Assembly (NCBI GenBank): GCA_017994615.1
Contig: JAGOKM010000001.1
Location: 1-62,579 of the forward strand
Direction: 5' to 3'
From: Bacillota bacterium
GTDB taxonomy: Bacteria; Bacillota; DTU025; MWDF01
Length of the DNA stretch: 62,579 nt
Part shown: one piece after another, positions 1 through 62,579 of the stretch
How the letters are laid out: every line of letters begins with the position of its first letter
How positions within the stretch are numbered: position 1 is the stretch's first letter
Position numbers and translations under genes: made by a program
Notes under the pieces: model-generated
The model's input: the letters and a program-made list of their open reading frames with translations, nothing else
What the model was told of the DNA's origin: nothing
Databases searched by the model: none

Positions 1-5
1 GTTTC

Positions 6-602
6 ATGGCGGTCGTTGTGGAATACCTCCAGGCCATACTCATGGCCTTCCTGATAGCAATCGTCATCATGGCATTCATAGGCCGTTCATACATGGTAGA
101 AGGCGCGTCCATGGAGAAGACGCTATTCAACAGCGAAAGGGTGCTCGTAGAGAAGATAAGCTACTACTTCGGGGACCCCGACAGGGGAGACATCGTAGTG
201 CTCATGAACCCCAGGCAGCAGAAGTACGGCAACTGGTTCTACGACACGTTCGGCTTCGTGAAGGACATATTCGTCTCCGACATGTCCACGAGGCCCTACA
301 TAAAGCGCGTGATCGGGATAGCCGGGGACAAGGTCGAGGTGAAGGGGGGCCGCACCTACCTGAACGACGAACTTCTCGAGGAGCCCTATGTAAGCGAGGA
401 TATCTGGTGGGACTACGGGCCGTACTACGTACCCGAAGGATACGTCTTCGTGATGGGGGACAACCGCAACCACAGCGACGACAGCAGGAGCTCAGTAGGC
501 TTCCTCAAGATAGACAGGATCCTTGGGAAGGCGGTGGCGAGGTTCTGGCCGCTTAACAAGATCACCATTTTCCAGAGGCCCGACCTTTTCAAGGACATGT
601 AG
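6..602 (+). CDS. lepB: Signal peptidase I
   Basis: N-terminal TM helix; Ser box EGASMEKTL, Lys box YIKRVIGIAGD and GDNRNHSDDSR box typical of type I signal peptidase. Start is near the window edge and uncertain. Confidence 0.85.
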   Translation: MAVVVEYLQAILMAFLIAIVIMAFIGRSYMVEGASMEKTLFNSERVLVEKISYYFGDPDRGDIVVLMNPRQQKYGNWFYDTFGFVKDIFVSDMSTRPYIKRVIGIAGDKVEVKGGRTYLNDELLEEPYVSEDIWWDYGPYYVPEGYVFVMGDNRNHSDDSRSSVGFLKIDRILGKAVARFWPLNKITIFQRPDLFKDM

Positions 603-620
603 GATATGCGGTGATGCCTG

Positions 621-652
621 CCGGCCCGATGATGTCGGGCCGGTTCTCATTT
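621..652 (+). terminator. Intrinsic terminator after lepB
   Basis: 9-bp GC-rich stem CCGGCCCGA/TCGGGCCGG (621-629/635-643), 5-nt loop, then TTCTCATTT. Confidence 0.6.
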
Positions 653-696
653 CACCTGCTTTGCTGTGTTAATATATCCTGGTAAGGGGTGATGGG

Positions 697-1461
697 ATGG
701 ATTGCGCGAAGGTTGAGGCCGTAATCGTCGATTGGCTGAAGGAGAAGATGTCGGCTGCAGGCTCGAAGGGGCTGGTGTTCGGCCTTTCAGGGGGCCTCGA
801 TTCGGCTGTGGTAGCAGGTCTTTCGAAGAAGGCGGCAGGGGAACGCGCCCTCGCGCTCATAATGCCGTGCGAATCCCAAATCATTGACTCAGAGCACGCA
901 GTCCTGGTGGCCGAGGCTTTCGGCCTGGACAGGCGCTTCGTGGACCTTACATCGGCCTACAGGGCGATGTCGTCCGAGATGGCTAAATCGGGGCTGACCG
1001 ACCCGCCGAGGCTTGCCTCTGCGAACCTGAAGCCCAGGCTGAGGATGGCCGCCCTATATTATTTCGCCAATACGCTGGGCTACATGGTCGTTGGAACCGG
1101 CAACAGGAGCGAGTGGTACGTCGGCTACAGCACCAAATACGGCGACGGCGGCGTTGATGTGCAGCCGATCATCGGCCTGCTGAAGGGCGAAGTGGTAGAG
1201 CTGGCCAGGCATCTGGGCGTGCCCGAGGAGATAATCGCAAAGCCTCCGACTGCAGGACTGTGGCAGGGCCAGACGGACGAAGGGGAGATGGGCTTCACTT
1301 ATGCCCAGCTCGACAGATATATTGCGACGGGGGTCGCAGATGAGCGGACTAAGGCGAGGATTGAGTCGATGCATTCGGGCTCCAGGCACAAGTTCGCGCC
1401 GGCGCCCACTCCTTTCGACCCTGAAAAAGGCATCTCTTTCGCAGAGGAAGGCGCAAGGTAG
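697..1461 (+). CDS. nadE: NH3-dependent NAD+ synthetase
   Basis: PP-loop motif GLSGGLDSAV. The 254-aa length has no glutaminase domain. YSTKYGDGG block is typical of NadE. Confidence 0.85.
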   Translation: MDCAKVEAVIVDWLKEKMSAAGSKGLVFGLSGGLDSAVVAGLSKKAAGERALALIMPCESQIIDSEHAVLVAEAFGLDRRFVDLTSAYRAMSSEMAKSGLTDPPRLASANLKPRLRMAALYYFANTLGYMVVGTGNRSEWYVGYSTKYGDGGVDVQPIIGLLKGEVVELARHLGVPEEIIAKPPTAGLWQGQTDEGEMGFTYAQLDRYIATGVADERTKARIESMHSGSRHKFAPAPTPFDPEKGISFAEEGAR

Positions 1462-2022
1462 ATGGGAAGAGGACCTTGGCGCGCCTTCATATCGCGCTTC
1501 TCTGCCTACGACATGGTGGTCATAGGGCTTATAGCGGCGCTGGGCATCGCGTCGAAGAACATCGTCGGCCCGCTGGCGCACCTTGTGACGGTGCCTATAG
1601 GTGTGCCCGGCGGGTCTCTTGCGGGCGGCTTCTACATGCTGTGGATAGTCCTTGCGAGGGCCTTCACGGGCAAGGCGGGCTCTTCGACGCTTGCAGCTGC
1701 CGTGCAGGCTATCATAGTCATTGCGACGGGCTCCTTCGGGTCCCACGGCGCGCTGACCGTGATAACCTATACTCTGCCTGGGATAGCGTGCGACCTTGCG
1801 ATGATACCGCATAAGAAGGACGGCGAGGGGCGGCTGCTCTGGTGCGCATTAGGCGGGATGGCAGCCAACATCGCCGGGTCCGTCGCGACGAACTATACTT
1901 TTTTCAGGCTGCCGCCACTGGCGCTGGCCTTGACTGCCGTCACCGCCGCGTTCTCGGGGGCGGCAGGCGGGGCCTTTGCAAGCGCGGCGTCTGACAGGCT
2001 GGGCAAGATAATGGGAAGATGA
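1462..2022 (+). CDS. ECF-transporter substrate-capture (S) component-like membrane protein, specificity unknown
   Basis: 186 aa, about 5-6 hydrophobic helices, small Gly/Ala-rich membrane protein directly upstream of EcfA/A'/T genes. Start abuts the nadE stop (TAGATG). Confidence 0.5.
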   Translation: MGRGPWRAFISRFSAYDMVVIGLIAALGIASKNIVGPLAHLVTVPIGVPGGSLAGGFYMLWIVLARAFTGKAGSSTLAAAVQAIIVIATGSFGSHGALTVITYTLPGIACDLAMIPHKKDGEGRLLWCALGGMAANIAGSVATNYTFFRLPPLALALTAVTAAFSGAAGGAFASAASDRLGKIMGR

Positions 2023-2035
2023 CCGGAGGATGGAA

Positions 2036-2551
2036 ATGAAGGGCAAGGACAGGTTAGCAATAGGAATCATCATCATCCTGGGGCTGCTCATGGTGGCCCT
2101 TGGGGCAATAAACTCCTGCGCCACCGAGCAGAAGCTCGAAGGCGACCTGGAAGTCCTCGTAAACGGCGAGAAGGTGGCTGCTTTCACCGCGACGGAGCTC
2201 TCCGCGATGAAATCATCCAGCTTCAAGGCCGTAATAAGGAGCTCCAGCGAGGGCACAAGCGAGGCGGAGTTCACCGGGGTCCCTGTAATGGACATCGTGA
2301 AGAAGGCATACCCTGCTGTCGCCGACGGGTACAAGGCCATAATCGTAAAGGCCGAGGACGGATACCAGACGATACTGGCGAAAGAGGAGGCCGAACTGGC
2401 TGACAACGCCTATATCTGCTACCTGATGAACGGCGCCCCGATAAAACCGAAAGCCCAGAAGGGGCACGGCCCCCTGCGCCTAATAATCCGCAACGATGAA
2501 TTCGGCCAGCGCTGGGTCAAGTACGTAAACAGGATAGAAGTCAAGAAGTGA
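2036..2551 (+). CDS. Membrane-anchored/exported protein with molybdopterin-oxidoreductase-like (Oxidored_molyb-like) domain
   Basis: N-terminal hydrophobic anchor. Motifs FTGVPV..., AEDGYQT, GPLRLII, QRWVKYVNRIEV recur in the proteins at 10439-11407 and 11424-11957. GGAGG lies 6 nt before the ATG at 2036. Stop overlaps the next gene's GTG (GTGA). Confidence 0.5.
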   Translation: MKGKDRLAIGIIIILGLLMVALGAINSCATEQKLEGDLEVLVNGEKVAAFTATELSAMKSSSFKAVIRSSSEGTSEAEFTGVPVMDIVKKAYPAVADGYKAIIVKAEDGYQTILAKEEAELADNAYICYLMNGAPIKPKAQKGHGPLRLIIRNDEFGQRWVKYVNRIEVKK

Positions 2552-3237
2552 AAGCCCTTTCGCTTTCGAAAACACGGTTCAGCTATCAAGGCGCCTTAAA
2601 GCCCGTGCTGGACGGCGTGGACCTGGACATGGAGCCGGGCCAGGCGGTGCAGGTCTCAGGCCCCTCAGGCAGCGGCAAGACCACGTTATGCCTCGTAGCG
2701 TGCGCTATCATCCCCTCCAGGCTGGTAGGCAAGTTCTCCGGAAAGGCCGAGCTGTTCGGGCAGGCGACTGCGAAGCTGGGCCCCTCGGGGGCTTCCGGCT
2801 ATGTAGGGTATGTGATGCAGGACCCGGAATTCTCCATGCTCATGCCCACCGTCGAGGACGAGATCGCCTTCGGCCTTGAGAACAGGGGATGGGAGCCGGA
2901 GAAGATAACCGCAAGGGTCGAAGAGCTCATGGCAGACCTGGGCATGCGGTCCCTTTCGGGGAGGAATCCGCAGAAGCTTTCGGGCGGCGAGAAACAGCTC
3001 GTGGCAATAGCCGCGGCCATCGCCCATCATCCGCCGCTTCTGGTCATGGACGAATCATTCTCGGGCCTGGATGAGGACAAGAGGGAGCTGGTCGTCTTCG
3101 AGCTGGGCCGGATGAAGAAGAACGGCACCGCCATCCTGATGGTGGAGCATCTGGGGATCGGCCGCATCGCCCCCTTCTGGCTTGACAGGAAGCTGTGGCT
3201 GCAGGACGGCTCGCTCACGGAGGCTCAAGGAAGTTGA
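2548..3237 (+). CDS. ECF/ABC transporter ATP-binding protein (EcfA-like)
   Basis: Walker A GPSGSGKTT, signature LSGGEKQ, Walker B LLVMDES. Confidence 0.8.
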   Translation: MKALSLSKTRFSYQGALKPVLDGVDLDMEPGQAVQVSGPSGSGKTTLCLVACAIIPSRLVGKFSGKAELFGQATAKLGPSGASGYVGYVMQDPEFSMLMPTVEDEIAFGLENRGWEPEKITARVEELMADLGMRSLSGRNPQKLSGGEKQLVAIAAAIAHHPPLLVMDESFSGLDEDKRELVVFELGRMKKNGTAILMVEHLGIGRIAPFWLDRKLWLQDGSLTEAQGS

Positions 3238-3911
3238 AGCAGGTTGTCTTCGAATCGGTGGTATTCTCCTACCCGGCGGACAGGGATTTTGCTCCCGCCC
3301 CCAGGGTGTTCGACAGGCTCAGCCTGACGTTGAAGCCGGGTCGCGCGTATGTGCTGCTCGGACCAAACGGATGCGGCAAGAGCACCTTCGCGAAGCTGAT
3401 GGCGGGCATCATATGCCCTGACGAAGGAAGGGTGCTAATCGGGGGGGACGAAGTCAGCAAAATGAGCCTGCCAGAGGTAGGCAGATCGGTCGGCATCGTC
3501 ATGCAGAACCCCTCAAGGCAGCTGATATGCTCCCGTCCTGTTGACGAGGTCGCATTCGGCCTCGTCCAAAGGGGCATGGACAGGGATGCCGCGGGCGCTT
3601 TCGCCGCCGAAGCCCTTGAAAGCTACGGCTTGTCGGAAGCGTCCGGCACATACACCCAGAGGCTGTCCAAGGGAGAGCAGATTAGGCTGGCCATGGCTTC
3701 CTGGACGGTCCTTAAGCCCGACTGGATGATACTGGACGAATCCCTTTCGAGCCTCGATATCTGCTCAAAGGGCATCGTGCTGGGCAAGGTGGCCGAGATG
3801 GCGGCCCAAGGGCACGGTGTCATCGTAGTATCGCATTCAAGTGAGCTTGCAGACGAGATGGGGGCGTTCAAGATAACGATGGAGAAGGGGGGCGCAGCCC
3901 TTGTCGGTTGA
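3234..3911 (+). CDS. ECF/ABC transporter ATP-binding protein (EcfA'-like)
   Basis: Walker A GPNGCGKST, degenerate signature LSKGEQIR, Walker B WMILDES. Likely TTG start overlaps the upstream TGA (the ORF track extends to 3195). Confidence 0.75.
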   Translation: MKQVVFESVVFSYPADRDFAPAPRVFDRLSLTLKPGRAYVLLGPNGCGKSTFAKLMAGIICPDEGRVLIGGDEVSKMSLPEVGRSVGIVMQNPSRQLICSRPVDEVAFGLVQRGMDRDAAGAFAAEALESYGLSEASGTYTQRLSKGEQIRLAMASWTVLKPDWMILDESLSSLDICSKGIVLGKVAEMAAQGHGVIVVSHSSELADEMGAFKITMEKGGAALVG

Positions 3912-4635
3912 GGCGGATCCAAGGTCAAAGCTTTTCGCCGTCTTCTGCCTTACCACGATGGCCCTGCTAATCAGGCAGGGGGAAAGCGCCCTTCTGCTGG
4001 CAGCGTTGACCATAGCCGCGCTCGCCCTATTCGGGGTAAGGCTGTCGGCCCCGTTCAGGATTCTCCGCAAGCTCGTCCCCGCCCTCCTGGTCGTATCGGT
4101 CCTTCAGGTCCTGCTCGTGAAGGCGGGGCGGCCGCTTCTTCTGCTGGGCAGCATTCGGCTGGTCACGACGGGGGGGCTGCAGGCGGCTTTGTTCATGGCG
4201 GCCAGGGTGGGCATAATCGCAAGCTGCGGTTCGATCCTCTACAGCATCGGTTTTTCGGACTTCCTTTTAGCGATGAGGTCCATTAGGGTGCCCTACGAGC
4301 TTGCCTTCATGTCGGCCATGGGGGCGAAATTCCTCCCCCTTCTGGCTGAGGAGATGTCCGACAGCCTGATATCTGCCCAGCTGAGGGGGGCCGACTTGAG
4401 GAGGATGGGATTGGTTCGAAGGCTCAGGCTCTATGTGGACGTCCTCATGCCGGCCACAGTGACAGCCATGTCGAGGGCCGAGGGCATATCATGGGCGCTT
4501 GAGCTGAAGGGCTTCAACCCGGGGAAGCCGAGGACGTACTGGCGCAAGCTGGAGATGGGCATGTCGGACTGGCTGGTCCTGCTGGCCGGGGCAATTGCGT
4601 TTGCCGCCTTCCTTGCAATCAACTACCGGAGGTGA
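3901..4635 (+). CDS. ECF transporter transmembrane (T) component, CbiQ/EcfT family
   Basis: 244-aa polytopic protein following two ECF ATPases. Arg-Gly coupling-helix-like motifs (MRSIRVP, AQLRGADL). Overlaps the upstream stop. Confidence 0.7.
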   Translation: MSVEADPRSKLFAVFCLTTMALLIRQGESALLLAALTIAALALFGVRLSAPFRILRKLVPALLVVSVLQVLLVKAGRPLLLLGSIRLVTTGGLQAALFMAARVGIIASCGSILYSIGFSDFLLAMRSIRVPYELAFMSAMGAKFLPLLAEEMSDSLISAQLRGADLRRMGLVRRLRLYVDVLMPATVTAMSRAEGISWALELKGFNPGKPRTYWRKLEMGMSDWLVLLAGAIAFAAFLAINYRR

Positions 4636-4642
4636 CCGAAAA

Positions 4643-5155
4643 GTGAAGGTGTTTGCCGTATCGGGCCTGCACAGCACGGGCAAGACAACGGTAGTCGAGC
4701 ACCTGGTAAGGGAGTTCGCATCAAGGGGCCTGAAGGTAGGCACCATCAAGGACATACACTACGAGGGGTTCACCATCGACAAAGAGGGCACCAACACCTG
4801 GAGGCATCGGCAGGCCGGTGCATCTGTTGTCGCAGCCAGGGGGCTTGATGAGACCGACGTCATATATGCCGGGAGGATGAGGATGGCAGAACTGGTGGAT
4901 CTCTTCGACGTCGACGTGCTAGTTATCGAAGGAGGCCACGATGAGCCCTATCCGAGGATAACATGCGGCTCAAACGCCGAAGAAGCGGATCTAAGGACCG
5001 ACGGCCACACTTTCGCGTTCTCAGGCGTAATGGGCTCGACGGTCAGATCCTATCGCGGCCTGAGGGCGTTCGATTGCACGTCGGAGGCGGCGGAACTGGC
5101 CGACCTTGCGCTGGTAAGGGCTTTAGCGGTCGACAAGACGGGTGGGCTTAAGTGA
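4643..5155 (+). CDS. mobB: Molybdopterin-guanine dinucleotide biosynthesis adapter protein MobB
   Basis: VFAVSGLHSTGKTT P-loop at the N-terminus, about 170 aa, KDIHYEGF...TNTWRH block typical of MobB. GTG start 7 nt after GGAGGTGA. Confidence 0.75.
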   Translation: MKVFAVSGLHSTGKTTVVEHLVREFASRGLKVGTIKDIHYEGFTIDKEGTNTWRHRQAGASVVAARGLDETDVIYAGRMRMAELVDLFDVDVLVIEGGHDEPYPRITCGSNAEEADLRTDGHTFAFSGVMGSTVRSYRGLRAFDCTSEAAELADLALVRALAVDKTGGLK

Positions 5156-5967
5156 GGCAGGACGCAGCGCATGCCCCCGGCGTGGAAGCCCTGGCCGGCA
5201 TTGTGGCCTCCGTGTGCGCTTCTTCCATCAGGGACGGCGACAGGCCGGAGGAGAGCCTGAGGGGAATCGAGGGCTTCATGGGGCTGCATCCTCTCGAATC
5301 GAGGAAGGGCAGGTGCTTCAAGCTCGACACTTGCAGTATGCCTGCGCTGTTCGTGAAGATCCTTCAGGACAGCTCAAAGGCGGCTAACGAGGCCGGGTTC
5401 GCAAAAAGGCTCAACGAGATGGGGATAAGCTGCCCGAAGGCCCTCTTCGTCGAAGGGCAGGTGCTCGTCAGGCTATATATCGAGGGGAAGACCGCGGCCG
5501 AAGAGCTGGACATGGCGATAGGATGGGGGGATGTCGGCTATGCCTCGTCTTTGTGCTCGAAGGTGGGCGCCATGCTGGCCGAAGCGCATAACCTGGATTC
5601 CCGAAACGGTCATGGGCTGGTCCTGAACGACCTGAACCTGCGCAACTTCATCGTGTCCGGAGCAAATTCGATAAGCCTCATAGACCTTGCCGACGCGGGC
5701 GACGGGGACCAGGGGAAGGACCTGGGAAGCCTTGTTGTACACATACTGACCCACAGGCCCGCCTTCACTGTGGCCTCCGAGGCAATGGCAGATGCGGCAT
5801 ACCGGGGCTACTTCGGGACGGCCGGATGGCCCGGCGCCCGCGCGAAAGCCGTGCAGGGGCTCAAGGAAGCACTTCTCGAAGCCGAGGCCAGGAGGCATTC
5901 GCCAGGGCTTTCAGAGCTTGCACGAGGCTATCTGAAGCATCTGGAAGAGACGGTAAAGGGCATGTAG
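5152..5967 (+). CDS. Atypical protein-kinase-fold protein (Bud32/RIO/Kdo-kinase-like)
   Basis: ALFVKIL (VAIK-like Lys), NEAGF (alphaC Glu), catalytic-loop-like LNDLNLRNFIV, DFG-like LIDLADAG. GTG start overlaps the mobB stop (GTGA). Confidence 0.45.
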   Translation: MRQDAAHAPGVEALAGIVASVCASSIRDGDRPEESLRGIEGFMGLHPLESRKGRCFKLDTCSMPALFVKILQDSSKAANEAGFAKRLNEMGISCPKALFVEGQVLVRLYIEGKTAAEELDMAIGWGDVGYASSLCSKVGAMLAEAHNLDSRNGHGLVLNDLNLRNFIVSGANSISLIDLADAGDGDQGKDLGSLVVHILTHRPAFTVASEAMADAAYRGYFGTAGWPGARAKAVQGLKEALLEAEARRHSPGLSELARGYLKHLEETVKGM

Positions 5968-5979
5968 GAGGGGCATGGC

Positions 5980-6531
5980 ATGGGTCTTAGCACAGGCAAA
6001 CTAACCGTAGTCGCCCTTTTCACGGCGCTGATGATAGCTGGCGCTTACATATCGGTCCCTTTAGCTGGCACCGTGCCTTTGACCTTCCAGCCGTTCGTAA
6101 GCATACTGGCCGGCGCTGTAATAGGGCCCAGGCTCGGGTTCCTGGCAGTGGCTGCCTATGTGGCGATAGGATTGGCAGGCGTGCCGGTCTTCGCAGGTTT
6201 CACAGGCGGCATTGTCAAGGTGCTGTCTCCTTCATTCGGTTTCATACTCGGCTTCCTGGCCGCAACCGTAGTGACCGGCGCAATCGCCTACAAAGGGAAG
6301 CCGTCTTTCCCCAAGCTCCTTGCCGCCAGCGTGGCAGGGATTGCCGCCATCTACCTTGCGGGCATCCCATACATGCACATAATACTTGTCACCGTTTCCG
6401 GCAAGGACTGGGCATTTGCGGCCACGGCGCTGAGCATGGCGCCGTTTTTCGTAAAGGACATGCTCCTGGCCGGAGTCGCGGCCTTGATAGCTGCAAGGCT
6501 GTTGCCGATAGCCAGGAGGCTCATGAGATAA
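5980..6531 (+). CDS. bioY: Biotin transporter S component BioY
   Basis: 183 aa; N-terminal ...ALFTALMIAGAYISVPL...PLTFQPF...LAGAVIGPRLG pattern characteristic of BioY. Confidence 0.8.
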   Translation: MGLSTGKLTVVALFTALMIAGAYISVPLAGTVPLTFQPFVSILAGAVIGPRLGFLAVAAYVAIGLAGVPVFAGFTGGIVKVLSPSFGFILGFLAATVVTGAIAYKGKPSFPKLLAASVAGIAAIYLAGIPYMHIILVTVSGKDWAFAATALSMAPFFVKDMLLAGVAALIAARLLPIARRLMR

Positions 6532-6574
6532 ACGCGACTTGCTCGGGCTGCGCCCTTCTGAACCCCTTATTTGG

Positions 6575-7837
6575 TCACTGCCTTATCCCAAGGGCTTCGA
6601 GCATTTTGGCGAACAGCTCGCTGTTGTCATAACGCCCCGCGAAAATGGAAGAGCCGGGGCCTTCCGCGGTCACAAGCACGTTGGAAGCCGTGTGCCCTCC
6701 GCTGCCCCAGGCTATGTTGGCCTTCCGGGAGATCAACGCGCCGATGGACCTAGCCCAGTCGCTGGAGCTTCTGATCGACTCGGCCTCTTCTTCGGACATC
6801 TCGTACCCTGTTGAGGCCTTTACTATCGAAACCAGAGAGGCAGGTTTATCCTCAGCGAGCCAGGCCATCTTCATAGAACTTGACTTCACCCTCGCGAGGA
6901 AGGGCACGTCGATCCTGTATCCCTGGTTGGCGCCGAGGGACAGGCCGCCAGTCTCGTGGTCGGACACGACCAGTACCAGGGTATCGCCGTCCTTGCGGGC
7001 GAATTCCAGGGCCTTTGCGACGCCCATGTCGGCGGCGATTACGCCCTTTAAGGCGGCAGCTGCGTCGTTGTCGTGAGAAGCCCCGTCCACGCTGCCCGTC
7101 TCGGCAAGGAGGATGAAGGGTCTACCCTTTCCGGAAAGCTTGTCCAGCGCCGCTGATATGATGTCGACGAATGCTGCGGCATTGCTTCCGGCGTCTATCT
7201 CCATTTGAAGATATGCGTCATCTAGAAGGCAGATAGCCGGCAGTCCGCCGGAAGCCAGGGACTTCAGGTCATAGTAGGCGTTGAAGCGTGGCTTCGAATC
7301 GGCGGACAGCATGGACTGCTGGATGAGCGGGTCGACATAGCGGGCCCCTCCGCCTATCGCAAGGTCGAGGCTAGATGACATGAGCTGCTTTGCGATGTTC
7401 CTGTATTCCGCCCTGGTAAGGGAGTTTGCGTACATCGCCGCCGATGTCGCGTCGTACAGCTCCGAATTGGTAGCGATGCCGCACGAGAATCCGGCCTTGG
7501 ATGCGATGTCCATGACGCTTTCTAGCTTGTTCAGGTCGTGGTCGTACCCGATCGCCGCATTGTAGGTCCGCTTACCCGTGAACATGGCGGTCGCTGCCGC
7601 CGCCGAATCTGTGATATCGGAACCGTAGCTGGACGTATCCATCATCCCCAGGTGACTCATGCGGTTCATCGAAAGGCCGCCCTTCACAGCAAGCTCTCCG
7701 AGCTGCCTGTGCGCAGGGCCCATGCCGTCCACGACGATTATTATGAGGTTTCTTGCTAGCCCTTGAGCAGATGCAAGCGGAAAAGCTGCCATCAGCAGCA
7801 GGATGGCTGCGGCAAGCCTGACATGTCTGTTCTTCAT
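6575..7837 (-). CDS. phoA: Alkaline phosphatase (PhoA family), exported
   Basis: Signal peptide; VVDGMG, nucleophile box TDSAAAATAMFTGKRTYNAAIG, SDHETGGL, GGHTASNV. Confidence 0.85.
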   Translation of the reverse strand: MKNRHVRLAAAILLLMAAFPLASAQGLARNLIIIVVDGMGPAHRQLGELAVKGGLSMNRMSHLGMMDTSSYGSDITDSAAAATAMFTGKRTYNAAIGYDHDLNKLESVMDIASKAGFSCGIATNSELYDATSAAMYANSLTRAEYRNIAKQLMSSSLDLAIGGGARYVDPLIQQSMLSADSKPRFNAYYDLKSLASGGLPAICLLDDAYLQMEIDAGSNAAAFVDIISAALDKLSGKGRPFILLAETGSVDGASHDNDAAAALKGVIAADMGVAKALEFARKDGDTLVLVVSDHETGGLSLGANQGYRIDVPFLARVKSSSMKMAWLAEDKPASLVSIVKASTGYEMSEEEAESIRSSSDWARSIGALISRKANIAWGSGGHTASNVLVTAEGPGSSIFAGRYDNSELFAKMLEALGIRQ

Positions 7838-7931
7838 CGTATCCCCCCGGTTCGAGATGAATCAATTCTACACCAAGTCTGGCAGGGGCATGATGCATGG
7901 TATAATCCCCTAGGGAAGGAAGGTATCGGAC

Positions 7932-8951
7932 ATGTCTTTCAAGGTCATTTTGAAAAGGGCCACGATTGCGGCCTTGGCGTTGGTCCTCTCGACGCTGGCC
8001 CTCGTTTCGGCCCAGGCGCCGCCCCCTTACCACGACGTGCGGCCCGGCTACGGGGTGACCCGCATAGGCTGGCTATCCGATTACTGCCCGGGGCTTAGGG
8101 GGACGCCCGGCGACACGATGGTCTATTACTTGGAAAGCGGCGTGCCCGGCATGGACGTACTGGTGCTCGGCGGCACGCACGCCAACGAGATATCGGGGAT
8201 ACTGGCTGCGACGCTGCTCGTAGAACGGTCAGAAGTGAAGGCCGGAAGGCTTATAGTCATACCCCACGCGAACAACAGCGCGTCGATGGCGCCCGATTCA
8301 AGGGGCGGCTTGAAACTCGAGCATGTCACGATAGGTTCGCTCTCGGCGCCCAGGGTGTTCAAGTACGGCGACAGGTACACAAGCGAGGCCGACCAGCCCG
8401 ACTACAAGTCCGACCCGCTCGGCATAGAAGCCAGGAACCTCAACAGGGTTTACCCAGGCAAGTCGGACGGGACCATGACGGAGAAGATCGCATTCGGGAT
8501 CATGGAGATATTGAGGGCCGAGGGCATAGATACTGCCATCGACCTGCATGAGGCCAACCCCAAAAGCAGCCTCGGTTGGACTATCATATCTCCCAACGAG
8601 ACCCTGGACATCGCAGTCCTTTCGGCATTCGAGCTGGAAGAGAAGGGAATCAGGATGAGCCCCGACAGGAGCGGCGCGGGCTTTGCCGGCTACAGCCACT
8701 GGGAATGGAGCAGGATGGGGACTGCCGCATTCCTTCTCGAGACGGTGAACCCGGGCATGGAGGCCGGATTGAAGCTGGATCCGATCGTGAGCGCGGAATT
8801 TCCTATCGAAAGGCGCGTCGGAACACACCTCGAGACGATATTGACCCTGCTTAAGTACTCGGTTGAGCTGGGCGGGGCCCCTTTTGCGATAGAAGGTGTT
8901 CCGAGCTACAAGGCGCTGATGCAGAATGGGATATCGAGCTACCTGAGGTAA
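7932..8951 (+). CDS. Exported M14-like zinc hydrolase (succinylglutamate desuccinylase/aspartoacylase-type)
   Basis: Signal peptide; Zn-ligand motif GGTHANEISG (HxxE) and downstream IDLHE. Confidence 0.6.
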   Translation: MSFKVILKRATIAALALVLSTLALVSAQAPPPYHDVRPGYGVTRIGWLSDYCPGLRGTPGDTMVYYLESGVPGMDVLVLGGTHANEISGILAATLLVERSEVKAGRLIVIPHANNSASMAPDSRGGLKLEHVTIGSLSAPRVFKYGDRYTSEADQPDYKSDPLGIEARNLNRVYPGKSDGTMTEKIAFGIMEILRAEGIDTAIDLHEANPKSSLGWTIISPNETLDIAVLSAFELEEKGIRMSPDRSGAGFAGYSHWEWSRMGTAAFLLETVNPGMEAGLKLDPIVSAEFPIERRVGTHLETILTLLKYSVELGGAPFAIEGVPSYKALMQNGISSYLR

Positions 8952-8970
8952 AACCTGCAGTCTGATTGTA

Positions 8971-9019
8971 GAAGCCCCCGCAGCTTGCGGCCAGACCATG
9001 GCCGTGCGGCGGGGGCTTC
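8971..9019. terminator. Long hairpin between convergent genes (terminator-like, no clear U-tract)
   Basis: GAAGCCCCCG (8971-8980) pairs with CGGGGGCTTC (9010-9019). The inner GGCC palindrome allows extension. Confidence 0.4.
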
Positions 9020-9038
9020 CCTCAAGGCATTCCCTGGG

Positions 9039-10205
9039 TCAATAGAGCTTGTCGAGCTTCATGACGACCCTCTCGGCGAACCTGAGGGCCTTGTCGAGGG
9101 TGTCCCTGTCCATCTTGTCGAAAGTGTCAGAGGGCATGTGCCAATGGGGCGCGAAGCCATCGCGCTCGAGGCCTATGAGCGTGATGGCCGGGATGCCGTT
9201 TATTATCGAATCGCTCGCTTCGGTGCATCCCCCTGTAAGGCTTGAAGGATATACCTCGAAGTCCATCTCCCTGCCCACGCCTTCGACCAGCTCCAGGAGC
9301 TTCCTGTCGGGGCGCAGCGGAAGGAGCAGCCCTTCCCTGGCGATGTATGACGGCCCCGCGCAGCCGAGCATCTCGAAGTTCACGGTGACAGGGTCAACGA
9401 ATTCCTTCTTGTGGCGCTTGAAGAAATCCACGGCCCCCTCGTGCAGAGATTCCTCGCTTCCGGAGCAGACCAGCCAGACCCGAGTGCCCTCCAGCGGCGC
9501 CTTCTTCAGCAGCTCCGCGAAGGTCAGGACCAGCCCTGCGCCTGTCGCGTTGTCGTTTGCGCCCCTTGTGAACGGGGTGGAGTCTGCCTCTATCGTTATG
9601 GCGATGAGGGACATTGCGGCAAGCAGCGAGATAAACGTCACGTTCCAGATAAGCCTCGAATGCGCAGGCCAGATGAGGGCTGCGCCGAACAGCACAGTCT
9701 GCAGCACCAGCAGGCCCATCGCCACGTTCGACCACACGGCGTACACCTTGCGCCATCTCTTTGACGAGAAGATCATGGGTGTCCTCTGGGTGTCCATATG
9801 CCCCATGAGGATCAGGTCCCTCCTGTGGTTTCCGAACGGTTCCGATTTGGCGAACACATTGCGGCTGAGGTTCTTCGCCCCGAACAGCCTCAGAAGGTTC
9901 GGGCGCAAGAGGAGCTCCTGCACTTCGGAGATGAGCGCGATGAGGGATACGACGAATGCGGTGCCCGGCATCTTCGGGAAGATGGCATAAGCGGTGGAGA
10001 AAGCCACGGCGGCTATAAGGTGGGGCCTGAACACTGACGACTGGCTTATGAACTTCTCGACCGTGGGCTCATAGCCCATAGCCTTGAACTCGCCCTCGCA
10101 GTATTCCGCCGCCTTCTGCTCGTCGACGGTGCCGCTGCCCCTGGCGCCTATCGTCACCGACAGCTGTTCAATATGCCTGAGCCAGGTTCCGACCTTGTTG
10201 TCCAT
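9039..10205 (-). CDS. M28 family metallopeptidase with inserted transmembrane segments
   Basis: MGHMDTQ, NDNATGAGLVL, CSGSEESLHEGA, HWHMPSDT metal-ligand boxes, with hydrophobic helices between the first boxes. ATG at 10205 is preceded by AAGGAGG at 9 nt (the ORF track extends to 10253). Confidence 0.75.
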   Translation of the reverse strand: MDNKVGTWLRHIEQLSVTIGARGSGTVDEQKAAEYCEGEFKAMGYEPTVEKFISQSSVFRPHLIAAVAFSTAYAIFPKMPGTAFVVSLIALISEVQELLLRPNLLRLFGAKNLSRNVFAKSEPFGNHRRDLILMGHMDTQRTPMIFSSKRWRKVYAVWSNVAMGLLVLQTVLFGAALIWPAHSRLIWNVTFISLLAAMSLIAITIEADSTPFTRGANDNATGAGLVLTFAELLKKAPLEGTRVWLVCSGSEESLHEGAVDFFKRHKKEFVDPVTVNFEMLGCAGPSYIAREGLLLPLRPDRKLLELVEGVGREMDFEVYPSSLTGGCTEASDSIINGIPAITLIGLERDGFAPHWHMPSDTFDKMDRDTLDKALRFAERVVMKLDKLY

Positions 10206-10231
10206 AAAAGGGGCCTCCTTCGTCATAAAGG

Positions 10232-10261
10232 TTGTAAAGACATTATCGCACAATGTATCAT
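10232..10261 (+). promoter_or_regulatory. Possible sigma70 promoter for the structured leader
   Basis: TTGTAA (10232-10237), 18-nt spacer, TATCAT (10256-10261). Confidence 0.3.
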
Positions 10262-10274
10262 CGTTTGTAGATAA

Positions 10275-10374
10275 CCGCGCTCCGAGCCGGAAGGCCTAAA
10301 GCACACAGCCAGGGTCCCCGGCCGACAGGGCCAAGGTGGAAACGCCTTGACCTCCCTTTTGGAAAGGATGGCGG
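10275..10374 (+). promoter_or_regulatory. Candidate Moco/Tuco (molybdenum/tungsten cofactor) riboswitch aptamer
   Basis: Blocks CUCCGAGCC (10280-10288), CCUCCC (10351-10356) and GGAAAGG (10361-10367). GAAA-capped hairpin AAGGUG/CGCCUU (10333-10348). Closing helix 10275-10283 with 10366-10374. Downstream genes encode Moco-domain-like proteins. Called from memory of the motif, not from a covariance-model search. Confidence 0.55.
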
Positions 10375-10389
10375 CAACCGGCCTTTTTT

Positions 10390-10425
10390 GCCGTGCCCTT
10401 CCTGAAGGGCACGGCATTTCATTTC
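10390..10425 (+). terminator. Leader terminator (expression platform of the candidate riboswitch)
   Basis: Perfect 11-bp stem GCCGTGCCCTT/AAGGGCACGGC, 4-nt loop, then ATTTCATTTC. It lies immediately before the RBS AGGAGG (10426-10431). The 5' arm can alternatively pair with 10361-10375. Confidence 0.65.
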
Positions 10426-10438
10426 AGGAGGCATGCAG

Positions 10439-11407
10439 ATGAATCCAAGGGTCCGGATGAATCCCGCTTTGCTTGGCGCTACGATCGCCCTCGTACTCGT
10501 CCTGGCGTTACCCGCAGTGACGCACGCCGCGGGGGCTGTAATCAAGCTCACCGACAGGCTTGGCACGTCCCAGTCGGTCGACCTGCTGTCCTTGCCCCAG
10601 CTGGACTACAAGGCGTCCTACAAGCGCTCGACCGGGGCTATAGTTGGGCCGTTCAGCTACAGGGGGCCTTCGCTGCTCTCGGTCCTGGCGCTCATGGGCG
10701 GGATGAACGAGAACGACGCGGTGCAGCTAATCTCCGAGGACGGATACAGGATGAGCCTCACTTACGGACAGGTCCATGGGGAGGTCACCGTCTACGACGG
10801 GAAGGGCGAAGCCATGGAGGATTTCGAAAGGCCGATTCTCATCCTTGCGGTTTCATCCGACAGCCCCGCATTCGAACAGGAGGGGGTAAGGGCGGTATTT
10901 GCCGGCCCGAAGGCGCCCCTGACCGACGGGCACACTTGGGTCAAGTGGATCGTCGAGGTCAAGGTGATCCCCATGGTTAAGGAATGGGAGCTGGAGCTGG
11001 AGGGGGTGGTCAAAGCGAAGATGGACAGGTCGACCTTCGAAAGCCTGGCCACATGCCCGCTCTCCCCGCACCCCGGAGCCGACTGGGGCGCGACCGACGG
11101 GACATATGCGGGGGTCCCGCTTTGGACGCTGGTGTCCGTCGTAGACAACGTGGAGCCGGAGAACTCCCATTACACATACGACAGGGCGCTTGCCGCCTCG
11201 GGATATACCGTAAGGGTGACGTCCAAGGACGGAACATACGTCGATTTCGACTCGAAGGACCTCATTTTCGAATCGGGGGTCTTCGTAGCTTTCACAAAGG
11301 ACGGGAAGCTCATCGGGGAGGAAGACGGGCCGCTGGTGCTCACAGGGCCCAGATCCCCCAGGACTCTCAGGAATGTCGTATCGATAAAGCTCATAGGCGT
11401 TAAATAG
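10439..11407 (+). CDS. Exported protein with two tandem molybdopterin-oxidoreductase-like domains
   Basis: Sec-type signal peptide (...ALPAVTHAAGA). Two copies of the F/Y-x-G-P...xDGY...GPL...W/R-x-V-x-I-K pattern (SEDGYRM...HTWVKWIVEVKV; SKDGTYV...GPLVLTG...LRNVVSIKL). ATG at 10439 lies 7 nt after AGGAGG. Confidence 0.5.
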   Translation: MNPRVRMNPALLGATIALVLVLALPAVTHAAGAVIKLTDRLGTSQSVDLLSLPQLDYKASYKRSTGAIVGPFSYRGPSLLSVLALMGGMNENDAVQLISEDGYRMSLTYGQVHGEVTVYDGKGEAMEDFERPILILAVSSDSPAFEQEGVRAVFAGPKAPLTDGHTWVKWIVEVKVIPMVKEWELELEGVVKAKMDRSTFESLATCPLSPHPGADWGATDGTYAGVPLWTLVSVVDNVEPENSHYTYDRALAASGYTVRVTSKDGTYVDFDSKDLIFESGVFVAFTKDGKLIGEEDGPLVLTGPRSPRTLRNVVSIKLIGVK

Positions 11408-11423
11408 GACGGAGGGAAGATCC

Positions 11424-11957
11424 ATGTCGAAGAGAAGGTACATAGCGCTTGCAGCAATGCTCGTAATCGTAATCGCCGCCACGGCCGCCTCGGCGGAGGG
11501 CCTGGCGGTAAGGCTCGTCAAAGGGGACGCAGCCCCCTTGACAGTGGAGCTGGAGAAGCTCGAAAAAGTAGAGGGCGTCGCCTATTACAGGAACTCCAAG
11601 GGTGTTGTCTCGGGCCCGTTCAAGATAAAGGGGGTCAAGCTGGCCGACCTGCTGAAGCTGGCAGGGGGCATGACGGCGGAGGAGAAGCTCATCTTCACGG
11701 CCTCGGACGGCTACGTGACCGAGCTCAGCTTCGCGCAGGCCAACGGGGAGCTTGCGGCCTCCAGGCCGGACGGAGCCGCCTTCGAAGGCAAACCGGCGCT
11801 GGTGCCCGTTATAATCACATGGTCCGAGCCTGACATGGCGAAGGACCTGCCGAGGCTCGCCTTCATCGCCGATGTGGAGGGAGGCCTCATGACGGAGAGC
11901 AAATACTGGGCGAGGAACCTGGTGGAGATCAGGATAGCCCCCGCCGACAGGAAGTAA
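11424..11957 (+). CDS. Exported single-domain molybdopterin-oxidoreductase-like protein
   Basis: Signal peptide with KRRYIAL; FKIKGVKLADLL, ASDGYVT, KYWARNLVEIRI motifs paralogous to 2036-2551 and 10439-11407. No Cys residue. Confidence 0.5.
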   Translation: MSKRRYIALAAMLVIVIAATAASAEGLAVRLVKGDAAPLTVELEKLEKVEGVAYYRNSKGVVSGPFKIKGVKLADLLKLAGGMTAEEKLIFTASDGYVTELSFAQANGELAASRPDGAAFEGKPALVPVIITWSEPDMAKDLPRLAFIADVEGGLMTESKYWARNLVEIRIAPADRK

Positions 11958-12095
11958 GGGGCCGCGGGACAATCAGGAAGGGGCGCTTGATTAGGCGCCC
12001 CTTCGTTACATACCTGTCCAATAAAGGATATAATCAGATTAAGAGAGATGAAGGAGTGCCGCCGGCAAGCCGGCGGTTGCAACGGAGGTGCCCAG

Positions 12096-13811
12096 ATGGC
12101 GGATGTCCTCCGCATTTCGATAATACAGACGCAGGCCTACGACATGCTCAGCCCGCACCACGCGGACAACGAGATGTTCTACATGCTCGAGATGGAAAGG
12201 GATTTCAAGCCCGACATAGTGCTGCTGCCCGAGTGCGTATGGCCCGGCTATTTCCTTCACGGCTGGGACTATTCCATGCAGGAGAAGGCCGACGACGTGA
12301 AAGCGCGCCTCGCCTCCACCGCAAGGAAGATGGGCTGCTTCATAGTCGCAGGCCTTCCCGAACCAGACAAGAGCGGGCCGACGGCGCAGATGCTGCCCTT
12401 CATGGAGGGCTGGATGCAGCCGGCAGCAAGCCCAATCTACAATGCGGCACTCGCCTGGAACAAGGCTGGCAGGCTCGTAGCCTCGGGCAGGAAGATAAAC
12501 CTCTGGCACTTCGACGGTAAATGGTTCAAGAAGGGCGAAGGACCGGTCGTCTTCAGGACCAAATGGGGTAATATTGGCCTTATGGTATGCGCCGACGCCA
12601 GGATGCCCGGCATAGTGGAGAAGCTGGCCGAGGACGGCGCAAGGCTCGTCTTGAACTGCACAAACTGGGTCACATCGGGCCCCGACAGGTCGAAGCTGAC
12701 CAACCCGCAGGCAGACTACCTTATAAGGGTGAGGGCCGTCGAGAACAACCTCTGGATCGCCTCCGCCAACAAGGTGGGGCTGGAAGACGGGCTTATCGCG
12801 TTCTGCGGGGGCTCCCAGCTGGTCGCCCCTGACGGGACGCTCGTGAAGAGGGCGTCGGCCGACAAGGTCGAGGCGATCAGGGCCGAGATCCCGCTGGACG
12901 AACAGGGAAGGATAGAGCTTCCCGAGCCTAAGATAGTAAGGCTGAGCAACCCTGCATTCTACGAATCTGCGTCAGGGCTTACCGACGAAGGGGGGAATGG
13001 CACCCCCGAGCCTGATGGAGGAAGGATACAGGGTTTCCCGCAGAAGCCGTCGCACCCTTATGTAGCGGTGGTGCAGCAGTCCCCGGAATCTGCCGGACAG
13101 CCGGGCACAGGGCTTGTCGCCAGGGCCGCCATGAAGAGGCTGGCTGCCAAGATAGATGCCCTCGGCGCGGACATAGTCGTGTTTTCAGGGACCTTCGAAG
13201 CCATGACGGGGCTGGACCCGCAGGCGAGGGCGCTGCTTGACGAGCCCACTATGAGGGGTAAGATGCTCGTCATACCCCGCGGCAGGTGCGAGAAGTGCGG
13301 CAACCCTATTGGAGGGGCCGACGTGGTGTTCGACGGAAAGTCGCTGCAGCAGTACGGCGCCCTGACCGTGCGCGAGGGGACGAGGGGCTGCCCCAACTGC
13401 GGATTCGGGGATTCGGTGGCGACTGCGCCCGTAGTGCAGACGCCGTTCGGCCCTCTGGGGCTGGTGTTGGGCAGGGAGGGCCACGAGCACAGGATGGTGG
13501 CGAGCTTGTCAGGCATGGGCGTCAGGATGTTCGCGTGGATAACGTCGGGCTTAGTGCCGGAACATGACATAATCACGAGGGCCAGGGCCATGGAGAGCAG
13601 GGTATGGATGATAACGGCCAACCCGGCTATGATGATAGCCAGGCAGCCGGGCCTAAGGGCTCTTTCGGGCCTTAGCCTTATCGCCGAGCCTGACGGGAGG
13701 GTGGCCTGTTCGGCGTTCCCCGACGAGGAGCAGATAGTTGCGGCATACTGCGACCTGTGCCTCTGCGAGAGGAGGGACGTAGTCCCCGGCACCCTGGCAA
13801 TGGGCCGATGA
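12096..13811 (+). CDS. Fused double carbon-nitrogen hydrolase (nitrilase superfamily) protein; second domain degenerate with zinc ribbon
   Basis: Domain 1 has the E-K-C triad contexts LLPECVWPGY, GRKINLWHF, LMVCADARMPG. Domain 2 has DIVVFSG and LVLGREG in place of the Glu and Cys boxes, plus a CEKC...CPNC insert. ATG at 12096 follows GGAGGTG. Confidence 0.65.
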   Translation: MADVLRISIIQTQAYDMLSPHHADNEMFYMLEMERDFKPDIVLLPECVWPGYFLHGWDYSMQEKADDVKARLASTARKMGCFIVAGLPEPDKSGPTAQMLPFMEGWMQPAASPIYNAALAWNKAGRLVASGRKINLWHFDGKWFKKGEGPVVFRTKWGNIGLMVCADARMPGIVEKLAEDGARLVLNCTNWVTSGPDRSKLTNPQADYLIRVRAVENNLWIASANKVGLEDGLIAFCGGSQLVAPDGTLVKRASADKVEAIRAEIPLDEQGRIELPEPKIVRLSNPAFYESASGLTDEGGNGTPEPDGGRIQGFPQKPSHPYVAVVQQSPESAGQPGTGLVARAAMKRLAAKIDALGADIVVFSGTFEAMTGLDPQARALLDEPTMRGKMLVIPRGRCEKCGNPIGGADVVFDGKSLQQYGALTVREGTRGCPNCGFGDSVATAPVVQTPFGPLGLVLGREGHEHRMVASLSGMGVRMFAWITSGLVPEHDIITRARAMESRVWMITANPAMMIARQPGLRALSGLSLIAEPDGRVACSAFPDEEQIVAAYCDLCLCERRDVVPGTLAMGR

Positions 13812-13828
13812 TTGGGAAGGTGTTTAAT

Positions 13829-14755
13829 ATGAGGAAAGGCTGGGCGATCCTTGCGCTGTTGTTCATAGTGGTCCTTCAGGCAACGGGGATGGAGGGCTGC
13901 AAAGCCGCGCCTAAGCCGAAGGTGGTGGCCCTAAACGGCGTGACCGGACTGGGGCTCGCCCTTCTGTTCGAATCTGGCGACTACGAAATCGAAGTCGGCA
14001 AATCCGCGGACGTCGCCGTGGCGAGGCTCACTTCGGACGGGGCGGAGATCGCCGCTCTTCCCGTATCCACGGCAGCCCTGTTGAGGAACAAGGGCGTCCC
14101 CATAAGAATCGCAGCCGTGACCAATTACGGCTCCCTTTACGTCGTATCAAGGGCTGAAGGAGGGCTCCTGCAGAGCGCTTCCTCCTACCTTGGCGTGCCC
14201 GGCAAGGGAACCATGCCCGACGTCACCCTTGCCATCCTGCTTGCAGAGTACAAATCGGCCTCCTCAGGCGTGCAGCACCATTCTTCGCCGGTGGAGCTGG
14301 CAAACCTCCTTCTAGCTGGCAAGGCGCAGGCGGCGCTTCTGCCGGAGCCGTGGGTTAGCCAGGTCCTGGCCAAGGACGCGGGGCTTAGGATCACATCTGA
14401 CATACAGGCCGAATGGAGGGCGAAGTTCGGCTTCGACTACCCGCTCAGCTGCGTTGTGGTCACGGAGAAGTTCGCCGACGAGAGGCCCGATGCCCTAAAG
14501 AAGCTGCTTTCGGACATAGAGAAGAGCGTAGACTGGGTGAAGTCGAACCCTGGCAAGGCGGCGGCCATGGCTGCCGAAAAGCTGTCGATGGATCCGGCCG
14601 CCACAGAAAAGGCCGTCCCGAGGTGCAACTTCGCCTACCTGGACGGGCCTGCGGCGAAAGCGGCATCTTCCCAGTTCTACAGCAAAGTGCTGCAATATGC
14701 TCCGACGATGATCGGGGGGAAGCTTCCGGATGAGGCGTTCTACCTGGACAATTAG
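13829..14755 (+). CDS. ABC transporter substrate-binding lipoprotein (NMT1/NitT-TauT-like)
   Basis: Lipoprotein-like signal (…ATGMEGC), periplasmic binding-protein-like sequence, followed by a matching permease and ATPase. Confidence 0.6.
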   Translation: MRKGWAILALLFIVVLQATGMEGCKAAPKPKVVALNGVTGLGLALLFESGDYEIEVGKSADVAVARLTSDGAEIAALPVSTAALLRNKGVPIRIAAVTNYGSLYVVSRAEGGLLQSASSYLGVPGKGTMPDVTLAILLAEYKSASSGVQHHSSPVELANLLLAGKAQAALLPEPWVSQVLAKDAGLRITSDIQAEWRAKFGFDYPLSCVVVTEKFADERPDALKKLLSDIEKSVDWVKSNPGKAAAMAAEKLSMDPAATEKAVPRCNFAYLDGPAAKAASSQFYSKVLQYAPTMIGGKLPDEAFYLDN

Positions 14756-15509
14756 CCTCTTTTCGGCCATCGGCCTGGCAAGCCTGGCCATCGCATGGTG
14801 GGCGGGTTCTGTATTGCTGGGCAACAGCCTTCTGCTGCCTACCCCTTCAGAGACCATATCGGCGCTGTCGGGCATAGTATCCGACCCCGGTTTCGCAGGA
14901 GAGCTCTTAGCGACCGCATACAGGGTGTTCAAGGGGTTCGCCCTGTCATTCCTGCTGGGATCTGCGGCCGGCGCCGCCTGCGGCTTCTCATGGAAGGCCA
15001 AGGCGTTGCTTTCCCCAGCCCTTGCCGCATTGAGGACCGTCCCCTTCATTTCGCTTTCCATACTGGCGATCATCTGGTTCCCGTCGGGGACGGTGCCGGT
15101 GTTCGTCGCTTTCCTGATGGCGTTCCCGATCGTGGCGTCCAGCGTGATGGAAGGCATCGGATCTGTTGATACGGATCTGGAAGAGCTCTCCTCGGTATAT
15201 TCGGTGCCCTTTTCGAAAAGGGCTTACAGGCTGTACCTTCCGTCCGTGATGCCATATGTGGTTTCGGCGGCATCGCAGTCTCTGGGCATGTCCTGGAAGA
15301 TTGTGGTCTCAGCCGAGGTGCTTTCGATGCCGGCAAGGGGTATAGGCGGCAGGATGGATTCCGCGAAGGCGTTCCTCGAGATGCCGGAGCTGTTCGCATG
15401 GACGCTGCTGCTGGTGGCGCTGGGTTTCGCGACAGACGCCCTGCTGGAGGCGATTAGGGCGAGGGCCTTCGGCTGGAGGGAGGGCCGGCTATGGCAGAGG
15501 TTAAGGTAA
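14730..15509 (+). CDS. ABC transporter permease (NitT/TauT family)
   Basis: 259-aa polytopic protein with an EAA-like loop (LEELSSVYSVPFSKRAYRLYLP). Confidence 0.7.
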   Translation: MRRSTWTISLFSAIGLASLAIAWWAGSVLLGNSLLLPTPSETISALSGIVSDPGFAGELLATAYRVFKGFALSFLLGSAAGAACGFSWKAKALLSPALAALRTVPFISLSILAIIWFPSGTVPVFVAFLMAFPIVASSVMEGIGSVDTDLEELSSVYSVPFSKRAYRLYLPSVMPYVVSAASQSLGMSWKIVVSAEVLSMPARGIGGRMDSAKAFLEMPELFAWTLLLVALGFATDALLEAIRARAFGWREGRLWQRLR

Positions 15510-16225
15510 CCGGCCTGTGCAAATCATACGAAGGCAGGCCTGTCTTCTCAGGGGTGGACATGACTTTCCTGCAAGGGGAAGTCACAGCCGTCCTTGGGCC
15601 ATCAGGGAGGGGCAAGACGACGCTCATAAGGGTGCTTTGCGGCCTTGAAAAGCAGGATTCGGGGGAGGTAAGGATGCCGCCCGGCATGGGATGCTCGGTG
15701 GCATTCCAGGAGCCCAGGCTGCTGCCATGGCTCACAGTCGACGGGAACATGGAGTATTGCCTGGGCAGACATGGTGCCGACAGGGCCCGCGCCTTGCTTG
15801 ACGAGCTGGGCCTGAAGGACTCGTTCGGAAGGTACCCCGGACGACTGTCGGGGGGAGAGCAGCAGAGGGTCAACCTGGCCCGCGCGCTCGCATCGGACGG
15901 CAAGCTGCTCCTTCTAGACGAATCGTTCAACTCCATAGGCCTGGCCATGAAATCGTGGCTGCTTCCCATGCTCAGGAAGAGGGCATCATCAGAAGGAAGG
16001 ACGACGGTCCTGGTAACGCACAGCCCGCTTGACGTGGCGCTGATGGCCGACAGGTTCTACCTGATGGACAGCGAGGGGCGAGGGGCCTCGGGTCCGTTCG
16101 ACATAAGGCTGGAGGACGATGCGCGAAGGCTCGAAGATGAGGCCACCGGCAGGGAGGTCCACAGGCTGATGATGCTCATGTCTGAGCTGGAAACAGGAGG
16201 TATCACTGATGATGCCCTCGCCTGA
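15491..16225 (+). CDS. ABC transporter ATP-binding protein (NitT/TauT family)
   Basis: Walker A GPSGRGKTT, signature LSGGEQQR, Walker B LLLLDES. Confidence 0.8.
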   Translation: MAEVKVTGLCKSYEGRPVFSGVDMTFLQGEVTAVLGPSGRGKTTLIRVLCGLEKQDSGEVRMPPGMGCSVAFQEPRLLPWLTVDGNMEYCLGRHGADRARALLDELGLKDSFGRYPGRLSGGEQQRVNLARALASDGKLLLLDESFNSIGLAMKSWLLPMLRKRASSEGRTTVLVTHSPLDVALMADRFYLMDSEGRGASGPFDIRLEDDARRLEDEATGREVHRLMMLMSELETGGITDDALA

Positions 16226-16904
16226 GAGCAGGTTCGGAAGGGAAGAGCTGCTGATAGGAAGCGCCGGGCTAAAAAGGCTCGCCTCCTCGCATGTGGCCGT
16301 CTTCGGAATAGGAGGCGTGGGTTCCTTCTGTGCGGAAGCCCTGGCGAGGGCCGGCGTGGGAGAGCTCACGCTGGTCGATTCGGACGCCGTCCGGCTCAGC
16401 AACGCCAACAGGCAGCTCGTGGCCCTCGAAAGCACCATGGGGGCCCCCAAGGTGGAGGTCATGGCAAGGCGGGCGCTTGACATAAACCCTTCGCTCAAGG
16501 TCCATGCAGTGCAGGAGTGGTTTGACGAAGCAAATTCCGAAAGGATGCTTTCGACGGATTACGACTATGTCGCGGACGCGATAGACAGCGTATCCTCCAA
16601 ACTGCTGCTGATAGCCTCGTGCATTGGAAAGGGCATCCCGGTCGTATCTTCGATGGGGGCGGGCAACAAGCTTGACGCGACAGGGTTCAGGATAGCGGAC
16701 ATCTCGGATACCCACACTTGCCCGCTTGCCAAGGTCGTGAGGACGGGCCTCAGGAAACGTGGGATAGAAAAGGGGCTCAAGGTGGTCTTCTCTGTATCGA
16801 AGCCGGTGGATAGGCCTGCAGGCCCTCCCGGCAGCATATCCTATGTGCCTCCCGTAGCGGGGCTCCTCCTGGCGCAGGCGGTCATCGAAGGCCTGCTGGG
16901 CTAG
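16209..16904 (+). CDS. tcdA: tRNA threonylcarbamoyladenosine dehydratase (ThiF/E1-like)
   Basis: RFGREELLIG...VAVFGIGGVGS dinucleotide-binding motif, about 230 aa, TcdA/CsdL-like. Confidence 0.7.
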   Translation: MMPSPESRFGREELLIGSAGLKRLASSHVAVFGIGGVGSFCAEALARAGVGELTLVDSDAVRLSNANRQLVALESTMGAPKVEVMARRALDINPSLKVHAVQEWFDEANSERMLSTDYDYVADAIDSVSSKLLLIASCIGKGIPVVSSMGAGNKLDATGFRIADISDTHTCPLAKVVRTGLRKRGIEKGLKVVFSVSKPVDRPAGPPGSISYVPPVAGLLLAQAVIEGLLG

Positions 16905-16928
16905 GAAGGTCGATAGGCGATACTACGG

Positions 16929-16975
16929 AAAAAGGCTGTGCCGGGCGGAACGTCCGATACAGCCCTTCGTTTTTG
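16929..16975. terminator. Bidirectional intrinsic terminator between tcdA and livF
   Basis: AAAAA-GGCTGT...(inner CGGA/TCCG)...ACAGCC-CTTCGTTTTT: a stem flanked by an A-tract and a T-tract. Confidence 0.6.
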
Positions 16976-16986
16976 AGCCTGTTCCG

Positions 16987-17688
16987 TCAGGTCCCCAGAT
17001 AGGCCTTCTTCACCATGGGGTCTTTCACGAGGTCGGAGCATCTGGCCTCCTTGACGATGCGCCCCGTCTCAAGCACGTACCCCCTGTTAGCCGTATGCAG
17101 CGCCTGGAACGCGTTCTGCTCCACCAGCAGTATGGTCGCGTCCTTGGCTATCTCGGTTATCTGCCTGTAGATCTCCTGGACGAGCACAGGGGCCAGGCCC
17201 ATCGAAGGCTCGTCGAGCAGGAGCAGCTTCGGCCTGGACATCATGGCCCTTCCTATGCAGAGCATCTGCTGTTCGCCGCCCGATAGCGTACCCGCCATCT
17301 GTTCGCGCCTCTCTTCAAGCCTCGGGAAGATGCGGAAGACGCGGTCCCTGTCGGCTTCTATCTGCTTGTAATCCTTCCTCAGGAAAGCGCCGAGCCTCAG
17401 GTTCTGTTCGACCGTGAGGTCGTAGAATATCCGGCGGCCCTCGGGGGCGTGGCCTATGCCCGCGGCCACTATCTTATGGGGCGTGGTCTTCCCGATGTTG
17501 ACGCCGTTGAAGGTGATGCTGCCCGACTGGAACTTCACTATGCCGGATATCGCCCTCAAAAGCGTTGACTTGCCGGCGCCGTTCGCCCCTATGATGGTGA
17601 CTATCTCGCCGTCCTCGACGCTGATCGACACCTTGTCCAGCGCATGTATGCCGCCGTAGTAGACGTCCAGGTTCTCAATTCTCAGCAT
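16987..17688 (-). CDS. livF: Branched-chain amino-acid ABC transporter ATP-binding protein LivF
   Basis: MLRIENLDVYYG..., GANGAGKST, LSGGEQQM, LLLLDEPS. Confidence 0.85.
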   Translation of the reverse strand: MLRIENLDVYYGGIHALDKVSISVEDGEIVTIIGANGAGKSTLLRAISGIVKFQSGSITFNGVNIGKTTPHKIVAAGIGHAPEGRRIFYDLTVEQNLRLGAFLRKDYKQIEADRDRVFRIFPRLEERREQMAGTLSGGEQQMLCIGRAMMSRPKLLLLDEPSMGLAPVLVQEIYRQITEIAKDATILLVEQNAFQALHTANRGYVLETGRIVKEARCSDLVKDPMVKKAYLGT

Positions 17689-18460
17689 CTTTTCTTTCCT
17701 CCCCTAGGTAGGCCTCGATAACTTTAGGGTCGTTCTGTATCTCCGAGGGGGTCCCGTGGGTCAGCAGCTTGCCGAAGTTGAGAACGTACATGCGCTCGCA
17801 GATGTTCATGATGACGTCCATGTGGTGCTCGATTATCAGTATAGTGGTGGAGAATTCGTTCTTCACCCTTCGTATGAATTCGATCAGGTCCGCGCATTCC
17901 TGCGGGTTCATGCCGGCTGCCGGCTCGTCTAATAGCAGCAACGATGGTCTCAGGGCCAGCGCCCTTGCAATCTCCACCCTCCTCTGCAGCCCGTAGGGCA
18001 GGCTTGCCGACATCTCGTCCTTCCTGTCCAGAAGGCCTACCATCTCCAGCAGCTTGAGGGATTCTTCGCGGCATTCCTTCTCCCTTCTCTCATAGAGCCC
18101 CGTATGCAGCAGGGAGTCGATTATGGAGTAGGGTATCCTGAGATGCCCGGCGGTCCTTATGTTGTCGTAGACGCTCAGGCCCTTAAACAGCCTTATGTTC
18201 TGGAACGTCCTTACTATGCCCAGCTCGGCCACCTGGTTGGGGCGCAGCTTCAGAAGGCTCCTGCCCTTGAACGTCATGCTCCCTGCGTCGGGGACGTACA
18301 CGCCGGTAATAAGGTTGAATACTGTGGTCTTGCCTGCGCCGTTAGGACCGATGAGGCCTACTATCTCGCCTTCGTCGACGTGGAGGCTGACGCTGTCGAC
18401 CGCAGTCAGCCCGCCGAACTTAATGGTGAGGTTCTCTACGTTGAAAAATGACATCGTCAT
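17675..18460 (-). CDS. livG: Branched-chain amino-acid ABC transporter ATP-binding protein LivG
   Basis: GPNGAGKTT, LPYGLQRRVEIARAL, LLLLDEPAAG. ATG at 18460 follows GGAGG and overlaps the livM stop. The ORF-track extension to 18634 is not credible. Confidence 0.85.
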   Translation of the reverse strand: MTMSFFNVENLTIKFGGLTAVDSVSLHVDEGEIVGLIGPNGAGKTTVFNLITGVYVPDAGSMTFKGRSLLKLRPNQVAELGIVRTFQNIRLFKGLSVYDNIRTAGHLRIPYSIIDSLLHTGLYERREKECREESLKLLEMVGLLDRKDEMSASLPYGLQRRVEIARALALRPSLLLLDEPAAGMNPQECADLIEFIRRVKNEFSTTILIIEHHMDVIMNICERMYVLNFGKLLTHGTPSEIQNDPKVIEAYLGEERKDAEN

Positions 18461-19464
18461 GCCTCCTTCCTTTGAAATCTCTTGAACAGCCTGGAGTTCA
18501 TCACGCCCTCCCACGTCAGCTCCTTTCGGCCGATCAGGCCCTGGGGCCGGGTGAGCATTATGACCAGGAACATGATTGCGTAGAACACGGTCCAGCCCTT
18601 CTTGACGAAAGCGCCGGCGGCTGCCATGCCCCATCCGGTAAGCAGCGTGGCCCCGTTCCTGAATATCTCGGGCAGCAGCGTGATGCCCAGGGCGCCGGCC
18701 AAAGATCCCGTGAGGCTTCCTATGCCGCCCAGGATGACCATGGAGATGACCTCCACTGTTTTCTGGTAGTTGAAGATGTCCGGGTGCAGGTACATCATGT
18801 AATGCCCTATGAGGGCGCCGCCTATGCCGGCGAAGAACGATGAAATGACGAACGCCATGACCTTGAAAGTCGTAGTGTCGATGCCGACCGAGCGGGCGGC
18901 TATCTCATCCTCCTTGACAGAGACGAAGGACCTGCCGTGCTTGGAGTTGACCAGGTTCGTCACCAACCAGATTGTTATGACGAGGATGGTCGACACAACG
19001 GGCAGGGTAGATTCAAACGGGACGCCTGCAAGGCCGAGGCCTCCTCCGGTCAGCTTCACTGTGTTGTTCAGTATCGCGGTTATTATGTACTGGAAGCCCA
19101 GGGTAACCACCGAGAGGTAGTCGCCGACAAGCCTCAGCGACGGGAAGCCGATGAGGAACCCGGCAAGCCCTGAGAGTGTGCCCCCCGCAAGCAGCGACGG
19201 AAGGAACGGCCAGCCCGCCTTCATCATGAGTATCGCCGAGGTATAGGCACCAAGGGCCATGAAACCGGCATGTCCCATACTGAACTGCCCCGTGAAACCC
19301 GCGACCAGGTTCCAGCTGATCGCCAGTATGGCGTTTATGCAGAATATGGTCATTATGCCTATGGGATAGGCCTGAAGGTTTGCCTTCAGCACCGTAGAAA
19401 GGCCCCATGCCGCGATGACCTGGATTATCAACGTCGCGAACCTCTTTGCAAATCCAGTGCTCAT
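18457..19464 (-). CDS. livM: Branched-chain amino-acid ABC transporter permease LivM
   Basis: 335-aa polytopic permease located between livH and livG. Confidence 0.8.
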   Translation of the reverse strand: MSTGFAKRFATLIIQVIAAWGLSTVLKANLQAYPIGIMTIFCINAILAISWNLVAGFTGQFSMGHAGFMALGAYTSAILMMKAGWPFLPSLLAGGTLSGLAGFLIGFPSLRLVGDYLSVVTLGFQYIITAILNNTVKLTGGGLGLAGVPFESTLPVVSTILVITIWLVTNLVNSKHGRSFVSVKEDEIAARSVGIDTTTFKVMAFVISSFFAGIGGALIGHYMMYLHPDIFNYQKTVEVISMVILGGIGSLTGSLAGALGITLLPEIFRNGATLLTGWGMAAAGAFVKKGWTVFYAIMFLVIMLTRPQGLIGRKELTWEGVMNSRLFKRFQRKEA

Positions 19465-19468
19465 GCCG

Positions 19469-20350
19469 TCACACCTTCTCTTTCGTGCCCTTGCCGAAAA
19501 GCCCGGACGGCTTGAACAGCAACACTAGCACCAGAAGTATGAAAGCTATCGCGTCCTTGAAGTTGGATGATATATAGCCGGCCCCGAAGGTCTCCAGGAA
19601 GCCTATGAGGTATCCTCCGATGTAGGCCCCCTGTATGCTGCCTATCCCGCCCAGGACCGCAGCGGAGAAGGACTTGAGCCCGAATAGCCCTCCCAGCGAC
19701 GGGCTCACGCTGAACTTCATCCCTATCAGAAGGCCCGCCGTGCTCGCCATCACGCCTGCGAGGAAGAAGGTGACCGATATGGCCCCGTTGACGTTTATGC
19801 CCATGAGCGAAGCCGCGTCGCGGTCCATCGACACAGCCTTTATGGAAAGCCCGGTGAGCGTCCTATTAACGAAGAACCAAAGCGCCAGCATCAGGATGAC
19901 CGCCCCTACTACCAGGAATATGTCTACGGGGGGGATGAGGACCTGCCCCAGCTCTATGGGTATGCCGGACAGTATGCGAGGGTAGATGTGGTAGTCGGCG
20001 GAGAAATACACCACGATGGAGTTCTCCACCAGCAGCGAGATGCCGATCGATGTGATCAGCATGTTCAGGCGCGGCGCGTTCTTTACTCGCAGCTGCCTGT
20101 ATATCTTCTGTTCCGTGAGCATCGAAAAGAGCCCAGAAAGCACCATGCTGGCCCCCATCGCCACCGGGAAGGGCACTACCTTCTGGAGCGCTATTACCAG
20201 CGCTATGTATGCCCCCAGAGTCAATATGGACCCATGGGCGAAGTTGATGAACTTCAAAACCCCGAACACCAGGGTGTAGCCGACCGCCACCAGCGCGTAG
20301 ACGCTGCCTATGGACAGCCCGTTCCATAACTGCTGAAGAAACTCTCCCAT
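19469..20350 (-). CDS. livH: Branched-chain amino-acid ABC transporter permease LivH
   Basis: N-terminus MGEFLQQLWNGLSIGSVYALVAVGYTLVFG is typical of LivH. Confidence 0.85.
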   Translation of the reverse strand: MGEFLQQLWNGLSIGSVYALVAVGYTLVFGVLKFINFAHGSILTLGAYIALVIALQKVVPFPVAMGASMVLSGLFSMLTEQKIYRQLRVKNAPRLNMLITSIGISLLVENSIVVYFSADYHIYPRILSGIPIELGQVLIPPVDIFLVVGAVILMLALWFFVNRTLTGLSIKAVSMDRDAASLMGINVNGAISVTFFLAGVMASTAGLLIGMKFSVSPSLGGLFGLKSFSAAVLGGIGSIQGAYIGGYLIGFLETFGAGYISSNFKDAIAFILLVLVLLFKPSGLFGKGTKEKV

Positions 20351-20484
20351 CCAATCCCTCCTTCCAGTGCAAGCAGCCTGTCATGCGCCCATCGAAGCAT
20401 CATGAGGGAGAATGCGTCCAATAATCGTATCGTTGGCTTTTCAACCGAACCGGGAAACGCCCTTCATGCGCCGATTACAGGAAA

Positions 20485-20518
20485 GTGCCCTGCGGCTTGT
20501 CACCCGGCCGCAGGGCAC
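20485..20518 (-). terminator. Intra-operon hairpin between livJ and livH (attenuating terminator/processing stem)
   Basis: Perfect 12-bp stem GTGCCCTGCGGC/GCCGCAGGGCAC with a 10-nt loop. On the transcribed strand it is followed by TTTCCTG. Confidence 0.5.
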
Positions 20519-20544
20519 GGCTGGGAATATCGTACGGCCTGCTT

Positions 20545-21741
20545 TTACGGTTTGACCTTGGCGACGAAGGTGAACCCGCTGCCGTCCGCCTTGACTTTTG
20601 CCACCAGCACCGGCTTGTCCAGCGGATTGTGCGTCTTCGGGTCCATCGTGAAGGTCCCCGAGGGCACAGAGACGTCCTTGATGTTCTCTATCGCCGTCCT
20701 TATGGCCTCCGGATCTGTGCTGCCTGCCTTCTTTATTGCCTCGGCGAGGACGATCATGGCTTCATATGAGAAGCATGCATTGGAGTTGGGCTCCGAATTG
20801 AACTGCTTCACATATTTCTGCGCGAAGGCCAACGCCTTCGGATCCGGGTCGTCGTCGACGTAAAGCGTGGTGAAGTACAGGTTCTTCAAAGCTTCAGCCC
20901 CTGCGATCTCGATGATCTTCTGCGCATGGGTCGAGTCTCCGCCTACGAACGGGATGCTCGACATGCCAAGCTCCATCATCTGGCGCAGGATAAGGCCGTT
21001 GGCGTCATAGGTGTTGGGCCCGATTATGACTTCGGGCTTTAGGCCCTTCAGCTTAGTGAGCTGGGGCTTGAAGTCCTGGGTGAGGTCCGGGAAGGTCTCT
21101 TCGCCTACTATCGTCCCGCCCAGCTGCAGGAAACGCTCCTTGAAATACTGGGAAAGCCCCTTGCTGTAGTCCTGAGCGATGTTGTATAGCAAGGCGGCCT
21201 TGGTCTTCTTCAGCGTGTTGAAAGCGAAGTTGGCCATGACCGTGCCCTGTACTGAGTCGATGAAGCAGGCGCGGAAATAATAGGGGTTGAGCTTCGTCGT
21301 GTCGTTGGGGTCCTTCACGACGTTGGGGTTGGTGCTTGTGGGCGCTATTGCTGGGCGCTTCAGCTCCATCAGGACGGGGCCTGCCGCAATCGAGTTGGAG
21401 CTTGCGATCTCGCCCAACAGCGCGACCACCTTGTCCTGTTCGATCAGCTTGCGGACCACGTTGGGCACGTTCACCTTGTTGGACTGCGTGTCTTCGTAGA
21501 CAAGCTCGATTTTCATTCCGAGCACGCCACCGGCTGCGTTGATGTCCATCACCGCAAGGTCCGTTCCGTTCTTGTTGTACTGGCCTTTGGCTGCGTTGGA
21601 GCCTGTGAGAGGGTAGAAACAGCCGATCTTTATCGTCTTTTCGGCTGCGGATCCCACAAGGACTGTCGCCATTAGAGTGAGGACCACCAGGGTTAAGGTC
21701 GCCATTCTGCGGAAGCCTTTGCCTTTGAGAACGTTAATCAA
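20545..21741 (-). CDS. livJ: Branched-chain amino-acid ABC transporter substrate-binding protein
   Basis: Signal peptide; KIGCFYPLTGSNAAKGQ... type I periplasmic binding protein (LivJ/K-like). TTG start follows GGAGGTG. Confidence 0.8.
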   Translation of the reverse strand: MINVLKGKGFRRMATLTLVVLTLMATVLVGSAAEKTIKIGCFYPLTGSNAAKGQYNKNGTDLAVMDINAAGGVLGMKIELVYEDTQSNKVNVPNVVRKLIEQDKVVALLGEIASSNSIAAGPVLMELKRPAIAPTSTNPNVVKDPNDTTKLNPYYFRACFIDSVQGTVMANFAFNTLKKTKAALLYNIAQDYSKGLSQYFKERFLQLGGTIVGEETFPDLTQDFKPQLTKLKGLKPEVIIGPNTYDANGLILRQMMELGMSSIPFVGGDSTHAQKIIEIAGAEALKNLYFTTLYVDDDPDPKALAFAQKYVKQFNSEPNSNACFSYEAMIVLAEAIKKAGSTDPEAIRTAIENIKDVSVPSGTFTMDPKTHNPLDKPVLVAKVKADGSGFTFVAKVKP

Positions 21742-22010
21742 GATGCCACCTCCATGTCCTTGGACATTACTTAGTACATCCGTGCGGAGAATAAGCCTTT
21801 GCGTTGCCGGACAATATCAGGTCGCCTCGAAGACCGGAACCTTGGCAGGGTCGCCCTTCGCAGTTCACTCCTTTCGTAATGTCGATATTGTGATATGTCA
21901 GCACGATTGTCAGCCCAATATGTCTTCTATGCAGATGTGCCGGTTTCCTCCGGGAGCATCAGAAAAAAGGCATATTTGATGGCCAGGGTGTATTCAGTCC
22001 GCCGGGAATA

Positions 22011-22040
22011 TGAAAACCCGGGCTGTCATGCCCGGGTTTG
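22011..22040 (-). terminator. Intrinsic terminator after the 403-aa secreted protein gene
   Basis: AAACCCGGGC/GCCCGGGTTT 10-bp stem, 6-nt loop, then UUUUCAUAUU on the minus-strand transcript. Confidence 0.7.
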
Positions 22041-22065
22041 GGATTGACCGGCGTTGGGCCTGCGA

Positions 22066-23277
22066 CTATCTGAGGAACCATTCCGATTTCTGCGAAGTGC
22101 CCGTCATAGGGTCGATTATCTTGTCTTCCATCCAGTAGACCAGTATCCCGTCGCCCGATCTGTATATCCATGCCCTCTTGTAGTTCCTGCCGAACTCGAA
22201 TATCGCTATCCTGTTGCTGTTGTCGGCGCCCTTGCCGATGTAGCTGACCTCAAGGATGCTGTTTGTTATGGGATCCTTGTCGATCACCTGGCCCTCCTTG
22301 AGGCCGGCAAGATAACCGACAGGAAGCCAGAAAGAGCCCCCCAGCTGGGCGACGCCTATATAGACCCTGTTGTCGTACACTTCCTTTTCGGAATAGACGC
22401 GGTTAAGATTGGCCTGCACGTACCTTTTATCGACCAGTTCCAGGTTCAGCAGCATTAGGGCGGGGACCGAAAGCCCCGGGCCCGTCTTCTGGTTCCATGT
22501 CTGTATGTTCCCGTCATAGGAAAGCTTTAAGCCGGGCTTTGCAAAGGCTGGCAAAGCCTGCGTCGCCCAAGGGGTGCTCATGTACCTCATGGAATAGAAC
22601 TCCGCCGCGGTGAACTCAATCTCCGCATCGGCCTTAGGCCTGGAAATCCTCGCGCTGTAGAGCATGAGCCCCGTGGATTTGTCCACTATCCATGTGTAAT
22701 AGACTCCGGATTTTGCCCTGTCGTAGTAGTCAAGCCTCACAGCCTGGTATTCGACGTCCAGGATCTTCCATGCCATTTCCGTCATGTTGATGCCGGCTCC
22801 GTCGGTCGTCTTCGGCTTCAGCAGGTTCGGGTGGATCCAGAAAGACCCCATGCCGCCGGCCGAAATCTCGCTGTAGTCGTCCCATGGCATCATGAGCATG
22901 TCTACGAAGACCGTGCTGTAGCTGGTGACCTTCTTCGCAGACACAGAGGTGATGTCAGTCCTTAGTATGAAAGGCGACAGCGAAAGGTCCTCGGGCTTGA
23001 TAAGCGGCGTCTCGGAAAGGTCCGATATGGGCTGCGATACCGACTTCGGGAGCTTCCCCGAGGAGCTCCTGTAATATACCCGCAAGCCCTCCTTGAGCCA
23101 GGCAGGGGAGGGCAGCGATTCGACCTGGGGCAATATGCCAGTGAGGAAGTCGCCCGCCATGGGAGACGAGCCTTCGCCTGCCTCCCGGGGCGCCGCCACG
23201 ACTGGGGCCGTCGCAGCTGAAAGCAACATCAAAGCCGCGATTATGACGAAGATACCGTTCCGCGCCGGGGTTTGCAT
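22066..23277 (-). CDS. Secreted protein of unknown function with internal two-module duplication
   Basis: Signal peptide (…SAATAPVVAAP). GSFWIHPNLLKP and GSFWLPVGYLAGLK, each followed by a ...Y..D..SG/DG-hydrophobic-W..D block. No recognisable catalytic motif. GGAGGAA RBS. Confidence 0.6.
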   Translation of the reverse strand: MQTPARNGIFVIIAALMLLSAATAPVVAAPREAGEGSSPMAGDFLTGILPQVESLPSPAWLKEGLRVYYRSSSGKLPKSVSQPISDLSETPLIKPEDLSLSPFILRTDITSVSAKKVTSYSTVFVDMLMMPWDDYSEISAGGMGSFWIHPNLLKPKTTDGAGINMTEMAWKILDVEYQAVRLDYYDRAKSGVYYTWIVDKSTGLMLYSARISRPKADAEIEFTAAEFYSMRYMSTPWATQALPAFAKPGLKLSYDGNIQTWNQKTGPGLSVPALMLLNLELVDKRYVQANLNRVYSEKEVYDNRVYIGVAQLGGSFWLPVGYLAGLKEGQVIDKDPITNSILEVSYIGKGADNSNRIAIFEFGRNYKRAWIYRSGDGILVYWMEDKIIDPMTGTSQKSEWFLR

Positions 23278-23417
23278 CCAGCATTCCTCCAGAGCCGCTG
23301 TGCAGGATAAGCACCGGCGGCAAAGAATATTACCAAGTAAGAGTCTACCTATAACATATTACGTCAAAAAACCGTAAAACCTTCCAACTCGGATGGAAAA
23401 AAGCCGGAGGCTTGCAA

Positions 23418-25310
23418 ATGTGGCCCTACATCAGAAGGCATATCTTGATATCTCTGCTCCTATCGGCATTGGTCTTCTTCCCGGGGTGCGTACCGCAGGA
23501 GACATGCATGGTGGTAATCTACGGAAGCGTCACGGCCTCCTCAACGGGCTCAGGTGTGCCAGGGGTCGGCATAAAAGTGGAGGAGAAGGGCATCTCAGCT
23601 TTAAGCGACGCGGCAGGGGGCTTTGAGACCGCGCGGTTCGGCATGAAGCCGGGCAGGCTTACCGTCACCTTCAGCAAGGCAGGTTACCTCGACGTAATAA
23701 AGCAGGTGCCTGTAAGCACAAGCGGATGGATACAGGTCGATGCGACATTGTTCCCGGAATCGAAAGGCCGAGCCCTTGTGGACTTCGAGTTCACGCTGGT
23801 AAACGACTATGAAGCGGGCACTTTCCTGGGTGATTACGACATACCGGTCCCAACGGCTGCTCTTTCTTATGCATCCGCACAGGCACCGGTCGAAGCCGAT
23901 GGCGTGGTCATATACCCGGCAAGGGGTACGGGCTTCGGGACGAGCATGGAGTCCCTCGCCTCCTACAAAGCCAGGGTCATAGAATCGGATCCTGTTGCAG
24001 GTTATATGCTGGTCGGAGTGCCGGAGGGCAAGGACGCCGAAGGCTTCTCAAGGGAGCTGATGAGCCAGCCATGGGTGGACTTCGCCGAACCAGACTATGT
24101 ATGCTTCCCGCTCGGTGGATACGTCCCGGACGATTTCCTGTGGCCCATGCAGTGGGGGCCGAGGATGGTGAGCATGCACAGGGCATGGGAGTACGGCTTC
24201 TCCGCAGATCCCGTTACGATAGCCGTCATTGACACTGGCGTGTTCGCGGGACATCCTGACCTGGCCGGCAGGTGCCTTCCGATGCTCAACACCATAAATT
24301 CAGACATGACTGACAACAGCGGGCACGGCACGCATGTCGCAGGGATAATCGGCGCCTCGATGGACAACATCGAAGGTGTGGCGGGGGTGAACAAAGCTGC
24401 GGCCATCCTCCCCGTCAAGGCCCTTGAGAAGACAGGGCTCATCACGTCCGGCACCATGACAAGCGTTTCCAGAGGGGTGAGGCAGGCTGCGGAAAACGGC
24501 GCAGATGTCATAAACATGAGCCTCGGATGGCCGCTCATCTATTCCGACTGCGCCTTCAGGCTGCTGAAAGAGGCGCTGGACTATGCCGATTCGATGGGCA
24601 TCGCGCTTGTGGCCGCATCAGGGAACGACGGCTCGGCCACGGACCTTACCATGCCTGCCAAGTATGACAAGTGCTTCGCGGTGTCAGCGGTGGGCCCGTT
24701 CTATTCTCCCCCTTCCTATGCCAACACAGGGCCGGGCACGGACATATTCGCACCCGGCGGAGGAAGCGGCGTGCAGTCCATAGTAAGCACCGTGCCTTAC
24801 ACGAAAAGTCCTAGCGGATATGCGAGGATGGCCGGCACTTCGATGGCAGCGCCGCACCTTTCCGCGATAATGGGGGCGCTCATCGCTGATGGGTTGACCG
24901 TAGACGGCGCCAAGTCGGCAATACTTGCCTCGTCCCAGTACATAGAGGGCTACGATACGGGACTGGTCAACGCATACGCAGCCCTTGCGGGCGCCAGGGG
25001 GGGCCGGGCCATATTCTGGCTGTGCGACGACGAGGGGATGCCGCTGACCGACGCGTTCAGGGGATCAGACGGCTCGAGGGACATGACGGTCTTCGGGGAA
25101 TACGAGGGGCGCGCATGGGTTTGCGGCTGGATAGGTCTTACAGGGGCGGAAGAACCGCGATACGGAGACTTCCTGGGGTTGGCCGAGGTCTACATAGAAA
25201 GCGGGACGACCGCCGAATTGCCATCCATGCTAAGGTTGAGCTTCTATGAGCCTGCGGCCTTGGGCCAGGTTGATATAAAACTCGTGCCGGCCGTCAAGGA
25301 GATGCGGTAG
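23418..25310 (+). CDS. S8 subtilisin-like serine protease lipoprotein with N-terminal carboxypeptidase-regulatory-like domain
   Basis: Lipobox-like FFPGC. Asp box AVIDTGV, His box HGTHVAGII, Ser box GTSMAAPH. ATG at 23418 lies 7 nt after GGAGG. Confidence 0.85.
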   Translation: MWPYIRRHILISLLLSALVFFPGCVPQETCMVVIYGSVTASSTGSGVPGVGIKVEEKGISALSDAAGGFETARFGMKPGRLTVTFSKAGYLDVIKQVPVSTSGWIQVDATLFPESKGRALVDFEFTLVNDYEAGTFLGDYDIPVPTAALSYASAQAPVEADGVVIYPARGTGFGTSMESLASYKARVIESDPVAGYMLVGVPEGKDAEGFSRELMSQPWVDFAEPDYVCFPLGGYVPDDFLWPMQWGPRMVSMHRAWEYGFSADPVTIAVIDTGVFAGHPDLAGRCLPMLNTINSDMTDNSGHGTHVAGIIGASMDNIEGVAGVNKAAAILPVKALEKTGLITSGTMTSVSRGVRQAAENGADVINMSLGWPLIYSDCAFRLLKEALDYADSMGIALVAASGNDGSATDLTMPAKYDKCFAVSAVGPFYSPPSYANTGPGTDIFAPGGGSGVQSIVSTVPYTKSPSGYARMAGTSMAAPHLSAIMGALIADGLTVDGAKSAILASSQYIEGYDTGLVNAYAALAGARGGRAIFWLCDDEGMPLTDAFRGSDGSRDMTVFGEYEGRAWVCGWIGLTGAEEPRYGDFLGLAEVYIESGTTAELPSMLRLSFYEPAALGQVDIKLVPAVKEMR

Positions 25311-25377
25311 GATTGTCTTGAACAAAGGTTTATAAGGGACGTCAGATAAGTAGGCCATCAAGATTGGGGGTCATCCT

Positions 25378-27279
25378 ATGAGAAGGTTCGTTGCAGGAGC
25401 TGTCCTGATGATTGTCCTTGTAACATTGACGGGATGCTTCGAAAAGACATACACGCTGACCATAAGCGGTTTTGTCAAGGAGAGCCTGACCTTTGTCCCC
25501 TTGCCGTCGGCTTCTGTTTATTTCTCTATTTCCGGAGTAAACAAGGGCAGCGGAGTGACTAACAGCTCAGGCGCCTACAGCGTGACGATAAGCGGCGTGA
25601 AGATGGCCGACGAGATAGACTACTATGCCTCGAAGGCCGGGTACATCGACGAAAACGGCATGTTCGTTTTCAACGGCGACACGTCGGTCAACGTCGACTT
25701 ATTCATGGATAAGGCGGTACCTGAGGATATATCTGTCAGCGGATATGCGACCCTGATGAACCTGACGCCGCCTGCCGGCTCGATAAGCAGCGTCTCAAGG
25801 GTCTCATCCGTGAAACAGGCGGTGGCCCCTGAGCCGACACAGGTGATCATATCACCCAAGGCAAGCGCCAAGCTGGACAGGATTGAAGGATTCCTGCTGG
25901 AAAAGGGCACGAAGATAAATGAGCTCCATTTCGACATGAACGTCATACTGGCGGACGTGCCCAAGGGGATGGACATCGAGGAGTTCATAAGACAGATAGA
26001 GGCCGAGGGCTGGGCCAACTATGTGGAGCCCAACAGCTATGCGCTTCCCACCGCGACGAAAGTCATCCCGAACGACACCTATTTCTCGGGATTTCAGTGG
26101 AATATGTACGCAACAAGCATGCCTTACGTGTGGGGGATGGGGGCTTTCGGGTCCGCCATGACAGTCGCCGTCATAGATTCGGGCATTGACGTGTCCCATC
26201 CGGACCTCGCGGGAAGGCTGTTGCCTCCGATAGATACGGTATATCCGCCCAGCAGCCCCAATTATTGTGTAGACCTTCTGGGTCATGGGACACATGTGGC
26301 CGGAATAATCGGCGCCATAGTCAACAACAGCAGCTACATTGCCGGGATGAACAACCTGAGCGTCTTAATCCAGCCGATCAAGGCCTATACCGACGGAAGC
26401 GGCTTCACCGCCTTGGATATAGCCGAAGCCATCGACGCTGCGATAGGAGCAGGCGCAGACGTGATCAACATGAGCCTGGGCTGGTCGGACGGGGCATATG
26501 ACTCTACGGTCGCGGCCGCTGTACAAAGGGCATATGATGCAGGTATAGCGATAATTGCCGCAGCGGGCAACAATGCCCCGTTCGTAGTTGATTTCCCTGC
26601 CAACCTGCCGAATGTGATTGCCGTATCCGCTGTGGACAGCACGCTCTCGATATCGAACTTCTCCAATTACGGACCCGAGGTAGATTTCGCAGCTCCAGGC
26701 GGCAGCACAATAGCCGGCAGCGGCGAGTACGTATACAGCACATATCCGATGGCCATGGGAGGGGTGGGCGGCCTTGCGGGGACCTCCCAAGCCTCGCCGC
26801 ATGTAGCTGCCCTTATAGCCATGTTGAGGTCCAGGAGCGCGACCAGGGACGAGGCCTTAGCCGCGATGCGCTACACCGCCCAGCTGGACGAAATGAACCC
26901 GAACTATTATGGAAGCGGGCTTATCAACGCCTACGCGGCCGTGAACGATTACTCGATGGACAATGCGGTAATCTATATCACCAATACGGCGAACACCGAA
27001 ATTGTATACAACATAGGGCTGGCTGCGCTCGACCGGAGCTTCAACGCCGTGCTCCCGGATACCGTCACCAGCGGCACTTATAACCTTTGGGGCTGGATGG
27101 ACTGCGATTCGAGCACAAACATCTCATACGGGGATTATCTGGGATATATGACGGTGACGCTCAGCCCGGGTGCAAACGTGCTTGATGAAGTGCTCAAGAT
27201 GAACCTTTATGAAGATCCTGCGGCGCCGACTTCAAGAACAAACTCCATACCGAAGAACCTGCCGGTTCCGAAGCTCTGA
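25378..27279 (+). CDS. S8 subtilisin-like serine protease lipoprotein (paralogue of the upstream gene)
   Basis: Lipobox LTGC. AVIDSGID, HGTHVAGII, GTSQASPHVA. Same domain order as 23418-25310. Confidence 0.85.
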   Translation: MRRFVAGAVLMIVLVTLTGCFEKTYTLTISGFVKESLTFVPLPSASVYFSISGVNKGSGVTNSSGAYSVTISGVKMADEIDYYASKAGYIDENGMFVFNGDTSVNVDLFMDKAVPEDISVSGYATLMNLTPPAGSISSVSRVSSVKQAVAPEPTQVIISPKASAKLDRIEGFLLEKGTKINELHFDMNVILADVPKGMDIEEFIRQIEAEGWANYVEPNSYALPTATKVIPNDTYFSGFQWNMYATSMPYVWGMGAFGSAMTVAVIDSGIDVSHPDLAGRLLPPIDTVYPPSSPNYCVDLLGHGTHVAGIIGAIVNNSSYIAGMNNLSVLIQPIKAYTDGSGFTALDIAEAIDAAIGAGADVINMSLGWSDGAYDSTVAAAVQRAYDAGIAIIAAAGNNAPFVVDFPANLPNVIAVSAVDSTLSISNFSNYGPEVDFAAPGGSTIAGSGEYVYSTYPMAMGGVGGLAGTSQASPHVAALIAMLRSRSATRDEALAAMRYTAQLDEMNPNYYGSGLINAYAAVNDYSMDNAVIYITNTANTEIVYNIGLAALDRSFNAVLPDTVTSGTYNLWGWMDCDSSTNISYGDYLGYMTVTLSPGANVLDEVLKMNLYEDPAAPTSRTNSIPKNLPVPKL

Positions 27280-27291
27280 CGGCTCAGAAGC

Positions 27292-27331
27292 AGAACCCGG
27301 GCGTCACGCAATGTGAGCCCGGGTTCTTTTC
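27292..27331 (+). terminator. Intrinsic terminator after the second S8 protease gene
   Basis: AGAACCCGGGC/GCCCGGGTTCT 11-bp stem followed by TTTC. Confidence 0.7.
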
Positions 27332-27372
27332 TAGACCGACAAAAACTGTTTCCCTGACATGAATAGCAATTA

Positions 27373-27402
27373 TTGCGAATTCCCAAACCTTGTGGCTATA
27401 AT
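27373..27402 (+). promoter_or_regulatory. Sigma70-type promoter of tRNA-Gly
   Basis: TTGCGA (27373-27378), 18-nt spacer, TATAAT (27397-27402), 11 nt before the tRNA 5' end. Confidence 0.6.
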
Positions 27403-27413
27403 ATCTCTTGCGA

Positions 27414-27488
27414 GCGGATGTAGCCCAGTGGTAGGGCAATGGCTTCCCAAGCCATGTGTCGCGGGTTCGAATCCCGTCATCCGCTCCA
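27414..27488 (+). tRNA. tRNA-Gly (anticodon CCC)
   Basis: 75-nt cloverleaf folded by hand: acceptor GCGGATG/CATCCGC, D arm GCCC/GGGC, anticodon stem ATGGC/GCCAT with loop TTCCCAA, T arm GCGGG-TTCGAAT-CCCGT, encoded CCA. Confidence 0.9.
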
Positions 27489-27498
27489 TCATCATGGC

Positions 27499-27723
27499 CT
27501 ATCCTGCATGTCTGGCAATCTCCACCCTGTAGCAACCGTCCTGTTCGCCGACGATGCAGCTTAACTTGCGCCCTTGCGCGAATTCGATTACCTTATCCCT
27601 CGATTCGGGAGAATCAAACGACATTATAACGGGCTTCCCGCACGATATCGTCAGCGCCCTCCTGGCTATTGCTATGGCAAGCTTAGGCCCGAGCCCCCTT
27701 GCGTCGACTTCCACGCACTTCAT
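27499..27723 (-). CDS. TusA/SirA-like small protein lacking the catalytic Cys
   Basis: 74 aa. VDARGLGPKLAIAIARRAL matches the TusA LDxRGLxCPxPxL region, but with Gly where the persulfide Cys normally sits. GGAGG RBS. Confidence 0.5.
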   Translation of the reverse strand: MKCVEVDARGLGPKLAIAIARRALTISCGKPVIMSFDSPESRDKVIEFAQGRKLSCIVGEQDGCYRVEIARHAG

Positions 27724-27937
27724 CGGCAGCCTCCACAGAGCAAATCATGGAATCATGATGTACTGATACAACAATCCCCGCTTCACCGTTATTATAATAT
27801 AAAAGATGTCTTTTTCCTTAGGTCCAGGCCGATCCCCCTGGAGCGCAAAGGCACGAAAACCCGGCTGTCCGCAGATCAACTTGCGCTGCCGTGGGTAGGT
27901 GATATTATTAGATGCATTCGTGAATAGGAGGTGCACC

Positions 27938-28891
27938 GTGCGAAGGACGACAGCGGCTTTCCTTCTTCTTTCACTGCTCATATTCCTCGCATTCTCAGGC
28001 GGCTCATCAGGGGCCGAGGACGGGACGTGGACGGAGACCAAGTTCAATTACGGCGGTTACGCTCGGGAGTACGCATTGTACCTTCCCGCCGCCTGGAAGA
28101 GGGGAGGGCCGCTGGTCGTTTTCTTCCCCGGCTTCACGCTGGGCTACAGGGACTACAGGAAAGGCTCGGGGCTGATCGAAGCATCGGACAGGTACGGCAC
28201 CGCCCTCCTGATACCCAACGGCATGCCGGTAAACCCAAAGTACGGTGCCTGGCTCCTAAACCCCAGGGTCTGGGATATGGGACAGGTAAAGGACAGGAAG
28301 GAGTACATAGACGACTCGGCCTTCGTCGACCGTCTGATAAAGGACGTTACTGCCCAGATAGGGGCCGATCCGTCCAAGACTTTCGTGGCAGGTCATTCCA
28401 ACGGTGCCTATTTCGCCCACTTCATGGTGGGGAAATACCCGGGCCGCTTCGCAGGCATCGCCTCCTTCATGGGCCGGTTTTTCAAGACTGCGTTGCCCAA
28501 GTCCATACCCCCGATACCGACAATCATCTTCAACGGCATGCAGGACCCGGTGCTGCCCATAGAGGGGAAGGAGGGCAAGAACCCCTGGGACAGCGTGCCC
28601 GCAGCCCAGGAATGCATCGACCACTGGGCGACGATCATGGGGCTTGAGAAGCAGCCGTCAAGGCAGCTGCTGGAGGAGGGCGGGTCCCAGCTGGCCTACA
28701 GGGACGCCCTGGGAAGGGTCATGCTCGTAGCCGCCTATATCGACAACCAGGGGCACTGGATACCAGGACACAGACCGAAGGCGATACAAGGCATAGTCGC
28801 AGGCCCCCTGAACCTCAGGTATGACGCCCCGGACAAAGCCTGGAGGATGTTCATGAGCGTGGGGCCTCAAGGCGGCCTCATGCAGATATAG
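27938..28891 (+). CDS. Secreted alpha/beta-hydrolase esterase (PHB-depolymerase/LpqC-like family)
   Basis: Signal peptide; nucleophile elbow AGHSNGAYF; FFPGFTLGY and DPVLP blocks. GTG at 27938 follows AGGAGGTG. Confidence 0.65.
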   Translation: MRRTTAAFLLLSLLIFLAFSGGSSGAEDGTWTETKFNYGGYAREYALYLPAAWKRGGPLVVFFPGFTLGYRDYRKGSGLIEASDRYGTALLIPNGMPVNPKYGAWLLNPRVWDMGQVKDRKEYIDDSAFVDRLIKDVTAQIGADPSKTFVAGHSNGAYFAHFMVGKYPGRFAGIASFMGRFFKTALPKSIPPIPTIIFNGMQDPVLPIEGKEGKNPWDSVPAAQECIDHWATIMGLEKQPSRQLLEEGGSQLAYRDALGRVMLVAAYIDNQGHWIPGHRPKAIQGIVAGPLNLRYDAPDKAWRMFMSVGPQGGLMQI

Positions 28892-28900
28892 CGCGGTAAA

Positions 28901-28929
28901 TTGACACAGGGGCGCGCGGTTGATAAAAT
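28901..28929 (+). promoter_or_regulatory. Near-consensus sigma70 promoter of tRNA-Thr
   Basis: TTGACA (28901-28906), 17-nt spacer ending in TGa (extended -10), TAAAAT (28924-28929), 15 nt before the tRNA. Confidence 0.7.
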
Positions 28930-28944
28930 CAAATTTGCATCGGT

Positions 28945-29019
28945 GCCGGTGTAGCTCAGTGGTAGAGCAGCGCATTCGTAATGCGCGGGTCGCGGGTTCA
29001 ACTCCCATCACCGGCTCCA
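28945..29019 (+). tRNA. tRNA-Thr (anticodon CGT)
   Basis: 75-nt cloverleaf: acceptor GCCGGTG/CACCGGC, D arm GCTC/GAGC, anticodon stem GCGCA/TGCGC with loop TTCGTAA, T arm GCGGG-TTCAACT-CCCAT (one C-A mismatch), encoded CCA. Confidence 0.88.
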
Positions 29020-29028
29020 TGGTTTTAG

Positions 29029-29068
29029 GCCGCGGAGGATTGACGAAATCCCTGCGGCTTTGCGATTT
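29029..29068 (+). terminator. Intrinsic terminator after tRNA-Thr
   Basis: GCCGCGGAGGATT/AATCCCTGCGGC stem (one bulge) followed by TTTGCGATTT. Confidence 0.6.
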
Positions 29069-29089
29069 CCAAGATGCGGGGGCTTAGAG

Positions 29090-29536
29090 ATGAAGCTTGA
29101 CCTTCACGGCATGAGGACAAGGGATGCCGTCGAAAGGTTCATATCGGAATATAACAGGGCCGTCAGGGAAGGGGCCGACAGGCTTGAGGTAGTCCACGGC
29201 TATGGTTCGACAGGCGTCGGTGGGGACATCAAGGCGGCGCTTGCTGCCCTACTTGATGCATACCCGGGCAAGGTAAGATATATTAAAGGGGAGAGCCTGG
29301 GCAACAAAGGCATGACGATAGTCCTGCCGGACGGCCCCCTCCCGCCTCGCAGGACGGCGGTCGACGAGATAGCCATGCAAGCGATGTCAAAGGCGGCAAG
29401 CATACAGGCGATTGAGGAAAAGTTATGCGGCCTCGCCACATCGGAAGAGGTCATGGCCTCTTTGAAATGGCTCGTAGGCTCAGGAAGGGCCGTCAGGGTG
29501 GAGCAGAACGGAAGATGCCTCTATACCAGGAAATAG
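29090..29536 (+). CDS. Smr domain-containing protein
   Basis: LDLHGMRTRDA...VVHGYGSTG matches the Smr LDLHG and HGxG motifs. The start at 29090 lies downstream of the tRNA terminator (the ORF track starts at 29060, inside the terminator). Confidence 0.7.
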   Translation: MKLDLHGMRTRDAVERFISEYNRAVREGADRLEVVHGYGSTGVGGDIKAALAALLDAYPGKVRYIKGESLGNKGMTIVLPDGPLPPRRTAVDEIAMQAMSKAASIQAIEEKLCGLATSEEVMASLKWLVGSGRAVRVEQNGRCLYTRK

Positions 29537-29552
29537 CATAGGAGGACCTGAG

Positions 29553-29939
29553 ATGGCGAACAAGGATGTATATAACTACACGGTCAAGATCGACAGGGAC
29601 GGCAACGCCGAGATGTACAATGAGACCGGCAGGCTCAACTACCCGGAGAATTCGATAAGCTATCTGCTGGTTGGCGTCCTCAGCTGCATGGCGAACACAG
29701 CCGTCGCTATGCTCGAGAAGATGAAGATCGGGTACGAGAAGGTTGTGCTATCAGGGAAGCTCTACATGGTCGACGAGAAGATCCGGTATGGCAACAGGAT
29801 TGAATGCGAGATGAGCTTGGAAGGCGGCCCAGAGCTGGCAGAAGACGTGAAGGAGAGGCTTGCGCAGCTTACAAAGAAATACTGTACCGTATCGGTCACG
29901 ATATCGAGCAACCCGGAGATAACCCTCTCGATGAAGTAG
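29553..29939 (+). CDS. OsmC/Ohr family protein
   Basis: 128 aa; LLVGVLSCMANT and KKYCTVSVTI, the two conserved Cys contexts of the OsmC fold. Confidence 0.65.
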   Translation: MANKDVYNYTVKIDRDGNAEMYNETGRLNYPENSISYLLVGVLSCMANTAVAMLEKMKIGYEKVVLSGKLYMVDEKIRYGNRIECEMSLEGGPELAEDVKERLAQLTKKYCTVSVTISSNPEITLSMK

Positions 29940-29949
29940 GTGCGTCGAC

Positions 29950-30573
29950 TTGAGCAGGACGAAGTCAGTATTCATCAAGATAAAAGATTACCTTCTGGCG
30001 GGCCTTCTGATACTGGCCCCCATAGTGATCACCATCTACGTCCTAATATGGTCATTCAACCTTCTAGACGGCATCCTAGGCCCGTTCATATACAGGATGC
30101 TGGGCAGGAGATTGCCTGGCGTCGGCTTGGTCGCAGGCCTGCTGATTACGCTTCTTGCAGGGTTCATTACCAGAGGATGGCTGGCGCGCCGCATCATGAA
30201 GTGGGCCGAACGCATGGTGACGAAGCTGCCCCTGATAAGACCGCTTTATATGACTATAAAGCAGCTAACGGACGCAATGCTGTCAGGAAGCGACAAGAAC
30301 CTGTTCAAGAAGGTAGTTTTACTTGAATATCCAAGGCAGGGCATATGGAGCGTAGGATTCGTCACTTCAGAGGACGTAGGCGAGATAGGAGAAGAGATCA
30401 GGAGGAAGACTGGCAAGAAACTGGCCTCCGTATTCGTAGTCTCTGCACCTAACCCTACCACAGGCTGGCTGGCTCTAGTGCCGGAAGAAGAGATGACGGT
30501 GCTGGACATCAGCGTAGAGCAGGCATTGAAGCTTGTCGTTTCAGGCGGATACATAAGGCCCGAGGAGAAATAG
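29950..30573 (+). CDS. DUF502-family membrane protein
   Basis: Two N-terminal TM helices, PLIRPLYMTIKQ and VVLLEYPRQGIWSVGFVT blocks typical of DUF502. Confidence 0.65.
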   Translation: MSRTKSVFIKIKDYLLAGLLILAPIVITIYVLIWSFNLLDGILGPFIYRMLGRRLPGVGLVAGLLITLLAGFITRGWLARRIMKWAERMVTKLPLIRPLYMTIKQLTDAMLSGSDKNLFKKVVLLEYPRQGIWSVGFVTSEDVGEIGEEIRRKTGKKLASVFVVSAPNPTTGWLALVPEEEMTVLDISVEQALKLVVSGGYIRPEEK

Positions 30574-30584
30574 GACGCCGGGCA

Positions 30585-30623
30585 AAATTATGCGCCGCGG
30601 CCCACAAAGCCGCGGCGCTTTCC
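30585..30623. terminator. Bidirectional terminator between convergent genes
   Basis: Perfect 10-bp stem GCGCCGCGGC/GCCGCGGCGC (30592-30601/30609-30618), flanked by AAAATTA upstream and TTTCC downstream. Confidence 0.65.
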
Positions 30624-30639
30624 TATCATCCGGGATGCG

Positions 30640-31854
30640 CTACATGTCTTCGGGGGCTTTCGCCAGGGTCACCGTCAGGCTCAACGTCTTACCGTCCCTG
30701 ACCACGCCGATCTGGACTTTCTCGCCTATGCCCTTATCCCTGACTTCCTGGCTGAGGTTGAACTTCGAATCCACCGTCTTGCCGTCGAAGGACTTTATTA
30801 CATCGCCCTTCTTCATGCCGGCCTTCTCGGCCGGGCCCCCTGCTGCGACCTCGGCGACATATATCCCGCTGCTCTCCTTTATGCCGAGCTGGTCGGCGGC
30901 CTCCTGGTTAAGGGCGTAATACCATATCCCCAGCCATGGCCTGTCATATCTTCCGGTGGTCTTAAGCTGGGATATCACATCCTTGACCGAGTCTATGGAT
31001 ATTGCGAAGCTTATTCCTTGCGCGTAGGGGATTATCGCCGTGTTTATGCCGACGACGCGCCCTTCCATGTCGATCAGGGGGCCTCCGCTGTTGCCAGAAT
31101 TGATGGCGGCGTCCGTCTGGATGAGCTCTGCCTGGGAGATGTCCTCGGCCCCGTCGACGTTCGAGAGGTTCCTGTCGAGGGCGCTTACTATGCCGACCGT
31201 GACGGTATGGTCGAATCCGTGCGGGTTGCCTATGGCCACCACCCATTCACCGGGCCTCAGGTCGTCGGATGTGCCGAGCACTGCATATGGCAGGTTCTGG
31301 GCCTCGATCTTCAAGACGGCCACGTCGAATGCGGCATAACTTCCTACAAGCTTGGCGTCGTATACCTTGCCGTCCAGCATGGTCACCTTTATCTGGGTCG
31401 CCTGGTCGATGACGTGGTGGTTTGTCACTATGTAGCCGTCGCTGGATATCACAAAACCTGAACCCGAGCCCGACATCTCGTATTCCTGCCTGCCGAAGTT
31501 CTTGAAAAAGTCGTCGAAAAGAGAGCCGCCCTGGCTTTGGTTGGACGAGACCTTCATTACTACGTCTATCCTGACTACGGCCGGGCTCACCGCCTCGGCG
31601 ATGTCGGCGATAGGCGGCAGGGACGATGCGATGCCGGATATGCCGGACGGAAGGGCGGCTCCCGCCGGCCCATCCTCTTGCGAACCCATTCCTTCCTTTG
31701 TGCCTGTCTCTGTCGATATCCCCTCTGTTTCGCCGCGGGACTTGGTCGGGGCCCATTTATCCCAGCCGTCGTAGAGGATCATGCCGACAGCGAGAAGGCA
31801 CGCCAATATGATTACGAAAGAGATAACCTTGTAGACGCCGTTTTTTTCCGCCAT
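30640..31854 (-). CDS. htrA: HtrA/DegP-family serine protease with PDZ domain
   Basis: N-terminal anchor; TNHHV (His), DVAVLK (Asp), GNSGGPL (Ser); C-terminal PDZ (GDVIKSFDGKTV). Confidence 0.85.
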   Translation of the reverse strand: MAEKNGVYKVISFVIILACLLAVGMILYDGWDKWAPTKSRGETEGISTETGTKEGMGSQEDGPAGAALPSGISGIASSLPPIADIAEAVSPAVVRIDVVMKVSSNQSQGGSLFDDFFKNFGRQEYEMSGSGSGFVISSDGYIVTNHHVIDQATQIKVTMLDGKVYDAKLVGSYAAFDVAVLKIEAQNLPYAVLGTSDDLRPGEWVVAIGNPHGFDHTVTVGIVSALDRNLSNVDGAEDISQAELIQTDAAINSGNSGGPLIDMEGRVVGINTAIIPYAQGISFAISIDSVKDVISQLKTTGRYDRPWLGIWYYALNQEAADQLGIKESSGIYVAEVAAGGPAEKAGMKKGDVIKSFDGKTVDSKFNLSQEVRDKGIGEKVQIGVVRDGKTLSLTVTLAKAPEDM

Positions 31855-31892
31855 TGTATCACTCCCGAGTATCTATATGTTGATATTGCGGT

Positions 31893-32534
31893 TTACCAGT
31901 TCCTCGAATAAGAAGCCCGGCTCGCGCCTGACCCGGTGACGCCGAAGGACTGCACGTACCTGGACAGCCTGGGGTCCTCTATTCTTAAAGTGAGGTCCTG
32001 GCTTGTCACCGTATTGCCCAGGGAAATCCAGCCGTAGCTTGTGTCCGCTGAGGCGGAAGCCTCCTTGACCTCGAGGGATCCGTATCCAAGGGTGTTGAGC
32101 TCAGGCACCACGACCTCGGCCGTCAACGCGCCCGAGGCCTCCTTCCTCACCAGCCCCGCTATGGCCCCGGTTATGTTCACCTTGAAGGCGAGCTGCAATA
32201 TGGGCATGGCGACGAGCGTGCCGACTAGTGCTGCAGGTATGAAGGCCCTTCCCAGGAAAGCGAACAGGCCGAAGCGCCTTGAGCCGGCCGCCTCATCCCT
32301 CCCCATGTCAAGGGCCAGGGCCTTGGCCCGTATGACGCCCATGTCGAATAGGCCGTCAGGAGCCTCTACAGAATCAAGGCTCTCCAGGACCGCCTTCACC
32401 CTCTCGTATCCCTCGAGCGCCTCGGCGCAATGGGCACATGTCATTATATGCCTTTTGACCATCATGGTCTCTTCCGCCGTCAGCTCCCTGTCGAGGTAGG
32501 CCGACAGCAGCCTCTCGTACTTATTGCAGGTCAT
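31893..32534 (-). CDS. Anti-sigma factor (zf-HC2 type), single-pass membrane protein
   Basis: N-terminal C...H-x3-C-x2-C context (MTCNKYERLLSAYLD...HIMTCAHCAEAL) and a central TM helix. AAGGAGGG RBS before the ATG at 32534. Overlaps the sigma gene end. Confidence 0.7.
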   Translation of the reverse strand: MTCNKYERLLSAYLDRELTAEETMMVKRHIMTCAHCAEALEGYERVKAVLESLDSVEAPDGLFDMGVIRAKALALDMGRDEAAGSRRFGLFAFLGRAFIPAALVGTLVAMPILQLAFKVNITGAIAGLVRKEASGALTAEVVVPELNTLGYGSLEVKEASASADTSYGWISLGNTVTSQDLTLRIEDPRLSRYVQSFGVTGSGASRASYSRNW

Positions 32535-33135
32535 GGCCGCCGTCCCTCCTTTGCGCATCCCTGAGCGGCAGGAGCGCCTCCCTTAGGGTCTTCCTTGCCC
32601 TGTGCAGCCTGCTCCTGACAGTCCCTATCGAAGTGCCCATTATCTGGGCGATCTCCTCATAGGAGTAGCCTTCGATGTCGCAGAGTATGACCACCATCCG
32701 GAACTCCGGCTGGAGCGATCCGAGCGCAGACGAGACCCTCGTGTCCATTGAGGCTTTGTCGAGCACGAGGTAAGGGTCTGCGTCGTTGTCAGGAAGCTCC
32801 CTTTGCATGCTGCCCTCGTCCGTACGGACCGGAGCGTCGTAGGATTCGGTCTCCGGGCGGCGCTTCTTCTTCCTGATTTCGTCTATGAAGAGGTTCGTGA
32901 CTATGCGGTACAGCCATTTGTCGAAGGCCGTGTCCTTCTTGTAGCTGTCGAAAGACCTATAGGCCCTCACGAATGCGTCCTGGGCCAGGTCCTTGGCGTC
33001 TTCCGGGTTCCCCGTCATCCTAAGCGCCGCGTTGTATACCGAACCTTGGTGCTTCTTCATCAGCGCCTCGAATTCGTCGATCCTGGACATGCCGCCGGTA
33101 GCGGTGAGCGTCCGTTCGGCAAGCAGCTGCAACAT
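32521..33135 (-). CDS. ECF (sigma-70 family group 4) RNA polymerase sigma factor
   Basis: Region 2 (DAKDLAQDAFVRAY...WLYRIVTNLFIDE) and region 4 (EGYSYEEIAQIMGTSIGTVRSRLHRARK). Confidence 0.85.
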   Translation of the reverse strand: MLQLLAERTLTATGGMSRIDEFEALMKKHQGSVYNAALRMTGNPEDAKDLAQDAFVRAYRSFDSYKKDTAFDKWLYRIVTNLFIDEIRKKKRRPETESYDAPVRTDEGSMQRELPDNDADPYLVLDKASMDTRVSSALGSLQPEFRMVVILCDIEGYSYEEIAQIMGTSIGTVRSRLHRARKTLREALLPLRDAQRRDGGHDLQ

Positions 33136-33201
33136 CCCTTATCCTCCAGTTCGCGGGCTCAAGCCCGTTTGATTGACTAGAAAAACCTTTCAGTTCAGAA
33201 T

Positions 33202-33228
33202 AACGAAAGGGAAATGAGGGTTGTTCCC
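33202..33228 (-). promoter_or_regulatory. Putative autoregulated ECF-type promoter
   Basis: The minus strand reads GGGAAC-N17-CGTT (GGAAC at 33227-33223, CGTT at 33205-33202), about 65 nt upstream of the sigma-factor ATG. Confidence 0.45.
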
Positions 33229-33299
33229 GTATTCCTACAGTAGATTATAACCTGCCATGCCATGCCGATGGCGGAAAAGGAAGGTGCCCGACGACGAAG

Positions 33300-34592
33300 A
33301 TGGAGAGGACCTTGAAGCCACTGCCTGACAGATCGGCCATTCCCGTAAGGGTTGCCGAGGCGGTCTCGCGCCTTAGGAAAGACGGGCATCTCGCCTACAT
33401 AGTGGGCGGCGCGGTGAGGGACCTGATCCTGGAGGGCAGGACGGACGACTGGGACGTGGCAACGTCGGCCCTGCCGGGCAGGGTCATGGAGCTCTTCCCG
33501 AGGAACTCGGCGATGGGGCAGAGGCACGGCTCTGTGATGGCGGTCTTCGACGACGGCACCGTTGACATCACGACATTCAGGACGGATGGCTCCTACAGCG
33601 ACAAGAGGAGGCCAGACGACGTCTCCTTCGTGGGGTCGATAGAAGCAGACCTGGCAAGGCGCGATTTCACGGTGAACGCGATGGCATGGGACCCGGATAC
33701 AGGCGAGCTCATAGACCCTTTCGGAGGGATCGGCGACCTCAAGTCGGGATGCATAAGGACAGTAGGCGACCCGCTGGAGCGTTTCTCAGAGGACGCCCTC
33801 CGCATGATGAGGGCGCTCAGGTTCATGTCGGTGCTGTGCTTCACCATCCGGGACGAAGTAATCGAGGCGATAAAGCAGGCACGCGCAGGAATCGGGAAGG
33901 TGTCGGCGGAGCGCAAGTCCATTGAGCTGGGAAGGATGATCGCAGGCAAGTGCGCCGGCGGGGCGATCAGGCTCTTCGTTGATACCGGCCTTGCGGCGTT
34001 GGTGCTTCCCGGTCTCTACGAAGAGGGGTTGAAGAAGGCCGCAGGGCATATCGACGAGCTGCCGCCCGATCCGTTGGTGAGGCTGGCAGCTCTGCTGTCG
34101 TGCGGAGATCCGACCGGACCCCACAGGGTGGACGCGAACATAAAATCAAGGGCGGACGAGCTCAAGCTCTCAAGGACGGCGAAGTCGCACATGGCCAAGC
34201 TTGCCGAGTCGCTCTACGAAGGCTACCAGCTTGGTGACGGGCCGTCGATAAGGCGCTGGGCCGCCCTTCTGGGGTGGGGCGCGGTCGAGGACGGCATAGC
34301 CATAAGGTCATGGTACGACAGGAATATCAGGAATAAAGGCGACTGGGAGGCCGACGTCGAAAGAATAAGGAAGGTCTTGAGCGAGAAGCCGCCCCTCACA
34401 TTCGAGGAGATGGCCATAAAGGGGACCGACCTGGTGAAGCTGACCGGCAACGCAGGACCCAAGGTAAAGGCGCTTTTAAACAGGCTTTTCCTTGATGTGC
34501 TGGATTCTCCCGACCTCAACACCAAGGAAAGGCTTACGATGCTCGCATGGGTCTATCTCAAGGGACAGGATGTCGGAGGTGTCAGACAATGA
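33300..34592 (+). CDS. cca: CCA-adding tRNA nucleotidyltransferase / poly(A) polymerase family
   Basis: YIVGGAVRDLILEG...DWDVAT and RRDFTVNAMA head-domain motifs. Confidence 0.8.
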   Translation: MERTLKPLPDRSAIPVRVAEAVSRLRKDGHLAYIVGGAVRDLILEGRTDDWDVATSALPGRVMELFPRNSAMGQRHGSVMAVFDDGTVDITTFRTDGSYSDKRRPDDVSFVGSIEADLARRDFTVNAMAWDPDTGELIDPFGGIGDLKSGCIRTVGDPLERFSEDALRMMRALRFMSVLCFTIRDEVIEAIKQARAGIGKVSAERKSIELGRMIAGKCAGGAIRLFVDTGLAALVLPGLYEEGLKKAAGHIDELPPDPLVRLAALLSCGDPTGPHRVDANIKSRADELKLSRTAKSHMAKLAESLYEGYQLGDGPSIRRWAALLGWGAVEDGIAIRSWYDRNIRNKGDWEADVERIRKVLSEKPPLTFEEMAIKGTDLVKLTGNAGPKVKALLNRLFLDVLDSPDLNTKERLTMLAWVYLKGQDVGGVRQ

Positions 34593-35734
34593 AGGTAGTA
34601 TTGGCCCCGGATTCTTTCAAAGGATGCCTTACCGCGGTGCAGGTCTGCAATGCGCTTGAGGGGGGGCTTAAGAGGTTCCTTCCGGGATTGGAGGTCGTCA
34701 AGGTGCCTATGGCGGACGGCGGGGAGGGCACGGTCCAGTCCCTTGTGGACGCAAGCGGCGGCCGGATACTGGAAGTCACAGTAAGCGACCCTCTGGGAAG
34801 GAAGGTAAAGTCCTTCTTCGGCATAATGGGCGACAAGAAGACAGCCGTGATAGAGATGGCGGCAGCCTCCGGGCTCCCGCTGCTGAGGATCGGGGAGAGG
34901 AACCCCAGGATAACCAGCACCCGCGGGACCGGGGAGCTTGTGCTGGCAGCGCTCAATGAGGGCTGCAGCAAGATAATCATGGGGATAGGAGGGTCCGCCA
35001 CCAACGACGGGGGCAGGGGGATGGCGGAGGCGCTCGGAGTCAAGTTCCTGGACAAGGACGGGAAGCCTTTGGCGACCGCGGGCGGGGGCGCCCTGCACGA
35101 GCTGGCCGAGATAGACGTAAGCGGACTCGACCCCAGGGTCAAGGAGACCGAGTTCACGGTCGCTTGCGACGTGGACAATCCGCTGACGGGGCCTAAAGGC
35201 GCGTCGGCCGTTTACGGGCCACAGAAGGGCGCAAACCCCGCCGACGTGGAGTTCCTCGACGCTGCGCTGGTCAGGTATGCAAGGATAGTCAAAGAGCAGC
35301 TAGGCAAGGATATAAACGACATACCCGGGGCCGGCGCCGCCGGCGGGCTGGGAGGTGGACTCATCGCATTCTGCGACGCCAGGCTGAGAAGGGGCGTAGA
35401 AATCGTGGTCGAGGCCACCAGGCTCGTGGAGAAGTGCTTCGGTGCCGACCTGGTGATATCTGGCGAGGGAAGGACGGACTTCCAGACGAAATTCGGGAAA
35501 ACCCCTATGGGAGTGGCCGCGGCTGCGAAATTGCACGACATTCCTGTTATACTTATCAGCGGCAGCCTTGCGTCGGGCTACAGGGACCTGTACTCGCTCG
35601 GGGTGGACGCGCTGTTTGCGATACCCAACGGGCCGATTTCCCTTGAGACTTCCTTGCGGGAGGCGCCGACGCTGCTTGCCGATACGGCGGAGAACGCCCT
35701 GAGGACTTTCGTGTCCGCAAGGGGGCTTAAATAG
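34589..35734 (+). CDS. glxK: Glycerate kinase
   Basis: MKVVLAPDSFKGCLTA N-terminus, GGSATNDGG and ISGEGRTDFQT blocks. ATG overlaps the cca stop (ATGA). Confidence 0.8.
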   Translation: MKVVLAPDSFKGCLTAVQVCNALEGGLKRFLPGLEVVKVPMADGGEGTVQSLVDASGGRILEVTVSDPLGRKVKSFFGIMGDKKTAVIEMAAASGLPLLRIGERNPRITSTRGTGELVLAALNEGCSKIIMGIGGSATNDGGRGMAEALGVKFLDKDGKPLATAGGGALHELAEIDVSGLDPRVKETEFTVACDVDNPLTGPKGASAVYGPQKGANPADVEFLDAALVRYARIVKEQLGKDINDIPGAGAAGGLGGGLIAFCDARLRRGVEIVVEATRLVEKCFGADLVISGEGRTDFQTKFGKTPMGVAAAAKLHDIPVILISGSLASGYRDLYSLGVDALFAIPNGPISLETSLREAPTLLADTAENALRTFVSARGLK

Positions 35735-35768
35735 CTACGGCCCTTTGGGAGGGCCGACGGAGGGTCCT

Positions 35769-37199
35769 ATGCCCACAAGAAGACAGAAGGAGATACTCAG
35801 CGCCTTCGATGGCGCCCGCATAGCCGTGACCGGCCTGGCAAGGACGAGCATACCCCTTGTCAGGGTGCTGTCCATGGCAGGGGCCAGGATAACGGTTTTC
35901 GACAGGAAGCTGCCAGAGGAGCTGAAAGCCCAGACGGCGCAGCTTGCAGGATGCGTCTACGAGCTGAAGGCGGGTTCTGACGTGTTCGAGGGGATCGACG
36001 GATTCGACTACGTGTTCCCGTCCCCCGGCATCAACCCGGACAGGCAGGACTTCCTTGCGGCACGCGAGGCCGGCGTGAAATTCGGATACGAGATAGAGCT
36101 TACGATGCAGCTGGCCGAGTGCCCTGTAATAGGGATAACGGGCAGCTCGGGGAAGACCACCACTACTACGCTCACGGGCATGATCCTGGAGGAGGCCTGC
36201 CGCAGGCGCGGGAAGGGCAAGGTGATGGTCGGCGGCAACATAGGGCAGCCGCTCGTAGAACAGGTGCTCTCGTCGAACCACGACGATTTCATCGTGCTCG
36301 AGATGTCCAGCTTCCAGCTCAAGTTCCTGAAGACCAGCCCCGACACTGCGGCCGTCCTGAACATAACGCCCAATCACCTGGACGTCCATCCGAGCATGGA
36401 TGACTACATCGCCTCGAAGGGGAACATCCTCTCTCACCAGAAGAAGTCAGGGACCGCAGTCCTTGGCCTCGACGATGCCAACGCGTCGTCGCTGTGCGGA
36501 AAGGCCAAGGGGAAGGTGCTGTGGTTCTCTGCGGAGAGGGAAGTGGAAGCCGGGGCTTTCCTTAGAGGCGACAAGCTCGTCCTGAGAAGGCCTGGCAAGG
36601 CGGATGAAGAGGCGGTATCCAGGAGGGATATAAGGATCCCGGGGATGCACAACGTGCTCAACGTCCTCGCTGCGATAGCGATAAGCTCAGCCAACGGGGC
36701 CGAACCCTCGGACATGGCCGGGGCCATAAAGAAGTTCCGCGGAGTGGAGCACAGGCTGGAGACGGCGGGGGAGGCCGCAGGCGTCATCTACATAAACGAC
36801 TCGATAGCCACAAGCCCAACAAGGACGATTGCGGCTTTGAAGGCGATGGAAAGCCCTCTGGTCCTCATAGCGGGAGGATATGACAAGCACCTGCCATTCG
36901 ATGCGATGGCGGAAGTTGCCCTGGGCAAGGTCAAGCACCTCGTCACGCTCGGCGTGACCGCATCCAAGATAGAGGACGCGTTCAGGGAGGCGGCGGCGAG
37001 GACGGGCATCGAGCCTCCCCCTATCGAGAGGGCCTCGAGCTTCGACGAAGCGGTCGGGCTTGCTGACAGGGCAGCGAGAAAAGGCGATATCGTGCTAATG
37101 TCGCCAGCATGCGCAAGCTATGACATGTTCAACAACTTCGAAGAACGCGGCAGGCGCTTCAAGGAGCTTGTCGCCGAGATAATGAAAAACAGGAGGTAG
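35769..37199 (+). CDS. murD: UDP-N-acetylmuramoylalanine--D-glutamate ligase
   Basis: [13 protein letters not shown]-loop, [10 protein letters not shown], Mur ligase C-terminal blocks. Confidence 0.85.
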
Positions 37200-37203
37200 A
37201 CCG

Positions 37204-38067
37204 ATGTCTGCAATCGTAATCGACGGCAAGGCGGTAGCGTCTGAGATCAGGGAGGGCCTGAAGCTTGAGGTGGAGGCCTTCAAGAAGGAGTTCGGGAGGC
37301 AGCCCGGGCTTGCGGTCGTCATCGTCGGCGAAGACCCTGCCAGCCGCACCTATGTGAACAACAAGAAGAAAGGGTGCGCTGAGCTCGGCATGTATTCAGA
37401 GGAGCACTCCCTGCCCGACACAACGACGCAGGCCGAGCTGGAGGAGCTGGTAAGGAAGCTAAACCGCGACCCGAAGATCGACGGCATGCTGGTGCAGCTG
37501 CCGCTGCCGAAACACATCGACTCGGATGCCGTCATCGGGACCATCGACCCTGCCAAGGACGTGGACGGGTTCCATCCGATAAACGTCGGCAACCTCTTCA
37601 TAGGAAGGCCATGCCTTAGGTCCTGCACGCCGGCCGGCATAATGGAGCTTATAAAAAGGAGCGGAGTGGACCTGACAGGGAAGCACGCCGTAGTGGTGGG
37701 CAGGAGCAACATCGTAGGCAAGCCAGTATCGGTCATGCTCCTTGAGAAGCACGCTACCGTCACTATTTGCCATTCCAGGACCAGGGACCTTGCCGAAGTC
37801 TGCAGGACGGCCGACGTGCTCGTAGCAGCGGTCGGCAAGGCCGGGATGATAAAGGGCGACTGGATCAAGCCAGGAGCCGTAGTCATAGACGTCGGCACCA
37901 ACAAGGTGGAAGGTTCCAAGAAGCTGGTAGGTGACGTGGACTTCGAAGCTGCAAGCCAGGTGGCCGGCTGGATAACGCCCGTGCCAGGCGGCGTTGGGCC
38001 GATGACGATAACCATGCTCATGTACAACACGATCAAGGCTGCAAGGGCGAGGCTGGAGAGGAAGTAG
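37204..38067 (+). CDS. folD: Bifunctional methylenetetrahydrofolate dehydrogenase/cyclohydrolase
   Basis: IDGKAVA..., [36 protein letters not shown]. Confidence 0.9.
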
Positions 38068-38075
38068 GCTTCCGG

Positions 38076-38795
38076 ATGCAAAAGGCGGACAGGGATGGCC
38101 TGATCGGGATATTGTCGAAGGAACCCGTGGCAAACTGCGGGTTCCTCGAATATCTGGGCGCATACGAACTGGTTCGGTCGGGCATCTGCGGCTCATCGTG
38201 CGGCGCCGTCTTCCAAGTGGGCGAGGACAGGTGGGGCGCCCTGAGTTCAAGGCTAGAAGAGGAGGCGAAGGAGCTCTCCTTCCTTTTCGACGGGATGCTG
38301 AACGTGGCCATCAGCCCCGCTTTCAGCTGGAGCGCGGACGCCGCGCTGGGTGGAAGGAAGCCCGATTGCATTCTGCACTGCACTCTGATGCACCTGCCGG
38401 ACGGGGCACAGATAGGCAAGGCCTCCGCCGATGCAGTGCACATAGGACCTGAATACGCGGAAACGGTCTATAGGAACTATAAGAGGGCAAGTGCCGTAAG
38501 CTTGGATTACATAAAGGAAAGGCTGGATAACGGACCGTCTATAGGGACTTTCAGGGACGGGGCCCTCGTCGGCTGGGCCCTTACGCACGACGACTTTTCC
38601 ATGGGCATGCTTACGGTGCTACCGGAGTATAGAAGGCAGGGCATCGCGTTGGACATGACGCTGGCGCTGATAGAAGAGCTAAGGCGACTCGGCAAGAGGC
38701 CGATTGCCCACATCGAGAAGGGCAACGGCATGTCGATGCCGCTAGTCAGAAAGCTTGGCTTCCAAGAAGTCTGCGACATAATCTTCCTGGGCTGA
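38076..38795 (+). CDS. GNAT family N-acetyltransferase
   Basis: C-terminal acetyl-CoA-binding-like YRRQGIALDM...LGFQE. Confidence 0.55.
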   Translation: MQKADRDGLIGILSKEPVANCGFLEYLGAYELVRSGICGSSCGAVFQVGEDRWGALSSRLEEEAKELSFLFDGMLNVAISPAFSWSADAALGGRKPDCILHCTLMHLPDGAQIGKASADAVHIGPEYAETVYRNYKRASAVSLDYIKERLDNGPSIGTFRDGALVGWALTHDDFSMGMLTVLPEYRRQGIALDMTLALIEELRRLGKRPIAHIEKGNGMSMPLVRKLGFQEVCDIIFLG

Positions 38796-38809
38796 GATGC
38801 CCGGCATTG

Positions 38810-38849
38810 AAAGGGCCGTGCCCGGTTGGAGCACGGCCCTTTTTCTTTT
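38810..38849 (+). terminator. Intrinsic terminator
   Basis: AAAGGGCCGTGC/GCACGGCCCTTT stem followed by TTCTTTT. Confidence 0.75.
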
Positions 38850-38934
38850 ATGCAAAGCTAAATATTCATGTGATGAAGGAATCGCGCCGGAATGCATTGA
38901 AGAGATAAACATCTTGATCCGTGGAGGTGATCTT

Positions 38935-39591
38935 ATGAGGATCTACAGGGTAATGCTGATTGCAGCATTCATGGTATTATCGCTGATGCAGGCCGGTTGC
39001 ATGAAAACGTGGACGGTTGACTTCACAAGGACCGAGGATGCCGAGCTGGAGCTGGTGAACTGGGGCGGTAATACATCATGGAACATGGTGGAAGAGCCGG
39101 TGAAAGGCGTAGATGTCTACATAGACCACATCACAACGCCTGTGGGCTTTCCGGCCGACTTCATCCTCACTTTGGATATGTACCTCGATATAAGCGAAGA
39201 TCATCCTGCCACATTCTACATCTGGATAGGCGAAGACGACGGTTCATCACCTAACAACCTGATAAAGTGCGAGTTCAAATACCTGGGGGACAGCCTTAAC
39301 GAGGAGCTGTTCATTTACGAGGAAGGCCTTAATCCCGGGGATATCACCATCGGGCCCATCAAACCCGTCCCAGGGCTCAGGTACGGGAACAACAGGTTCA
39401 AGCTGGACAAGGCAGGCAGCATAATCAAGATTTCCTTGAACGGCGATCTGATAAGGGAGATCGGCACATCGGTTTTCGATCCCGACCTTGTCAACTTCGT
39501 AAGCTTCTTGACTGACGAGTATTCCAATGCGCATGTAGTCTTCAGGAAGATCAGCGTCAAATATGACGGAGAGCTCGTGGATTTGTATTAG
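38935..39591 (+). CDS. Lipoprotein, jelly-roll/DUF1080-like (unknown function)
   Basis: Lipobox LMQAGC. C-terminal ...ISLNGDLI...AHVVFRKISVKY resembles the DUF1080/3-keto-disaccharide-hydrolase C-terminus. GGAGG 7 nt before the ATG at 38935 (the ORF-track extension crosses the terminator). Confidence 0.45.
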   Translation: MRIYRVMLIAAFMVLSLMQAGCMKTWTVDFTRTEDAELELVNWGGNTSWNMVEEPVKGVDVYIDHITTPVGFPADFILTLDMYLDISEDHPATFYIWIGEDDGSSPNNLIKCEFKYLGDSLNEELFIYEEGLNPGDITIGPIKPVPGLRYGNNRFKLDKAGSIIKISLNGDLIREIGTSVFDPDLVNFVSFLTDEYSNAHVVFRKISVKYDGELVDLY

Positions 39592-39630
39592 CCTGGCGCG
39601 TTGCAACGAGAGGTTTTAGGAGGAAGTGTG

Positions 39631-40119
39631 ATGTATTCGAACACCGGATGGAGCGCATGCACATCGGCTGTCGTTGTGGCCGTCCTTTTAACGATTGCCG
39701 TGAACCCTGCGGCCTCAGCACAGGGGACTATAAGCATGGCATGGCTGAAGGACGGTTTTTCAGCGGTACAGCCCGCGCTCTCGGGCGACGGCGGGATCAT
39801 CGCGGCATCAGGCAACAAGCTGGTAAGGCTCGACAAGGAAGGCGATACGGTCTGGGAATGGAGCCCGGGCGCTGCCGCCATATCCGCCATAGCTGGCGAT
39901 GGCTCAGGAGGCGGCTGGGCTTCGTCAGGCAAGCGAATATATAGGATCAGTCAGAACGGTAAGCTGCTCTGGACTTACGGCTGGGAGGAGGAGATAACCT
40001 CCCTGGAGCCCGTACAGGACGGGGGTATAGCTGCCACTGTCGAAAAAGGTGCAATCCTGGTCGACAGGCTCGGCAAGTTCAGGTGGCTCTACGACCCTGC
40101 CACCGGTTGCGATACGTGA
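39631..40119 (+). CDS. Secreted PQQ/BamB-like beta-propeller repeat protein, N-terminal part ending at an in-frame TGA
   Basis: Signal peptide ...NPAASAQG. Repeats of the G-x-hydrophobic...W type (GDTVWEW, GKLLWTY, GKFRWLY). Ends ...ATGCDT-TGA. Same frame as 40132-40740. Confidence 0.55.
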   Translation: MYSNTGWSACTSAVVVAVLLTIAVNPAASAQGTISMAWLKDGFSAVQPALSGDGGIIAASGNKLVRLDKEGDTVWEWSPGAAAISAIAGDGSGGGWASSGKRIYRISQNGKLLWTYGWEEEITSLEPVQDGGIAATVEKGAILVDRLGKFRWLYDPATGCDT

Positions 40120-40131
40120 ATACCCATCGCA

Positions 40132-40740
40132 TTGGGGCCTGTATGGTCCCTCAGATACCTCGGAGGGGACGACATCCTTGTGTTAGGCCAGGTCTTCGGC
40201 ATATTCAGCGACATGGAACCGCTCGACTACCTGACGATAGCAAGCCTCAGGCATGGTGACACAAACTATGACTGCAATTACATCTGGCCCTTCGACATAT
40301 CGGCCGTAGAGGTGGTATCGAGGAACAGGATCGCTGTGGCGTGCGATTATAAGAGGCTCGTCATGTGGGACGGGATCAGCGGCACGTCGGTGCTTTGGTC
40401 ACAGACCATGGACACGCCGTCTTACCTCGCATATGATGCTGCGTGCGGGTTGGTCGCAGTCGAGAAGGACGGCATCGCCATGTCGGTCCATTCGCTTGAG
40501 GACGGCAAGAAGATCTCGGGAGGCAAGTCGAAGTTCAAGATTGCGGCAGAACCCCTGAGCCTCGGCGGCGACGGGCTGCTCATGATCGGAGAAGGAAATG
40601 CCGCGATCCTAAGGGAGGGCCTGGCCCAGGCTGCGGAATATAGGGCTGCGTGGCTGGACAAAGGGGCGATGTCCCTTTATACCCCCGGCTTCGCATATGT
40701 GCTGAGCTCAGGCAAGCTCGCCAAGCTGGCAATAAAGTAG
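40132..40740 (+). CDS. Continuation of the beta-propeller repeat protein (same frame, downstream of the in-frame TGA)
   Basis: No RBS; only a TTG start. Same reading frame as 39631-40119, with 12 sense nucleotides between. Further repeat blades (RLVMWDG, TSVLWSQ). Confidence 0.5.
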   Translation: MGPVWSLRYLGGDDILVLGQVFGIFSDMEPLDYLTIASLRHGDTNYDCNYIWPFDISAVEVVSRNRIAVACDYKRLVMWDGISGTSVLWSQTMDTPSYLAYDAACGLVAVEKDGIAMSVHSLEDGKKISGGKSKFKIAAEPLSLGGDGLLMIGEGNAAILREGLAQAAEYRAAWLDKGAMSLYTPGFAYVLSSGKLAKLAIK

Positions 40741-40747
40741 CCAACGG

Positions 40748-41662
40748 TCAGAAAGGCCCGTTTTCGGGGTCTCGCAGGTCAAGTACGTGGCATGCGAACC
40801 CCTTTTCCTTTTTGAACCCCTCGCTTGCGTAAAGGCCGACAGCAGAGAGGTTGTCGGAATTGACGCTCAAGTAAGCTGCTCCGATCCCCTCGTCCAGCGC
40901 CCTGTTGATGACAGCCCGCAGAAGCGCCCGTCCCAGCCCCTTGCCTTGATGGTCCGGCAATACCGCAACCGGGCCGATGCTGACGATCGGCTTACCCATG
41001 AACTCGTCCTTTTCGCCGCATGCTACCCCTACGGGTTCGCCATCGCAGAACAGCACGAGCATCCCGCCGTTAGTGCTGTAAGGGTCCTCTGCCATCCTGG
41101 ACACTTCCTCAGGCGCGACGGGGCGGTTGCCTTTGACGTGCTCGAAGGCGGAGTTCCTTATGTTGCACCATGCCCCCTCGTCATGCCCTGCCCTGAAATG
41201 CCTCATTACATACCCTGCCGGAAGGCCGAGCCTCTTTCGCTCGGAGCTGTCAAGCACCATGCGGAGCACCAGCCGCTCAAGTCTGAACCCCATTCCCTCA
41301 AGAAGACCTATGAGCTCTTGGTTGACATCCGGGCAGAAGACATAGAGGGCTTCCATCCCCTCAAGCTTCGAAACCAGCGTTTTGACGAGCTTTTTCAAGG
41401 AGTAGGGTTTGCCCGATTCGGAATGGAGTATCCTTATACGCGCCCTGCCGGAACCTATGGCCCTGTCGTCCAGGATGACGGAAAACGCACCGACAACTTC
41501 GCCTGCGGCCGAAACCTTGATGGAAGTGGGGTTCCTGGGACCTATGGAAAAGGATGCAAGGTCCTCATCCCCCAGATAGGAATCGTCGAGCAATCCCCTG
41601 TTCCTGCGGCAGAAATCGATGAAACCGGGCAGGTAAGCCTCTTTAAGCTCAGTGAACTCCAT
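40748..41662 (-). CDS. Two-domain GNAT family N-acetyltransferase
   Basis: The second domain has VLPDHQGKGLGRALL (Q/RxxGxG/A acetyl-CoA motif). 304 aa with a degenerate N-terminal GNAT half. Confidence 0.65.
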   Translation of the reverse strand: MEFTELKEAYLPGFIDFCRRNRGLLDDSYLGDEDLASFSIGPRNPTSIKVSAAGEVVGAFSVILDDRAIGSGRARIRILHSESGKPYSLKKLVKTLVSKLEGMEALYVFCPDVNQELIGLLEGMGFRLERLVLRMVLDSSERKRLGLPAGYVMRHFRAGHDEGAWCNIRNSAFEHVKGNRPVAPEEVSRMAEDPYSTNGGMLVLFCDGEPVGVACGEKDEFMGKPIVSIGPVAVLPDHQGKGLGRALLRAVINRALDEGIGAAYLSVNSDNLSAVGLYASEGFKKEKGFACHVLDLRDPENGPF

Positions 41663-41680
41663 AAGGCACCGCCTTCGGGC

Positions 41681-42592
41681 CTAGAGGCCCAGGAAACCTG
41701 GATGCCCCTTCAGCACAAATAGGGGGATGGCTGCCCTGACCGTCTTCAGGGGGTCCACGCATTGGCTGATCCTCAGGTCAACGGACAGGCTAGCCAGCAT
41801 GTAGGCGTCTTCCCATGACATGCCGCAATAAAGTGATATGAAACGCACGGCGGCGTCTGTCGCCTCATAGGCCGCCCTGTCCAGGCTCTCTGCCGAGGCG
41901 ATAATCGATAAGCCCTGCTCGTCCTGGACTGCAGGCCAATCAAGGGCGGCGCCCTTTATGACGTCCAGCTGGACGTCCACTTCAGCGCCCGTTTCACATC
42001 CGGTTACGCAGACCTCGCCGTCGCCCATGGCCGCATGGACGTCGCCGATGGCGAGCATGGCCCCGCCCTGCTTCACAGGCAGGTATACGGTAGAGCCTTC
42101 TTTGATGGCCTTCGTGTCCATGTTGCCGCCGTGCCTTCCGGGCGTTCCCGTCGGCACCTCCCCTTCGCCGTCGGATGTCGCGACACCAATCACGCCGATC
42201 ATCGGCGAAGCTTCGATGGTAAGGCCGCCGAACCGGACCTTCCCGTCTGCGATATCCAGCATCCTTGTGGTTGATTCCAGGACCTTGCCGCCCAGGACGC
42301 CCGCCCCCGGGATGATGCTCACTGCGCCCCTGGCCGCAGTCCTTATCCCCAGCACCTTGACGCAAAGCAGGTCCCCCGGCTCGGCGCCCAGGACCTTCAA
42401 CGGGCCGGTGGCAGGGTTTAGCGAGCTGAAGTCGACGCATTCTATCTTCTGCCCGGCGGACTCCAGCTGCCCGTGCCAGCAGTCGTGAGTCTCGAAGGTG
42501 GCCGTATCGCCGGGTTCTGCCTCGGTCACCGGCGTCATCCTGGGCCCAAAGGCCGTAATACACTTATCCTTGCCTATCCTCACCATGAGCAA
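41681..42592 (-). CDS. Acetamidase/formamidase family protein
   Basis: GNMDTK, GDVHAAMGDGEV blocks typical of the FmdA/AmdA family. Confidence 0.7.
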   Translation of the reverse strand: MLMVRIGKDKCITAFGPRMTPVTEAEPGDTATFETHDCWHGQLESAGQKIECVDFSSLNPATGPLKVLGAEPGDLLCVKVLGIRTAARGAVSIIPGAGVLGGKVLESTTRMLDIADGKVRFGGLTIEASPMIGVIGVATSDGEGEVPTGTPGRHGGNMDTKAIKEGSTVYLPVKQGGAMLAIGDVHAAMGDGEVCVTGCETGAEVDVQLDVIKGAALDWPAVQDEQGLSIIASAESLDRAAYEATDAAVRFISLYCGMSWEDAYMLASLSVDLRISQCVDPLKTVRAAIPLFVLKGHPGFLGL

Positions 42593-42603
42593 ACCTCCCG
42601 AGG

Positions 42604-43398
42604 TTACTTCAGAAGGTTCCAGGAATCGTCCCCGTACTTGCCCAGGAGCTCCCTGGCCCTGGCCTTCTCTGCGGAAGTAAGGCCCGATTCTATCAAGTTT
42701 GAGCCCACGAGCTTGCGGAACTCCCCTGCAATGGACGGGACGAGCTCGTACCTTCCGACCTTCCTGCCTAAAGCTTCGCCGACTGTCGCTATTCCACCTT
42801 CAAGCCTGGCCTTCATGCCCTCGGGCAGGGCGCAGGCTTTGACGAGGGCGTCTACGTCCGCCGACATGAGGATTGAGCCGTGCTGCAGGAAGAACCTCCC
42901 GCTTCTGAACTGCGCGCTGCCGACTATCTTCCTGCCCTTCCATGCGACTTCGAAGCTGGACGGCACGTCGAAGCATGCAGCCGACTTCTCCTTGCCCTTG
43001 TCGGAATAAGCTGGCACCAGGTCCGCCGCGACGCCGAATGCCCGCAGGCCGTCAGAGAGGGCGCCGCTTATCATCATGTACACGTCAAGGACGGAGCCTC
43101 CGCCGAACAGCGATGAATCTGCCGATATGCTGTAAGTGAGTTCGTCTTCGTGCAGCACCGCCCTGCCGCCTGTGCGCCTTCTCACCATGGTGAAGCCGCG
43201 CGCCTTAAGGTAGCCCATGTCGCACGACTCCGCGGCCTTCTGGTTATAGCCCAGGGAAAGGCATGCGGGGTCCCATGTGAAGAACCTCAGCGTGGGCGGG
43301 GCCGAGCCCGAGGACACGGCCTCAAGGACGGCCTCGTCCACCGCCATGTTCCACGCCCCGTCGGCCGCGGGCGATATGATAAGCCTCCAGTCGGTCAT
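42604..43398 (-). CDS. Lipoate-protein ligase family protein (short LplA/LipM-type catalytic domain)
   Basis: RRRTGGRAVLHEDELTYS and WKGRKIVGSAQ (catalytic Lys context). 264 aa, with no LplA C-terminal accessory domain. Confidence 0.75.
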   Translation of the reverse strand: MTDWRLIISPAADGAWNMAVDEAVLEAVSSGSAPPTLRFFTWDPACLSLGYNQKAAESCDMGYLKARGFTMVRRRTGGRAVLHEDELTYSISADSSLFGGGSVLDVYMMISGALSDGLRAFGVAADLVPAYSDKGKEKSAACFDVPSSFEVAWKGRKIVGSAQFRSGRFFLQHGSILMSADVDALVKACALPEGMKARLEGGIATVGEALGRKVGRYELVPSIAGEFRKLVGSNLIESGLTSAEKARARELLGKYGDDSWNLLK

Positions 43399-44411
43399 CC
43401 ATCCACCTCCGCAGCCCTTATTGCCAAGCCTTCTGCGGCGCGGCCCATCGCCTTTGCAGCTTCTTCAGCTGTAGGTTCGACAGGATAGTTGTACAGCTCG
43501 GTTCCGGGGCTTTCGTTGTAGTAGGGCCTGTTGCAGGCGCTGCAGCCCGATGTCATGAAAGGCTCGCCTCGTCGCATCGCCTCCATGGGCAGCCCCGAAG
43601 GCAGGGTGAGCCCTATGAGCCTTCCTGCCTCGTCGAACTGCATACCTCCTTCATCCAGCCCGTGGTGCTTTACCAGCCAGAAGGCCAGCTGCACCCTGCG
43701 GTAGGATGCAAGGTCCGGTTTGGGGTGCTTTTCCATCGCGGTCCCCTTAAGTGGGGTGAATGCGAAGAGCCCCAGCCCGACACCGATCCTCCTTAGCCTC
43801 ACCGCCAAGGTGAGCAGGTCCTTGTCGGTTTCGCCCATCCCTGATATCATATGGGTCGATATCCTGCCCGGGTAATCGGCAGCCGCCTTCTCTATGAGAT
43901 CCAGCGACCTTTCAAGTTCTGACTTCTTGATCTTTCTGTGAAGCCCGGGACTGCACGCGTCTATCGCAAGGGCCACTCTGTCGGCGCCCGCTTCAAGGAG
44001 CCTTCCTACGTCTTCGATGCCTGCGGTTGCGCTGAATGAGACGGAGAATGCGGTCTTCGGCGAACAGGCCGGTTTTAGTTTCGCCAGAGCCAGGCATACA
44101 TCTTCGAGCGCAGCCCTTCCCCCCACGGTCTGTACGCACACGCGCCTTATGCTTCCCTCGGTTGTAGCCTTCTTGAGGCCCTCCAGGAGCTCCCGCTCCT
44201 CCGCCTCCGGCCATGTGACCCTGGACAACCTTCCTGCCCCTGCGCTGCTGGACGCGGCCTGCGCACAGAAGGAGCAGTCCCTGACGCATTTCTCCCCAAG
44301 CATGATGTAGGCGGTGGTCGGAAGCGCGGACGCCTTGATGGCCTTTAGCCCCAAGGCGGCAAGGGTGCCCGACGAGGGCCTGAACCTGAGCTTGCATTCA
44401 GTGCGGGCCAT
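43395..44411 (-). CDS. Radical SAM protein, LipS1/LipS2-type lipoyl synthase candidate
   Basis: CVRDCSFC (Cx3Cx2C) near the N-terminus and an extra C-terminal CSAC. 4-nt overlap with the ligase gene. Confidence 0.6.
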   Translation of the reverse strand: MARTECKLRFRPSSGTLAALGLKAIKASALPTTAYIMLGEKCVRDCSFCAQAASSSAGAGRLSRVTWPEAEERELLEGLKKATTEGSIRRVCVQTVGGRAALEDVCLALAKLKPACSPKTAFSVSFSATAGIEDVGRLLEAGADRVALAIDACSPGLHRKIKKSELERSLDLIEKAAADYPGRISTHMISGMGETDKDLLTLAVRLRRIGVGLGLFAFTPLKGTAMEKHPKPDLASYRRVQLAFWLVKHHGLDEGGMQFDEAGRLIGLTLPSGLPMEAMRRGEPFMTSGCSACNRPYYNESPGTELYNYPVEPTAEEAAKAMGRAAEGLAIRAAEVDG

Positions 44412-45272
44412 CTATCCGGCACCTCCGTCCAGGGCGGAGAAAGCGCAGCATTCGTCGGCGTACGTGATTTCTAAGCCCAGCTGCTCGGCCCTGTTTACGG
44501 CTTTGCGCGAAGGCATCACGATTACGTCTGCCCCTGATTCGACGGCAAGCACATCCAGCCTGTCCCTGTATTCCCCCGAAGGCCTCATGCACCCCAGGCA
44601 GGTCTTCGAAGATGGGAACAGCCTCTTTGCGGCCCTTATCGCCTCAGCAACGGAATCCGCGTCCGGCGGCGCGATGTCCTGCATCCTTGTGCCCTGCGTC
44701 GGCTTGAAGGCGATTATAACTACAGCTGGCGGCTCCGGTATCCCCTTTCCGTCCGCCAGTGCCCTGATCTCCTCCAGGGACCTTATGGAAAGGGCCGGCT
44801 CCTCCCCGGGACCGAGAAGGCCGACGGTGATGTGGGGGACCGTCGGGGCGCAGTTAGAGGCGGTTATGAAGCCTCTTACGTAATCCTCAGCCGACGACGC
44901 GGAACCGTATACGCCCTTTACGACCCTTTCGTCCGAGACATAGTCATAGGATATGACTTCTACCTTGCCGACAAGCTTTCCGGCCCTGTCCTCGTCCATG
45001 ATGCCGGTGTGGCAGTTCACCCTTAGCCCGGGCGACCTCTCCCGGAACCTCTCCGCCCAGCCTTCGACCGGCACCCTGCCTTCCCTGTCGCTGCCGCCCG
45101 ATATGAGGACGCTTTTGGCCCGGGCAGCGGGAAAGGCCGCCAGCGCTTCATCCGGCGGCCTCATCCCCTTCAGGTATTTAGCGCCGCAGTGGGCGCAATC
45201 CAGCCCGCATTGAGGGCCGGTCACGGATACGGCCATCGTAGCGGCCGGCCGTGTGAACGTTATCCTACGCAT
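44412..45272 (-). CDS. Radical SAM protein, LipS1/LipS2-type lipoyl synthase candidate
   Basis: CGLDCAHC (Cx3Cx2C) near the N-terminus and an extra CLGC. Overlaps the gcvPB stop by 8 nt. Confidence 0.6.
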
Positions 45273-46734
45273 TGTCCTCTTTAGTCCATCTCAGTACCGG
45301 CTTCCTTGCGGCGAGCGTCTCATCCAGCCTGCCGACAGGGGTGTTGTGCGGCGCAGAGCGCAGGTTGTCGGGGTTCTCCCTTGCTTCCTTGGCGATGGTC
45401 TTCATGGCGTCTATGAAGGTATCGAGGGTCTGCTTGCTTTCGGTCTCCGTCGGTTCGATCATTATCGCTTCGTCTACGATGAGCGGGAAGTACACCGTAG
45501 GGGCATGGATCCCGTAGTCCAGCAGCCTTTTTGCCATGTCCAGCGTCCTTACGCCGCTTTCCTTCTTCTGCTTGGCGCCCGAGAGCACGAACTCGTGCTT
45601 GCAGGTCCTGTCGTAGGCGAGAGTGAAGTCGTCCTTGAGGGCGTGCATGATGTAGTTGGCGTTCAATACTGCCAGCTCCGATGCCGCTTTCAAGCCGTCC
45701 GGCCCCATTGACCTCATGTACGCCCATGCCCTTACCAGCACGCCGAAGTTGCCGTTGTACGAGTGGATGTGCCCGATGGAGTCGGGCCTGTCGCTGTCCC
45801 ATACGTACTTACCGTCGCAGAACGCCACTAGCGGCTTGGGAAGGAACGGCTCAAGGTGCTTCTTGACGCCTACGGGGCCCGCTCCGGGCCCGCCTCCGCC
45901 GTGCGGGGTGGACATCGTCTTATGCAGGTTCAGGTGAACTACGTCGAAGCCCATGTCCCCTGGCCTCGACTTGCCCATTATGGCGTTTGCGTTCGCCCCG
46001 TCGTAATACACGAGGCCGCCCGCCTTGTGGACTATGTCGGTAATCTCGCAGATATGCTCGTCGAACAGACCCAGGGTGTTGGGGTTGGTGAGCATGAGCC
46101 CCGCTGTGTCGGGGCCGACCTTGGACTTAAGGTCCTCGATGTCTACATTGCCCCTGGAGTCGGACGCCACCTGTACCACTGTCATGCCGGCGGCCGCGGC
46201 GCTGGCCGGGTTGGTGCCGTGGGAGGAGTCGGGCGCGAGGACCTTGTCCCTTGCGCAGTCGCCCCTCTTGAAATGGTATGCGCGGATTATGAACAGGCCC
46301 GTCAGCTCGCCGTGGGCTCCTGCCACAGGCTGCAGTGTGAAGCGGTCCATCCCGCAGAGCTCGGAAAGCCACATATCGAGGTCATGCAGGACCTTGAGCG
46401 CCCCCTGCGAGCCGCTTTCCGGCATCTCGGGGTGTAGGCGGGCGAAGCCGGCGAGCCTTGCTGCGTCTTCGTTCACCTTGGGGTTGTACTTCATGGTGCA
46501 GCTTCCCAACGGGTAGAAGCCCGTATCCACACCGTGGTTCAAAAGCGACAGGTTGACGAAATGCCTCACCACGTCGACTTCGGAGAGTTCCGGAAGGGCC
46601 GGGGCCTCTTTCCTTATCATCGAGTCTGGGACCATGGATTCCACCGGCTGGACGGGCACGTCCGTCTCAGGGAGGCTGAAGCCCGTCCTTCCAGGCGAGC
46701 TCATCTCGAAAAGCAGAGGCATCAACTTTTTCAT
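45265..46734 (-). CDS. gcvPB: Glycine dehydrogenase (decarboxylating) subunit 2
   Basis: 489 aa; PLP-Lys context [19 protein letters not shown]. Confidence 0.9.
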
Positions 46735-48083
46735 TCCACTTCCACCTCCATGAGGGACACGAGCCTGTCCATCTGCTCTTTGGTCCTCAGCTCCGTCACC
46801 GCCCAGAGGGAATTGCCCTTAAGCTCGGGATATGCGCCGGACAGAGGGATGCCGCCCAGGATGCCGTGTTCAAGGAGCCTTTCCCTCAGCTTCCTGGAGC
46901 AGCCCTTGCCCTCTATGACGAACTCGTTGAAGAACGGGCCCGCGAACTTCAGCCTGAAAGGGGTCCTCTCAGAAAGGGCCTTGGCGAGGTAATGCGCCTT
47001 CTGCATGGAGGCTTCGGCCACCTTCCTCAACCCCTTGGGGCCGAGGACGGATAGGTATATGGTGGCGGCGAGCGCGCAAAGCGCCTGGTTCGAACAAATG
47101 TTGCTGGTCGCGTTCTCTCGCCTGATGTGCTGCTCCCTCGTCTGGAGGGTGAGAACGAAGGCCCTCTGGCCCCTGTTGTCCAGGGTCTGTCCGACCAGCC
47201 TTCCGGGCATCCTCCTGATAAGCTGGGAGGTCGTCGCCATGAACCCTAGCAGGGGGCCTCCGAAGCTCATGCCGTTGCCCATGGACTGCCCTTCGCCGAC
47301 TGCTATGTCGGCTCCGTAGTTCCTTGGCGCTTCCAGCACCGCCAAGGAAACCGGGTTCACCGCTGCGACGAAGAAGCCGCCGTCCGAATGGGCGGCGTCG
47401 GCCATGGCATGCATGTCCTCGATCACGCCCAGGTAATTGGGGTTCTGGGCTATCACGCAGGCGGCTCCCTTTGCGGCTTCGGACAAGGCCGTTATATCGG
47501 TCTGCCCCGTCTTGGGGTCGAACGGGACTTCGACCAGCTCAAATCCCCTCGGCCCCGCGTAGGTCCTTATGACGTCCCTGTAGCGCGGGTTGGTGGCCCG
47601 CGTCACGACGATTTTCTTCCTGCCCGTCTGCGCGGCGCACATTATGGAAGCCTCGGCCGAGGCGGTAGCGGCGTCGTACATGGACGCGTTGGCCTGGTCC
47701 ATCCCGGTAAGCTCGCAGATCATGGTCTGATACTGGAATATCGCGGTGAGCGTCCCCTGGCTTACCTCGGGCTGGTACGGGGTGTAGGCGGTGTAGAACT
47801 CTCCCCTTGAGAGCATGTGGTCCACCACCGCGGGGATGTAATGGTCGTAGATGCCGCCTCCTGCGAAGCATAACGCGTCCGTCCTGTTCATCGACGCCAT
47901 CTTCTCGAGCTCGGCCATCAGTTCGGGCTCAGAGAGGGCTTCGGGCAGGTCCAGCCGCTTCTTCAGCTTCAGGGCCTCGGGGATGTCAGAGAAGAGGTCG
48001 TCGACCGACCTTGCCCCTATGGCATCGAGCATCTCGCGTACTTCCTGCTCTGTGGCGGGAAGGTAGTTGCGAGGGACTGCCAT
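46731..48083 (-). CDS. gcvPA: Glycine dehydrogenase (decarboxylating) subunit 1
   Basis: [15 protein letters not shown]-terminus, [16 protein letters not shown] at 48083 follows GGAGGT. Confidence 0.9.
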
Positions 48084-48108
48084 GTTGTCTTTACCTCCAA
48101 TCAATGGA

Positions 48109-48480
48109 CTAGTGCTGCGCGGAAAGGAACTTGTGGTATGCGTCCTCGTCCATCAGCCCGTCGAGCTCGGATGGATCCGACATTTCGAGCTTGACTATCC
48201 AGCCTGCCGCCTGCGGCGCCTCGTTGATGACACCTGCGTTCGCCTCGACGTCGCCGTTGACTTCCACGACTTTGCCGCCCACAGGTGCGAACACCTCCGC
48301 AACCGCCTTGACCGATTCCAGGTCCACCAGCTTATCGCCCTTCTTGAACGACTTGCCCACTGCGGGCAGCTCGGCGAAAATCACGTCCCCGAGGTGCTCG
48401 GCGGCGTATTCGCTAATGCCAATAGTGGCTACCTTGCCTTCGACTTTGACCCATTCGTGGCTGTCTGCGTACTTGAACAT
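48109..48480 (-). CDS. gcvH: Glycine cleavage system H protein
   Basis: 123 aa; lipoyl-lysine motif LESVKAV; YADSHEWV N-terminus. Confidence 0.9.
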   Translation of the reverse strand: MFKYADSHEWVKVEGKVATIGISEYAAEHLGDVIFAELPAVGKSFKKGDKLVDLESVKAVAEVFAPVGGKVVEVNGDVEANAGVINEAPQAAGWIVKLEMSDPSELDGLMDEDAYHKFLSAQH

Positions 48481-48513
48481 CTTACCTACCTCCGGTCATC
48501 AATCTGGTATGTG

Positions 48514-49632
48514 TCAGGATTTCTTATAGGCCTTCTTATAGAACGGGGTCTTTACGACCATGGCCTTCAAGGCCTTGTCCCTGATGCTTACGGCCACTTC
48601 GGTGCCAGCCTTTGCGTAATCGGTCGACACCTGGGCCATGGCGAGGTTTTTACCCAGCGTCGGGCTCGGAAGCCCGCTGGTAACCCAGCCGATCTCGGCG
48701 CCTTCCGGCGACAGGACCTTGTATCCGTTCCTGGGGATCCCCCTGTCGATGAGCTCGATGCCTACCATCCTGCGGCCCAGGCCGGCCTCCTTCTGATGAA
48801 CCAGGGCCTCCTTGCCGATGAACCCTTCCTTGTCGAGCTTAACGAAGAAGCCCAGCGACGCCTGCAGCGGTGTGATGTCGGGCGAAAGCTCGTGCCCGTA
48901 TAGTGGAAGGCACGCCTCGAACCTGAGAGAGTCCCTGGACCCTAGCCCGCAGGGCGAGACCCCGAAGTCCTCACCCGCTTTCAAGACGCTCTCCCATACG
49001 TTCACCGCGTCTTCCGGCCTGATGTAGATCTCGAAGCCGTCCTCGCCTGTGTAGCCGGTCCTGGATATGAGGCATTCGGCGCCGTCTATCCTGACGGCTT
49101 GCTTGCAGTAGAAGAACTTCAGCTCGTCGAGGTTGTATTCTGTGAGCCTCTGGACCAGCTCCTGCGCTTTCGGCCCCTGTACTGCAACCTCGGCCCAGTC
49201 GGGCGATTCGTTGGCCACGCGCACGTTGAAGCCCTTCGCCTGCTCTGAAACCCATGCGTAGTCCTTGTCGGAATTGGACGCGTTGACTACCAGGAACATC
49301 TCCTCGTCGGAGAGCTTGTAGACCAGGAGGTCGTCGACCACGCCGCCGTTGGGGTAGCACATCATGGCGTAGGTGACCTGGTTCTGCTCGGCCTTTGCTA
49401 TGTCATTGGTGACGAGATGGTCCACGAACTTGAGCGCATCGGGCCCCTTGACCCTTATTTCCCCCATGTGGGAAACGTCGAACACGCCGACGCGCTCCCT
49501 TACGGCCCTGTGTTCCTCAAGGTCGCCCTTGCCCTTGTACCTGACGGGAAGCTCCCATCCTCCGAAGTCCACCATCATTCCGCCGTACTTGATGTGCATC
49601 TCATATAGCGGGGTCCTTTTGAGTCCAGACAA
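48514..49632 (-). CDS. gcvT: Aminomethyltransferase (glycine cleavage T protein)
   Basis: KRTPLYEMH...FGGWELPV...GVFDVSHMG. TTG start follows GGAGGTG. Confidence 0.9.
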   Translation of the reverse strand: MSGLKRTPLYEMHIKYGGMMVDFGGWELPVRYKGKGDLEEHRAVRERVGVFDVSHMGEIRVKGPDALKFVDHLVTNDIAKAEQNQVTYAMMCYPNGGVVDDLLVYKLSDEEMFLVVNASNSDKDYAWVSEQAKGFNVRVANESPDWAEVAVQGPKAQELVQRLTEYNLDELKFFYCKQAVRIDGAECLISRTGYTGEDGFEIYIRPEDAVNVWESVLKAGEDFGVSPCGLGSRDSLRFEACLPLYGHELSPDITPLQASLGFFVKLDKEGFIGKEALVHQKEAGLGRRMVGIELIDRGIPRNGYKVLSPEGAEIGWVTSGLPSPTLGKNLAMAQVSTDYAKAGTEVAVSIRDKALKAMVVKTPFYKKAYKKS

Positions 49633-49802
49633 TCAGGACACCTCCGTATCGTTGATGTGTACGCCCTGTGCAAGCAATAAAATGCGGTTATCGCCGCCTT
49701 CTATTATATAATACTCGTAGGTTATAGGATATTGGACCGCGTGTGCAGAATATTGAACAACCGTATGCGAAAAGGCGTTAATAAATGCATGGAGGGCGCG
49801 AG

Positions 49803-51176
49803 ATGTTCGACTGTCTGGTGATCGGCGGCGGCCCGGGGGGCTACACGTGCGCGATAAGGGCGGCTCAGCTGGGGCTTAAGGTCGCCTTGGCAGAGGCGAG
49901 GTCCCTGGGAGGGGTATGCCTCAACTGGGGCTGCATACCGACGAAGGCGCTGGCCCATACGGCGGATACGCTGATGGCGGCCAAGAAGGGCGCGGATTTC
50001 GGGGTGAACTGCGAGAACGTCTCCTTCGACATGGCCAAGGCCATGGCCAAGAAGGACAGGATAACCGCAAGGCACAGGGCCGGGGTCGGCTTCCTCATGA
50101 AGAAGAACGGAATAACGGTGCTCAACGGCAGGGCGAGGATAGAGTCCGCAGGGAAGGTGAAGGTCACCTCGGCCGACGGCACGGAAAACGTGTACGAAAC
50201 CAAGAACATAGTCATAGCGACGGGATCGGCCCCAGTGACCCCCGGCATGTTCGGATACGACGGAGAGCTCGTCCTTACGTCCGACGAGATGCTCACGCTT
50301 AAGGAAGTGCCAGGAGAGCTGCTCGTAGTGGGAGCGGGCGTCATAGGGTGCGAATTCGCCAGCATTTATTCAGCGTTCGGCAGCAAAGTGACCCTTGTGG
50401 ATGTAATGCCCAGGATACTGCCGATGGTGGACGAAGAGGCATCTGCGCTCATCGCAGCATCCTTCAAGAAGAGGGGGATGGAAGTCATAACCGGCGTGGG
50501 CGTCAGGTCGATAGAGAAGACGGGGTCCAGGGTGGCCGCAGTCCTCGAAGACGGACGTCGGGTGGAGGCGGACCGGATGCTCCTATCGATAGGAAGGAGG
50601 CCTGCGTCTGAAGGCACCGGAGCGAAAGAGGCGGGCGTCGGAATCGGCAGGGCCGGCGAGATAACCGTAGACAACCGCATGAGGACCAACGTGCCCGGCA
50701 TATGGGCGATAGGCGACGTCAACAACAGGATGCAGCTGGCCCACGTGGCTTCGGCGCAGGGCATCGTGTGCGCTTCCAACATGGCGGGCCAGAACAGGAC
50801 GATGGATTACTTCGCTGTCCCTAACTGCGTGTTTACGTCCCCGGAGGTGTCCCAGGTGGGCGTAAGCGAGGCCGGCGCCAAGGAGTCCGGCATAGGATAC
50901 AAGGTGGGCAGGTTCCCGTATTCGGCGCTCGGCAAGGCGTCTACGATGGGAGAGGCGGAAGGTTTCGTAAAACTGGTGGCCGACGCCGACGGGAGGGTCA
51001 TCGGGGGAACCGTGGTGGGTGCGCACGCGTCCGACCTTATAGCCGAAGTGGCGCTTGCGGTGGCAAACCAGCTCGGCTTGAAGGACGTTGCCCACACCGT
51101 GCACGCGCACCCTACCCTGCCCGAAGGGATAATGGAAGCGGCCGAGGAGGCCTTCGGCCTGGCGATAAACATCTAG
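49803..51176 (+). CDS. lpdA: Dihydrolipoyl dehydrogenase
   Basis: VIGGGPGGY FAD motif, redox disulfide GGVCLNWGCIPTK, C-terminal HAHPTLPE. Confidence 0.9.
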   Translation: MFDCLVIGGGPGGYTCAIRAAQLGLKVALAEARSLGGVCLNWGCIPTKALAHTADTLMAAKKGADFGVNCENVSFDMAKAMAKKDRITARHRAGVGFLMKKNGITVLNGRARIESAGKVKVTSADGTENVYETKNIVIATGSAPVTPGMFGYDGELVLTSDEMLTLKEVPGELLVVGAGVIGCEFASIYSAFGSKVTLVDVMPRILPMVDEEASALIAASFKKRGMEVITGVGVRSIEKTGSRVAAVLEDGRRVEADRMLLSIGRRPASEGTGAKEAGVGIGRAGEITVDNRMRTNVPGIWAIGDVNNRMQLAHVASAQGIVCASNMAGQNRTMDYFAVPNCVFTSPEVSQVGVSEAGAKESGIGYKVGRFPYSALGKASTMGEAEGFVKLVADADGRVIGGTVVGAHASDLIAEVALAVANQLGLKDVAHTVHAHPTLPEGIMEAAEEAFGLAINI

Positions 51177-51209
51177 GAAGTCAAAAGCGGCAGGCACGCC
51201 GCATCGGAG

Positions 51210-51500
51210 GTGTTGATTTTGAAAGGCAAGGATTGGTTCGCCCTTATACTCATTCTCCTGGGTGTCCTCCTGCTCGGGGACAACCTGGGCCTTTTCAGGT
51301 TCGACTACATCTTCAGGCTTTGGCCTGTCGCACTTATAATAGTCGGGATCTCAATGTTCGTGAAGAAGGACGAAGTGAACAGGAAGAAGAACGTGGTCGA
51401 AGTCAGCTTCTCCACGTCAAAGCCGGCCGAGCCTGAGACCAAGGTGGAACCGGAGGCTGCGGATGACGGGGAAGACGAAGAAGATGAGGACGAAATCTGA
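51210..51500 (+). CDS. Small membrane protein with acidic C-terminal tail (LiaF/LiaI-like N-terminal membrane-domain pattern)
   Basis: Two TM helices with LLLGDNLGLF...LWPVALIIVGI. Tail EPEAADDGEDEEDEDEI. GGAGGTG RBS, TTG start. Confidence 0.45.
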   Translation: MLILKGKDWFALILILLGVLLLGDNLGLFRFDYIFRLWPVALIIVGISMFVKKDEVNRKKNVVEVSFSTSKPAEPETKVEPEAADDGEDEEDEDEI

Positions 51501-51515
51501 TCTTACGGAGGTCAT

Positions 51516-52001
51516 ATGATGAGAGGCAGGGTTTTCCTGGCGATAGCGCTCATAGCGGTTGGTCTGGTGCTTCTGTTGAACAACCTCGGCATGGGCGTGC
51601 TGCCCAACAAACTCGAGCTATGGCCCGTGCTGCTGATGGCCCTGGGCGCGGCAATAGGAGCCGACGCCGTCAGGAACAAGGAGAAGGACCCGCTTTTCGG
51701 GGCTGTGATCCTTTTCCTTGTGGGCACCCTTTTCCTAATGACCGAAAGCGGCTATCTGAAGGGCGGCTTCGAGAAGCTTTGGCCCGTCTTCATAGTGATA
51801 CTGGGAATAGCCTTCATGTCCAACTCATTCATGTCCGGCACAGCCAGAGGCCTGGTCATCGGACTCATCTACGCTGCGGTCGGCTTCGTGCTGCTTGCCA
51901 GCACGCACGGCAAGCTCAACATCAAGCTGGACCTCGTCACATATTGGCCCGTAATACTGATAATCCTCGGGGTAGCTACTTTCTTCCAGAAGAGGAGGTA
52001 G
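51516..52001 (+). CDS. Multi-pass membrane protein with the same LLLNNLG/LWPV helix-pair motif repeated
   Basis: LLLNNLGMG...LWPVLLMALG, then ...KLWPVFIVILGI and ...YWPVILIILGV. GGAGGT RBS. Confidence 0.45.
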   Translation: MMRGRVFLAIALIAVGLVLLLNNLGMGVLPNKLELWPVLLMALGAAIGADAVRNKEKDPLFGAVILFLVGTLFLMTESGYLKGGFEKLWPVFIVILGIAFMSNSFMSGTARGLVIGLIYAAVGFVLLASTHGKLNIKLDLVTYWPVILIILGVATFFQKRR

Positions 52002-52005
52002 TCCA

Positions 52006-53547
52006 TTGAAAAAGGGGCTGTCGTGCAGCGGCAGGCTCCAGGGCGGCCCTTCGTGCGTTACGAAGGCCGTCAGGGAGTTCTTCGCCTCCCTGCTCAAGGA
52101 CAGGGAGGAGGGTGCCGTAGAGAGCGTAATAGTGGGTTTCTCGGGCGGCGTCGACTCCACCGTCTTGCTGCATGCCCTTTATGAGTTGGGATCCGACCTG
52201 GGCCTGCAGCCGGTGGCGGCCCATCTGAACCACAGGCTCAGGGGGGCCGATTCGGATGCGGACGAGGCATTCTGCAGGGCATTCTGCGAAAGGCTGGGAA
52301 TACCGTTCAGGTCGATGGCGATCGACGTGTCGGAGCTTGCCTCGAAGACCGGGCTCAACCTCGAGGACGCCGGAAGGAGGGCTAGGTACACCCTTTACAG
52401 CGAGGTCGCGGAGGAGTTCGGTGCGAAGTACGCGGCGCTCGCCCATCACGCTGACGACCAGGCCGAGACCGTCCTGATGAGGATTATCCGCGGCGCCGGC
52501 ACGAGGGGCATGGGCGCCATGCCCAGGATAAGGAAGTCAGGGCGGATCTACATTGTCAGGCCGCTCATATCAGTAAGGAAGTCCGACGTTGAGGCCTATG
52601 CGGAGGAAAACGGGATCGAATTCAGGGAAGATACGAGCAACCTAGATACGGGGTATCTGAGGAACAAGATCAGGCACGAGCTGCTGCCTCTATTGGAAGC
52701 CGGCTACTCCGAGGGCATCGTGGACGTGCTGTGCAGGACGGCCGAGCTTGCTAGGGAAGAATCCGCGGCCCTTGACGAGCTGGGCAGGAAGGCGTTCCTG
52801 GACGCCCTGATAATCGGCCAGAGGGGAAGGTCGGTGTCGCTGAAGCTCGACGCCATGAAAGACCTCAGCGAAGCTGCCAGGTCCCGGGCGCTCAGGATGG
52901 CATACCAGTACGTAAGGGGGACCGCGTCGGACCTGTACGCCTCGAATATTGCGGCATTGGCCGGCCTCGCCTCTCCCGGCGGAAGGATGAAGAGGCTGGA
53001 TCTACCCGGCGGCATCAAGGCCTTGAAGGTCGGCAGGGAGCTCTCCCTGTCGTGCTCCTCTTCCCAGGAAGCCGAGGAGAGGCTGCATCCGAGCGCGCTT
53101 ACAGTCCCGGGCATGGTTGACACCCCGCTCATGAGGATAAGGGCGGCTTCCTGCGAGATCCCACGCGAGCTGCTCGGCAGGCGCAGGTACTCGCACCAGG
53201 AGCTGGCTCAGTTGGCGGACCTGGCCTTCGGCCACGGCTATGCCGAAGGCAGCGGCGCAGGTTCGGCCTTCGCCGTCTTCGACCTCCGGGAGGCCGGGGA
53301 GCCGTCCATAAGGGCATGGGAACCGGGGGACTCCATGATGCCGTTCGGAATGAAGGGAAGGCGGAAGCTCCAGGACGTCTTCACCGACGCCAAGGTGCCG
53401 AAGGACCAGAGGAAGATATGGCCTGTTGTAACGCTCGCAGGGGGGGCCATAGGATGGGTGCCCGGCCTGAGGCAGGGCGCCGTCGCCAAGCTGGGATCGG
53501 ATTCAAGGTCTGCGCTGGTATTGGCGTTCGAAAGGAAGGGGCCGTGA
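52006..53547 (+). CDS. tilS: tRNA(Ile)-lysidine synthetase
   Basis: PP-loop VGFSGGVDSTVLLH, HLNHRLRG, AHHADDQAETVLMR. Exact start uncertain. Confidence 0.85.
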   Translation: MKKGLSCSGRLQGGPSCVTKAVREFFASLLKDREEGAVESVIVGFSGGVDSTVLLHALYELGSDLGLQPVAAHLNHRLRGADSDADEAFCRAFCERLGIPFRSMAIDVSELASKTGLNLEDAGRRARYTLYSEVAEEFGAKYAALAHHADDQAETVLMRIIRGAGTRGMGAMPRIRKSGRIYIVRPLISVRKSDVEAYAEENGIEFREDTSNLDTGYLRNKIRHELLPLLEAGYSEGIVDVLCRTAELAREESAALDELGRKAFLDALIIGQRGRSVSLKLDAMKDLSEAARSRALRMAYQYVRGTASDLYASNIAALAGLASPGGRMKRLDLPGGIKALKVGRELSLSCSSSQEAEERLHPSALTVPGMVDTPLMRIRAASCEIPRELLGRRRYSHQELAQLADLAFGHGYAEGSGAGSAFAVFDLREAGEPSIRAWEPGDSMMPFGMKGRRKLQDVFTDAKVPKDQRKIWPVVTLAGGAIGWVPGLRQGAVAKLGSDSRSALVLAFERKGP

Positions 53548-53575
53548 ATCCAAACCCGTAGCCTGATGTTATAAT
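53545..53575 (+). promoter_or_regulatory. Extended -10 promoter upstream of ftsH
   Basis: TGtTATAAT at 53567-53575; weak -35 (TGAATC/AATCCA region). Confidence 0.5.
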
Positions 53576-53612
53576 AAAAAGGTATTGTCGTAGACCGATA
53601 GGAGGATTGGAT

Positions 53613-55541
53613 TTGAACCGTGGTTTTCAGAGGGCGGCGCTGTGGATCCTGATATTCCTCGTCGCCGTTACAATAGGGCAGAACTTCCTGAGCGGCCAGA
53701 ACAAGACCGAGCAGATGACGTCGGACGGCTTCCTTGCCCAGTGGAACTCCGGCAACGTCAAATCGCTCGACATCCTGCCCGACGGGCTCATCAAGGGCGA
53801 GCTGAGGGACGGGACCAAGTTCGAGCTCTACTATTCATATGCCGCAGGGCTCATAGAAGACGTGAAGAAGGACCCGGAAAAGTTCGCGGGGACTACGATC
53901 TCAGAGAAGCCCAACACCAACGACTGGCTGATGGTGCTGCTGCCGAACCTCTTCTTCATCGTGGCGCTCGGCCTGTTCTTCATGTTCATGCTCAACCAGA
54001 TGCAAGGGTCCAACAACAGGGCCATGCAGTTCGGCAAGAGCAAGGCCAGGATGCAGGTGGACGGCAAGGGCAAGGTCACATTCGCCGACGTGGCCGGCAT
54101 AGACGAGGTCCAGGAAGAGCTCGCAGAGATAGTGGATTACCTTAAATATCCGAGGCGCTTCACGGAAATGGGCGCAAGGGTCCCCAAGGGCATACTACTG
54201 ATGGGCCCCCCAGGCACCGGGAAGACGCACGTTACAAGGGCCCTGGCAGGTGAAGCCGGAGTGCCCTTCTTCTTCATATCGGGCTCCGACTTCGTCGAGA
54301 TGTTCGTGGGCGTCGGGGCAAGCCGCGTCAGGGACATGTTCAACCAGGCCAAGAAGGCCGCCCCCTGCATCATCTTCATCGACGAGATAGACGCAGTGGG
54401 ACGCCAGAGGGGCGCAGGCTTCGGCGGAGGCCACGACGAGAGGGAACAGACGCTCAACCAGCTTCTGGTCGAGATGGACGGCTTCGAGAACAACTCGGGG
54501 GTCATAGTGGTCGCGGCGACCAACAGGCCGGATGTCCTGGACCCCGCCCTTTTGAGGCCAGGCAGGTTCGACAGGCAGATTACGCTGGACGTGCCCGACG
54601 CGAAGGGGCGCGAGGCTATACTCAGGATCCACGCCAGGAACAAGCAGCTCGCAGAGGGAGTCGACCTCAAGGAGCTGGCAAAGAGGACCCCAGGCTTCAC
54701 GGGGGCCGACCTTGAGAACCTCCTGAACGAGGCTGCGCTTCTCGCCGTAAGGTACAGGAAGAAGAAGATCGACATGGACCTTGCGGACGAGGCGATAGAG
54801 CGCATAGTGATGGGTCCCGCGAAAAAGGGAAGGCTCCTCACCGACAAGGAGAAGGACCTGGTGGCGTACCATGAGACGGGGCATGCCCTGTTAGCGAAAC
54901 TGCTGCCCGGATCGGACCCCGTAGTGAAGGTGTCCATAGTCGGAAGAGGCAGCGCCGGTGGGTTTACGCTTGTCATCCCGGAGGACGAGAGGAAGTTCAG
55001 GTACTCCTCCAAGGTGGATATACTGAACAACATAACCATGTCCCTGGGTGGCAGGGTGGCCGAGGAACTCTGCATGGACGACGTGTCCACAGGAGCTTCA
55101 AAGGACCTCGAGAGGGCGACCAACCTGGCCAGGAAGATGGTAGTGGAGTACGGCATGAGCGAACTCGGCCCGATAACATTCGGAAGGCCGGATTCGCAGA
55201 ACGTGTTCCTGGGCCGCGACATAGCCCGCGAGCGCAACTACTCCGAGGAAGTCGCAGCTCAGATAGACAAGGTCGTAAGGGGCATAATAGAGGAGTGCTA
55301 CGCCAGGGCCAGGAAACTGCTCGAGGATAACATACATCTTCTGAAGAGGGTGGCTGCTGTCCTCAAGGAGAGGGAGAACCTCGAGGGCGACGAGCTCGAC
55401 ATGGTGCTGGAGGGAAAGACGCTTCCACCGAAGGAAGTACCCCAGTCCCATATTCCCGACGAGGAGCCGGCAAAGACCGATGAGAAGGCAGCGGAAGAGC
55501 CCCAGGCCAAACTGAACAGGCCGGTTACAGAGCAGCAGTAA
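53613..55541 (+). CDS. ftsH: ATP-dependent zinc metalloprotease FtsH
   Basis: Walker A GPPGTGKT, Walker [12 protein letters not shown], Zn site HETGHAL. TTG at 53613 lies 7 nt after AGGAGG (the ORF track begins at 53607). Confidence 0.9.
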
Positions 55542-55646
55542 AACCCCCATGGTACGAGCCCCCGCGACCGCCTTGCGGAAGCGGGCCTTATAAGTTTGCT
55601 TTACATGGATGACCCCCGACATGCTACGCGGATTAGGAGGGATACC

Positions 55647-55985
55647 TTGGAGCTAATCGAATCACACCCCATACTGGAATTCTCGCACGGCAGCAAGGTA
55701 AGCTTCACATTCGACGGAAGGGCTATGGAAGGTTTCGAGGGAGAGCCGATAGCGGCGGCGCTGCATGCCAACGGCGTCAAGATATACAGGTACAGCCCCG
55801 AGGCCGGAAGGCCGCGGGGCTTTTTCTGCGCCATAGGCAAATGCAGCTCGTGCTTCATGGTCGTAGACGGCATACCGAACGTGAGGACCTGCGTCACTCC
55901 GCTCAAAGCCGGCATGGCCGTTGAGACCCAGCACGGCAGGGGATCCATCCCCATGATAGGGGAGGAGGCAGGCCGCGATGCGTGA
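55647..55985 (+). CDS. (2Fe-2S)-binding small subunit (HcnA / sarcosine-oxidase-alpha N-terminal-like)
   Basis: FTFDGR...EGEPIAAAL...RGFFCAIGKCSSCFMVVDG..NVRTC Cys pattern. TTG at 55647 follows AGGAGGG (the ORF track starts at 55596). Confidence 0.65.
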   Translation: MELIESHPILEFSHGSKVSFTFDGRAMEGFEGEPIAAALHANGVKIYRYSPEAGRPRGFFCAIGKCSSCFMVVDGIPNVRTCVTPLKAGMAVETQHGRGSIPMIGEEAGRDA

Positions 55986-57069
55986 GGTCGAGCTTCTTGT
56001 GATAGGCGGCGGCCCCGCAGGCCTTTCGGCGGCGGCCGAGGCGGCGGGTATGGGAGCATCGGTGCTCCTTGTGGACAGCGGTCCGAGGCTGGGGGGGCAA
56101 CTTATTAAGCAGACCCACAAGTTCTTCGGGAGCCGCGACGAATTTGCCGGAACGAGGGGCTTCAAGATAGCCGACGTACTGCTTGACGAGCTGAAAGGCC
56201 TATCCGACAGGGTCGAGGCCATGATTGACACGACCGTGGTCGGCTATTACAGGGAGGATGGCACCGTCTCGCTTTCAAGGTCCGAGGACGAATATTTCCT
56301 TGTGAAGCCGAAGAGGATAGTCGTTGCCGCAGGGGCGCAGGAGAGGTTGATCCCGTTTCCGGGGAACGACCTTCCCGGCGTCTACGGGGCCGGCGCCGTT
56401 CAGACTCTCATGAACGTATACGGCGTCGTCCCAGGCAAGAAGGTTCTCATGATAGGGGCCGGCAACATCGGCATCATAGTGGCATACCAGCTGATCCAGG
56501 CCGGGATCGAAGTTGCCGGGGTGGTGGAGGCGATGCCAAGGGTCGGCGGATATTGGGTGCACGCTGCCAAGATAAGGCGGCTGGGGGTCCCGATCCATCT
56601 AATGCACAGCATAAAGAGGGCCTGCGGGGACAAGGTGGTCGAAGGCGCAGACGTTATGGAGCTGGACGAACATTTCAACCCCACGGGCAGGGAATTCCAC
56701 GTAGAATGCGATACGATCTGCCTGGCGGTCGGCCTCACGCCTACGGTGGAGCTTCTTTGGCAGGCAGGCTGCAAGATGAAGTATGTGCCTCAGCTGTGCG
56801 GCTATGTCCCGGTAAGGGACTGCAACCTGAGGACCACAAACCATTCGGTCTGGGTGGCCGGGGATTCCTCGGGGATAGAAGAGGCGAGCTCAGCCATGGT
56901 GGAAGGGCGCCTTGCAGGCTATGGGGCCGCGCTTTCTCTCGGATACGGCGAGAGGCCGGACAGGTATCTGAGCTTCATAAAGAGGCTTGAAAACTTGAGG
57001 GCTGGCGAAGTCTGCGACAAGATAAGGTCCGGGATAGCTTGCGTGCTCTGCGAAGGTGGTGAGCAGTGA
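55978..57069 (+). CDS. NAD(P)/FAD-dependent pyridine-nucleotide oxidoreductase subunit (HcnB/OoxA/PdhA-like)
   Basis: Two Rossmann motifs: VIGGGPAGLSAA and MIGAGNIGIIVAYQL. Confidence 0.7.
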   Translation: MREVELLVIGGGPAGLSAAAEAAGMGASVLLVDSGPRLGGQLIKQTHKFFGSRDEFAGTRGFKIADVLLDELKGLSDRVEAMIDTTVVGYYREDGTVSLSRSEDEYFLVKPKRIVVAAGAQERLIPFPGNDLPGVYGAGAVQTLMNVYGVVPGKKVLMIGAGNIGIIVAYQLIQAGIEVAGVVEAMPRVGGYWVHAAKIRRLGVPIHLMHSIKRACGDKVVEGADVMELDEHFNPTGREFHVECDTICLAVGLTPTVELLWQAGCKMKYVPQLCGYVPVRDCNLRTTNHSVWVAGDSSGIEEASSAMVEGRLAGYGAALSLGYGERPDRYLSFIKRLENLRAGEVCDKIRSGIACVLCEGGEQ

Positions 57070-57593
57070 TGGATGACAGGAATGACGCCCTTCTATACAA
57101 TTCCGGCGTGCTGACCGGCCCTAGGGACGGCGTATGCAAGGCGGAAGAGGGCCAGTGGAAGGCGAAGAGGGGCGGATACGTCGTGATAGAATGCCCTCAG
57201 CGCATACCGTGCAACCCCTGCCATACCAGCTGCCCCACCGGGGCGGTGCTGCCGTTCGCCGACATAAACGACGTCCCGAAAGTCGATTTCTCGAAGTGCA
57301 CCGGTTGCTGCAGGTGCGTGGCAAGATGCCCGGGCCTTGCCTGTTTCGTGGTGGACCTCGCCTGGAAGGAAGGCTGGGCTATGATGAAGCTGCCCTACGA
57401 GCAGCTGCCCAGGCCGCAAAAAGGCATGGCTGTCGACTGCCTGGACCGTATCGGCAGGAAGGTTTACCGCTCCGTGATAGAACAGGTATTGGAGCCTTTC
57501 AAGGACAGGACGTTCGTCGTGTCGGTGCCGGTGCCGGCGGATTTGAAGGACGACGTGCGCGCGGTTAAGGTGGTGGCTCACGATGCCGAATAA
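57066..57593 (+). CDS. 4Fe-4S dicluster domain protein
   Basis: CPQRIPCNPCHTSCP and CTGCCRCVARCP cluster motifs. Confidence 0.65.
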   Translation: MMDDRNDALLYNSGVLTGPRDGVCKAEEGQWKAKRGGYVVIECPQRIPCNPCHTSCPTGAVLPFADINDVPKVDFSKCTGCCRCVARCPGLACFVVDLAWKEGWAMMKLPYEQLPRPQKGMAVDCLDRIGRKVYRSVIEQVLEPFKDRTFVVSVPVPADLKDDVRAVKVVAHDAE

Positions 57594-57888
57594 CGAAGAG
57601 GTAATCTACATCTGCAGGTGCGAGGAAGTCACACTGGACGAGGTCAGGGAATGGATAGCAAGGGGTTATGACACTCCGGAGGAGCTCAAAAGGGTGACAA
57701 GGATCGGCATGGGCCCATGCCAGGGCAGAGGCTGCACCGATATGCTTGTCAGGGAGATAGCCAGGATGAAGGGAGTAAGCGTGGACGAGGTCAAGCCTCC
57801 GAGCTTCAGGCCGCCGGCGAAGCCCGTCAAGCTGGCCCTCCTTGCCGACGAGGGGAAAAGGAGAGGTGGTGCCTCCCGTGAGGACTAA
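57583..57888 (+). CDS. BFD-like (2Fe-2S)-binding small protein
   Basis: ICRCEEVT...GMGPCQGRGC pattern (CxC...CxxxC). Confidence 0.6.
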   Translation: MPNNEEVIYICRCEEVTLDEVREWIARGYDTPEELKRVTRIGMGPCQGRGCTDMLVREIARMKGVSVDEVKPPSFRPPAKPVKLALLADEGKRRGGASRED

Positions 57889-59020
57889 GGCAGACGTCGT
57901 CATCATAGGAGGCGGCATAAACGGCGCCGCCTCGGCGTACAACCTCGCGAAGCTCGGGGTGAAGGACATCGTCGTGGTGGAGAGGGATACCATCTGCGGC
58001 GGGTCCACGGGAAGGTGCGGGGCCGGTATAAGGGCCCAGTGGGGCACTCTCATGAACTGCCAGATAGCCGCCAACGCCATCGCGACGTTCGAGGGGCTCA
58101 AAGACGAGCTAGGGATGGACATCGGGCTGAACCAGTGCGGATATCTGATGGTAGCGTACAAGGATTCGGAGTTCGAACAGCTTAAGAAGAACATATGCCT
58201 GCAGAACTCGTGCGGCATAGAAAGCCGCGTTGTGTCGAAGGACGAAGCTTACAGCATATGCCCGGGGCTGTGGGCTGAGGATGCGGTGGGCTTCACCTTC
58301 CATGCGAAGGACGGCCACGCCGACCCGTTCCTTACGACCTTCGCGTACGTCGAGGCTGCAAAGAGGATGGGCGTCGAATTCGAGCGCTTCACCGAGGTGC
58401 AGGCTATAAACATAAGCGGCGGCAGGGTTGAGTCGGTGTTGACCAGCCAAGGCACGATATGGACGAACAATGTGCTGGACTGCGCCGGCCCATATTCCCA
58501 GATAATCGCAAAGATGGCAGGTGTGGACCTTCCGGTATTCTCCGAAAGGCACGAGATAGTCATCACCGAACCGGTGGACCCGGGCGTGTGCCCCCCGATG
58601 CTGATGAGCTTCTCGGGCAACTACTACATCCAGCAGAGGCCGCACGGTTCGATCATAGGCGGATGCAGCCCCGAAGGCCATCCGCAGGACTTCGCCAACA
58701 ATGTGTCGTGGGACTTCCTCGGGCATATGGCCCAGGTGTTCACTAAGCTGCTGCCGAGGACCCGGAACATAAGGATAGTGAGGCAGTGGGCCGGCATGTA
58801 CAACATGACGCCTGACAGGCAGCCGCTTCTTGGGGCGACGGAAACAGAGGGATTCTACATCTCCTGCGGCTACTCGGGCCACGGCTTCATGCTTGCTCCT
58901 TTCACAGGCAGGCTTATGGCAGAGCTCATTTCGACGGGCAGGCCGTCCATGGACATATCCATGCTGGACTACAGGAGGTTCGAGCGCGGCGAGATGATCA
59001 TCGAGCCGGCGGTCGTGTAG
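57878..59020 (+). CDS. FAD-dependent oxidoreductase (DAO family; sarcosine oxidase beta/HcnC/L-proline dehydrogenase beta-like)
   Basis: DVVIIGGGINGAASAY dinucleotide motif, C-terminal GYSGHGFMLAP. GTG at 57878 follows GGAGAGGTGG. Confidence 0.75.
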   Translation: MRTKADVVIIGGGINGAASAYNLAKLGVKDIVVVERDTICGGSTGRCGAGIRAQWGTLMNCQIAANAIATFEGLKDELGMDIGLNQCGYLMVAYKDSEFEQLKKNICLQNSCGIESRVVSKDEAYSICPGLWAEDAVGFTFHAKDGHADPFLTTFAYVEAAKRMGVEFERFTEVQAINISGGRVESVLTSQGTIWTNNVLDCAGPYSQIIAKMAGVDLPVFSERHEIVITEPVDPGVCPPMLMSFSGNYYIQQRPHGSIIGGCSPEGHPQDFANNVSWDFLGHMAQVFTKLLPRTRNIRIVRQWAGMYNMTPDRQPLLGATETEGFYISCGYSGHGFMLAPFTGRLMAELISTGRPSMDISMLDYRRFERGEMIIEPAVV

Positions 59021-59023
59021 CGG

Positions 59024-59602
59024 CTACAGGAAGAGCGATGCGGCGCAGTAGACCAGAAGGACAGCCATCACCGCATTGATGACCTTGTAGTTCTTCGAGT
59101 AGAAGTACTGGAACAGGGACCCGAAGCTGCCCCAGATGACCGTGGATGCAAGGCACATGAAGCCTACGAGCAGGCTGAGAAGCATTATGGGAAGGAAAGC
59201 GTCGAAGTTCGGGGTGACATATACCGATGCAACGGTGAGTGCCATCAGGACGCCCTTTGGATTTATGAACTGAACCGCAAGGCCGGGGAGGAACCTCTGT
59301 ATGCTGGCGCCGGAGGAACCGTTCCCCGGCTTTGATTTGAACGTCTTATATGCAAGATAGAGGATATAGGCCGCGCCGATGAAAGTGACATATGGCTTGA
59401 GCTGCGGTACGAGCTTATATAGGTATGAGCTGAAAAGGCTCGCAAGGAGCATGTTGATCGTCTGCCCGGTCAGGACCCCGAGGTTGAAGCCGAAGCTTTT
59501 GAGCACTCCGTGCCTGATGCCGTTGTTCATGGCCATTATGTTGTTGGGTCCAGGCGTAATTATCTGCAGTATCGTGTACGAGAAGAACGATGCGTAGTTC
59601 AT
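59024..59602 (-). CDS. LysE/RhtB family amino-acid exporter
   Basis: N-terminal ...ITPGPNN motif; about 190 aa with 5-6 TM helices. Confidence 0.75.
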   Translation of the reverse strand: MNYASFFSYTILQIITPGPNNIMAMNNGIRHGVLKSFGFNLGVLTGQTINMLLASLFSSYLYKLVPQLKPYVTFIGAAYILYLAYKTFKSKPGNGSSGASIQRFLPGLAVQFINPKGVLMALTVASVYVTPNFDAFLPIMLLSLLVGFMCLASTVIWGSFGSLFQYFYSKNYKVINAVMAVLLVYCAASLFL

Positions 59603-59727
59603 AAGCGACCCACCCCGTATTGAGCTAATGGATTGGCTTTCTGCCCAATATACCATAAATGCGGGGAATAAAGTATGAGTGGGCGACTATATGCAGCAGG
59701 ACGGCAGTAAATGCGACGCTTATGCAA

Positions 59728-59755
59728 ACAGGGGCACGCGAGCGGGTGCCCCTGT
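59728..59755 (-). terminator. Hairpin after the MATE gene (terminator-like)
   Basis: Perfect 10-bp stem ACAGGGGCAC/GTGCCCCTGT with an 8-nt loop. The minus-strand transcript continues TTGCAT (weak U-tract). Confidence 0.45.
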
Positions 59756-59768
59756 CCTTGACTTGTAC

Positions 59769-61163
59769 CTATGCCACGCCGGTGAGGTTTTTTACCCAGC
59801 GTTCCTTCCTGAAAAGCGTAAAGGCGATGCTCAGCTTTAGGAACTCTGGAATCTGCACCATTAGGAAAAGCTGTATGAGCGACAGGTCCGTGAAATGGGC
59901 GAGCGCCAAGGAGAACGGGACCACCACGAACCATGTGAAAAGCGAATCCATTGTCATGACAGAGCGGGTGTCCCCGCCGGCTCTGAGTATGAAGAAGAAA
60001 CCGGCGTTGGTCAGGTAGACCGGCATCATGAAGGCGGATATGGATGTAATGATCCTCGCCGTCGTCCTTACGTCATCGCCTACGTTGTAGATCATCGGGA
60101 CCAGGTATCCCGCAGCAAGGTGCACCAGCAGCAGGCAGTAGGATATGAAGATGCCGAACAGTATAAGGCGCCTGGAATCCCGCCTTGCATCGTCCAGCTG
60201 GTTGGCGCCGAGCGCGTGGCCTATTATCACCGATATGGACGTGGCCTGCCCGCTGTTGACGACGAAGAACATGTTGTTGACCGCGTTCATGATGTTAAGG
60301 GCCGCCAGCGCCACGACACCCCTCGTGGAATAAGCCTTGAACTGCATCGTCACGCCAGACGACCAGAGGAGTTCATTGGCTATGAGGGGCAATGACTTCA
60401 CCAATATCGTCTTGAAGAGGACGGGCCTCACGTTGAACACCCTGGCAAGGCGGGTGCCGAACGGGCAGGTCTCCTTGCTCATGGCGTAATATAGCATGGC
60501 CAGCTCTACCAGCCTTGCTATTATCGTAGCCAGGGCCGCGCCCCGGACGCCCATCCGGGGCGCCCCGAAGTTGCCGAAGATGAATACATAGTTGAAGAAC
60601 GTGTTCACGAAGACTGCGACGATGGACGGCAGCATAGCTACCTTGGCCTGGCCTATGCTCCTGAAGGAACCCGCAGTGGCCACGCTGAACGCCATCGGTA
60701 TGTAAGTGAACACGGCGACTTTGAGATAATCCACGCCTTCGCTTATGGTCCCCGCATCATTTGTGAAGAAGCCGATTATCCATCTCGCCCCGAAGAAGGC
60801 ACCGAGCATGAAGGTTATCGAGACGGCAAGCGATGCAATCAGCATGAACCGGTATGCCTGCTTCATGCCGTCCCCGTCCTTAGCGCCCCAGAACTGGGCC
60901 ACATATAGGCCGCCGCCCCCGGCTATCCCGAAAAGCATCAACATGTATATGAAGAAGAACTGGTTGGCTATGCCGACGCCCGCAATCGACTGCGGCCCCA
61001 GCTGCCCCACCTGAAGGTTGTCCACCAGGTTGACCAGGGTGGTGATGAGCTGCTGGAACATTATCGGGGCCATGACGGCGAAGGCATGCTTGTAGAACGC
61101 CCTGTCGGCGACATGCGGCTTTATCCTGCTGTACAGGCCTTTGCCCTCCATGATGCCCTCCAT
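59769..61163 (-). CDS. MATE family efflux transporter
   Basis: 464 aa, 12 predicted TM helices. N-terminal ...MAPIMFQQLITTLVNLVDNLQVGQLG typical of MATE/NorM. Confidence 0.8.
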   Translation of the reverse strand: MEGIMEGKGLYSRIKPHVADRAFYKHAFAVMAPIMFQQLITTLVNLVDNLQVGQLGPQSIAGVGIANQFFFIYMLMLFGIAGGGGLYVAQFWGAKDGDGMKQAYRFMLIASLAVSITFMLGAFFGARWIIGFFTNDAGTISEGVDYLKVAVFTYIPMAFSVATAGSFRSIGQAKVAMLPSIVAVFVNTFFNYVFIFGNFGAPRMGVRGAALATIIARLVELAMLYYAMSKETCPFGTRLARVFNVRPVLFKTILVKSLPLIANELLWSSGVTMQFKAYSTRGVVALAALNIMNAVNNMFFVVNSGQATSISVIIGHALGANQLDDARRDSRRLILFGIFISYCLLLVHLAAGYLVPMIYNVGDDVRTTARIITSISAFMMPVYLTNAGFFFILRAGGDTRSVMTMDSLFTWFVVVPFSLALAHFTDLSLIQLFLMVQIPEFLKLSIAFTLFRKERWVKNLTGVA

Positions 61164-61261
61164 GCCTTCAGCTGCAGCAACTTAGTATTCTAGCAGGGGC
61201 ATACTGGCTGGGCAAGGGAAATCGGCGAAAGGTGCCGCAAGTAGAGCAGAGGGCTGTTCGC

Positions 61262-61301
61262 AGAAAAGAAGGGTCCGGAGTCGAATTGCCGGCTCCGGAC
61301 C
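61262..61301 (-). terminator. Intrinsic terminator after the UxaA-family gene
   Basis: GGTCCGGAG/CTCCGGACC stem followed by TTCTTTTCTG on the minus-strand transcript. Confidence 0.65.
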
Positions 61302-61324
61302 TAGTATCAGGCTTCTGCTTTCCG

Positions 61325-62503
61325 TCAGAAGGACCAGCCGACCCTCATGATGCCGAACTCCCTGTGGCCGTTCAACTCGGATTTAGTCAGCTTGCCCCTT
61401 GAAACCGAGAGGATCTCATCAAAGATGGTCTCCCCTGCCTCCCTTAGGCCGATGCTTCCGTCCATGACGGGGCTGAGGTCGAGGTCGGTGTCCTCCTGCA
61501 TCATCCTGTAGGTGGCTGCGTTAGCCGTAACCTTGATCACAGGGGCGATCGGAGTGCCCGTCGGCGTGCCCAGGCCCGTGGTGAAGACCACTATCTGAGC
61601 GCCGCCCGCCAGCATACCCGTCATGGAGTCCACATCCTGCCCGGGGGTATCCATCATGTAAAGCCCGTTCTTGCCGTATGTAACAGGCTCCCCGTACTTC
61701 AGCACGCCTATCAACGGGGACCTGCCGGCCTTCAGTATGCAGCCGAGAGACTTCTCCTCGATTGTGGAGATGCCTCCTCTGATATTCCCCGGCGTGGGCT
61801 GCGTCCCCCTCAGGTCGGCCCCCATCGCCTTGGCCCTCCGCTCGGTGGCGGCCACTATGCCTATCAGCGCCTCGGCTGTCCTGGCGTCGACGGCCCTTTC
61901 GGCAAGTAGATGCTCTGCGCCTATGAGCTCCGTCGTCTCTGACAGTATCGAGGTGCCGCCGGATGCTATCAGCATGTCCGATGCCACGCCCAACGACGGG
62001 TTGGCGCCTATTCCAGACGTCGGGTCGGAGGCGCCGCATTCGAGCCCCAAAACCAGCTCCGATATGTCGAAAGGTTCCGGCTGCATCTGCGCCAGCCCGG
62101 CTGCCAGTGCCTCCGCCTTTGCCAATCCCCCACGCACCGCCCCTGTGGTCCCTCCGCTCTTCTGAATGACCACAAGCTCCACCGGCTTGCCCGAAGACCT
62201 GATGCCGTCCACAATCTGGACCGGGTCCATCCCCTCGCAGCCTAGCCCCACCACCAGGCATGCCCCTACGTTCGCGTTCATGCCCATTCCGACCAGGGTC
62301 CTGGCCGTCTGGGCGTAATCCTCGCCCATCTGGCAGCATCCGTTAGGGTGCGACAGGGCAACCGACCCAGGCACCTGCGATGCGATCCTCTGAGCCACCT
62401 CGCAGGCGCATACCGAAGCCGGGATTACCGCCAGGTGGTTCCTCAGGCCATGCCTTCCTACCGGCCTCCTGTATCCCATGAGCTGCCTTGCACCGTCTGC
62501 CAT
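61325..62503 (-). CDS. UxaA-family hydro-lyase large subunit (altronate/galactarate dehydratase C-terminal domain)
   Basis: GYRRPVGRHGLRNHLAVIP...SHPNGCCQMG N-terminus and 392-aa length typical of stand-alone UxaA C-terminal-domain proteins. Confidence 0.7.
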   Translation of the reverse strand: MADGARQLMGYRRPVGRHGLRNHLAVIPASVCACEVAQRIASQVPGSVALSHPNGCCQMGEDYAQTARTLVGMGMNANVGACLVVGLGCEGMDPVQIVDGIRSSGKPVELVVIQKSGGTTGAVRGGLAKAEALAAGLAQMQPEPFDISELVLGLECGASDPTSGIGANPSLGVASDMLIASGGTSILSETTELIGAEHLLAERAVDARTAEALIGIVAATERRAKAMGADLRGTQPTPGNIRGGISTIEEKSLGCILKAGRSPLIGVLKYGEPVTYGKNGLYMMDTPGQDVDSMTGMLAGGAQIVVFTTGLGTPTGTPIAPVIKVTANAATYRMMQEDTDLDLSPVMDGSIGLREAGETIFDEILSVSRGKLTKSELNGHREFGIMRVGWSF

Positions 62504-62504
62504 G

Positions 62505-62579
62505 TTATATCCTCCTGCCCCTTGAGCTGACCATGTTGTGGACGTGCACGTGCTCCCCCTGGCTTATCCTGGCAGATGC
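62505..62579 (-). CDS. SAF-domain small subunit of UxaA-family dehydratase (3' end only, truncated by window edge)
   Basis: The minus-strand translation ends ...ARISQGEHVHVHNMVSSRGRRI*. GExVHxHN is the conserved end of the UxaA N-terminal SAF domain. The stop lies 1 nt before the next ATG. Confidence 0.5.
   Translation of the reverse strand, partial: ASARISQGEHVHVHNMVSSRGRRI

Follow-up and report, generated by a model that had tools for sequence, protein, structure and literature searches.

A widespread bacterial ECF transport system with PruR-like proteins tied to the molybdenum/tungsten cofactor riboswitch

Introduction

PruR of Agrobacterium tumefaciens (Atu3496) and its homologues (structures 7KOS, 7KOU, 7KOM, 7KP2, and 7RKB) contact pterins through N102, Y104, and W160, and the PruR pocket accommodates small pterins, not full Moco (PMC11194511). 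Among ECF transporters, the group I system YkoEDC, whose S component is represented by the structure of YkoE (5EDL), handles thiamine/HMP (PMC5037267). Use of Tuco correlates with Moco/Tuco riboswitch RNAs that lack the P3 element (PMC2408646), and Tuco riboswitches can also govern cofactor-using enzymes, e.g., WOR1 in E. limosum (PMC11725836). In the literature that we searched, uptake of the Mo/W cofactor is on record for nematodes only, with no bacterial case, and no description was found of a system combining an ECF transporter with PruR-like proteins and MobB.

Here, we analyze a window of 62,579 nucleotides from a Bacillota bacterium (contig JAGOKM010000001.1), for which gene content, folds, conserved residues, riboswitch linkage, and the OFF-type leaders of relatives were computed directly. 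An earlier note on this DNA had hypothesized an ECF system for molybdate/tungstate or a pterin, possibly with trapping by a kinase. The link to the Mo/W cofactor is supported, and the evidence leans to a pterin over a metal, the partner protein of the transporter being nearest to PruR among solved structures. The locus belongs to a widespread, previously undescribed bacterial transport system tied to the Mo/W cofactor riboswitch.

The ECF operon

The operon at positions 1462-6531 comprises 8 open reading frames, all on the plus strand, and both the gene order and the overlapping junctions that had been described earlier hold on rereading of the sequence:

1462..2022, plus strand: S component, ECF, 186 aa, six helices (PF09819 ABC_cobalt, 34.6 bits)
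2036..2551, plus strand: exported partner lipoprotein, 171 aa, putative pterin binder (PF00174 Oxidored_molyb, 47.8 bits)
2548..3237, plus strand: EcfA ATPase (ABC_tran, 76.5 bits; best NCBIfam match ECF_ATPase_1)
3234..3911, plus strand: EcfA' ATPase (ABC_tran, 89.5 bits; best NCBIfam match ECF_ATPase)
3901..4635, plus strand: EcfT transmembrane coupling component (PF02361 CbiQ, 84 bits)
4643..5155, plus strand: MobB-family P-loop protein, short form (PF03205, 83.3 bits; TIGR00176, 84.7 bits)
5152..5967, plus strand: small kinase-fold protein of the APH/RIO/Bud32 superfamily (APH, 33.2 bits; RIO1 and Bud32 weak)
5980..6531, plus strand: BioY biotin S component (PF02632, 113.5 bits)

The TAG stop codon of nadE abuts the ATG of the S-component gene at 1462. 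Start and stop codons overlap in GTGA at 2548 (partner gene and EcfA), in TTGA at 3234 (EcfA and EcfA', where a GGAGG lies 12 nt before the TTG start), and in GTGA at 5152 (MobB and the kinase gene); EcfT begins with TTG at 3901, inside the end of EcfA', which stops at 3911, and the GTG start of MobB at 4643 is preceded by a GGAGG Shine-Dalgarno sequence. The EcfT translation contains the coupling-helix motifs QLRG and ELKG.

The MobB protein scores above the TIGR00176 cutoff of 76.2, carries the Walker A motif GLHSTGKT, and is without the C-terminal FeS domain that many relatives have. In the kinase-like protein, whose nearest PDB sequences are the kinase domains of Bud32, RIO, and LanKC, the catalytic core is intact, with residues K69, E80, D160xxxxN165, and D178 conserved in 24 homologues. 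In about 44 of 49 loci, a kinase-like gene comes after MobB; some relatives, as in the case of C. ragsdalei, are without both. By contrast with this recurrent pair, bioY follows the kinase gene only in the clade of the window (L004-L008), and the adjacency of nadE to the S-component gene is likewise restricted to that clade, so that a NiaX-type S component and a module simply shared with BioY, both considered earlier, lose their basis. BioY may be a clade-specific neighbor that borrows the EcfAA'T module.

The partner protein and the S component

The partner, previously described as anchored, is indeed exported, although not by way of a plain anchor, since the lipobox VNS|C28 makes it a lipoprotein. 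Its assignment as Oxidored_molyb-like is borne out by PF00174: the domain has the SUOX (sulfite-oxidase) fold without the Mo-binding cysteine. The top Foldseek matches of the AF2 model (pLDDT 93.8) are the PruR structures 7kom, 7rkb, 7kp2, and 7kos, and the profile of the partner family matches 7kom at E 1e-6. S69 occupies the Cys/Trp position, whereas D108-G109-Y110 and W160 are conserved, with D108, Y110, and W160 corresponding to N102, Y104, and W160 of PruR. Of the 302 PruR-like domain instances collected, 294 have a residue aligned with D108, which is Asp in every one of them, and Y110 is found in 272; Cys at the Mo-ligand position occurs in none of the 302. The β-hairpin at the ligand site is short, like that of PruR. 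We consider the partner, on the strength of its modeled fold and these residues, a putative pterin binder. Given that its nearest solved relatives are the PruR pterin binders, the choice between metal and pterin narrows toward the latter, and given that the PruR pocket fits small pterins, the transported pterin may be smaller than full Moco.

The S component (AF2 model with six helices, pLDDT 91) has a vitamin-type fold, as in YkoE, ThiT, RibU, and BioY, its best Foldseek match being 5EDL (YkoE; TM 0.70, 18% identity). It passes the threshold of PF09819, the Pfam family whose nearest solved fold is YkoE, just marginally, finds no CbiM/NikM match in Pfam and no match at all in NCBIfam, and its subfamily profile matches nothing in the PDB, YkoE included. 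Some homologues are labeled ‘thiamin/hydroxymethylpyrimidine transport permease’ by JGI. With the marginal Pfam score, the lack of an NCBIfam match, and a motif of its own, PGGxxAGG[FL]YM[LMF]W, the protein falls outside the characterized vitamin families, into one of which it might have clustered according to the earlier note; it is a distinct subfamily, with YkoE as the nearest fold.

The riboswitch and its unit

The candidate Moco riboswitch that had been suspected at 10275 matches RF01055 well above the gathering score of 36 and heads a second group of genes:

10268..10385, plus strand: Moco/Tuco riboswitch aptamer, P3-less (tungsten-cofactor type; RF01055, 55.8 bits)
10389..10416, plus strand: terminator hairpin of the expression platform (12-bp stem with 8 GC pairs, then TTTCATTTCA)
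10433..11407, plus strand: exported protein, 324 aa, two tandem PruR-like domains (signal peptide; family HMM E 3e-7)
11424..11957, plus strand: exported single-domain PruR-like protein (signal peptide; family HMM E 3.5e-6, DGY and W kept)
12048..16904, plus strand: rest of the probable riboswitch unit, with a double CN_hydrolase, an SsuA/NMT1-type binding protein, a permease, an ATPase, and a ThiF-family protein (Pfam, NCBIfam)

The P3 element is deleted in the RF01055 alignment of the window RNA, and the leader forms the terminator hairpin when folded to its MFE structure. The two proteins behind the riboswitch, taken earlier for paralogues of the partner, are exported, remote paralogues: the DGY and W residues are retained in the single-domain protein and in the N-terminal domain of the 324-aa protein, the C-terminal domain of which is a weaker match, and the two proteins are related to each other at E 2e-17. 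The genes at 12048-16904 lie on one strand with tight spacing or overlaps, and the unit through 16904 is probably co-transcribed. The ECF half of the window sits behind nadE and has no riboswitch.

Distribution of the system

Among 185,579 species genomes, we found 505 relatives of the S component, and our locus counts come from 80 loci fetched among these. The P3-less, tungsten-cofactor type riboswitch, identified with our own covariance model, lies upstream on the same strand in 48 of the 80; the remainder are mostly incomplete loci or those with giant first genes that span to the end of the flank. RF01055 is found upstream in 7 of 7 sampled loci. Where the flanking sequence suffices (n = 59), the partner is present in 53 loci, EcfT in 56, and MobB after EcfT in 48, and the partner, MobB, and the kinase accompany this S subfamily in several phyla. 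A scan of 11 related loci with all Rfam families revealed the Moco/Tuco RNA in 9, and in none of them a riboswitch for TPP, FMN, or any other vitamin. Three leaders (L009, L011, and L049) look like OFF switches, a logic read from their predicted folds only, in which the 3′ GGAAAGGAG strand of the aptamer has two possible pairing partners, one inside the aptamer and the other the 5′ arm of a terminator. Leaders of this kind are more in keeping with a role in supplying the cofactor than with one in consuming it.

The association of partner homologues with Mo/W metabolism, on which the earlier hypothesis was made to depend, is evident beyond these riboswitches. A 37%-identical S homologue, also with a riboswitch, sits between genes for AOR, a MobA-like protein, and an Mo/W-bisPGD enzyme, and in partner-centered lookups, homologues of the partner adjoin tupABC and TOBE (Natranaerobius) or MoeA, with one located within a moaA-moaE/XdhC operon.

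Also encoded in most relatives are PruR-like proteins anchored at the surface, electron-transfer proteins that bind flavin, and an exported phosphodiesterase of the nucleotide-pyrophosphatase type. Their S-layer-anchored proteins hold one to four PruR-like domains, FMN_bind domains with the flavinylation motif TGATISS are fused to PruR-like domains, and a NapH-like Fe-S membrane protein is encoded beside the flavinylated FMN-binding proteins. Neither the flavin module nor the phosphodiesterase is present within the window.

Discussion

The best explanation, which taken as a whole we hold to be about evenly balanced, is that the system imports a pyranopterin, i.e., the Mo/W cofactor or a derivative, with trapping by the kinase and hand-off to MobB. 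Its core would be a dedicated (group I) ECF transporter consisting of the vitamin-type S component, EcfA, EcfA', and EcfT. The window would then hold a reduced, split copy of this widespread accessory system for Mo/W cofactor supply; in the clade of the window, the riboswitch now governs only three PruR-like domains (in two proteins) and a second ABC transporter. What the substrate is, which way it moves, whether partner and S component touch, and what MobB and the kinase do are all inferred here. Most likely, the substrate is the intact cofactor, molybdopterin without metal, or a form from which phosphate or nucleotide has been removed. Outside the cell, the 171-aa PruR-type lipoprotein would bind the pterin and pass it to the S component; the ECF module would bring it inward, the co-translated cytoplasmic kinase would trap it by phosphorylation, and MobB would take it over for the normal MoeA/MobA steps. 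In most relatives, the tungsten-cofactor-type riboswitch would turn off the whole operon, the S-layer-anchored PruR-like proteins would serve in capture and relay, the flavinylated FMN-binding proteins and the NapH-like Fe-S protein would keep the pterin reduced, and the exported phosphodiesterase would trim dinucleotide or phosphate groups ahead of uptake. The combination of an exported phosphodiesterase with a cytoplasmic kinase and MobB is in keeping with a substrate that is organic and phosphorylated. If true, this may be the first known bacterial uptake route for the Mo/W cofactor or a related pterin. Several points speak against this reading: the Mo/W cofactor is very labile, and its uptake is on record for nematodes only; the partner has Ser and Asp at two positions where PruR has Trp and Asn; Tuco riboswitches also govern cofactor-using enzymes; the ECF half of the window has no riboswitch of its own, and the window lacks the flavin module and the phosphodiesterase; and some relatives are without MobB and the kinase.

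Metal uptake seems distinctly less probable. Under such a scenario, the transporter would import molybdate/tungstate, or a thio or chelated form occurring in sulfidic habitats, the PruR-like proteins would capture the metal, perhaps via a bound pterin-dithiolene, the flavin module would shift its redox state, and MobB would couple import to insertion. In its favor, metal-type ECF systems, CbiMNQO and NikMNQO/NikKL, employ additional extracytoplasmic partners, and flavinylated extracytoplasmic modules are tied to metal reduction elsewhere. Oxyanion transporters are also the classic targets of Moco/Tuco riboswitches (PMC2408646, PMC11725836), and the cluster adjoins tupABC and TOBE in Natranaerobius, which, however, already owns a TupABC-type transporter next door. 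The S component has a vitamin-type fold and no CbiM/NikM match, the partner retains the Tyr and Trp that stack on the pterin, along with the invariant Asp, rather than an oxyanion site of the ModA/TupA/TOBE type, and neither the exported phosphodiesterase nor the cytoplasmic kinase has an obvious part in oxyanion uptake.

It is more doubtful still that the transporter runs outward, in the manner of Listeria RibU-FmnA with FAD, with MobB supplying a pyranopterin or another pterin for the surface PruR-like domains, which, once loaded, would form a surface redox or signaling system with the FMN-binding proteins. For such an arrangement, OFF-type leaders are awkward, since there is little point in turning off a cofactor consumer at a time of ample cofactor; the absence of the Mo-binding Cys from all 302 domains leaves no canonical apo-enzyme to mature; and the exported phosphodiesterase and cytoplasmic kinase form a classic ‘trim outside, trap inside’ import pattern. 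Nevertheless, an ECF system that has its own T subunit does export FAD for extracytoplasmic flavinylation (PMC9973259), the operons are rich in exported PruR-like domains fused to or adjoining FMN_bind and NapH-like proteins, and bacteria excrete pterins, yet no pterin efflux system is known (PMC13259868). Ordinary uptake of thiamine/HMP, niacin, or flavin through a general, BioY-shared EcfAA'T module with coincidental Mo neighbors is very improbable: the match to PF09819, the JGI labels, YkoE as the best fold match, and the flanking nadE and bioY genes speak for it, but YkoE is only 18% identical and beyond the reach of the subfamily profile, the nadE and bioY adjacencies are confined to one clade, the 11 loci scanned have no vitamin riboswitch and mostly (9) the Moco/Tuco RNA, and the partner, MobB, and the kinase co-occur with the S subfamily over several phyla.

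Comparison with known systems

By its logic, the proposed pyranopterin import is analogous to Haemophilus NAD salvage (NadN/e(P4) - PnuC - NadR) and the Gram-positive Isd/NEAT haem relay: repeated-domain surface receptors deliver to an anchored binding protein and on to a transporter, with trimming outside and kinase trapping inside. No proteins are homologous between these systems and ours, and the parallel serves as a model without counting as evidence. ModABC, TupABC, and WtpABC belong to the same riboswitch regulon and are neighbors in some genomes (PMC2408646); they are type I ABC importers with oxyanion-binding proteins and have no sequence or architectural similarity to the ECF system. 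CbiMNQO and NikMNQO/NikKL (PMC3945884 and general knowledge) are alike in being dedicated ECF modules with small extracytoplasmic or membrane partners beside the S gene, but the S component described here is not CbiM/NikM-like, and its partner has a pterin-binding fold unlike CbiN, NikN, NikK, or NikL. Listeria RibU-FmnA-EcfAA' with FmnB (ApbE) similarly ties an ECF transporter to extracytoplasmic flavinylated FMN_bind electron-transfer proteins and sets the precedent for moving a cofactor outward (PMC9973259); it differs in its S family and in flavin regulation in place of the Moco/Tuco riboswitch, and the flavin module is missing in the clade of the window.

YkoEDC, likewise, is encoded by a dedicated operon that supplies all of its S, T, and A components, has an S component in PF09819 that provides the top structural match, and is under riboswitch control, as are most relatives of our system. 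However, the two S components share only 18% identity, undetected by the sequence profile, the riboswitch of YkoEDC responds to TPP, and YkoEDC has no extracytoplasmic binding-protein partner, MobB, or kinase, all three of which are present here.

The best PDB match of the partner, by both structure and profile, is PruR, also a small exported protein (about 140-170 aa) that is nearly all degenerate SUOX fold. Both lack the Mo-binding Cys, have the short ligand hairpin, and keep the pterin-sandwiching Tyr and Trp, although sequence identity is just 14-18%, and the Trp of the PW motif and Asn102 of PruR are replaced by Ser and Asp, respectively. PruR is found in Proteobacteria, whereas the partner family, anchored as lipoproteins or via a TM helix, unlike PruR, occurs in Firmicutes, Actinomycetota, and Thermotogota, and its domains are frequently repeated within S-layer proteins or joined to FMN_bind. 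Finally, PruR pairs with a DcpA-type c-di-GMP enzyme; the genes that accompany the partner, under a Moco/Tuco riboswitch, are those of an ECF transporter, MobB, and a kinase.

A predicted ECF transporter with an S component of its own subfamily

The eight open reading frames that the earlier note had proposed were all recovered on the + strand, at the positions that it had given, and they include what is predicted, from sequences and models, to be an ECF transporter of group I with a dedicated module.

Genes of the cluster in the window
1462-2022, +: S component; PF09819 (ABC_cobalt), 34.6 bits; closest solved fold, YkoE
2036-2551, +: partner, an exported lipoprotein; PF00174 (Oxidored_molyb), 47.8 bits
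2548-3237, +: EcfA, ABC ATPase (ABC_tran); best NCBIfam match, the ECF ATPase model
3234-3911, +: EcfA', ABC ATPase (ABC_tran); best NCBIfam match, the ECF ATPase model
3901-4635, +: EcfT; CbiQ/EcfT, PF02361 at 84 bits
4643-5155, +: MobB; PF03205; TIGR00176 at 84.7 bits (cutoff 76.2)
5152-5967, +: kinase-fold protein; weak APH/RIO1/Bud32 kinase fold
5980-6531, +: BioY, by Pfam/NCBIfam assignment

For both ATPases, ECF_ATPase was the best NCBIfam match, yet it scored under the equivalog cutoff. The overlapping junctions that had also been claimed can be read directly from the sequence (GTGA at 2548, TTGA at 3234 and GTGA at 5152, with the TTG at 3901 overlapping the end of the EcfA' gene, whose stop is at 3911). 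Start and stop codons overlap at the two ATPase genes, and both ATPases share an operon with S and T. The stop codon of nadE, TAG, abuts the ATG of the S gene at 1462, and GGAGG precedes the GTG start of MobB at 4643. The translated EcfT carries the two coupling-helix motifs, which typically contain Arg, as QLRG and ELKG, the second with Lys for Arg, and MobB has the Walker A P-loop GLHSTGKT and passes the curated cutoff of TIGR00176.

The S component is a small integral-membrane protein whose AF2 model (pLDDT 91) displays the six-helix S-component fold. In Foldseek, the model was closest to YkoE, the thiamine S component (5EDL; TM 0.70, 18% identity), followed by ThiT, BioY and RibU. PF09819 was the sole Pfam family matched and was passed only marginally (34.6 bits versus 25.2), no NCBIfam model matched, and a profile of the S subfamily retrieved nothing from the PDB sequences, 5EDL included. 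On these grounds, together with the lack of a TPP riboswitch in the scanned loci, close sequence membership of the YkoE family was rejected; identity with CbiM/NikM or NiaX was ruled out given the single Pfam match and the restriction of the nadE adjacency to the clade of the window. The subfamily is marked by the motif PGGxxAGG[FL]YM[LMF]W, and homologues at 35-52% identity come from Clostridia and related groups. All this points to a vitamin-type S component that forms a subfamily of its own.

A putative PruR-like pterin binder without the molybdenum-ligating cysteine

The partner (171 aa) consists of a signal sequence with a lipobox and a single SUOX-fold domain. A word-based search returned 15 close relatives, every one 171 aa long and with the invariant lipobox VNS|C28, and an exhaustive profile search of the family yielded 417 clusters at E < 1e-3 and 196 at E < 1e-10. 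Nearly all members measure 165-180 aa, of which ~140 aa form a single domain that follows an N-terminal membrane anchor; in a few proteins, the domain occurs in as many as five copies. The best PDB matches of the AlphaFold model (pLDDT 93.8) are PruR proteins, periplasmic pterin binders of the SUOX fold (7KOM, 7RKB, 7KP2 and 7KOS; E 6e-8 to 3e-5, target-normalised TM 0.67-0.78), followed by SoxC and sulfite oxidases, and 7KOM is also the top PDB match of the family sequence profile (E 1e-6). Profile and fold searches were needed to detect this relationship: phmmer with the partner sequence alone returned only noise from the PDB, and a PDB search with a 273-aa lipoprotein paralogue returned nothing.

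PruR are small exported SUOX-fold proteins without the Mo-ligating Cys, with Trp70 in its stead; the pterin is held between Tyr104 and Trp160 and hydrogen-bonded by Asn102 (PMC11194511). In the HMM alignment to 7KOM, Ser69 of the partner falls on the Cys/Trp position and D108-G109-Y110 on the N-x-Y of PruR, such that Y110 aligns with the pterin-stacking Tyr and the Asn is replaced by an Asp that is invariant in the partner family. W160 of the partner, located in a conserved QRW motif, was matched to W160 of PruR by position and motif rather than by a residue-level structural alignment. Of 302 domain instances in 83 loci, 294 have a residue at the Asp108 position, and in every one of these it is Asp; Tyr110 is kept in 272, and none has Cys at the Mo-ligand position. 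The ligand hairpin resembles that of PruR in being short. The missing Cys and the short hairpin rule out a canonical SUOX molybdoenzyme, such as sulfite oxidase or YedY/MsrP, and we regard the proteins of this family as PruR-like, putative binders of pterins.

Several family members in public databases (P0249, P0263, P0264 and P0276) are named "molybdopterin-dependent oxidoreductase" or "YedY catalytic subunit" in their sources. Because there is no Cys ligand and the hairpin is short, the former name is doubtful, and such naming probably amounts to systematic misannotation, the Mo-ligating Cys being absent family-wide.

Conserved gene content and order in related loci

Searching one genome for each of 185,579 species with the S-component alignment, we found the S subfamily encoded at 505 loci, of which 80 were fetched (loci are denoted here by L-numbers), from Clostridia, Tissierellia, Syntrophomonadaceae, Peptococcaceae, Limnochordia, Actinomycetota, Thermoleophilia and Thermotogaceae. 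The loci were mapped by phmmer and HMM searches, and two of them were checked with Pfam.

Common gene order of the related loci
1, S-layer-anchored proteins, 950-2,700 aa, with one to four PruR-like domains
2, PruR-like lipoprotein, ~270 aa
3, FMN_bind + PruR-like protein
4, NapH-like Fer4_5 + FMN_bind membrane protein
5, PruR-like protein, ~160 aa
6, S component
7, exported phosphodiesterase of the Phosphodiest/PglZ type
8, partner, ~170 aa
9, EcfA, EcfA' and EcfT
10, MobB, often with a C-terminal FeS domain
11, kinase-fold protein

In the 59 loci with at least 7.5 kb downstream of S, the partner was identified in 53, EcfT in 56, MobB in 48 and the phosphodiesterase in 32, and the order S-(partner)-A-A'-T is kept in 56. 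A kinase-like ORF follows MobB in ~44 of 49 loci; in its family, the DxxxxN motif of the catalytic loop is conserved along with the Lys, the Glu and the Asp that binds Mg, and the nearest solved sequences are the Bud32, RIO and LanKC kinase domains. The phosphodiesterases and FMN proteins have signal peptides or lipoboxes, and the FMN_bind domains bear the flavinylation motif TGATISS.

Variants of this organization were observed as well. Operons of the Sedimentibacter type are closed by a gene for a 628-aa exported FAD_binding_2 + FMN_bind protein, a fumarate-reductase-like flavoprotein (L014, 16094-17980; homologues in L025, L028, L039, L046, L060 and L063), whereas a metagenome-assembled genome (L085, 1-18567; GCA_964525015.1) has a compact version with riboswitch, PruR-like protein, S, partner, EcfAA'T and kinase, without MobB. 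One S homologue was attributed to a Methanobacterium bin (L084, a 4.6-kb contig of Methanobacterium sp.), where it neighbors an SLH-domain protein and PruR-like proteins; because SLH domains are bacterial, this contig may have been binned as archaeal in error.

The version encoded in the window is, judging from its gene content, a reduced form. Neither the flavin module nor the NPP-type phosphodiesterase was found anywhere in the 62-kb window, and the ECF half does not lie directly behind the riboswitch. Adjacency of nadE, bioY and alkaline phosphatase to the cluster is confined to the clade of the window (L004-L008). BioY may use the same EcfAA'T module, as a clade-specific addition that does not explain the cluster. 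The exported alkaline phosphatase (6575-7837, - strand; PF00245, signal peptide) is encoded tail-to-tail with bioY; as a member of another family than the phosphodiesterase, and syntenic only within the clade, it was not counted as part of the system, although one could speculate that it replaces the exported phosphodiesterase missing in this clade. Ten further ORFs at 17-36 kb are unrelated (Liv-type ABC transporter, subtilases, HtrA, CCA/poly(A) polymerase, glycerate kinase), and so are two tRNA genes on the + strand (27414-27485 and 28945-29016).

Riboswitches and linkage to Mo/W-cofactor genes

The Moco riboswitch suspected in the earlier note is borne out by a match to RF01055 at 10268-10385 on the + strand (55.8 bits; gathering score 36), followed by a 12-bp terminator hairpin at 10389-10416. 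The window RNA and seven aligned relatives lack the P3 stem, a feature that correlates with the use of the tungsten cofactor, Tuco (PMC2408646), and from that correlation the P3-less Moco/Tuco riboswitch of the window is predicted to be of the Tuco type. The two partner paralogues that the earlier note placed behind the riboswitch are exported proteins encoded on the + strand. They are remote paralogues, the 324-aa protein comprising two tandem domains and the 177-aa protein one. The riboswitch unit continues at 12048-16904 with genes for a 587-aa double CN_hydrolase protein, an SsuA/NMT1-type binding protein, a SaoP-like permease, an ATPase and a ThiF-family protein, which, assuming co-transcription, would be an unusual, uncharacterised member of the Moco/Tuco regulon. 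The ThiF-family gene (16209-16904) was dropped as evidence for Moco, TcdA scoring better than MoeB.

In all seven loci first scanned with Rfam, RF01055 lies upstream on the operon strand (54-88 bits). A covariance model built from eight riboswitch RNAs gave 55 matches in the window and the 80 loci, all on the + strand; for 48 of the 80, the fetched flank includes a riboswitch ahead of S. Loci without one are mostly truncated contigs or those in which giant genes reach the flank edge; in the clade of the window, the riboswitch is ~9 kb downstream of S, ahead of two exported PruR-like proteins. When 11 related loci were scanned with all Rfam families, Moco/Tuco RNA was found in nine and a TPP or FMN riboswitch in none. 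Tandem Moco/Tuco aptamers precede the same operon type in two Clostridia genomes assembled from metagenomes (L069, 3438-3555 and 3602-3716; L071, 6954-7071 and 7124-7238).

Further links to Mo/W metabolism come from the genes that neighbor more distant members. An S homologue at 37% identity has the riboswitch and is located between an AOR operon, a MobA-like gene and the operon of a Mo/W-bisPGD enzyme, the Natranaerobius cluster lies between tupABC with a regulator and a TOBE gene, and the Clostridium ragsdalei cluster is downstream of MoeA. A distant Bacteroidota member of the partner family is embedded in an XdhC-moaD-moeB-moaE-moaC-moaA operon. The compact locus L085 is flanked by an AOR + FdhD + TatAC operon, a MobA-like gene and a Mo/W-bisPGD oxidoreductase operon. 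In C. ragsdalei P11 (L087, 1-9023), MoeA, a FecCD/Peripla_BP_2 type II ABC importer, a large Big_2 surface protein, a MotA/ExbB-like protein and DUF2149 are encoded upstream of S, and Shr-like_HID proteins downstream. "Iron-type" ABC importers of E. limosum are also under Tuco riboswitches (PMC11725836), and this parallel hints at uptake of a Mo/W chelate. In Geosporobacter ferrireducens, a second P3-less Moco/Tuco riboswitch (L002, 13565-13685; L077 of the same genome, 15565-15685) directly follows the cluster and precedes an aldehyde dehydrogenase (PF00171) gene, whose product may serve as a substitute for AOR that does not depend on tungsten and is turned on under cofactor scarcity.

In the predicted folds of three related leaders (L009, L011 and L049), the 3' aptamer strand (GGAAAGGAG) has two alternative pairing partners, one inside the aptamer and the other being the 5' arm of the downstream terminator, an arrangement that is usual for OFF switches. 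Such alternative pairing was looked for in the window leader and was not demonstrated; the terminator hairpin directly after the aptamer is strong. The OFF arrangement, i.e., repression by the cofactor, fits a supply function.

Discussion

From the computed folds, conserved residues, gene linkage and riboswitch association, we infer each functional step of the scenario that we favour, namely, that a pyranopterin akin to the Mo/W cofactor is imported. PruR-like domains would capture and relay the pyranopterin, which could optionally be reduced and trimmed outside the cell; the anchored partner would deliver it to the S component for ECF-driven import, and the kinase would phosphorylate the imported compound, with hand-off through MobB. 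In its most far-reaching form, this would be the first dedicated bacterial pathway for uptake and salvage of the Mo/W pyranopterin cofactor or metal-free molybdopterin from the environment. Here, surface receptors with repeated PruR-like domains would capture the substrate, which would be kept in its reduced state by a flavinylated electron chain, trimmed by an exported pyrophosphatase and passed to the new ECF S component by the anchored PruR-like protein; the kinase and MobB would return it to the cytoplasmic cofactor pool, and the Tuco riboswitch would exert feedback repression on the whole system. We put this complete version forward tentatively, as less likely than not. Uptake of the full cofactor is made less plausible by the short ligand hairpin shared with PruR, whose pocket holds small pterins, by the lability of the cofactor and by the fact that its uptake by bacteria has never been reported.

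Rival scenarios are that the ECF system takes up Mo/W oxyanions or that it transports a pterin outward, for which FAD export in Listeria provides a precedent (PMC9973259). A third rival, ordinary vitamin uptake, is poorly supported, given the predominance of Moco/Tuco RNA, to the exclusion of TPP and FMN riboswitches, in the 11 scanned loci. Export for maturation of canonical extracytoplasmic Mo enzymes was rejected, no domain having the Cys ligand, and so was a flavin transporter, the regulator being a Moco/Tuco rather than an FMN riboswitch.

No description of the system was found in the literature searched. A 2013 survey of riboswitch regulons includes no category of Moco uptake (PMC3766115), the COG and Pfam identifiers of interest are missing from the supplement of the 2008 riboswitch paper, and, according to a 2026 review, no pterin transport system has been identified and the crossing of membranes by pterins is unexplained (PMC13259868). 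Uptake of the cofactor is documented, in the papers searched, for nematodes only, and there no transporter is known. If pyranopterin import is the function, the field would have a concrete, testable candidate in this conserved ECF system, with its riboswitch linkage and its pterin-binding partner, and MobB, whose role has long been unclear, would gain a possible function as a cytoplasmic acceptor. PruR-type proteins, associated with signalling in Proteobacteria, would also serve anaerobic Firmicutes in acquiring nutrients, and the family-wide annotation "molybdopterin-dependent oxidoreductase" would be corrected. It would also suggest that W/Mo cofactors are shared or scavenged among syntrophic and fermentative anaerobes, with a bearing on trace-metal limitation in digesters, sediments and the gut.

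Compared with known systems, the ECF transporter is of a known kind, whereas its predicted specificity and its set of accessory parts are new. The partner and PruR both lack the Mo-ligating Cys, but the partner has a conserved Ser69 where PruR has the Trp of its PW motif. Their genomic settings differ as well: across the 80 loci, the partner is surrounded by ECF, MobB and kinase genes, in contrast to the DcpA-type GGDEF/EAL or TorS/BaeS-type neighbors in PruR operons.

Follow-up and report, generated by a model that had tools for sequence, protein, structure and literature searches.

A predicted terminator-type, P3-less Moco/Tuco-family riboswitch in the leader of a two-gene operon for PruR/SUOX-like proteins in a Bacillota bacterium

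Riboswitches for TPP, FMN, B12, THF and preQ1 control importers of their own cofactor or of its precursors, and the ykoEDC genes of B. subtilis encode a dedicated ECF transporter under TPP control. RF01055, the family named "Molybdenum/Tungsten riboswitch aptamer" (the Moco RNA motif, or Moco/Tuco riboswitch), has moa, mod, tup or enzyme genes as its classical targets. [quoted passage not shown] 2008). In a 2024 study of Eubacterium limosum, the absence of P3 was the criterion for a Tuco riboswitch, and two operons located behind P3-less, terminator-type RF01055 elements were up-regulated under tungsten limitation (PMC11725836). Among proteins, PruR displays a truncated SUOX fold that has no Mo-ligating cysteine and binds small pterins (PMC13259868). 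Regarding uptake, B12, thiamin, riboflavin, queuosine and folate each have a coenzyme-uptake category in a comparative survey of riboswitch regulons, which gives none for Moco (PMC3766115); according to a 2026 review, pterins have no known transport system (PMC13259868). Our own search of the literature found no paper linking ECF transporters to Moco or Tuco, nor any known Moco importer.

The window analysed here, i.e., the whole stretch of 62,579 nucleotides (62.6 kb), was scanned on both strands against all 4227 Rfam families. A sequence-only reading of this DNA had proposed a candidate Moco/Tuco riboswitch in the leader of the gene starting at 10439, and cmscan recovered at this position a full-length RF01055 match of 55.8 bits (gathering score, 36; E 1.1e-10) that covers model positions 1-135 and is not truncated. 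Its elements are the following:

10268-10385, + strand: aptamer, RF01055, P3-less form (covariance-model match with the P3 positions deleted)
10275-10283, + strand: 5' strand of P1, CCGCGCUCC, which pairs with 10366-10374
10286-10322, + strand: P2 helix with the tetraloop-receptor bulge (Rfam alignment)
10328-10353, + strand: P4 helix with a GAAA tetraloop at 10339-10342 (Rfam alignment)
10351-10367, + strand: core comprising CCUCCC, the P5 mini-helix and GGAAAGG (invariant in 21 of 21 aligned aptamers)
10361-10375, + strand: switching segment, i.e., the 3' strand of P1 plus GGAAAGG (constrained and staged folding)

The three conserved blocks, CUCCGAG (10280-10286), CCUCCC (10351-10356) and GGAAAGG (10361-10367), lie together with the GNRA-capped hairpin where they had been recognized by eye, and their core nucleotides, all present in the window, are invariant in 21 related aptamers. 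The closing helix P1 likewise has the form described earlier, 10275-10283 pairing with 10366-10374 through 4 bp, a 2x2 internal loop and 3 bp (-9.1 kcal/mol), and the leader as a whole has a folding z-score of -3.1. In the Rfam alignment the P3 stem is missing, with only 5 nt (CGACA, 10323-10327) between P2 and P4. The element thus resembles the rest of RF01055 in its full-length model match, its core blocks, helices P1, P2, P4 and P5, the GAAA tetraloop of P4 and its position in the leader of Mo/W-pterin-related genes, and differs in belonging to the P3-less minority subclass, in having a degenerate tetraloop receptor and in preceding genes outside the classical targets. Membership of the family is directly supported by these data: the window element is a genuine, P3-less member of RF01055 whose RNA is otherwise ordinary for this known class.

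The limits of the leader and of the operon that it precedes are set by these features:

10232-10261, + strand: sigma-70-like promoter, -35 TTGTAA (10232-10237), 18-nt spacer, -10 TATCAT (10256-10261) (consensus scan)
10439-11407, + strand: gene 1, encoding a 322-aa secreted protein with two PruR/SUOX-like domains (AF2 model, Foldseek, homologues)
11424-11957, + strand: gene 2, encoding a 177-aa secreted single-domain paralogue of the gene 1 N-domain (BLASTP, profile)
11977-12004, + strand: strong 12-bp hairpin with no clear U-tract, the probable operon end
12005-12034: promoter-like site directly 3' of the 11977-12004 hairpin

Transcription is predicted to start at about 10268. Promoters of the form TTGTA(A/T)-17/18-TAT(C/G)AT are found equally far from the aptamer in L005-L010 and in L001, and since this conserved promoter ends about 7 nt 5' of the aptamer, the riboswitch would constitute the very 5' end of the mRNA. 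Upstream lies a divergent M28 peptidase gene whose putative start, ATG 10205, has its own AGGAGG on the minus strand (10214-10219); with this start, the intergenic gap measures about 233 nt, not the 227 nt given before. For gene 1 we adopted ATG 10439 as the start, the resulting 322-aa form being the one that the protein collection records; ATG 10433 was discarded as being too close to the RBS. Because a strong hairpin and a promoter-like site follow gene 2, the riboswitch probably governs just genes 1 and 2 in the window.

Relatives of the gene 1 protein formed 19 clusters, all unnamed, in a collection of 5.8 billion proteins, and a scan of species-representative genomes yielded 37 loci, which came from Bacillota MAGs and from several lineages of archaea. 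A P3-less aptamer was present upstream of the orthologous gene in 20 of the 20 Bacillota loci with a full-length match examined. The orthologous matches score 62-85 bits, span 115-123 nt (all P3-less) and are located just upstream of the gene on the same strand. RF01055 matches were found in L005-L010, L012-L024, L042, L046 and L001; L011 has a match of 37.3 bits truncated at the contig end, and throughout L005-L024 every Bacillota locus with complete upstream sequence carries one. No RF01055 match was detected in the archaeal loci or in the Bacillota loci L029 and L038. The linkage between aptamer and gene is in this way directly supported.

The aptamer helices were further analyzed in a MAFFT alignment of 21 aptamers, with the consensus computed by RNAalifold, which recovered P1, P2, P4 and P5 and revealed double compensatory changes in 13 of the 22 consensus pairs. 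The covariation score was 0.536, compared with at most 0.173 across all six slid registers, and an explicit count of standard-pair cells gave 96.3% observed versus 78.6% in shuffles, none of 500 shuffles reaching the observed value. Covariation strongly supports P2, whose outer pairs all show double compensatory changes (5/5), and P4, with compensatory changes in 7 of 10 pairs. P5 and the inner pairs of P1 are invariant and hence uninformative for covariation; the outer part of P1, which MAFFT left unaligned, is kept by differing sequences across lineages (UUUUCUCC/GGAGAAAG in L022 and L046; ACUGCUCC/GGAGUAGG in L024). Helix covariation in orthologous leaders, put forward as a check on the helices proposed in the sequence-only reading, therefore gives them direct support.

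Downstream of the aptamer, the leader contains an expression platform made up of the following elements:

10389-10416, + strand: 12-bp intrinsic-terminator hairpin with a CCUG loop (terminator scan; -23.4 kcal/mol)
10417-10425, + strand: U-rich tail UUUCAUUUC, weaker than those of the orthologues
10426-10431, + strand: RBS AGGAGG, 7 nt before ATG 10439 (read from sequence)

The perfect 11-bp hairpin reported earlier at 10390-10415, beginning fifteen nt downstream of the closing helix, was recovered and extends to 12 bp through the pair U10389-A10416; it passes the terminator scan. Its assignment as the terminator of the M28 gene was rejected, given that this gene is divergent and faces the leader with its 5' end. 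The arms of the terminator (GCCGUGCC...GGCACGGC) are conserved in L005-L010, with variable loops and spacers. The 5' arm of the hairpin had also been proposed to pair alternatively with the 3' strand of the closing helix, and such an antiterminator, formed between 10361-10375 and 10390-10402, is indeed available in two registers, of -12.4 and -13.1 kcal/mol. Terminator hairpin and antiterminator are mutually exclusive, the antiterminator using the 5' arm of the terminator and sharing the 3' strand of P1 with the aptamer.

The competition between these structures was followed by folding the window leader to its MFE at growing transcript lengths. When the transcript ended at 10376 or 10388, the MFE structure was exactly the Rfam aptamer, P1 included. 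At 10403 or 10410, where the 5' arm of the terminator has been transcribed and the 3' arm has not, P1 was gone and 10361-10375 was paired with 10390-10403. At 10403 this antiterminator fold had an energy of -50.5 kcal/mol, versus -48.2 kcal/mol with P1 enforced, and pair probabilities summed to 7.66 over the antiterminator and to 0.31 over P1. Finally, with the transcript extended to 10425, the MFE structure consisted of aptamer, P1 and terminator (-66.7 kcal/mol). The terminator/antiterminator competition anticipated from the sequence alone was thus seen in the window. It recurred in 7 of 10 orthologous loci, which formed no fewer than 11 antiterminator pairs at the intermediate stage; staged switching was complete in L007, L008, L009 and L022. 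Among these 10 loci, L046 and L014 formed no antiterminator by MFE. The terminator of L022 and L046 is unrelated in sequence (GCCCGUUCUGCUUUCCGCAG...), and its CUUUCCGC complements the GCGGAAAG of the aptamer; L022 passes through the antiterminator stage despite this difference. A comparison of the antiterminator duplex with shuffled arms was marginal in several loci, the window among them (fraction 0.13), and we consider the staged MFE test the more informative of the two. The alternative pairings and their energetics are accordingly direct results of the folding. In the full leader the terminator fold has the lowest free energy whether or not ligand is present, so switching must depend on kinetics, in the manner of a classical kinetic OFF switch.

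Taken together, these data make it very probable that 10268-10425 is the 5' leader of the two-gene operon 10439-11957 and that its P3-less Moco/Tuco-family aptamer and intrinsic terminator act as a transcriptional OFF switch of this operon. Transcription would start at about 10268 from the conserved promoter, and the aptamer helices P1, P2, P4 and P5 would fold first. With a pyranopterin cofactor bound (most likely Tuco), P1 (10275-10283/10366-10374) would stay closed, the 12-bp terminator at 10389-10416 would form and transcription would halt before the RBS. Without ligand, the newly made 5' arm of the terminator (10390-10403) would invade P1 by pairing with 10361-10375, and the resulting antiterminator would delay terminator formation, allowing the polymerase to read through. 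A few kcal/mol of ligand stabilization on P1 could suffice to block this invasion, so that the terminator forms in time. As for the direction of regulation in vivo, we infer that the two secreted PruR/SUOX-like proteins would be expressed only under cofactor scarcity.

Control might instead be mainly translational, with CCUCC (10351-10355) or its neighbours sequestering the Shine-Dalgarno sequence GGAGG (10427-10431) and the hairpin at 10389-10416 serving as a spacer. The unconstrained MFE of 10268-10432 does pair 10351-10355 with 10427-10431, and many RF01055 members are translational, including E. coli moaA and the wor1 and tupABC elements of E. limosum (PMC2408646, PMC11725836). However, such pairing would shut off translation in the unfolded, i.e., ligand-free, state of the aptamer, which is the wrong polarity for genes needed under cofactor scarcity; because of this polarity we regard the CCUCC-SD pairing as incidental. 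Moreover, the hairpin satisfies the terminator criteria, its arms are conserved and followed by better U-tracts in the orthologues, and its 5' arm is specifically complementary to the 3' strand of P1. Translational control is consequently unlikely, and transcriptional termination is preferred.

The possibility that this genome harbours a decaying, non-functional copy of the riboswitch was also considered. The window's copy scores lower than any other in its family (55.8 versus 62-85 bits), probably because its tetraloop receptor is degenerate: CCUAAA (10295-10300) and CAGG (10310-10313) replace CCUAAG and UAUGG, the second half having been shortened from UAUGG to CAGG by a 1-nt deletion, and the aligned orthologues keep (U/C)A(U/A)GG. 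Its U-tract, with 5 U in 9 nt, is also the poorest among the orthologues and clade. Nevertheless, every invariant core nucleotide is intact, all helices pair and no orthologue shows a cleaner staged switch. Furthermore, natural Moco RNAs with GAAA tetraloops and no receptor exist, although they are rare (PMC2408646). Decay is very unlikely in view of these observations.

The closest described counterparts of the predicted OFF switch are the Tuco riboswitches of fetABC1 and focA from E. limosum, which are likewise P3-less, possess a hairpin with a U-tract, have been read as transcriptional OFF switches and come from a Clostridia-class host (PMC11725836). The E. limosum elements control Fe ABC-type transporters and a FocA-like channel, whereas the window element is predicted to control secreted PruR/SUOX-like binding proteins. 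The E. coli moaA Moco riboswitch shares the aptamer family and the OFF logic and, unlike the window element, has P3, responds to Moco and not to Tuco, and operates translationally by sequestering the RBS within P1, with no terminator/antiterminator platform.

The lack of P3 also bears on the ligand. P3-less RNAs were found to correlate with Tuco metabolism in 17 of 19 organisms, with exceptions noted, this assignment being a correlation based on gene associations (PMC2408646). From the P3-less architecture, and following this correlation, we infer that the window aptamer is of the Tuco type and that its ligand is most likely the tungsten cofactor. Consistent with this assignment, all of the related aptamers are P3-less (21/21), and their carriers are anaerobic Clostridia and syntrophs, the kind of organism in which P3-less RNAs have been linked to tungsten use (PMC2408646, PMC11725836). 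It is possible, though doubtful, that a riboswitch of the same family and mechanism recognizes Moco, or either metal form, with the absence of P3 not setting specificity: the correlation has its exceptions, the specificity of the E. coli RNA was not switched by deleting P3 (PMC2408646), and the window holds MobB and no tungsten-specific gene. A search of the 62-kb window for tungsten and molybdenum enzymes and for tup, wtp, AOR, mod and moa genes found none of these and brought up just MobB and a ThiF-family protein. The unusually legible terminator/antiterminator platform of this RNA would make it a convenient model for tungsten-cofactor sensing.

The products of the controlled genes had been described as Moco-domain-like, a description that held in fold searches and through homologues, and that found no counterpart in Pfam matches of the window proteins themselves. 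Both proteins have signal-peptide-like N-terminal segments. Neither matched any Pfam or NCBIfam family at default thresholds, and at E up to 10 the sole relevant Pfam match was that of gene 2 to PF00174 (E 0.25). However, the L042 homologue, about 40% identical, matches PF00174 (Oxidored_molyb) with 36 bits, above the gathering score. Gene 2 aligns with the N-terminal half of gene 1 at 27% identity (BLASTP, E 1e-17). An AlphaFold2 model of gene 1 (pLDDT 83.8, pTM 0.73) had as its best Foldseek matches in the PDB the PruR structures 7kp2, 7kom, 7kos and 7rkb, the last with neopterin (E 4e-5 to 9e-3; target TM about 0.62, with sequence identity of only 10-18%), and as a second group the Moco domains of the sulfite dehydrogenase SorA and of SoxCD. 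In profile searches of the PDB, the N-domain profile (gene 2 included) matched PruR 7kom (E 0.035), and no matches were obtained with the full-length family or with the C-domain; the TALE repeat proteins also hit by the N-domain profile were rejected as artefacts of summed low-scoring repeats. With single proteins, phmmer returned only noise, plus SorA at E about 1.

At only about 140 aa, the domains best resemble truncated PruR. The N-domains have no cysteine in the segment expected to hold the Mo ligand, and the C-domain has an invariant Cys206 and His211. To locate the Mo-ligating cysteine, the profiles of both domains were compared with E. coli MsrP by hhalign, and the alignment was confined to the last beta-strand. 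These predicted structures and profiles suggest that the controlled proteins are closer to truncated, pterin-binding domains of the PruR type than to Moco enzymes. PruR (7kos, 7kom, 7kp2, 7rkb; PMC11194511, PMC13259868), their closest known relative, is likewise small (about 140-170 aa), secreted and of the SUOX fold, and shares with the N-domains the lack of a cysteine at the expected Mo-ligand position. In contrast to PruR, which partners with the c-di-GMP enzyme DcpA in Proteobacteria, the domains of the window family are found in Bacillota and Archaea, either singly or in tandem, as fusions with an ECF S-component or with a metallophosphoesterase, or in SLH-anchored surface proteins, and they sit behind a cofactor riboswitch.

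In distant Bacillota loci (L011, L014-L018, L020-L022, L042, L046) the riboswitch operon is extended by four further genes, which encode a metallophosphoesterase with a C-terminal copy of the PruR/SUOX-like domain, a PF09819 ECF S-component to which a PF00174-like domain is joined through an additional transmembrane segment, a double ABC ATPase and a T-component of the CbiQ type. One cultured carrier of the full operon is Gelria sp. Kuro-4 (L046). The contigs of L012 and L019 stop inside the phosphoesterase gene, and the archaeal loci L033 and L040 have the same operon without the riboswitch. The link of riboswitch and ECF transporter with pterin-binding-like domains is thus conserved in at least 11 Bacillota loci. 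In the window, a split ECF module (1462-4635) lies about 6 kb upstream of the riboswitch operon, next to mobB:

1462-2022: S-component (PF09819)
2030-2551: membrane-anchored PF00174 domain protein (47.8 bits)
2548-3911: EcfA and EcfA'
3901-4635: EcfT
4595-5155: MobB

A permissive scan of this ECF region for a second riboswitch detected no Rfam family, even at E up to 1. The extended operons of L042, L046 and others resemble the YkoEDC type in that a coenzyme riboswitch precedes the genes for a PF09819 S-component, for two ABC ATPases fused into one protein and for a T-component of the CbiQ type. They differ from it in that the S-component bears an additional transmembrane segment as well as a PF00174-like domain that is extracytoplasmic, and in that the riboswitch is RF01055. 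The window differs further, as its riboswitch controls only soluble binding proteins and its ECF genes have no riboswitch.

The occurrence of PruR-like proteins with an ECF operon suggests a system for scavenging a pyranopterin cofactor or its precursor, by analogy with other coenzyme riboswitches, whose targets include ECF or ABC importers for the ligand itself or for its precursors. More specifically, and only tentatively, the Tuco-type riboswitch may mark a hitherto undescribed system that scavenges a pyranopterin cofactor, or a pterin precursor or breakdown product, outside the cytoplasm and takes it up. Secreted or surface-anchored PruR-like domains would capture the compound, the metallophosphoesterase fused to the same domain would trim it, and import would fall to the YkoE-like ECF transporter, which has this domain on its S-component; in the lineage of the window, the binding proteins would have stayed under riboswitch control, with the split ECF module 6 kb away near mobB. 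Alternatively, the PruR-like/ECF system may handle tungstate or molybdate, or may have an extracytoplasmic enzymatic role. If the scavenging proposal were true, this would be the first candidate salvage route for Moco/Tuco (or MPT/cPMP) in prokaryotes, and the riboswitch-ECF link offers a concrete, testable candidate system and a way into the function of a protein family that is so far uncharacterised. In two other loci, L024 and L029, the domain is found within proteins of 873-1123 aa that also contain CARDB and three SLH repeats, the latter predicting display at the cell surface.

In some other Bacillota loci carrying homologues of gene 1 of the riboswitch operon, a P3-less RF01055 aptamer is followed by an ECF transporter operon. 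The operon lies at 5001-11014 in locus L042 and 5001-10715 in locus L046 (Gelria sp. Kuro-4), and recurs in L011, L014-L018 and L020-L022. The gene order downstream of the aptamer is shared by these loci. It starts with a two-domain PruR-like protein and a Metallophos protein that bears a PruR-like domain at its C-terminus, and continues with a fusion of a PF09819 S-component to a PF00174 domain, a double ABC ATPase, and CbiQ. The link between the P3-less RF01055 riboswitch and an ECF operon appears to be undescribed so far.

Directly 5' of this Tuco-type riboswitch operon, L046 also carries an FMN riboswitch (3724-3880, 83.6 bits) and, after it, a gene for a PF12822 ECF S-component; thus, two cofactor riboswitch-ECF units lie side by side. 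A separate RNA element, TwoAYGGAY (RF01731; 49.5 bits, gathering score 43), was matched on the minus strand at 2222-2379 in L019 and 4324-4481 in L042, placing it just 5' of the riboswitch, on the other strand, in the Thermoanaerobacterales/DTU068 locus.

The window contains a split ECF transporter cluster of its own, spanning 1462-5155 and located immediately 3' of nadE:

697-1461, nadE
1462-2022, ECF S-component (PF09819)
2030-2551, membrane-anchored protein with a PF00174 (Oxidored_molyb)-like domain (47.8 bits)
2548-3911, EcfA and EcfA'
3901-4635, EcfT, CbiQ-type
4595-5155, MobB

This cluster and the riboswitch-controlled ECF operon of the relatives are distant paralogues, with an identity of about 27-29%, and an Rfam search of the region 5' of it returned no match, even at E-values up to 1. 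The riboswitch operon of the window is flanked on its upstream side by the following genes:

6575-7837, minus strand, secreted alkaline phosphatase
7932-8951, plus strand, AstE/AspA-like deacylase
9039-10205, minus strand, M28 peptidase

In all close relatives (L001 and L003), these three genes keep their synteny with the riboswitch operon, and the alkaline phosphatase could be a candidate equivalent, in function, of the Metallophos fusion that other lineages carry.

The same operon as in the Bacillota loci, comprising the PruR-like protein, Metallophos, the S-component fusion and the ATPase, was identified in an uncultured archaeon (L033, 372-5509) and in a Thermoplasmatota MAG (L040, 67-4121), with no riboswitch at either archaeal operon. 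Arrays of the PruR-like domain, together with Metallophos genes, occur in ANME and Methanosarcinales loci (L025-L031 and L034). The PruR-like domain is also found within large proteins of a Peptococcaceae member (L024, 1798-5169; 1123 aa, with an additional CARDB domain) and a Moorellaceae member (L029, 1792-4413; 873 aa). Both proteins contain PF00174 and three S-layer-homology repeats and are therefore anchored on the cell surface. In L024, a riboswitch lies about 430 nt 5' of the first gene of the cluster encoding the 1123-aa protein; no RF01055 match was obtained at L029.

Among 22 related aptamers, that of the window has the lowest Rfam score, which coincides with a degenerate GNRA-tetraloop receptor in P2 (10295-10313) seen in the window only, where a 1-nt deletion leaves CCUAAA...CAGG versus CCUAA(G/A)...(U/C)A(U/A)GG in the orthologues. 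The Shine-Dalgarno sequence GGAGG (10427-10431) is complementary to the invariant aptamer segment CCUCC (10351-10355), and the unconstrained MFE structure of the full leader shows them base-paired (-71.7 kcal/mol, versus -70.7 kcal/mol with P1 enforced). This pairing is probably incidental, but it could add a translational layer of control.

Downstream of gene 2, a strong 12-bp hairpin (GAAGGGGCGCUU...AGGCGCCCCUUC) lacking a proper U-tract is followed by a promoter-like site (GTTACA-18-TATAAT, 10/12 match), the two spanning 11977-12034. Beyond this site lie genes for a 587-aa CN_hydrolase-domain protein, an SsuA/NMT1-like ABC transporter and a ThiF-family protein (12048-16904). Elsewhere in the window, two tRNA genes (27414-27485 and 28945-29016; 73.5 and 65.2 bits) enclose an esterase-like ORF, and 5' of this region are two adjacent subtilase (Peptidase_S8) genes of about 630 aa each (23412-27279).

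Follow-up and report, generated by a model that had tools for sequence, protein, structure and literature searches.

Proteins of the SUOX fold are best known as molybdoenzymes (sulfite oxidase, SorA, SoxC, YedY/MsrP; Pfam family PF00174), in which a cysteine at the tip of a long beta-hairpin ligates molybdenum. A second use of the fold is represented by the pterin receptor PruR, a small, exported and nearly bare SUOX domain from Agrobacterium, Vibrio and Klebsiella (PDB 7kos, 7kou, 7kom, 7kp2, 7rkb), which has no Mo-ligand cysteine (PMC11194511). In PruR the pterin is sandwiched by a tyrosine and a C-terminal tryptophan, and an asparagine stands two residues before the tyrosine (PMC11194511). 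PruR works with a DcpA-type c-di-GMP enzyme, and small non-Moco pterins serve as the signal.

Uptake systems that resemble the one described here are found among ECF-type ABC importers. The ECF vitamin importers, such as the thiamine system YkoEDC, share an S-A-A'-T architecture with a substrate-capture (S) component of the PF09819 type, and the CbiMNQO/NikMNQO systems with NikK/NikL are encoded by operons that specify extra membrane-anchored extracytoplasmic proteins. Typically, an ECF vitamin importer is under the control of a riboswitch for the cofactor that is the end product, and among the riboswitch-controlled coenzyme uptake systems listed in the same source there is no entry for Moco (PMC3766115). 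Importers repressed by the Moco/Tuco riboswitch include ModABC, TupABC and WtpABC (PMC2408646). These are, in contrast to the present system, type I ABC importers with periplasmic binding proteins of an unrelated fold. Carrier or storage proteins for Moco, such as Chlamydomonas MCP, are non-catalytic and have been proposed to hold Moco; they resemble the proteins described below in their apparent lack of catalysis, whereas MCP is cytoplasmic, has an unrelated fold and has no link to transport. To our knowledge, Moco/Tuco is regarded as a compound that every prokaryote makes for itself and that is too labile for exchange. The Moco-riboswitch regulons known to us accordingly hold biosynthesis genes, oxyanion importers and cofactor-using enzymes, and no cofactor importer. 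Literature searches for a link of ECF transporters to Moco, molybdopterin or tungstate returned no prior description.

The window, that is, the whole stretch of Bacillota DNA analysed here, is 62,579 nt long, and all features discussed lie on its forward strand. An initial annotation, made from the sequence alone, had pointed to three genes that carry four copies of one exported, nearly cysteine-free module, and all three open reading frames are present where it placed them. The first (10439..11407; supported by the ORF list, gene callers, family profiles and AlphaFold2) encodes an exported protein of 322 aa with two SUOX-like domains. Its signal peptide ends in VTHA, followed by AG; domain 1 spans about residues 31-180 (nt 10529-10978) and domain 2 about residues 181-322 (nt 10979-11404). 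An AGGAGG at 10426-10431 suits the start at 10439 better than the ATG at 10433, and the gene callers report the same start and product. The second gene (11424..11957) follows after a gap of 16 nt, has a ribosome-binding site of its own and is, as judged from the sequence, co-transcribed with the first; its exported single-domain product of 177 aa has a signal peptide that ends in ASA, followed by EG. The third gene (2036..2551) encodes a single-domain, membrane-anchored protein with a lipobox-like VNS preceding the cysteine.

That the four domains are copies of one module is borne out by BLASTP, hhalign, AlphaFold2 and Foldseek. The 11424 protein matches domain 1 of the 10439 protein directly (BLASTP E=1e-17, 27% identity over 164 aa), and the respective families match at an hhalign probability of 99.7% (E=1e-26). 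The domain 1 family also aligns with the 2036 family over the whole domain (95.5%, E=1.5e-8), and domain 2 aligns with domain 1 (86.6%, E=4.5e-6) and with the 2036 family (54%, E=1.3e-4). The 2036 and 10439 proteins give no significant match when compared directly by BLASTP, and it takes profiles and structure to reveal their kinship. The 11424 and 2036 families match only weakly in direct hhalign (probability 3.9%) and are bridged through the domain 1 family as an intermediate. The motifs initially quoted are real: in a cross-family alignment of 23 sequences (A/S)xDGY has an invariant D, and its Y and the G of x-G-V/P are conserved in at least 90%.

The family to which these domains belong emerges from Pfam, from profile–profile comparison and from predicted structures, which identify all four as diverged copies of the SUOX Moco-binding fold. 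PF00174 (Oxidored_molyb) matches the 2036 protein directly with 47.8 bits (cut-off 24); neither Pfam nor NCBIfam has a direct match for the 10439 or the 11424 protein, and these two are linked by profiles. Relatives of the family match PF00174 repeatedly. When a broad domain-1-type profile was searched against the PDB, SorA (1.8e-6), PruR 7kom (8.6e-6) and SoxC (1.3e-5) were retrieved, and a domain-2-type profile retrieved plant sulfite oxidase (1.2e-3) and SorA (2.3e-3). A narrow 2036-family profile had given ankyrin false positives, which the broad cross-family profile cured. The AlphaFold2 models of the 10439 protein (pLDDT 80.7) and the 2036 protein (83.8) adopt the SUOX fold. In Foldseek comparisons with the PDB both lie closest to PruR (target-normalised TM 0.6-0.75; for the 2036 model 0.75, to 7kom), followed by the Mo domains of SorA, SoxC and sulfite oxidase; at E<=0.001 the matches are solely PruR and these Mo domains, with nitrate reductase next at 1.5e-3. 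The initial annotation had counted a match to a different, well-characterised family against its binding reading. PruR touches on that point, yet it supports binding because it is itself a Cys-less pterin binder.

Word-indexed homologue searches gave 16-22 close relatives per protein, none of them named, and the wider family emerged by full HMMER search, with 974 representative clusters. Many of these relatives are large, 1,000-3,000 aa long with 4-10 domains in a row, and some also contain PKD domains. The giant PKD-containing surface relatives suggest that the domain may serve broader binding roles.

With the SUOX molybdoenzymes the window proteins share the fold and the motifs xGVPL, DG, NG..L....PLRLvvPG and WVK. 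They differ from these enzymes in lacking the Mo-ligand cysteine in three of the four domains, a Tat signal, and dimerisation or haem domains, and catalysis is not expected. The 11424 protein contains no cysteine, the 10439 protein one (Cys206, in domain 2) and the 2036 protein two, of which Cys28 lies at the lipobox-like VNSC and Cys128 lies in a strand and is missing from the relative P0054. Cysteine makes up 1.1% of the 29 other window proteins, and the probability of finding none in 177 aa is about 0.14, so zero cysteines alone is not statistically unusual; the telling point is that the hairpin which carries the Mo ligand in SUOX enzymes has no cysteine in domain 1, the 11424 protein or the 2036 protein, its tip reading K/R/N-S-S/T/K-G. 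Domain 2 contains a Cys206-x4-His211 pair that is invariant in the family, some 19 residues ahead of the YAGVPLW motif. Cys206 may correspond roughly to the position of the ligand cysteine in SUOX enzymes such as SorA; the HMM alignments to SorA and plant sulfite oxidase begin past the cysteine hairpin. The initial claim about cysteines thus stands for the 11424 protein and domain 1, and does not extend to domain 2, which keeps its invariant Cys206 and His211.

The export leaders were judged by eye. That of the 10439 protein is of the Sec type with no RR, that of the 11424 protein reads KRRY (RK, KR or GR in orthologues), and that of the 2036 protein is lipoprotein-like. The twin arginine is not conserved among orthologues, which show RR, RK, KR and GR variants, and the prediction of Sec-type export without Tat has held. 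A Tat-exported enzyme was considered and rejected, since Sec- or lipoprotein-type leaders stand in place of a conserved twin-arginine leader.

Residues that hold the pterin in PruR have plausible counterparts in the present family. HMMER aligns the N-D-Y of PruR (7kom) opposite the D-G-Y of the family, and among 141 domain-1-type domains the D is conserved in 100%, the Y in 94%, and the W and K of the TDGHxWxK motif in 83% and 90%, respectively. It is solely the place of the motif that equates this Trp with the PruR Trp, and the C-terminal Trp is missing from domain 2 of the 10439 protein. As with PruR, the Tyr of N/D-x-Y and the C-terminal Trp appear to be positioned for pterin stacking, and the SUOX-like domains seem to have kept pterin-binding residues while losing the Mo-ligating cysteine.

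The initial annotation had implied a cofactor riboswitch, and this element is real. A full-length match to the Moco/Tuco riboswitch aptamer RF01055 lies at 10268..10385 (55.8 bits, gathering score 36), on the same strand as the 10439 gene and ending 54 nt before its start codon, with the model positions of P3 deleted. The P3-less aptamer variant is associated with tungsten-cofactor metabolism (Regulski et al. 2008, PMC2408646). Just 5' of the riboswitch, a consensus scan gives a sigma-70-like promoter candidate, TTGTAA-18-TATCAT (10232..10261; 9/12 matches, a pattern match only). The expression platform, found by a terminator scan at 10389..10426 directly upstream of the gene, consists of a 12-bp G+C-rich hairpin (the hairpin proper at 10389-10416) and a U-rich tract, and is thus an intrinsic terminator. 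Its 5' arm has an alternative pairing partner in the aptamer's 3' part (GGAAAGGAUGGCGGCA); the computed energies are -23.4 kcal/mol for the terminator hairpin and -16.2 kcal/mol for this antiterminator pairing. The hairpin is kept with compensatory changes across eight loci, namely the window and seven others. Seven bacterial genomes were examined (L011-L017), and in each of them RF01055 stands before the homologue; one of the seven encodes a protein only 34% identical, and P3 is absent at every one of these loci. A search of 13 archaeal or metagenomic loci found no Moco riboswitch. From the terminator and the alternative pairing of the aptamer 3' strand with the terminator 5' arm we infer that the cofactor-bound aptamer represses the downstream genes.

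An ECF operon harbours the 2036 gene, which sits between the genes for the S and A components. The S component (1462..2022) belongs to PF09819 (34.6 bits, cut-off 25.2) and has no sequence relative among solved structures. The energising module (2548..4635) comprises two ABC ATPases (2548-3237 and 3195-3911, both PF00005) and a T component of the CbiQ type (3901-4635, PF02361). It is followed by MobB, the molybdopterin-guanine dinucleotide synthesis protein B (4595..5155, PF03205 83.3 bits; gene callers start it at about 4643), which is the final Mo/W-related gene of the operon and is syntenic at L001, L013 and L014, with a fragment at the edge of L016. A kinase-fold protein of the APH family (5152..5967, PF01636 33.2 bits) comes next, is syntenic at L011, L013, L014 and L016, and is a possible member of the pathway. 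No other Mo/W genes were found elsewhere in the window. The 10439/11424 pair lies 5.8 kb from this operon, and its membership in the ECF system therefore rests on paralogy and on other genomes. The scan found no riboswitch belonging to the operon itself. A BioY gene follows the operon, so the A-A'-T module of the window may be a shared, general one. A thiamine-type substrate was rejected: there is no TPP riboswitch, and the regulator is RF01055.

Other genomes tie the family to ECF transporters more closely, a link that is a new result of this analysis. A multi-domain homologue adjoins ECF genes that are homologous to those of the window at no fewer than seven distant loci, L017 (Clostridia), L018 (Thermococci), L021 (Hadarchaeota), L034, L030, L033 and L004; the extent of each contig decides which of S, A, A' and T can be seen there. 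At L017, L018, L021 and L034 an S component homologous to that of the window is fused to a TM helix and a SUOX-like domain (PF09819 59-66 bits, PF00174 18-25 bits), and in three of these fusions, but not in that of L017, the fused domain is matched by the HMMs of domain 1 and of the 2036 family. The L017 locus, from a Clostridia MAG, is a tight operon headed as a whole by a single riboswitch and made up of metallophosphoesterase-SUOX fusion, a protein with domains 1 and 2, S-SUOX fusion, A-A' and T. Fusions of a membrane-anchored calcineurin-like phosphoesterase to a SUOX-like domain occur at L017 and L030 (by Pfam) and at L033 (by aligned sequence). Together with MobB and the kinase-fold gene, these fusions hint at an organophosphate substrate rather than an oxyanion. 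At the Thorarchaeota-type loci L003, L019, L020 and L031 no ECF genes were found within the flanks examined. The present system differs from the ECF vitamin importers in its accessory protein, a SUOX-fold domain that is sometimes fused to S.

We consider it somewhat probable that the 10439, 11424 and 2036 proteins are extracytoplasmic capture modules of an ECF-type ABC importer belonging to the Moco/Tuco regulon, whose ligand would be a Moco/Tuco-related compound, probably a pterin. The preference of the initial annotation for binding or capture over enzyme activity gains strong and independent support here from the conserved ECF neighbourhood and the gene fusions, neither of which it had seen. 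In the mechanism that we propose, plentiful intracellular cofactor would bind the P3-less aptamer, the terminator at 10389-10416 would form, and both genes would be silent. Under cofactor shortage, the terminator 5' arm would instead be taken up in pairing with the aptamer's 3' part, which would allow read-through. The 10439 and 11424 proteins would then be exported unfolded via Sec and, outside the membrane, would capture a Moco/Tuco-related compound, most likely a molybdopterin-type pterin from other anaerobes, whether as the cofactor, a dinucleotide form, a precursor or a breakdown product. The ligand would be passed to the lipid-anchored 2036 paralogue and the PF09819-type S component for import by A-A'-T, and MobB, possibly with the adjacent kinase-fold protein, would channel it into cofactor maturation. 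Several points count against capture. ECF importers normally work without a soluble binding protein, and the two proteins with cleavable signal peptides might be lost from a monoderm cell by diffusion. The riboswitch-free ECF operon of the window with its possibly shared A-A'-T module, the Thorarchaeota-type loci without ECF genes in the flanks examined, the archaeal and metagenomic loci without a riboswitch, the giant PKD-containing relatives, and domain 2 with its Cys-x4-His and no C-terminal Trp also weigh against it, as does the oxygen lability of the cofactor.

The same regulatory context would also suit an oxyanion importer, in which the Cys-less SUOX-like domains capture WO4(2-) or MoO4(2-) in the former substrate pocket and the whole forms an unusual ECF metal importer. 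ECF importers for the metal ions Co and Ni are known. Basic residues are conserved in domain 1 (R151 84%, K169 90%, H165 66%), the transporters known from Moco-riboswitch regulons, modABC and tupABC among them, take up oxyanions (PMC2408646, PMC3766115), and the P3-less aptamer type correlates with tungsten use (PMC2408646). The sole known ligands of the SUOX fold, however, are Moco and free pterins (PMC11194511). The best-conserved residues are the presumed pterin-stacking Tyr and Trp, and an extracytoplasmic phosphoesterase fused to the binding domain would be purposeless in oxyanion uptake. The S component, moreover, is of the PF09819 type and not of the CbiM/NikM type; YkoE, which we take to be a PF09819 relative, is the only characterised one that we know of. 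Its ligand is described as thiamine (PMC5037267). On balance, we regard oxyanion uptake as unlikely.

Quite unlikely, too, is a reading of the domains as repeats of surface proteins that serve binding or structure outside the cell in a general way and have no dedicated part in cofactor handling, the ECF and riboswitch context reflecting some other substrate. The size of the family, its long arrays and PKD-containing members, and several loci without ECF neighbours agree with such a role, which fails to explain why a riboswitch class specific for Moco/Tuco stands upstream in two bacterial lineages despite a mere 34% identity between their proteins, why S-component fusions recur in four lineages, why MobB lies within the operon, and why the presumed pterin-site residues are conserved.

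The resemblance to PruR, which is the closest structure and likewise small, exported and Cys-less (PMC11194511), raises the further alternative of sensors that bind an excreted non-Moco pterin and signal to a membrane partner, outside any transport pathway. The neighbouring genes are ECF genes, MobB, peptidases and a CN-hydrolase/ABC cluster, and no DcpA-type GGDEF/EAL or TorS/BaeS-type sensor partner was found among them. The truncated hairpin with its PW motif that defines PruR is absent: the family hairpin is long (residues 55-76 and 61-83 in the models) with a K/R-S-S/T-G tip, and HMMER aligns the PW of 7kom to its R-S or T-G. PruR is proteobacterial, whereas the present family comes from Bacillota and Archaea and includes tandem arrays and S-component fusions. 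Its regulator is a Moco/Tuco riboswitch, and we consider a PruR-like sensor highly improbable. Genuine extracytoplasmic Mo/W oxidoreductases of the MsrP/YedY or sulfite dehydrogenase type, with Ser or Cys206/His211 as ligand and a riboswitch that ties expression to cofactor supply, are barely credible, for although the proteins belong to the SUOX superfamily, keep the invariant Cys206-x4-His211 near what we presume from SorA to be the usual ligand position, and stand behind a riboswitch class of which some members described in PMC2408646 precede genes for cofactor-using enzymes, their Sec-type leaders without a conserved twin arginine imply export ahead of cofactor insertion, dimerisation, haem and YedZ-type partner domains are absent, tandem arrays and ECF fusions are atypical of enzymes, and a terminator-type platform agrees with shut-off by the cofactor, a logic ill suited to an enzyme that depends on it.

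Returning to capture and import, we put forward more tentatively a wider proposal, that strictly anaerobic Bacillota and several archaeal phyla own a dedicated salvage importer for the Mo/W cofactor or for molybdopterin-type precursors. Such an importer would combine an ECF transporter with Cys-less SUOX-fold domains (free, lipid-anchored, in arrays or fused to S) that capture the pterin extracellularly; an anchored phosphoesterase may trim the pterin before uptake, and in bacteria a Tuco-type riboswitch would act as an off-switch once there is enough cofactor. Since both Moco and molybdopterin are extremely sensitive to oxygen, such salvage would be feasible only in anoxic habitats.

If true, this would be the first uptake system for a Mo/W cofactor in prokaryotes and would hint for the first time that anaerobes, bacterial and archaeal, scavenge the cofactor or a pterin precursor besides synthesising it. 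Both the substrate class and the type of accessory domain would be new for ECF transporters, and nearly 1,000 unannotated protein clusters would be assigned a function. The idea introduced with PruR, that a Cys-less SUOX fold is a pterin receptor, would be extended from proteobacterial signalling to nutrient capture in Firmicutes and Archaea. A riboswitch-repressed ECF system equipped with the cofactor's own binding fold would make cross-feeding of cofactor or pterin under anoxic conditions directly testable, and Moco/Tuco would then be a shared 'vitamin' of anoxic communities.

The products of the ORFs at 10439-11407 (domain 1 and domain 2), 11424-11957 and 2036-2551, here called the 10439, 11424 and 2036 proteins, have a somewhat better than even chance of serving a cofactor-repressed ECF importer as its extracytoplasmic capture modules. 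This reading is based on the fold, the loss of the ligand cysteine in three of the four domains, Sec or lipoprotein leaders, a riboswitch with a terminator, the gene neighbourhood, and gene fusions. All three ORFs lie where the initial annotation placed them. The start codon at 10439 stands 7 nt after AGGAGG (10426-10431), and the 322-aa product is the same as that in public gene calls (P0001). The 11424 protein (177 aa) is homologous to residues ~20-180 of the 10439 protein (BLASTP, 1e-17), and its family profile matches that of domain 1 (99.7%, E=1e-26). Domain 1 in turn aligns with the 2036 family over the whole domain length (hhalign, 95.5%, E=1.5e-8), and in profile comparison domain 2 matches domain 1 (86.6%, 4.5e-6) and the 2036 family (54%, 1.3e-4). 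When compared directly, the 2036 protein shows no significant similarity to the 10439 protein, so the relation among the proposed four domain copies in three genes is correct but visible only through profiles.

Profiles and predicted structures show that all four domains probably adopt the sulfite-oxidase (SUOX) Moco-binding fold. A check against Pfam proposed earlier bears this out for the 2036 protein, the only one of the three with a direct match (PF00174, 47.8 bits), but not for the 10439 and 11424 proteins, which have no match in Pfam or NCBIfam scans. The broad domain-1-type profile recovers the solved proteins SorA (1.8e-6), PruR (7kom, 8.6e-6) and SoxC (1.3e-5), and the domain-2-type profile recovers plant sulfite oxidase (1.2e-3) and SorA (2.3e-3), covering the C-terminal half. 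For the AlphaFold2 models, PruR, a periplasmic pterin-binding protein, is the best structural match, both to the 10439 protein (pLDDT 80.7; target-normalised TM ~0.6) and to the 2036 protein (pLDDT 83.8; target-normalised TM 0.75). Mo domains rank next, those of SorA, SoxC, and plant sulfite oxidase before that of nitrate reductase (1.5e-3), and no other structure passes E=1e-3 for either model. Queried with the 10439-family profile, 1.84 billion representative proteins yield 974 clusters at E<=1e-3, of which 240 pass E<=1e-30. Several of the 974 match PF00174 more than once; they prove to be arrays built from units of domain-1 type and domain-2 type, as in P0055, where six domain-1-type units precede four of domain-2 type. 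Homologues P0055-P0203 (e.g., P0055, P0068, P0104) include proteins of 1,000-3,100 aa with arrays of up to ten such units, some of which also carry PKD and DUF2341 domains.

The cysteine counts are as claimed: the 11424 protein has none, and the 10439 protein has one, Cys206, in domain 2, leaving domain 1 Cys-free. The 2036 protein has two, Cys128 and Cys28, the latter in a lipobox-like VNSC. Cysteine makes up 1.1% of 29 other window proteins, and the probability of a 177-aa protein without it is ~0.14; its absence is not remarkable alone, and it is the position of cysteine that counts. In PruR, the pterin stacks between the Tyr of an Asn-x-Tyr motif and a C-terminal Trp, and a truncated hairpin places a Trp (PW motif) at the site of the Mo-ligand Cys of SUOX enzymes (PMC11194511). 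HMMER aligns D-G-Y of the present family to N-D-Y of 7kom; over 141 domain-1-type domains, the D is conserved in 100%, the Y in 94%, and the W and K of T-D-G-H-x-W-x-K in 83% and 90%. Both models have a long hairpin (strands 55-62/68-76 in the 10439 protein and 61-69/73-83 in the 2036 protein), the tip of which is K/R/N-S-S/T-G with neither Cys nor PW in the domain 1, 11424, and 2036 families. Because D-G-Y and W are conserved and the long hairpin lacks Cys and PW, domain-1-type domains appear to keep the pterin-stacking residues, to have lost the metal ligand, and to differ from PruR in detail. Domain 2 (10979-11404) is without the C-terminal Trp. Its Cys206-x4-His211 pair, ~19 residues before the YAGVPLW motif, is invariant in orthologues (70% and 56% over 308 domain-2-type units) and could be a metal or cofactor ligand, whether or not this Cys corresponds to the Mo-ligand Cys of SUOX enzymes.

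Judged by eye, the leaders of the 10439 protein (…LVLVLALPAVTHA|AG) and the 11424 protein (…AATAASA|EG) resemble Sec signal peptides, and that of the 2036 protein ends in a conserved, lipoprotein-like …GAINS|C. The reported Sec-type, non-twin-arginine leader of the 10439 protein and the weak KRRY of the 11424 protein hold up on this inspection: a Tat signal is not conserved, since RR is absent from the window's 10439 leader and KRRY is replaced by RK, KR, or GR in 11424 orthologues.

Upstream of the 10439 gene, a promoter-like site (10232-10261, pattern match) precedes a Moco/Tuco riboswitch, RF01055, at 10268-10385 on the + strand (55.8 bits vs. a gathering score of 36) and a terminator with a 12-bp hairpin and U tract (10389-10426). 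The P3 positions of the aptamer are deleted, and P3-less representatives track tungsten-cofactor metabolism (Regulski et al., PMC2408646). In each of the seven bacterial genomes, the homologue has a P3-less aptamer upstream; six of them are close relatives (all Bacillota/Clostridia MAGs), and the seventh is Clostridia bacterium DTU025, whose protein is 34% identical. Thirteen archaeal or metagenomic loci yielded no Moco riboswitch. Compensatory changes preserve the terminator across loci, and GGAAAGGAUGGCGGCA of the aptamer can pair with the terminator 5' arm (-16.2 kcal/mol vs. -23.4 for the terminator) until the 3' arm is transcribed. This architecture fits a transcriptional OFF switch, as originally suggested, with repression predicted from the terminator and the alternative pairing. 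A second promoter-like site (10/12) at 12005-12034 suggests that the riboswitch-controlled unit is only the two genes. It precedes a cluster at 12048-16904, behind the riboswitch-controlled pair, that encodes a 587-aa protein matching CN_hydrolase in two segments, a binding protein of SsuA/NMT1-like type, a permease and an ATPase, and a ThiF-family protein of 231 aa. All six close relatives share this gene order, which is not kept in L017, the DTU025 locus. The cluster could serve thiamine/HMP-type salvage or contain a MoeB-like activator.

The ECF operon (1462-5155) encodes, in order, the substrate-capture S component (PF09819), the 2036 SUOX-like lipoprotein, two ATPases (A-A'), the T component CbiQ, and MobB. 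A kinase-fold gene (APH family, 33 bits; 5152-5967), syntenic in four relatives, separates MobB from the biotin S component BioY (5980-6531). Since BioY lies three genes downstream of T, other S components may also use the A-A'-T module, which would then not be a dedicated one. An exported alkaline phosphatase is encoded at 6575-7837 on the - strand, and no further Mo/W gene is found within the window. Elsewhere, Pfam gives no match for three consecutive ORFs at 38797-40740 (264, 172, and 202 aa), and two adjacent subtilase genes (23412-27279, ~630 aa), the first with an N-terminal CarboxypepD_reg domain, are followed by tRNA genes at 27414 and 28945.

Gene context in other genomes provides the decisive evidence for the ECF link. 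A multi-domain homologue adjoins ECF genes homologous to those of the window not only in Clostridia but also in three lineages of Archaea and on three contigs from metagenomes: S, A-A', and T in L017 (also L026/L027), a Thermococci MAG (L018, also L028/L029), a Hadarchaeota MAG (L021), and a metagenome contig (L034); S in metagenome contigs L030 and L033, which then end; and A and T in archaeal L004. No ECF genes are seen within the examined flanks of Thorarchaeota-type loci. In L017, L018, L021, and L034, an S component, a C-terminal TM helix, and a SUOX-like domain are fused (PF09819 59-66 bits, PF00174 18-25 bits); the fused domain matches the domain-1 and 2036-family HMMs in the latter three and neither in L017. 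The adjacent S and 2036 genes of the window represent this fusion in split form. Within the ECF operons of L017 (6119-7438), L030 (2254-3768), and L033 (1624-3114), an N-terminally anchored calcineurin-like metallophosphoesterase is fused to a C-terminal SUOX-like domain. The L017 riboswitch (5865-5994) heads one tightly spaced operon of phosphoesterase-SUOX, a domain-1/domain-2 protein, S-SUOX, A-A', and T, which places the importer itself, in that lineage, in the Moco/Tuco regulon. In two archaeal phyla, the SUOX-ECF operon is preceded, at a distance of a few hundred bases to ~2 kb, by a Sulfatase-family (alkaline-phosphatase superfamily) gene whose product shows no evident signal peptide (L018 2383-3852, L021 4010-5401).

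We infer that the cargo would be a molybdopterin-type compound, because no ligands besides Moco and pterins are known for this fold. The conserved pterin-stacking residues, the fusion of a phosphoesterase to the binding domain, and the presence of MobB in the ECF operon point the same way. The main rival, capture of tungstate or molybdate oxyanions, is consistent with the known Moco regulon but leaves the phosphoesterase fusion and the stacking residues unexplained, and we regard it as unlikely. A general surface-repeat role, suggested by the giant PKD-containing relatives, is rather improbable, as it leaves MobB, the riboswitch, and the S fusions without explanation. Among described proteins PruR comes closest, and the idea of a Cys-less SUOX fold serving as pterin receptor is common to both; the present family departs from it in taxonomy and domain architecture, in partners and regulation, and in the hairpin with its motif. 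PruR-like pterin signalling, for which no sensor partner lies nearby, is very improbable. A true Mo/W enzyme is the least credible, being at odds with Sec export, the missing Cys, OFF logic, and arrays; the ECF neighbourhood, S fusions, missing ligand Cys, and Sec/lipoprotein leaders favour the binding or capture role first proposed.

As capture modules, the two riboswitch-controlled proteins would be a starvation-induced supplement to the constitutive, anchored 2036 protein and, as pure conjecture, the kinase-fold protein might re-phosphorylate an imported dephospho-pterin. The source lineages of the homologue loci are presumably all anaerobes, so an oxygen-labile pterin could persist outside cells. 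Control of an ECF importer by the riboswitch of its own cofactor is well documented for thiamine, riboflavin, B12, queuosine, and folate. Moco uptake does not appear in a comparative survey of riboswitch regulons (PMC3766115). The one pterin transporter named in a review of pterin signalling in bacteria from 2026 is for reduced folates (PMC13259868), and we found no description of an ECF-Moco link in the literature. On these grounds, there is a substantial chance that the SUOX-ECF system is the first cofactor-salvage system for Moco/Tuco.
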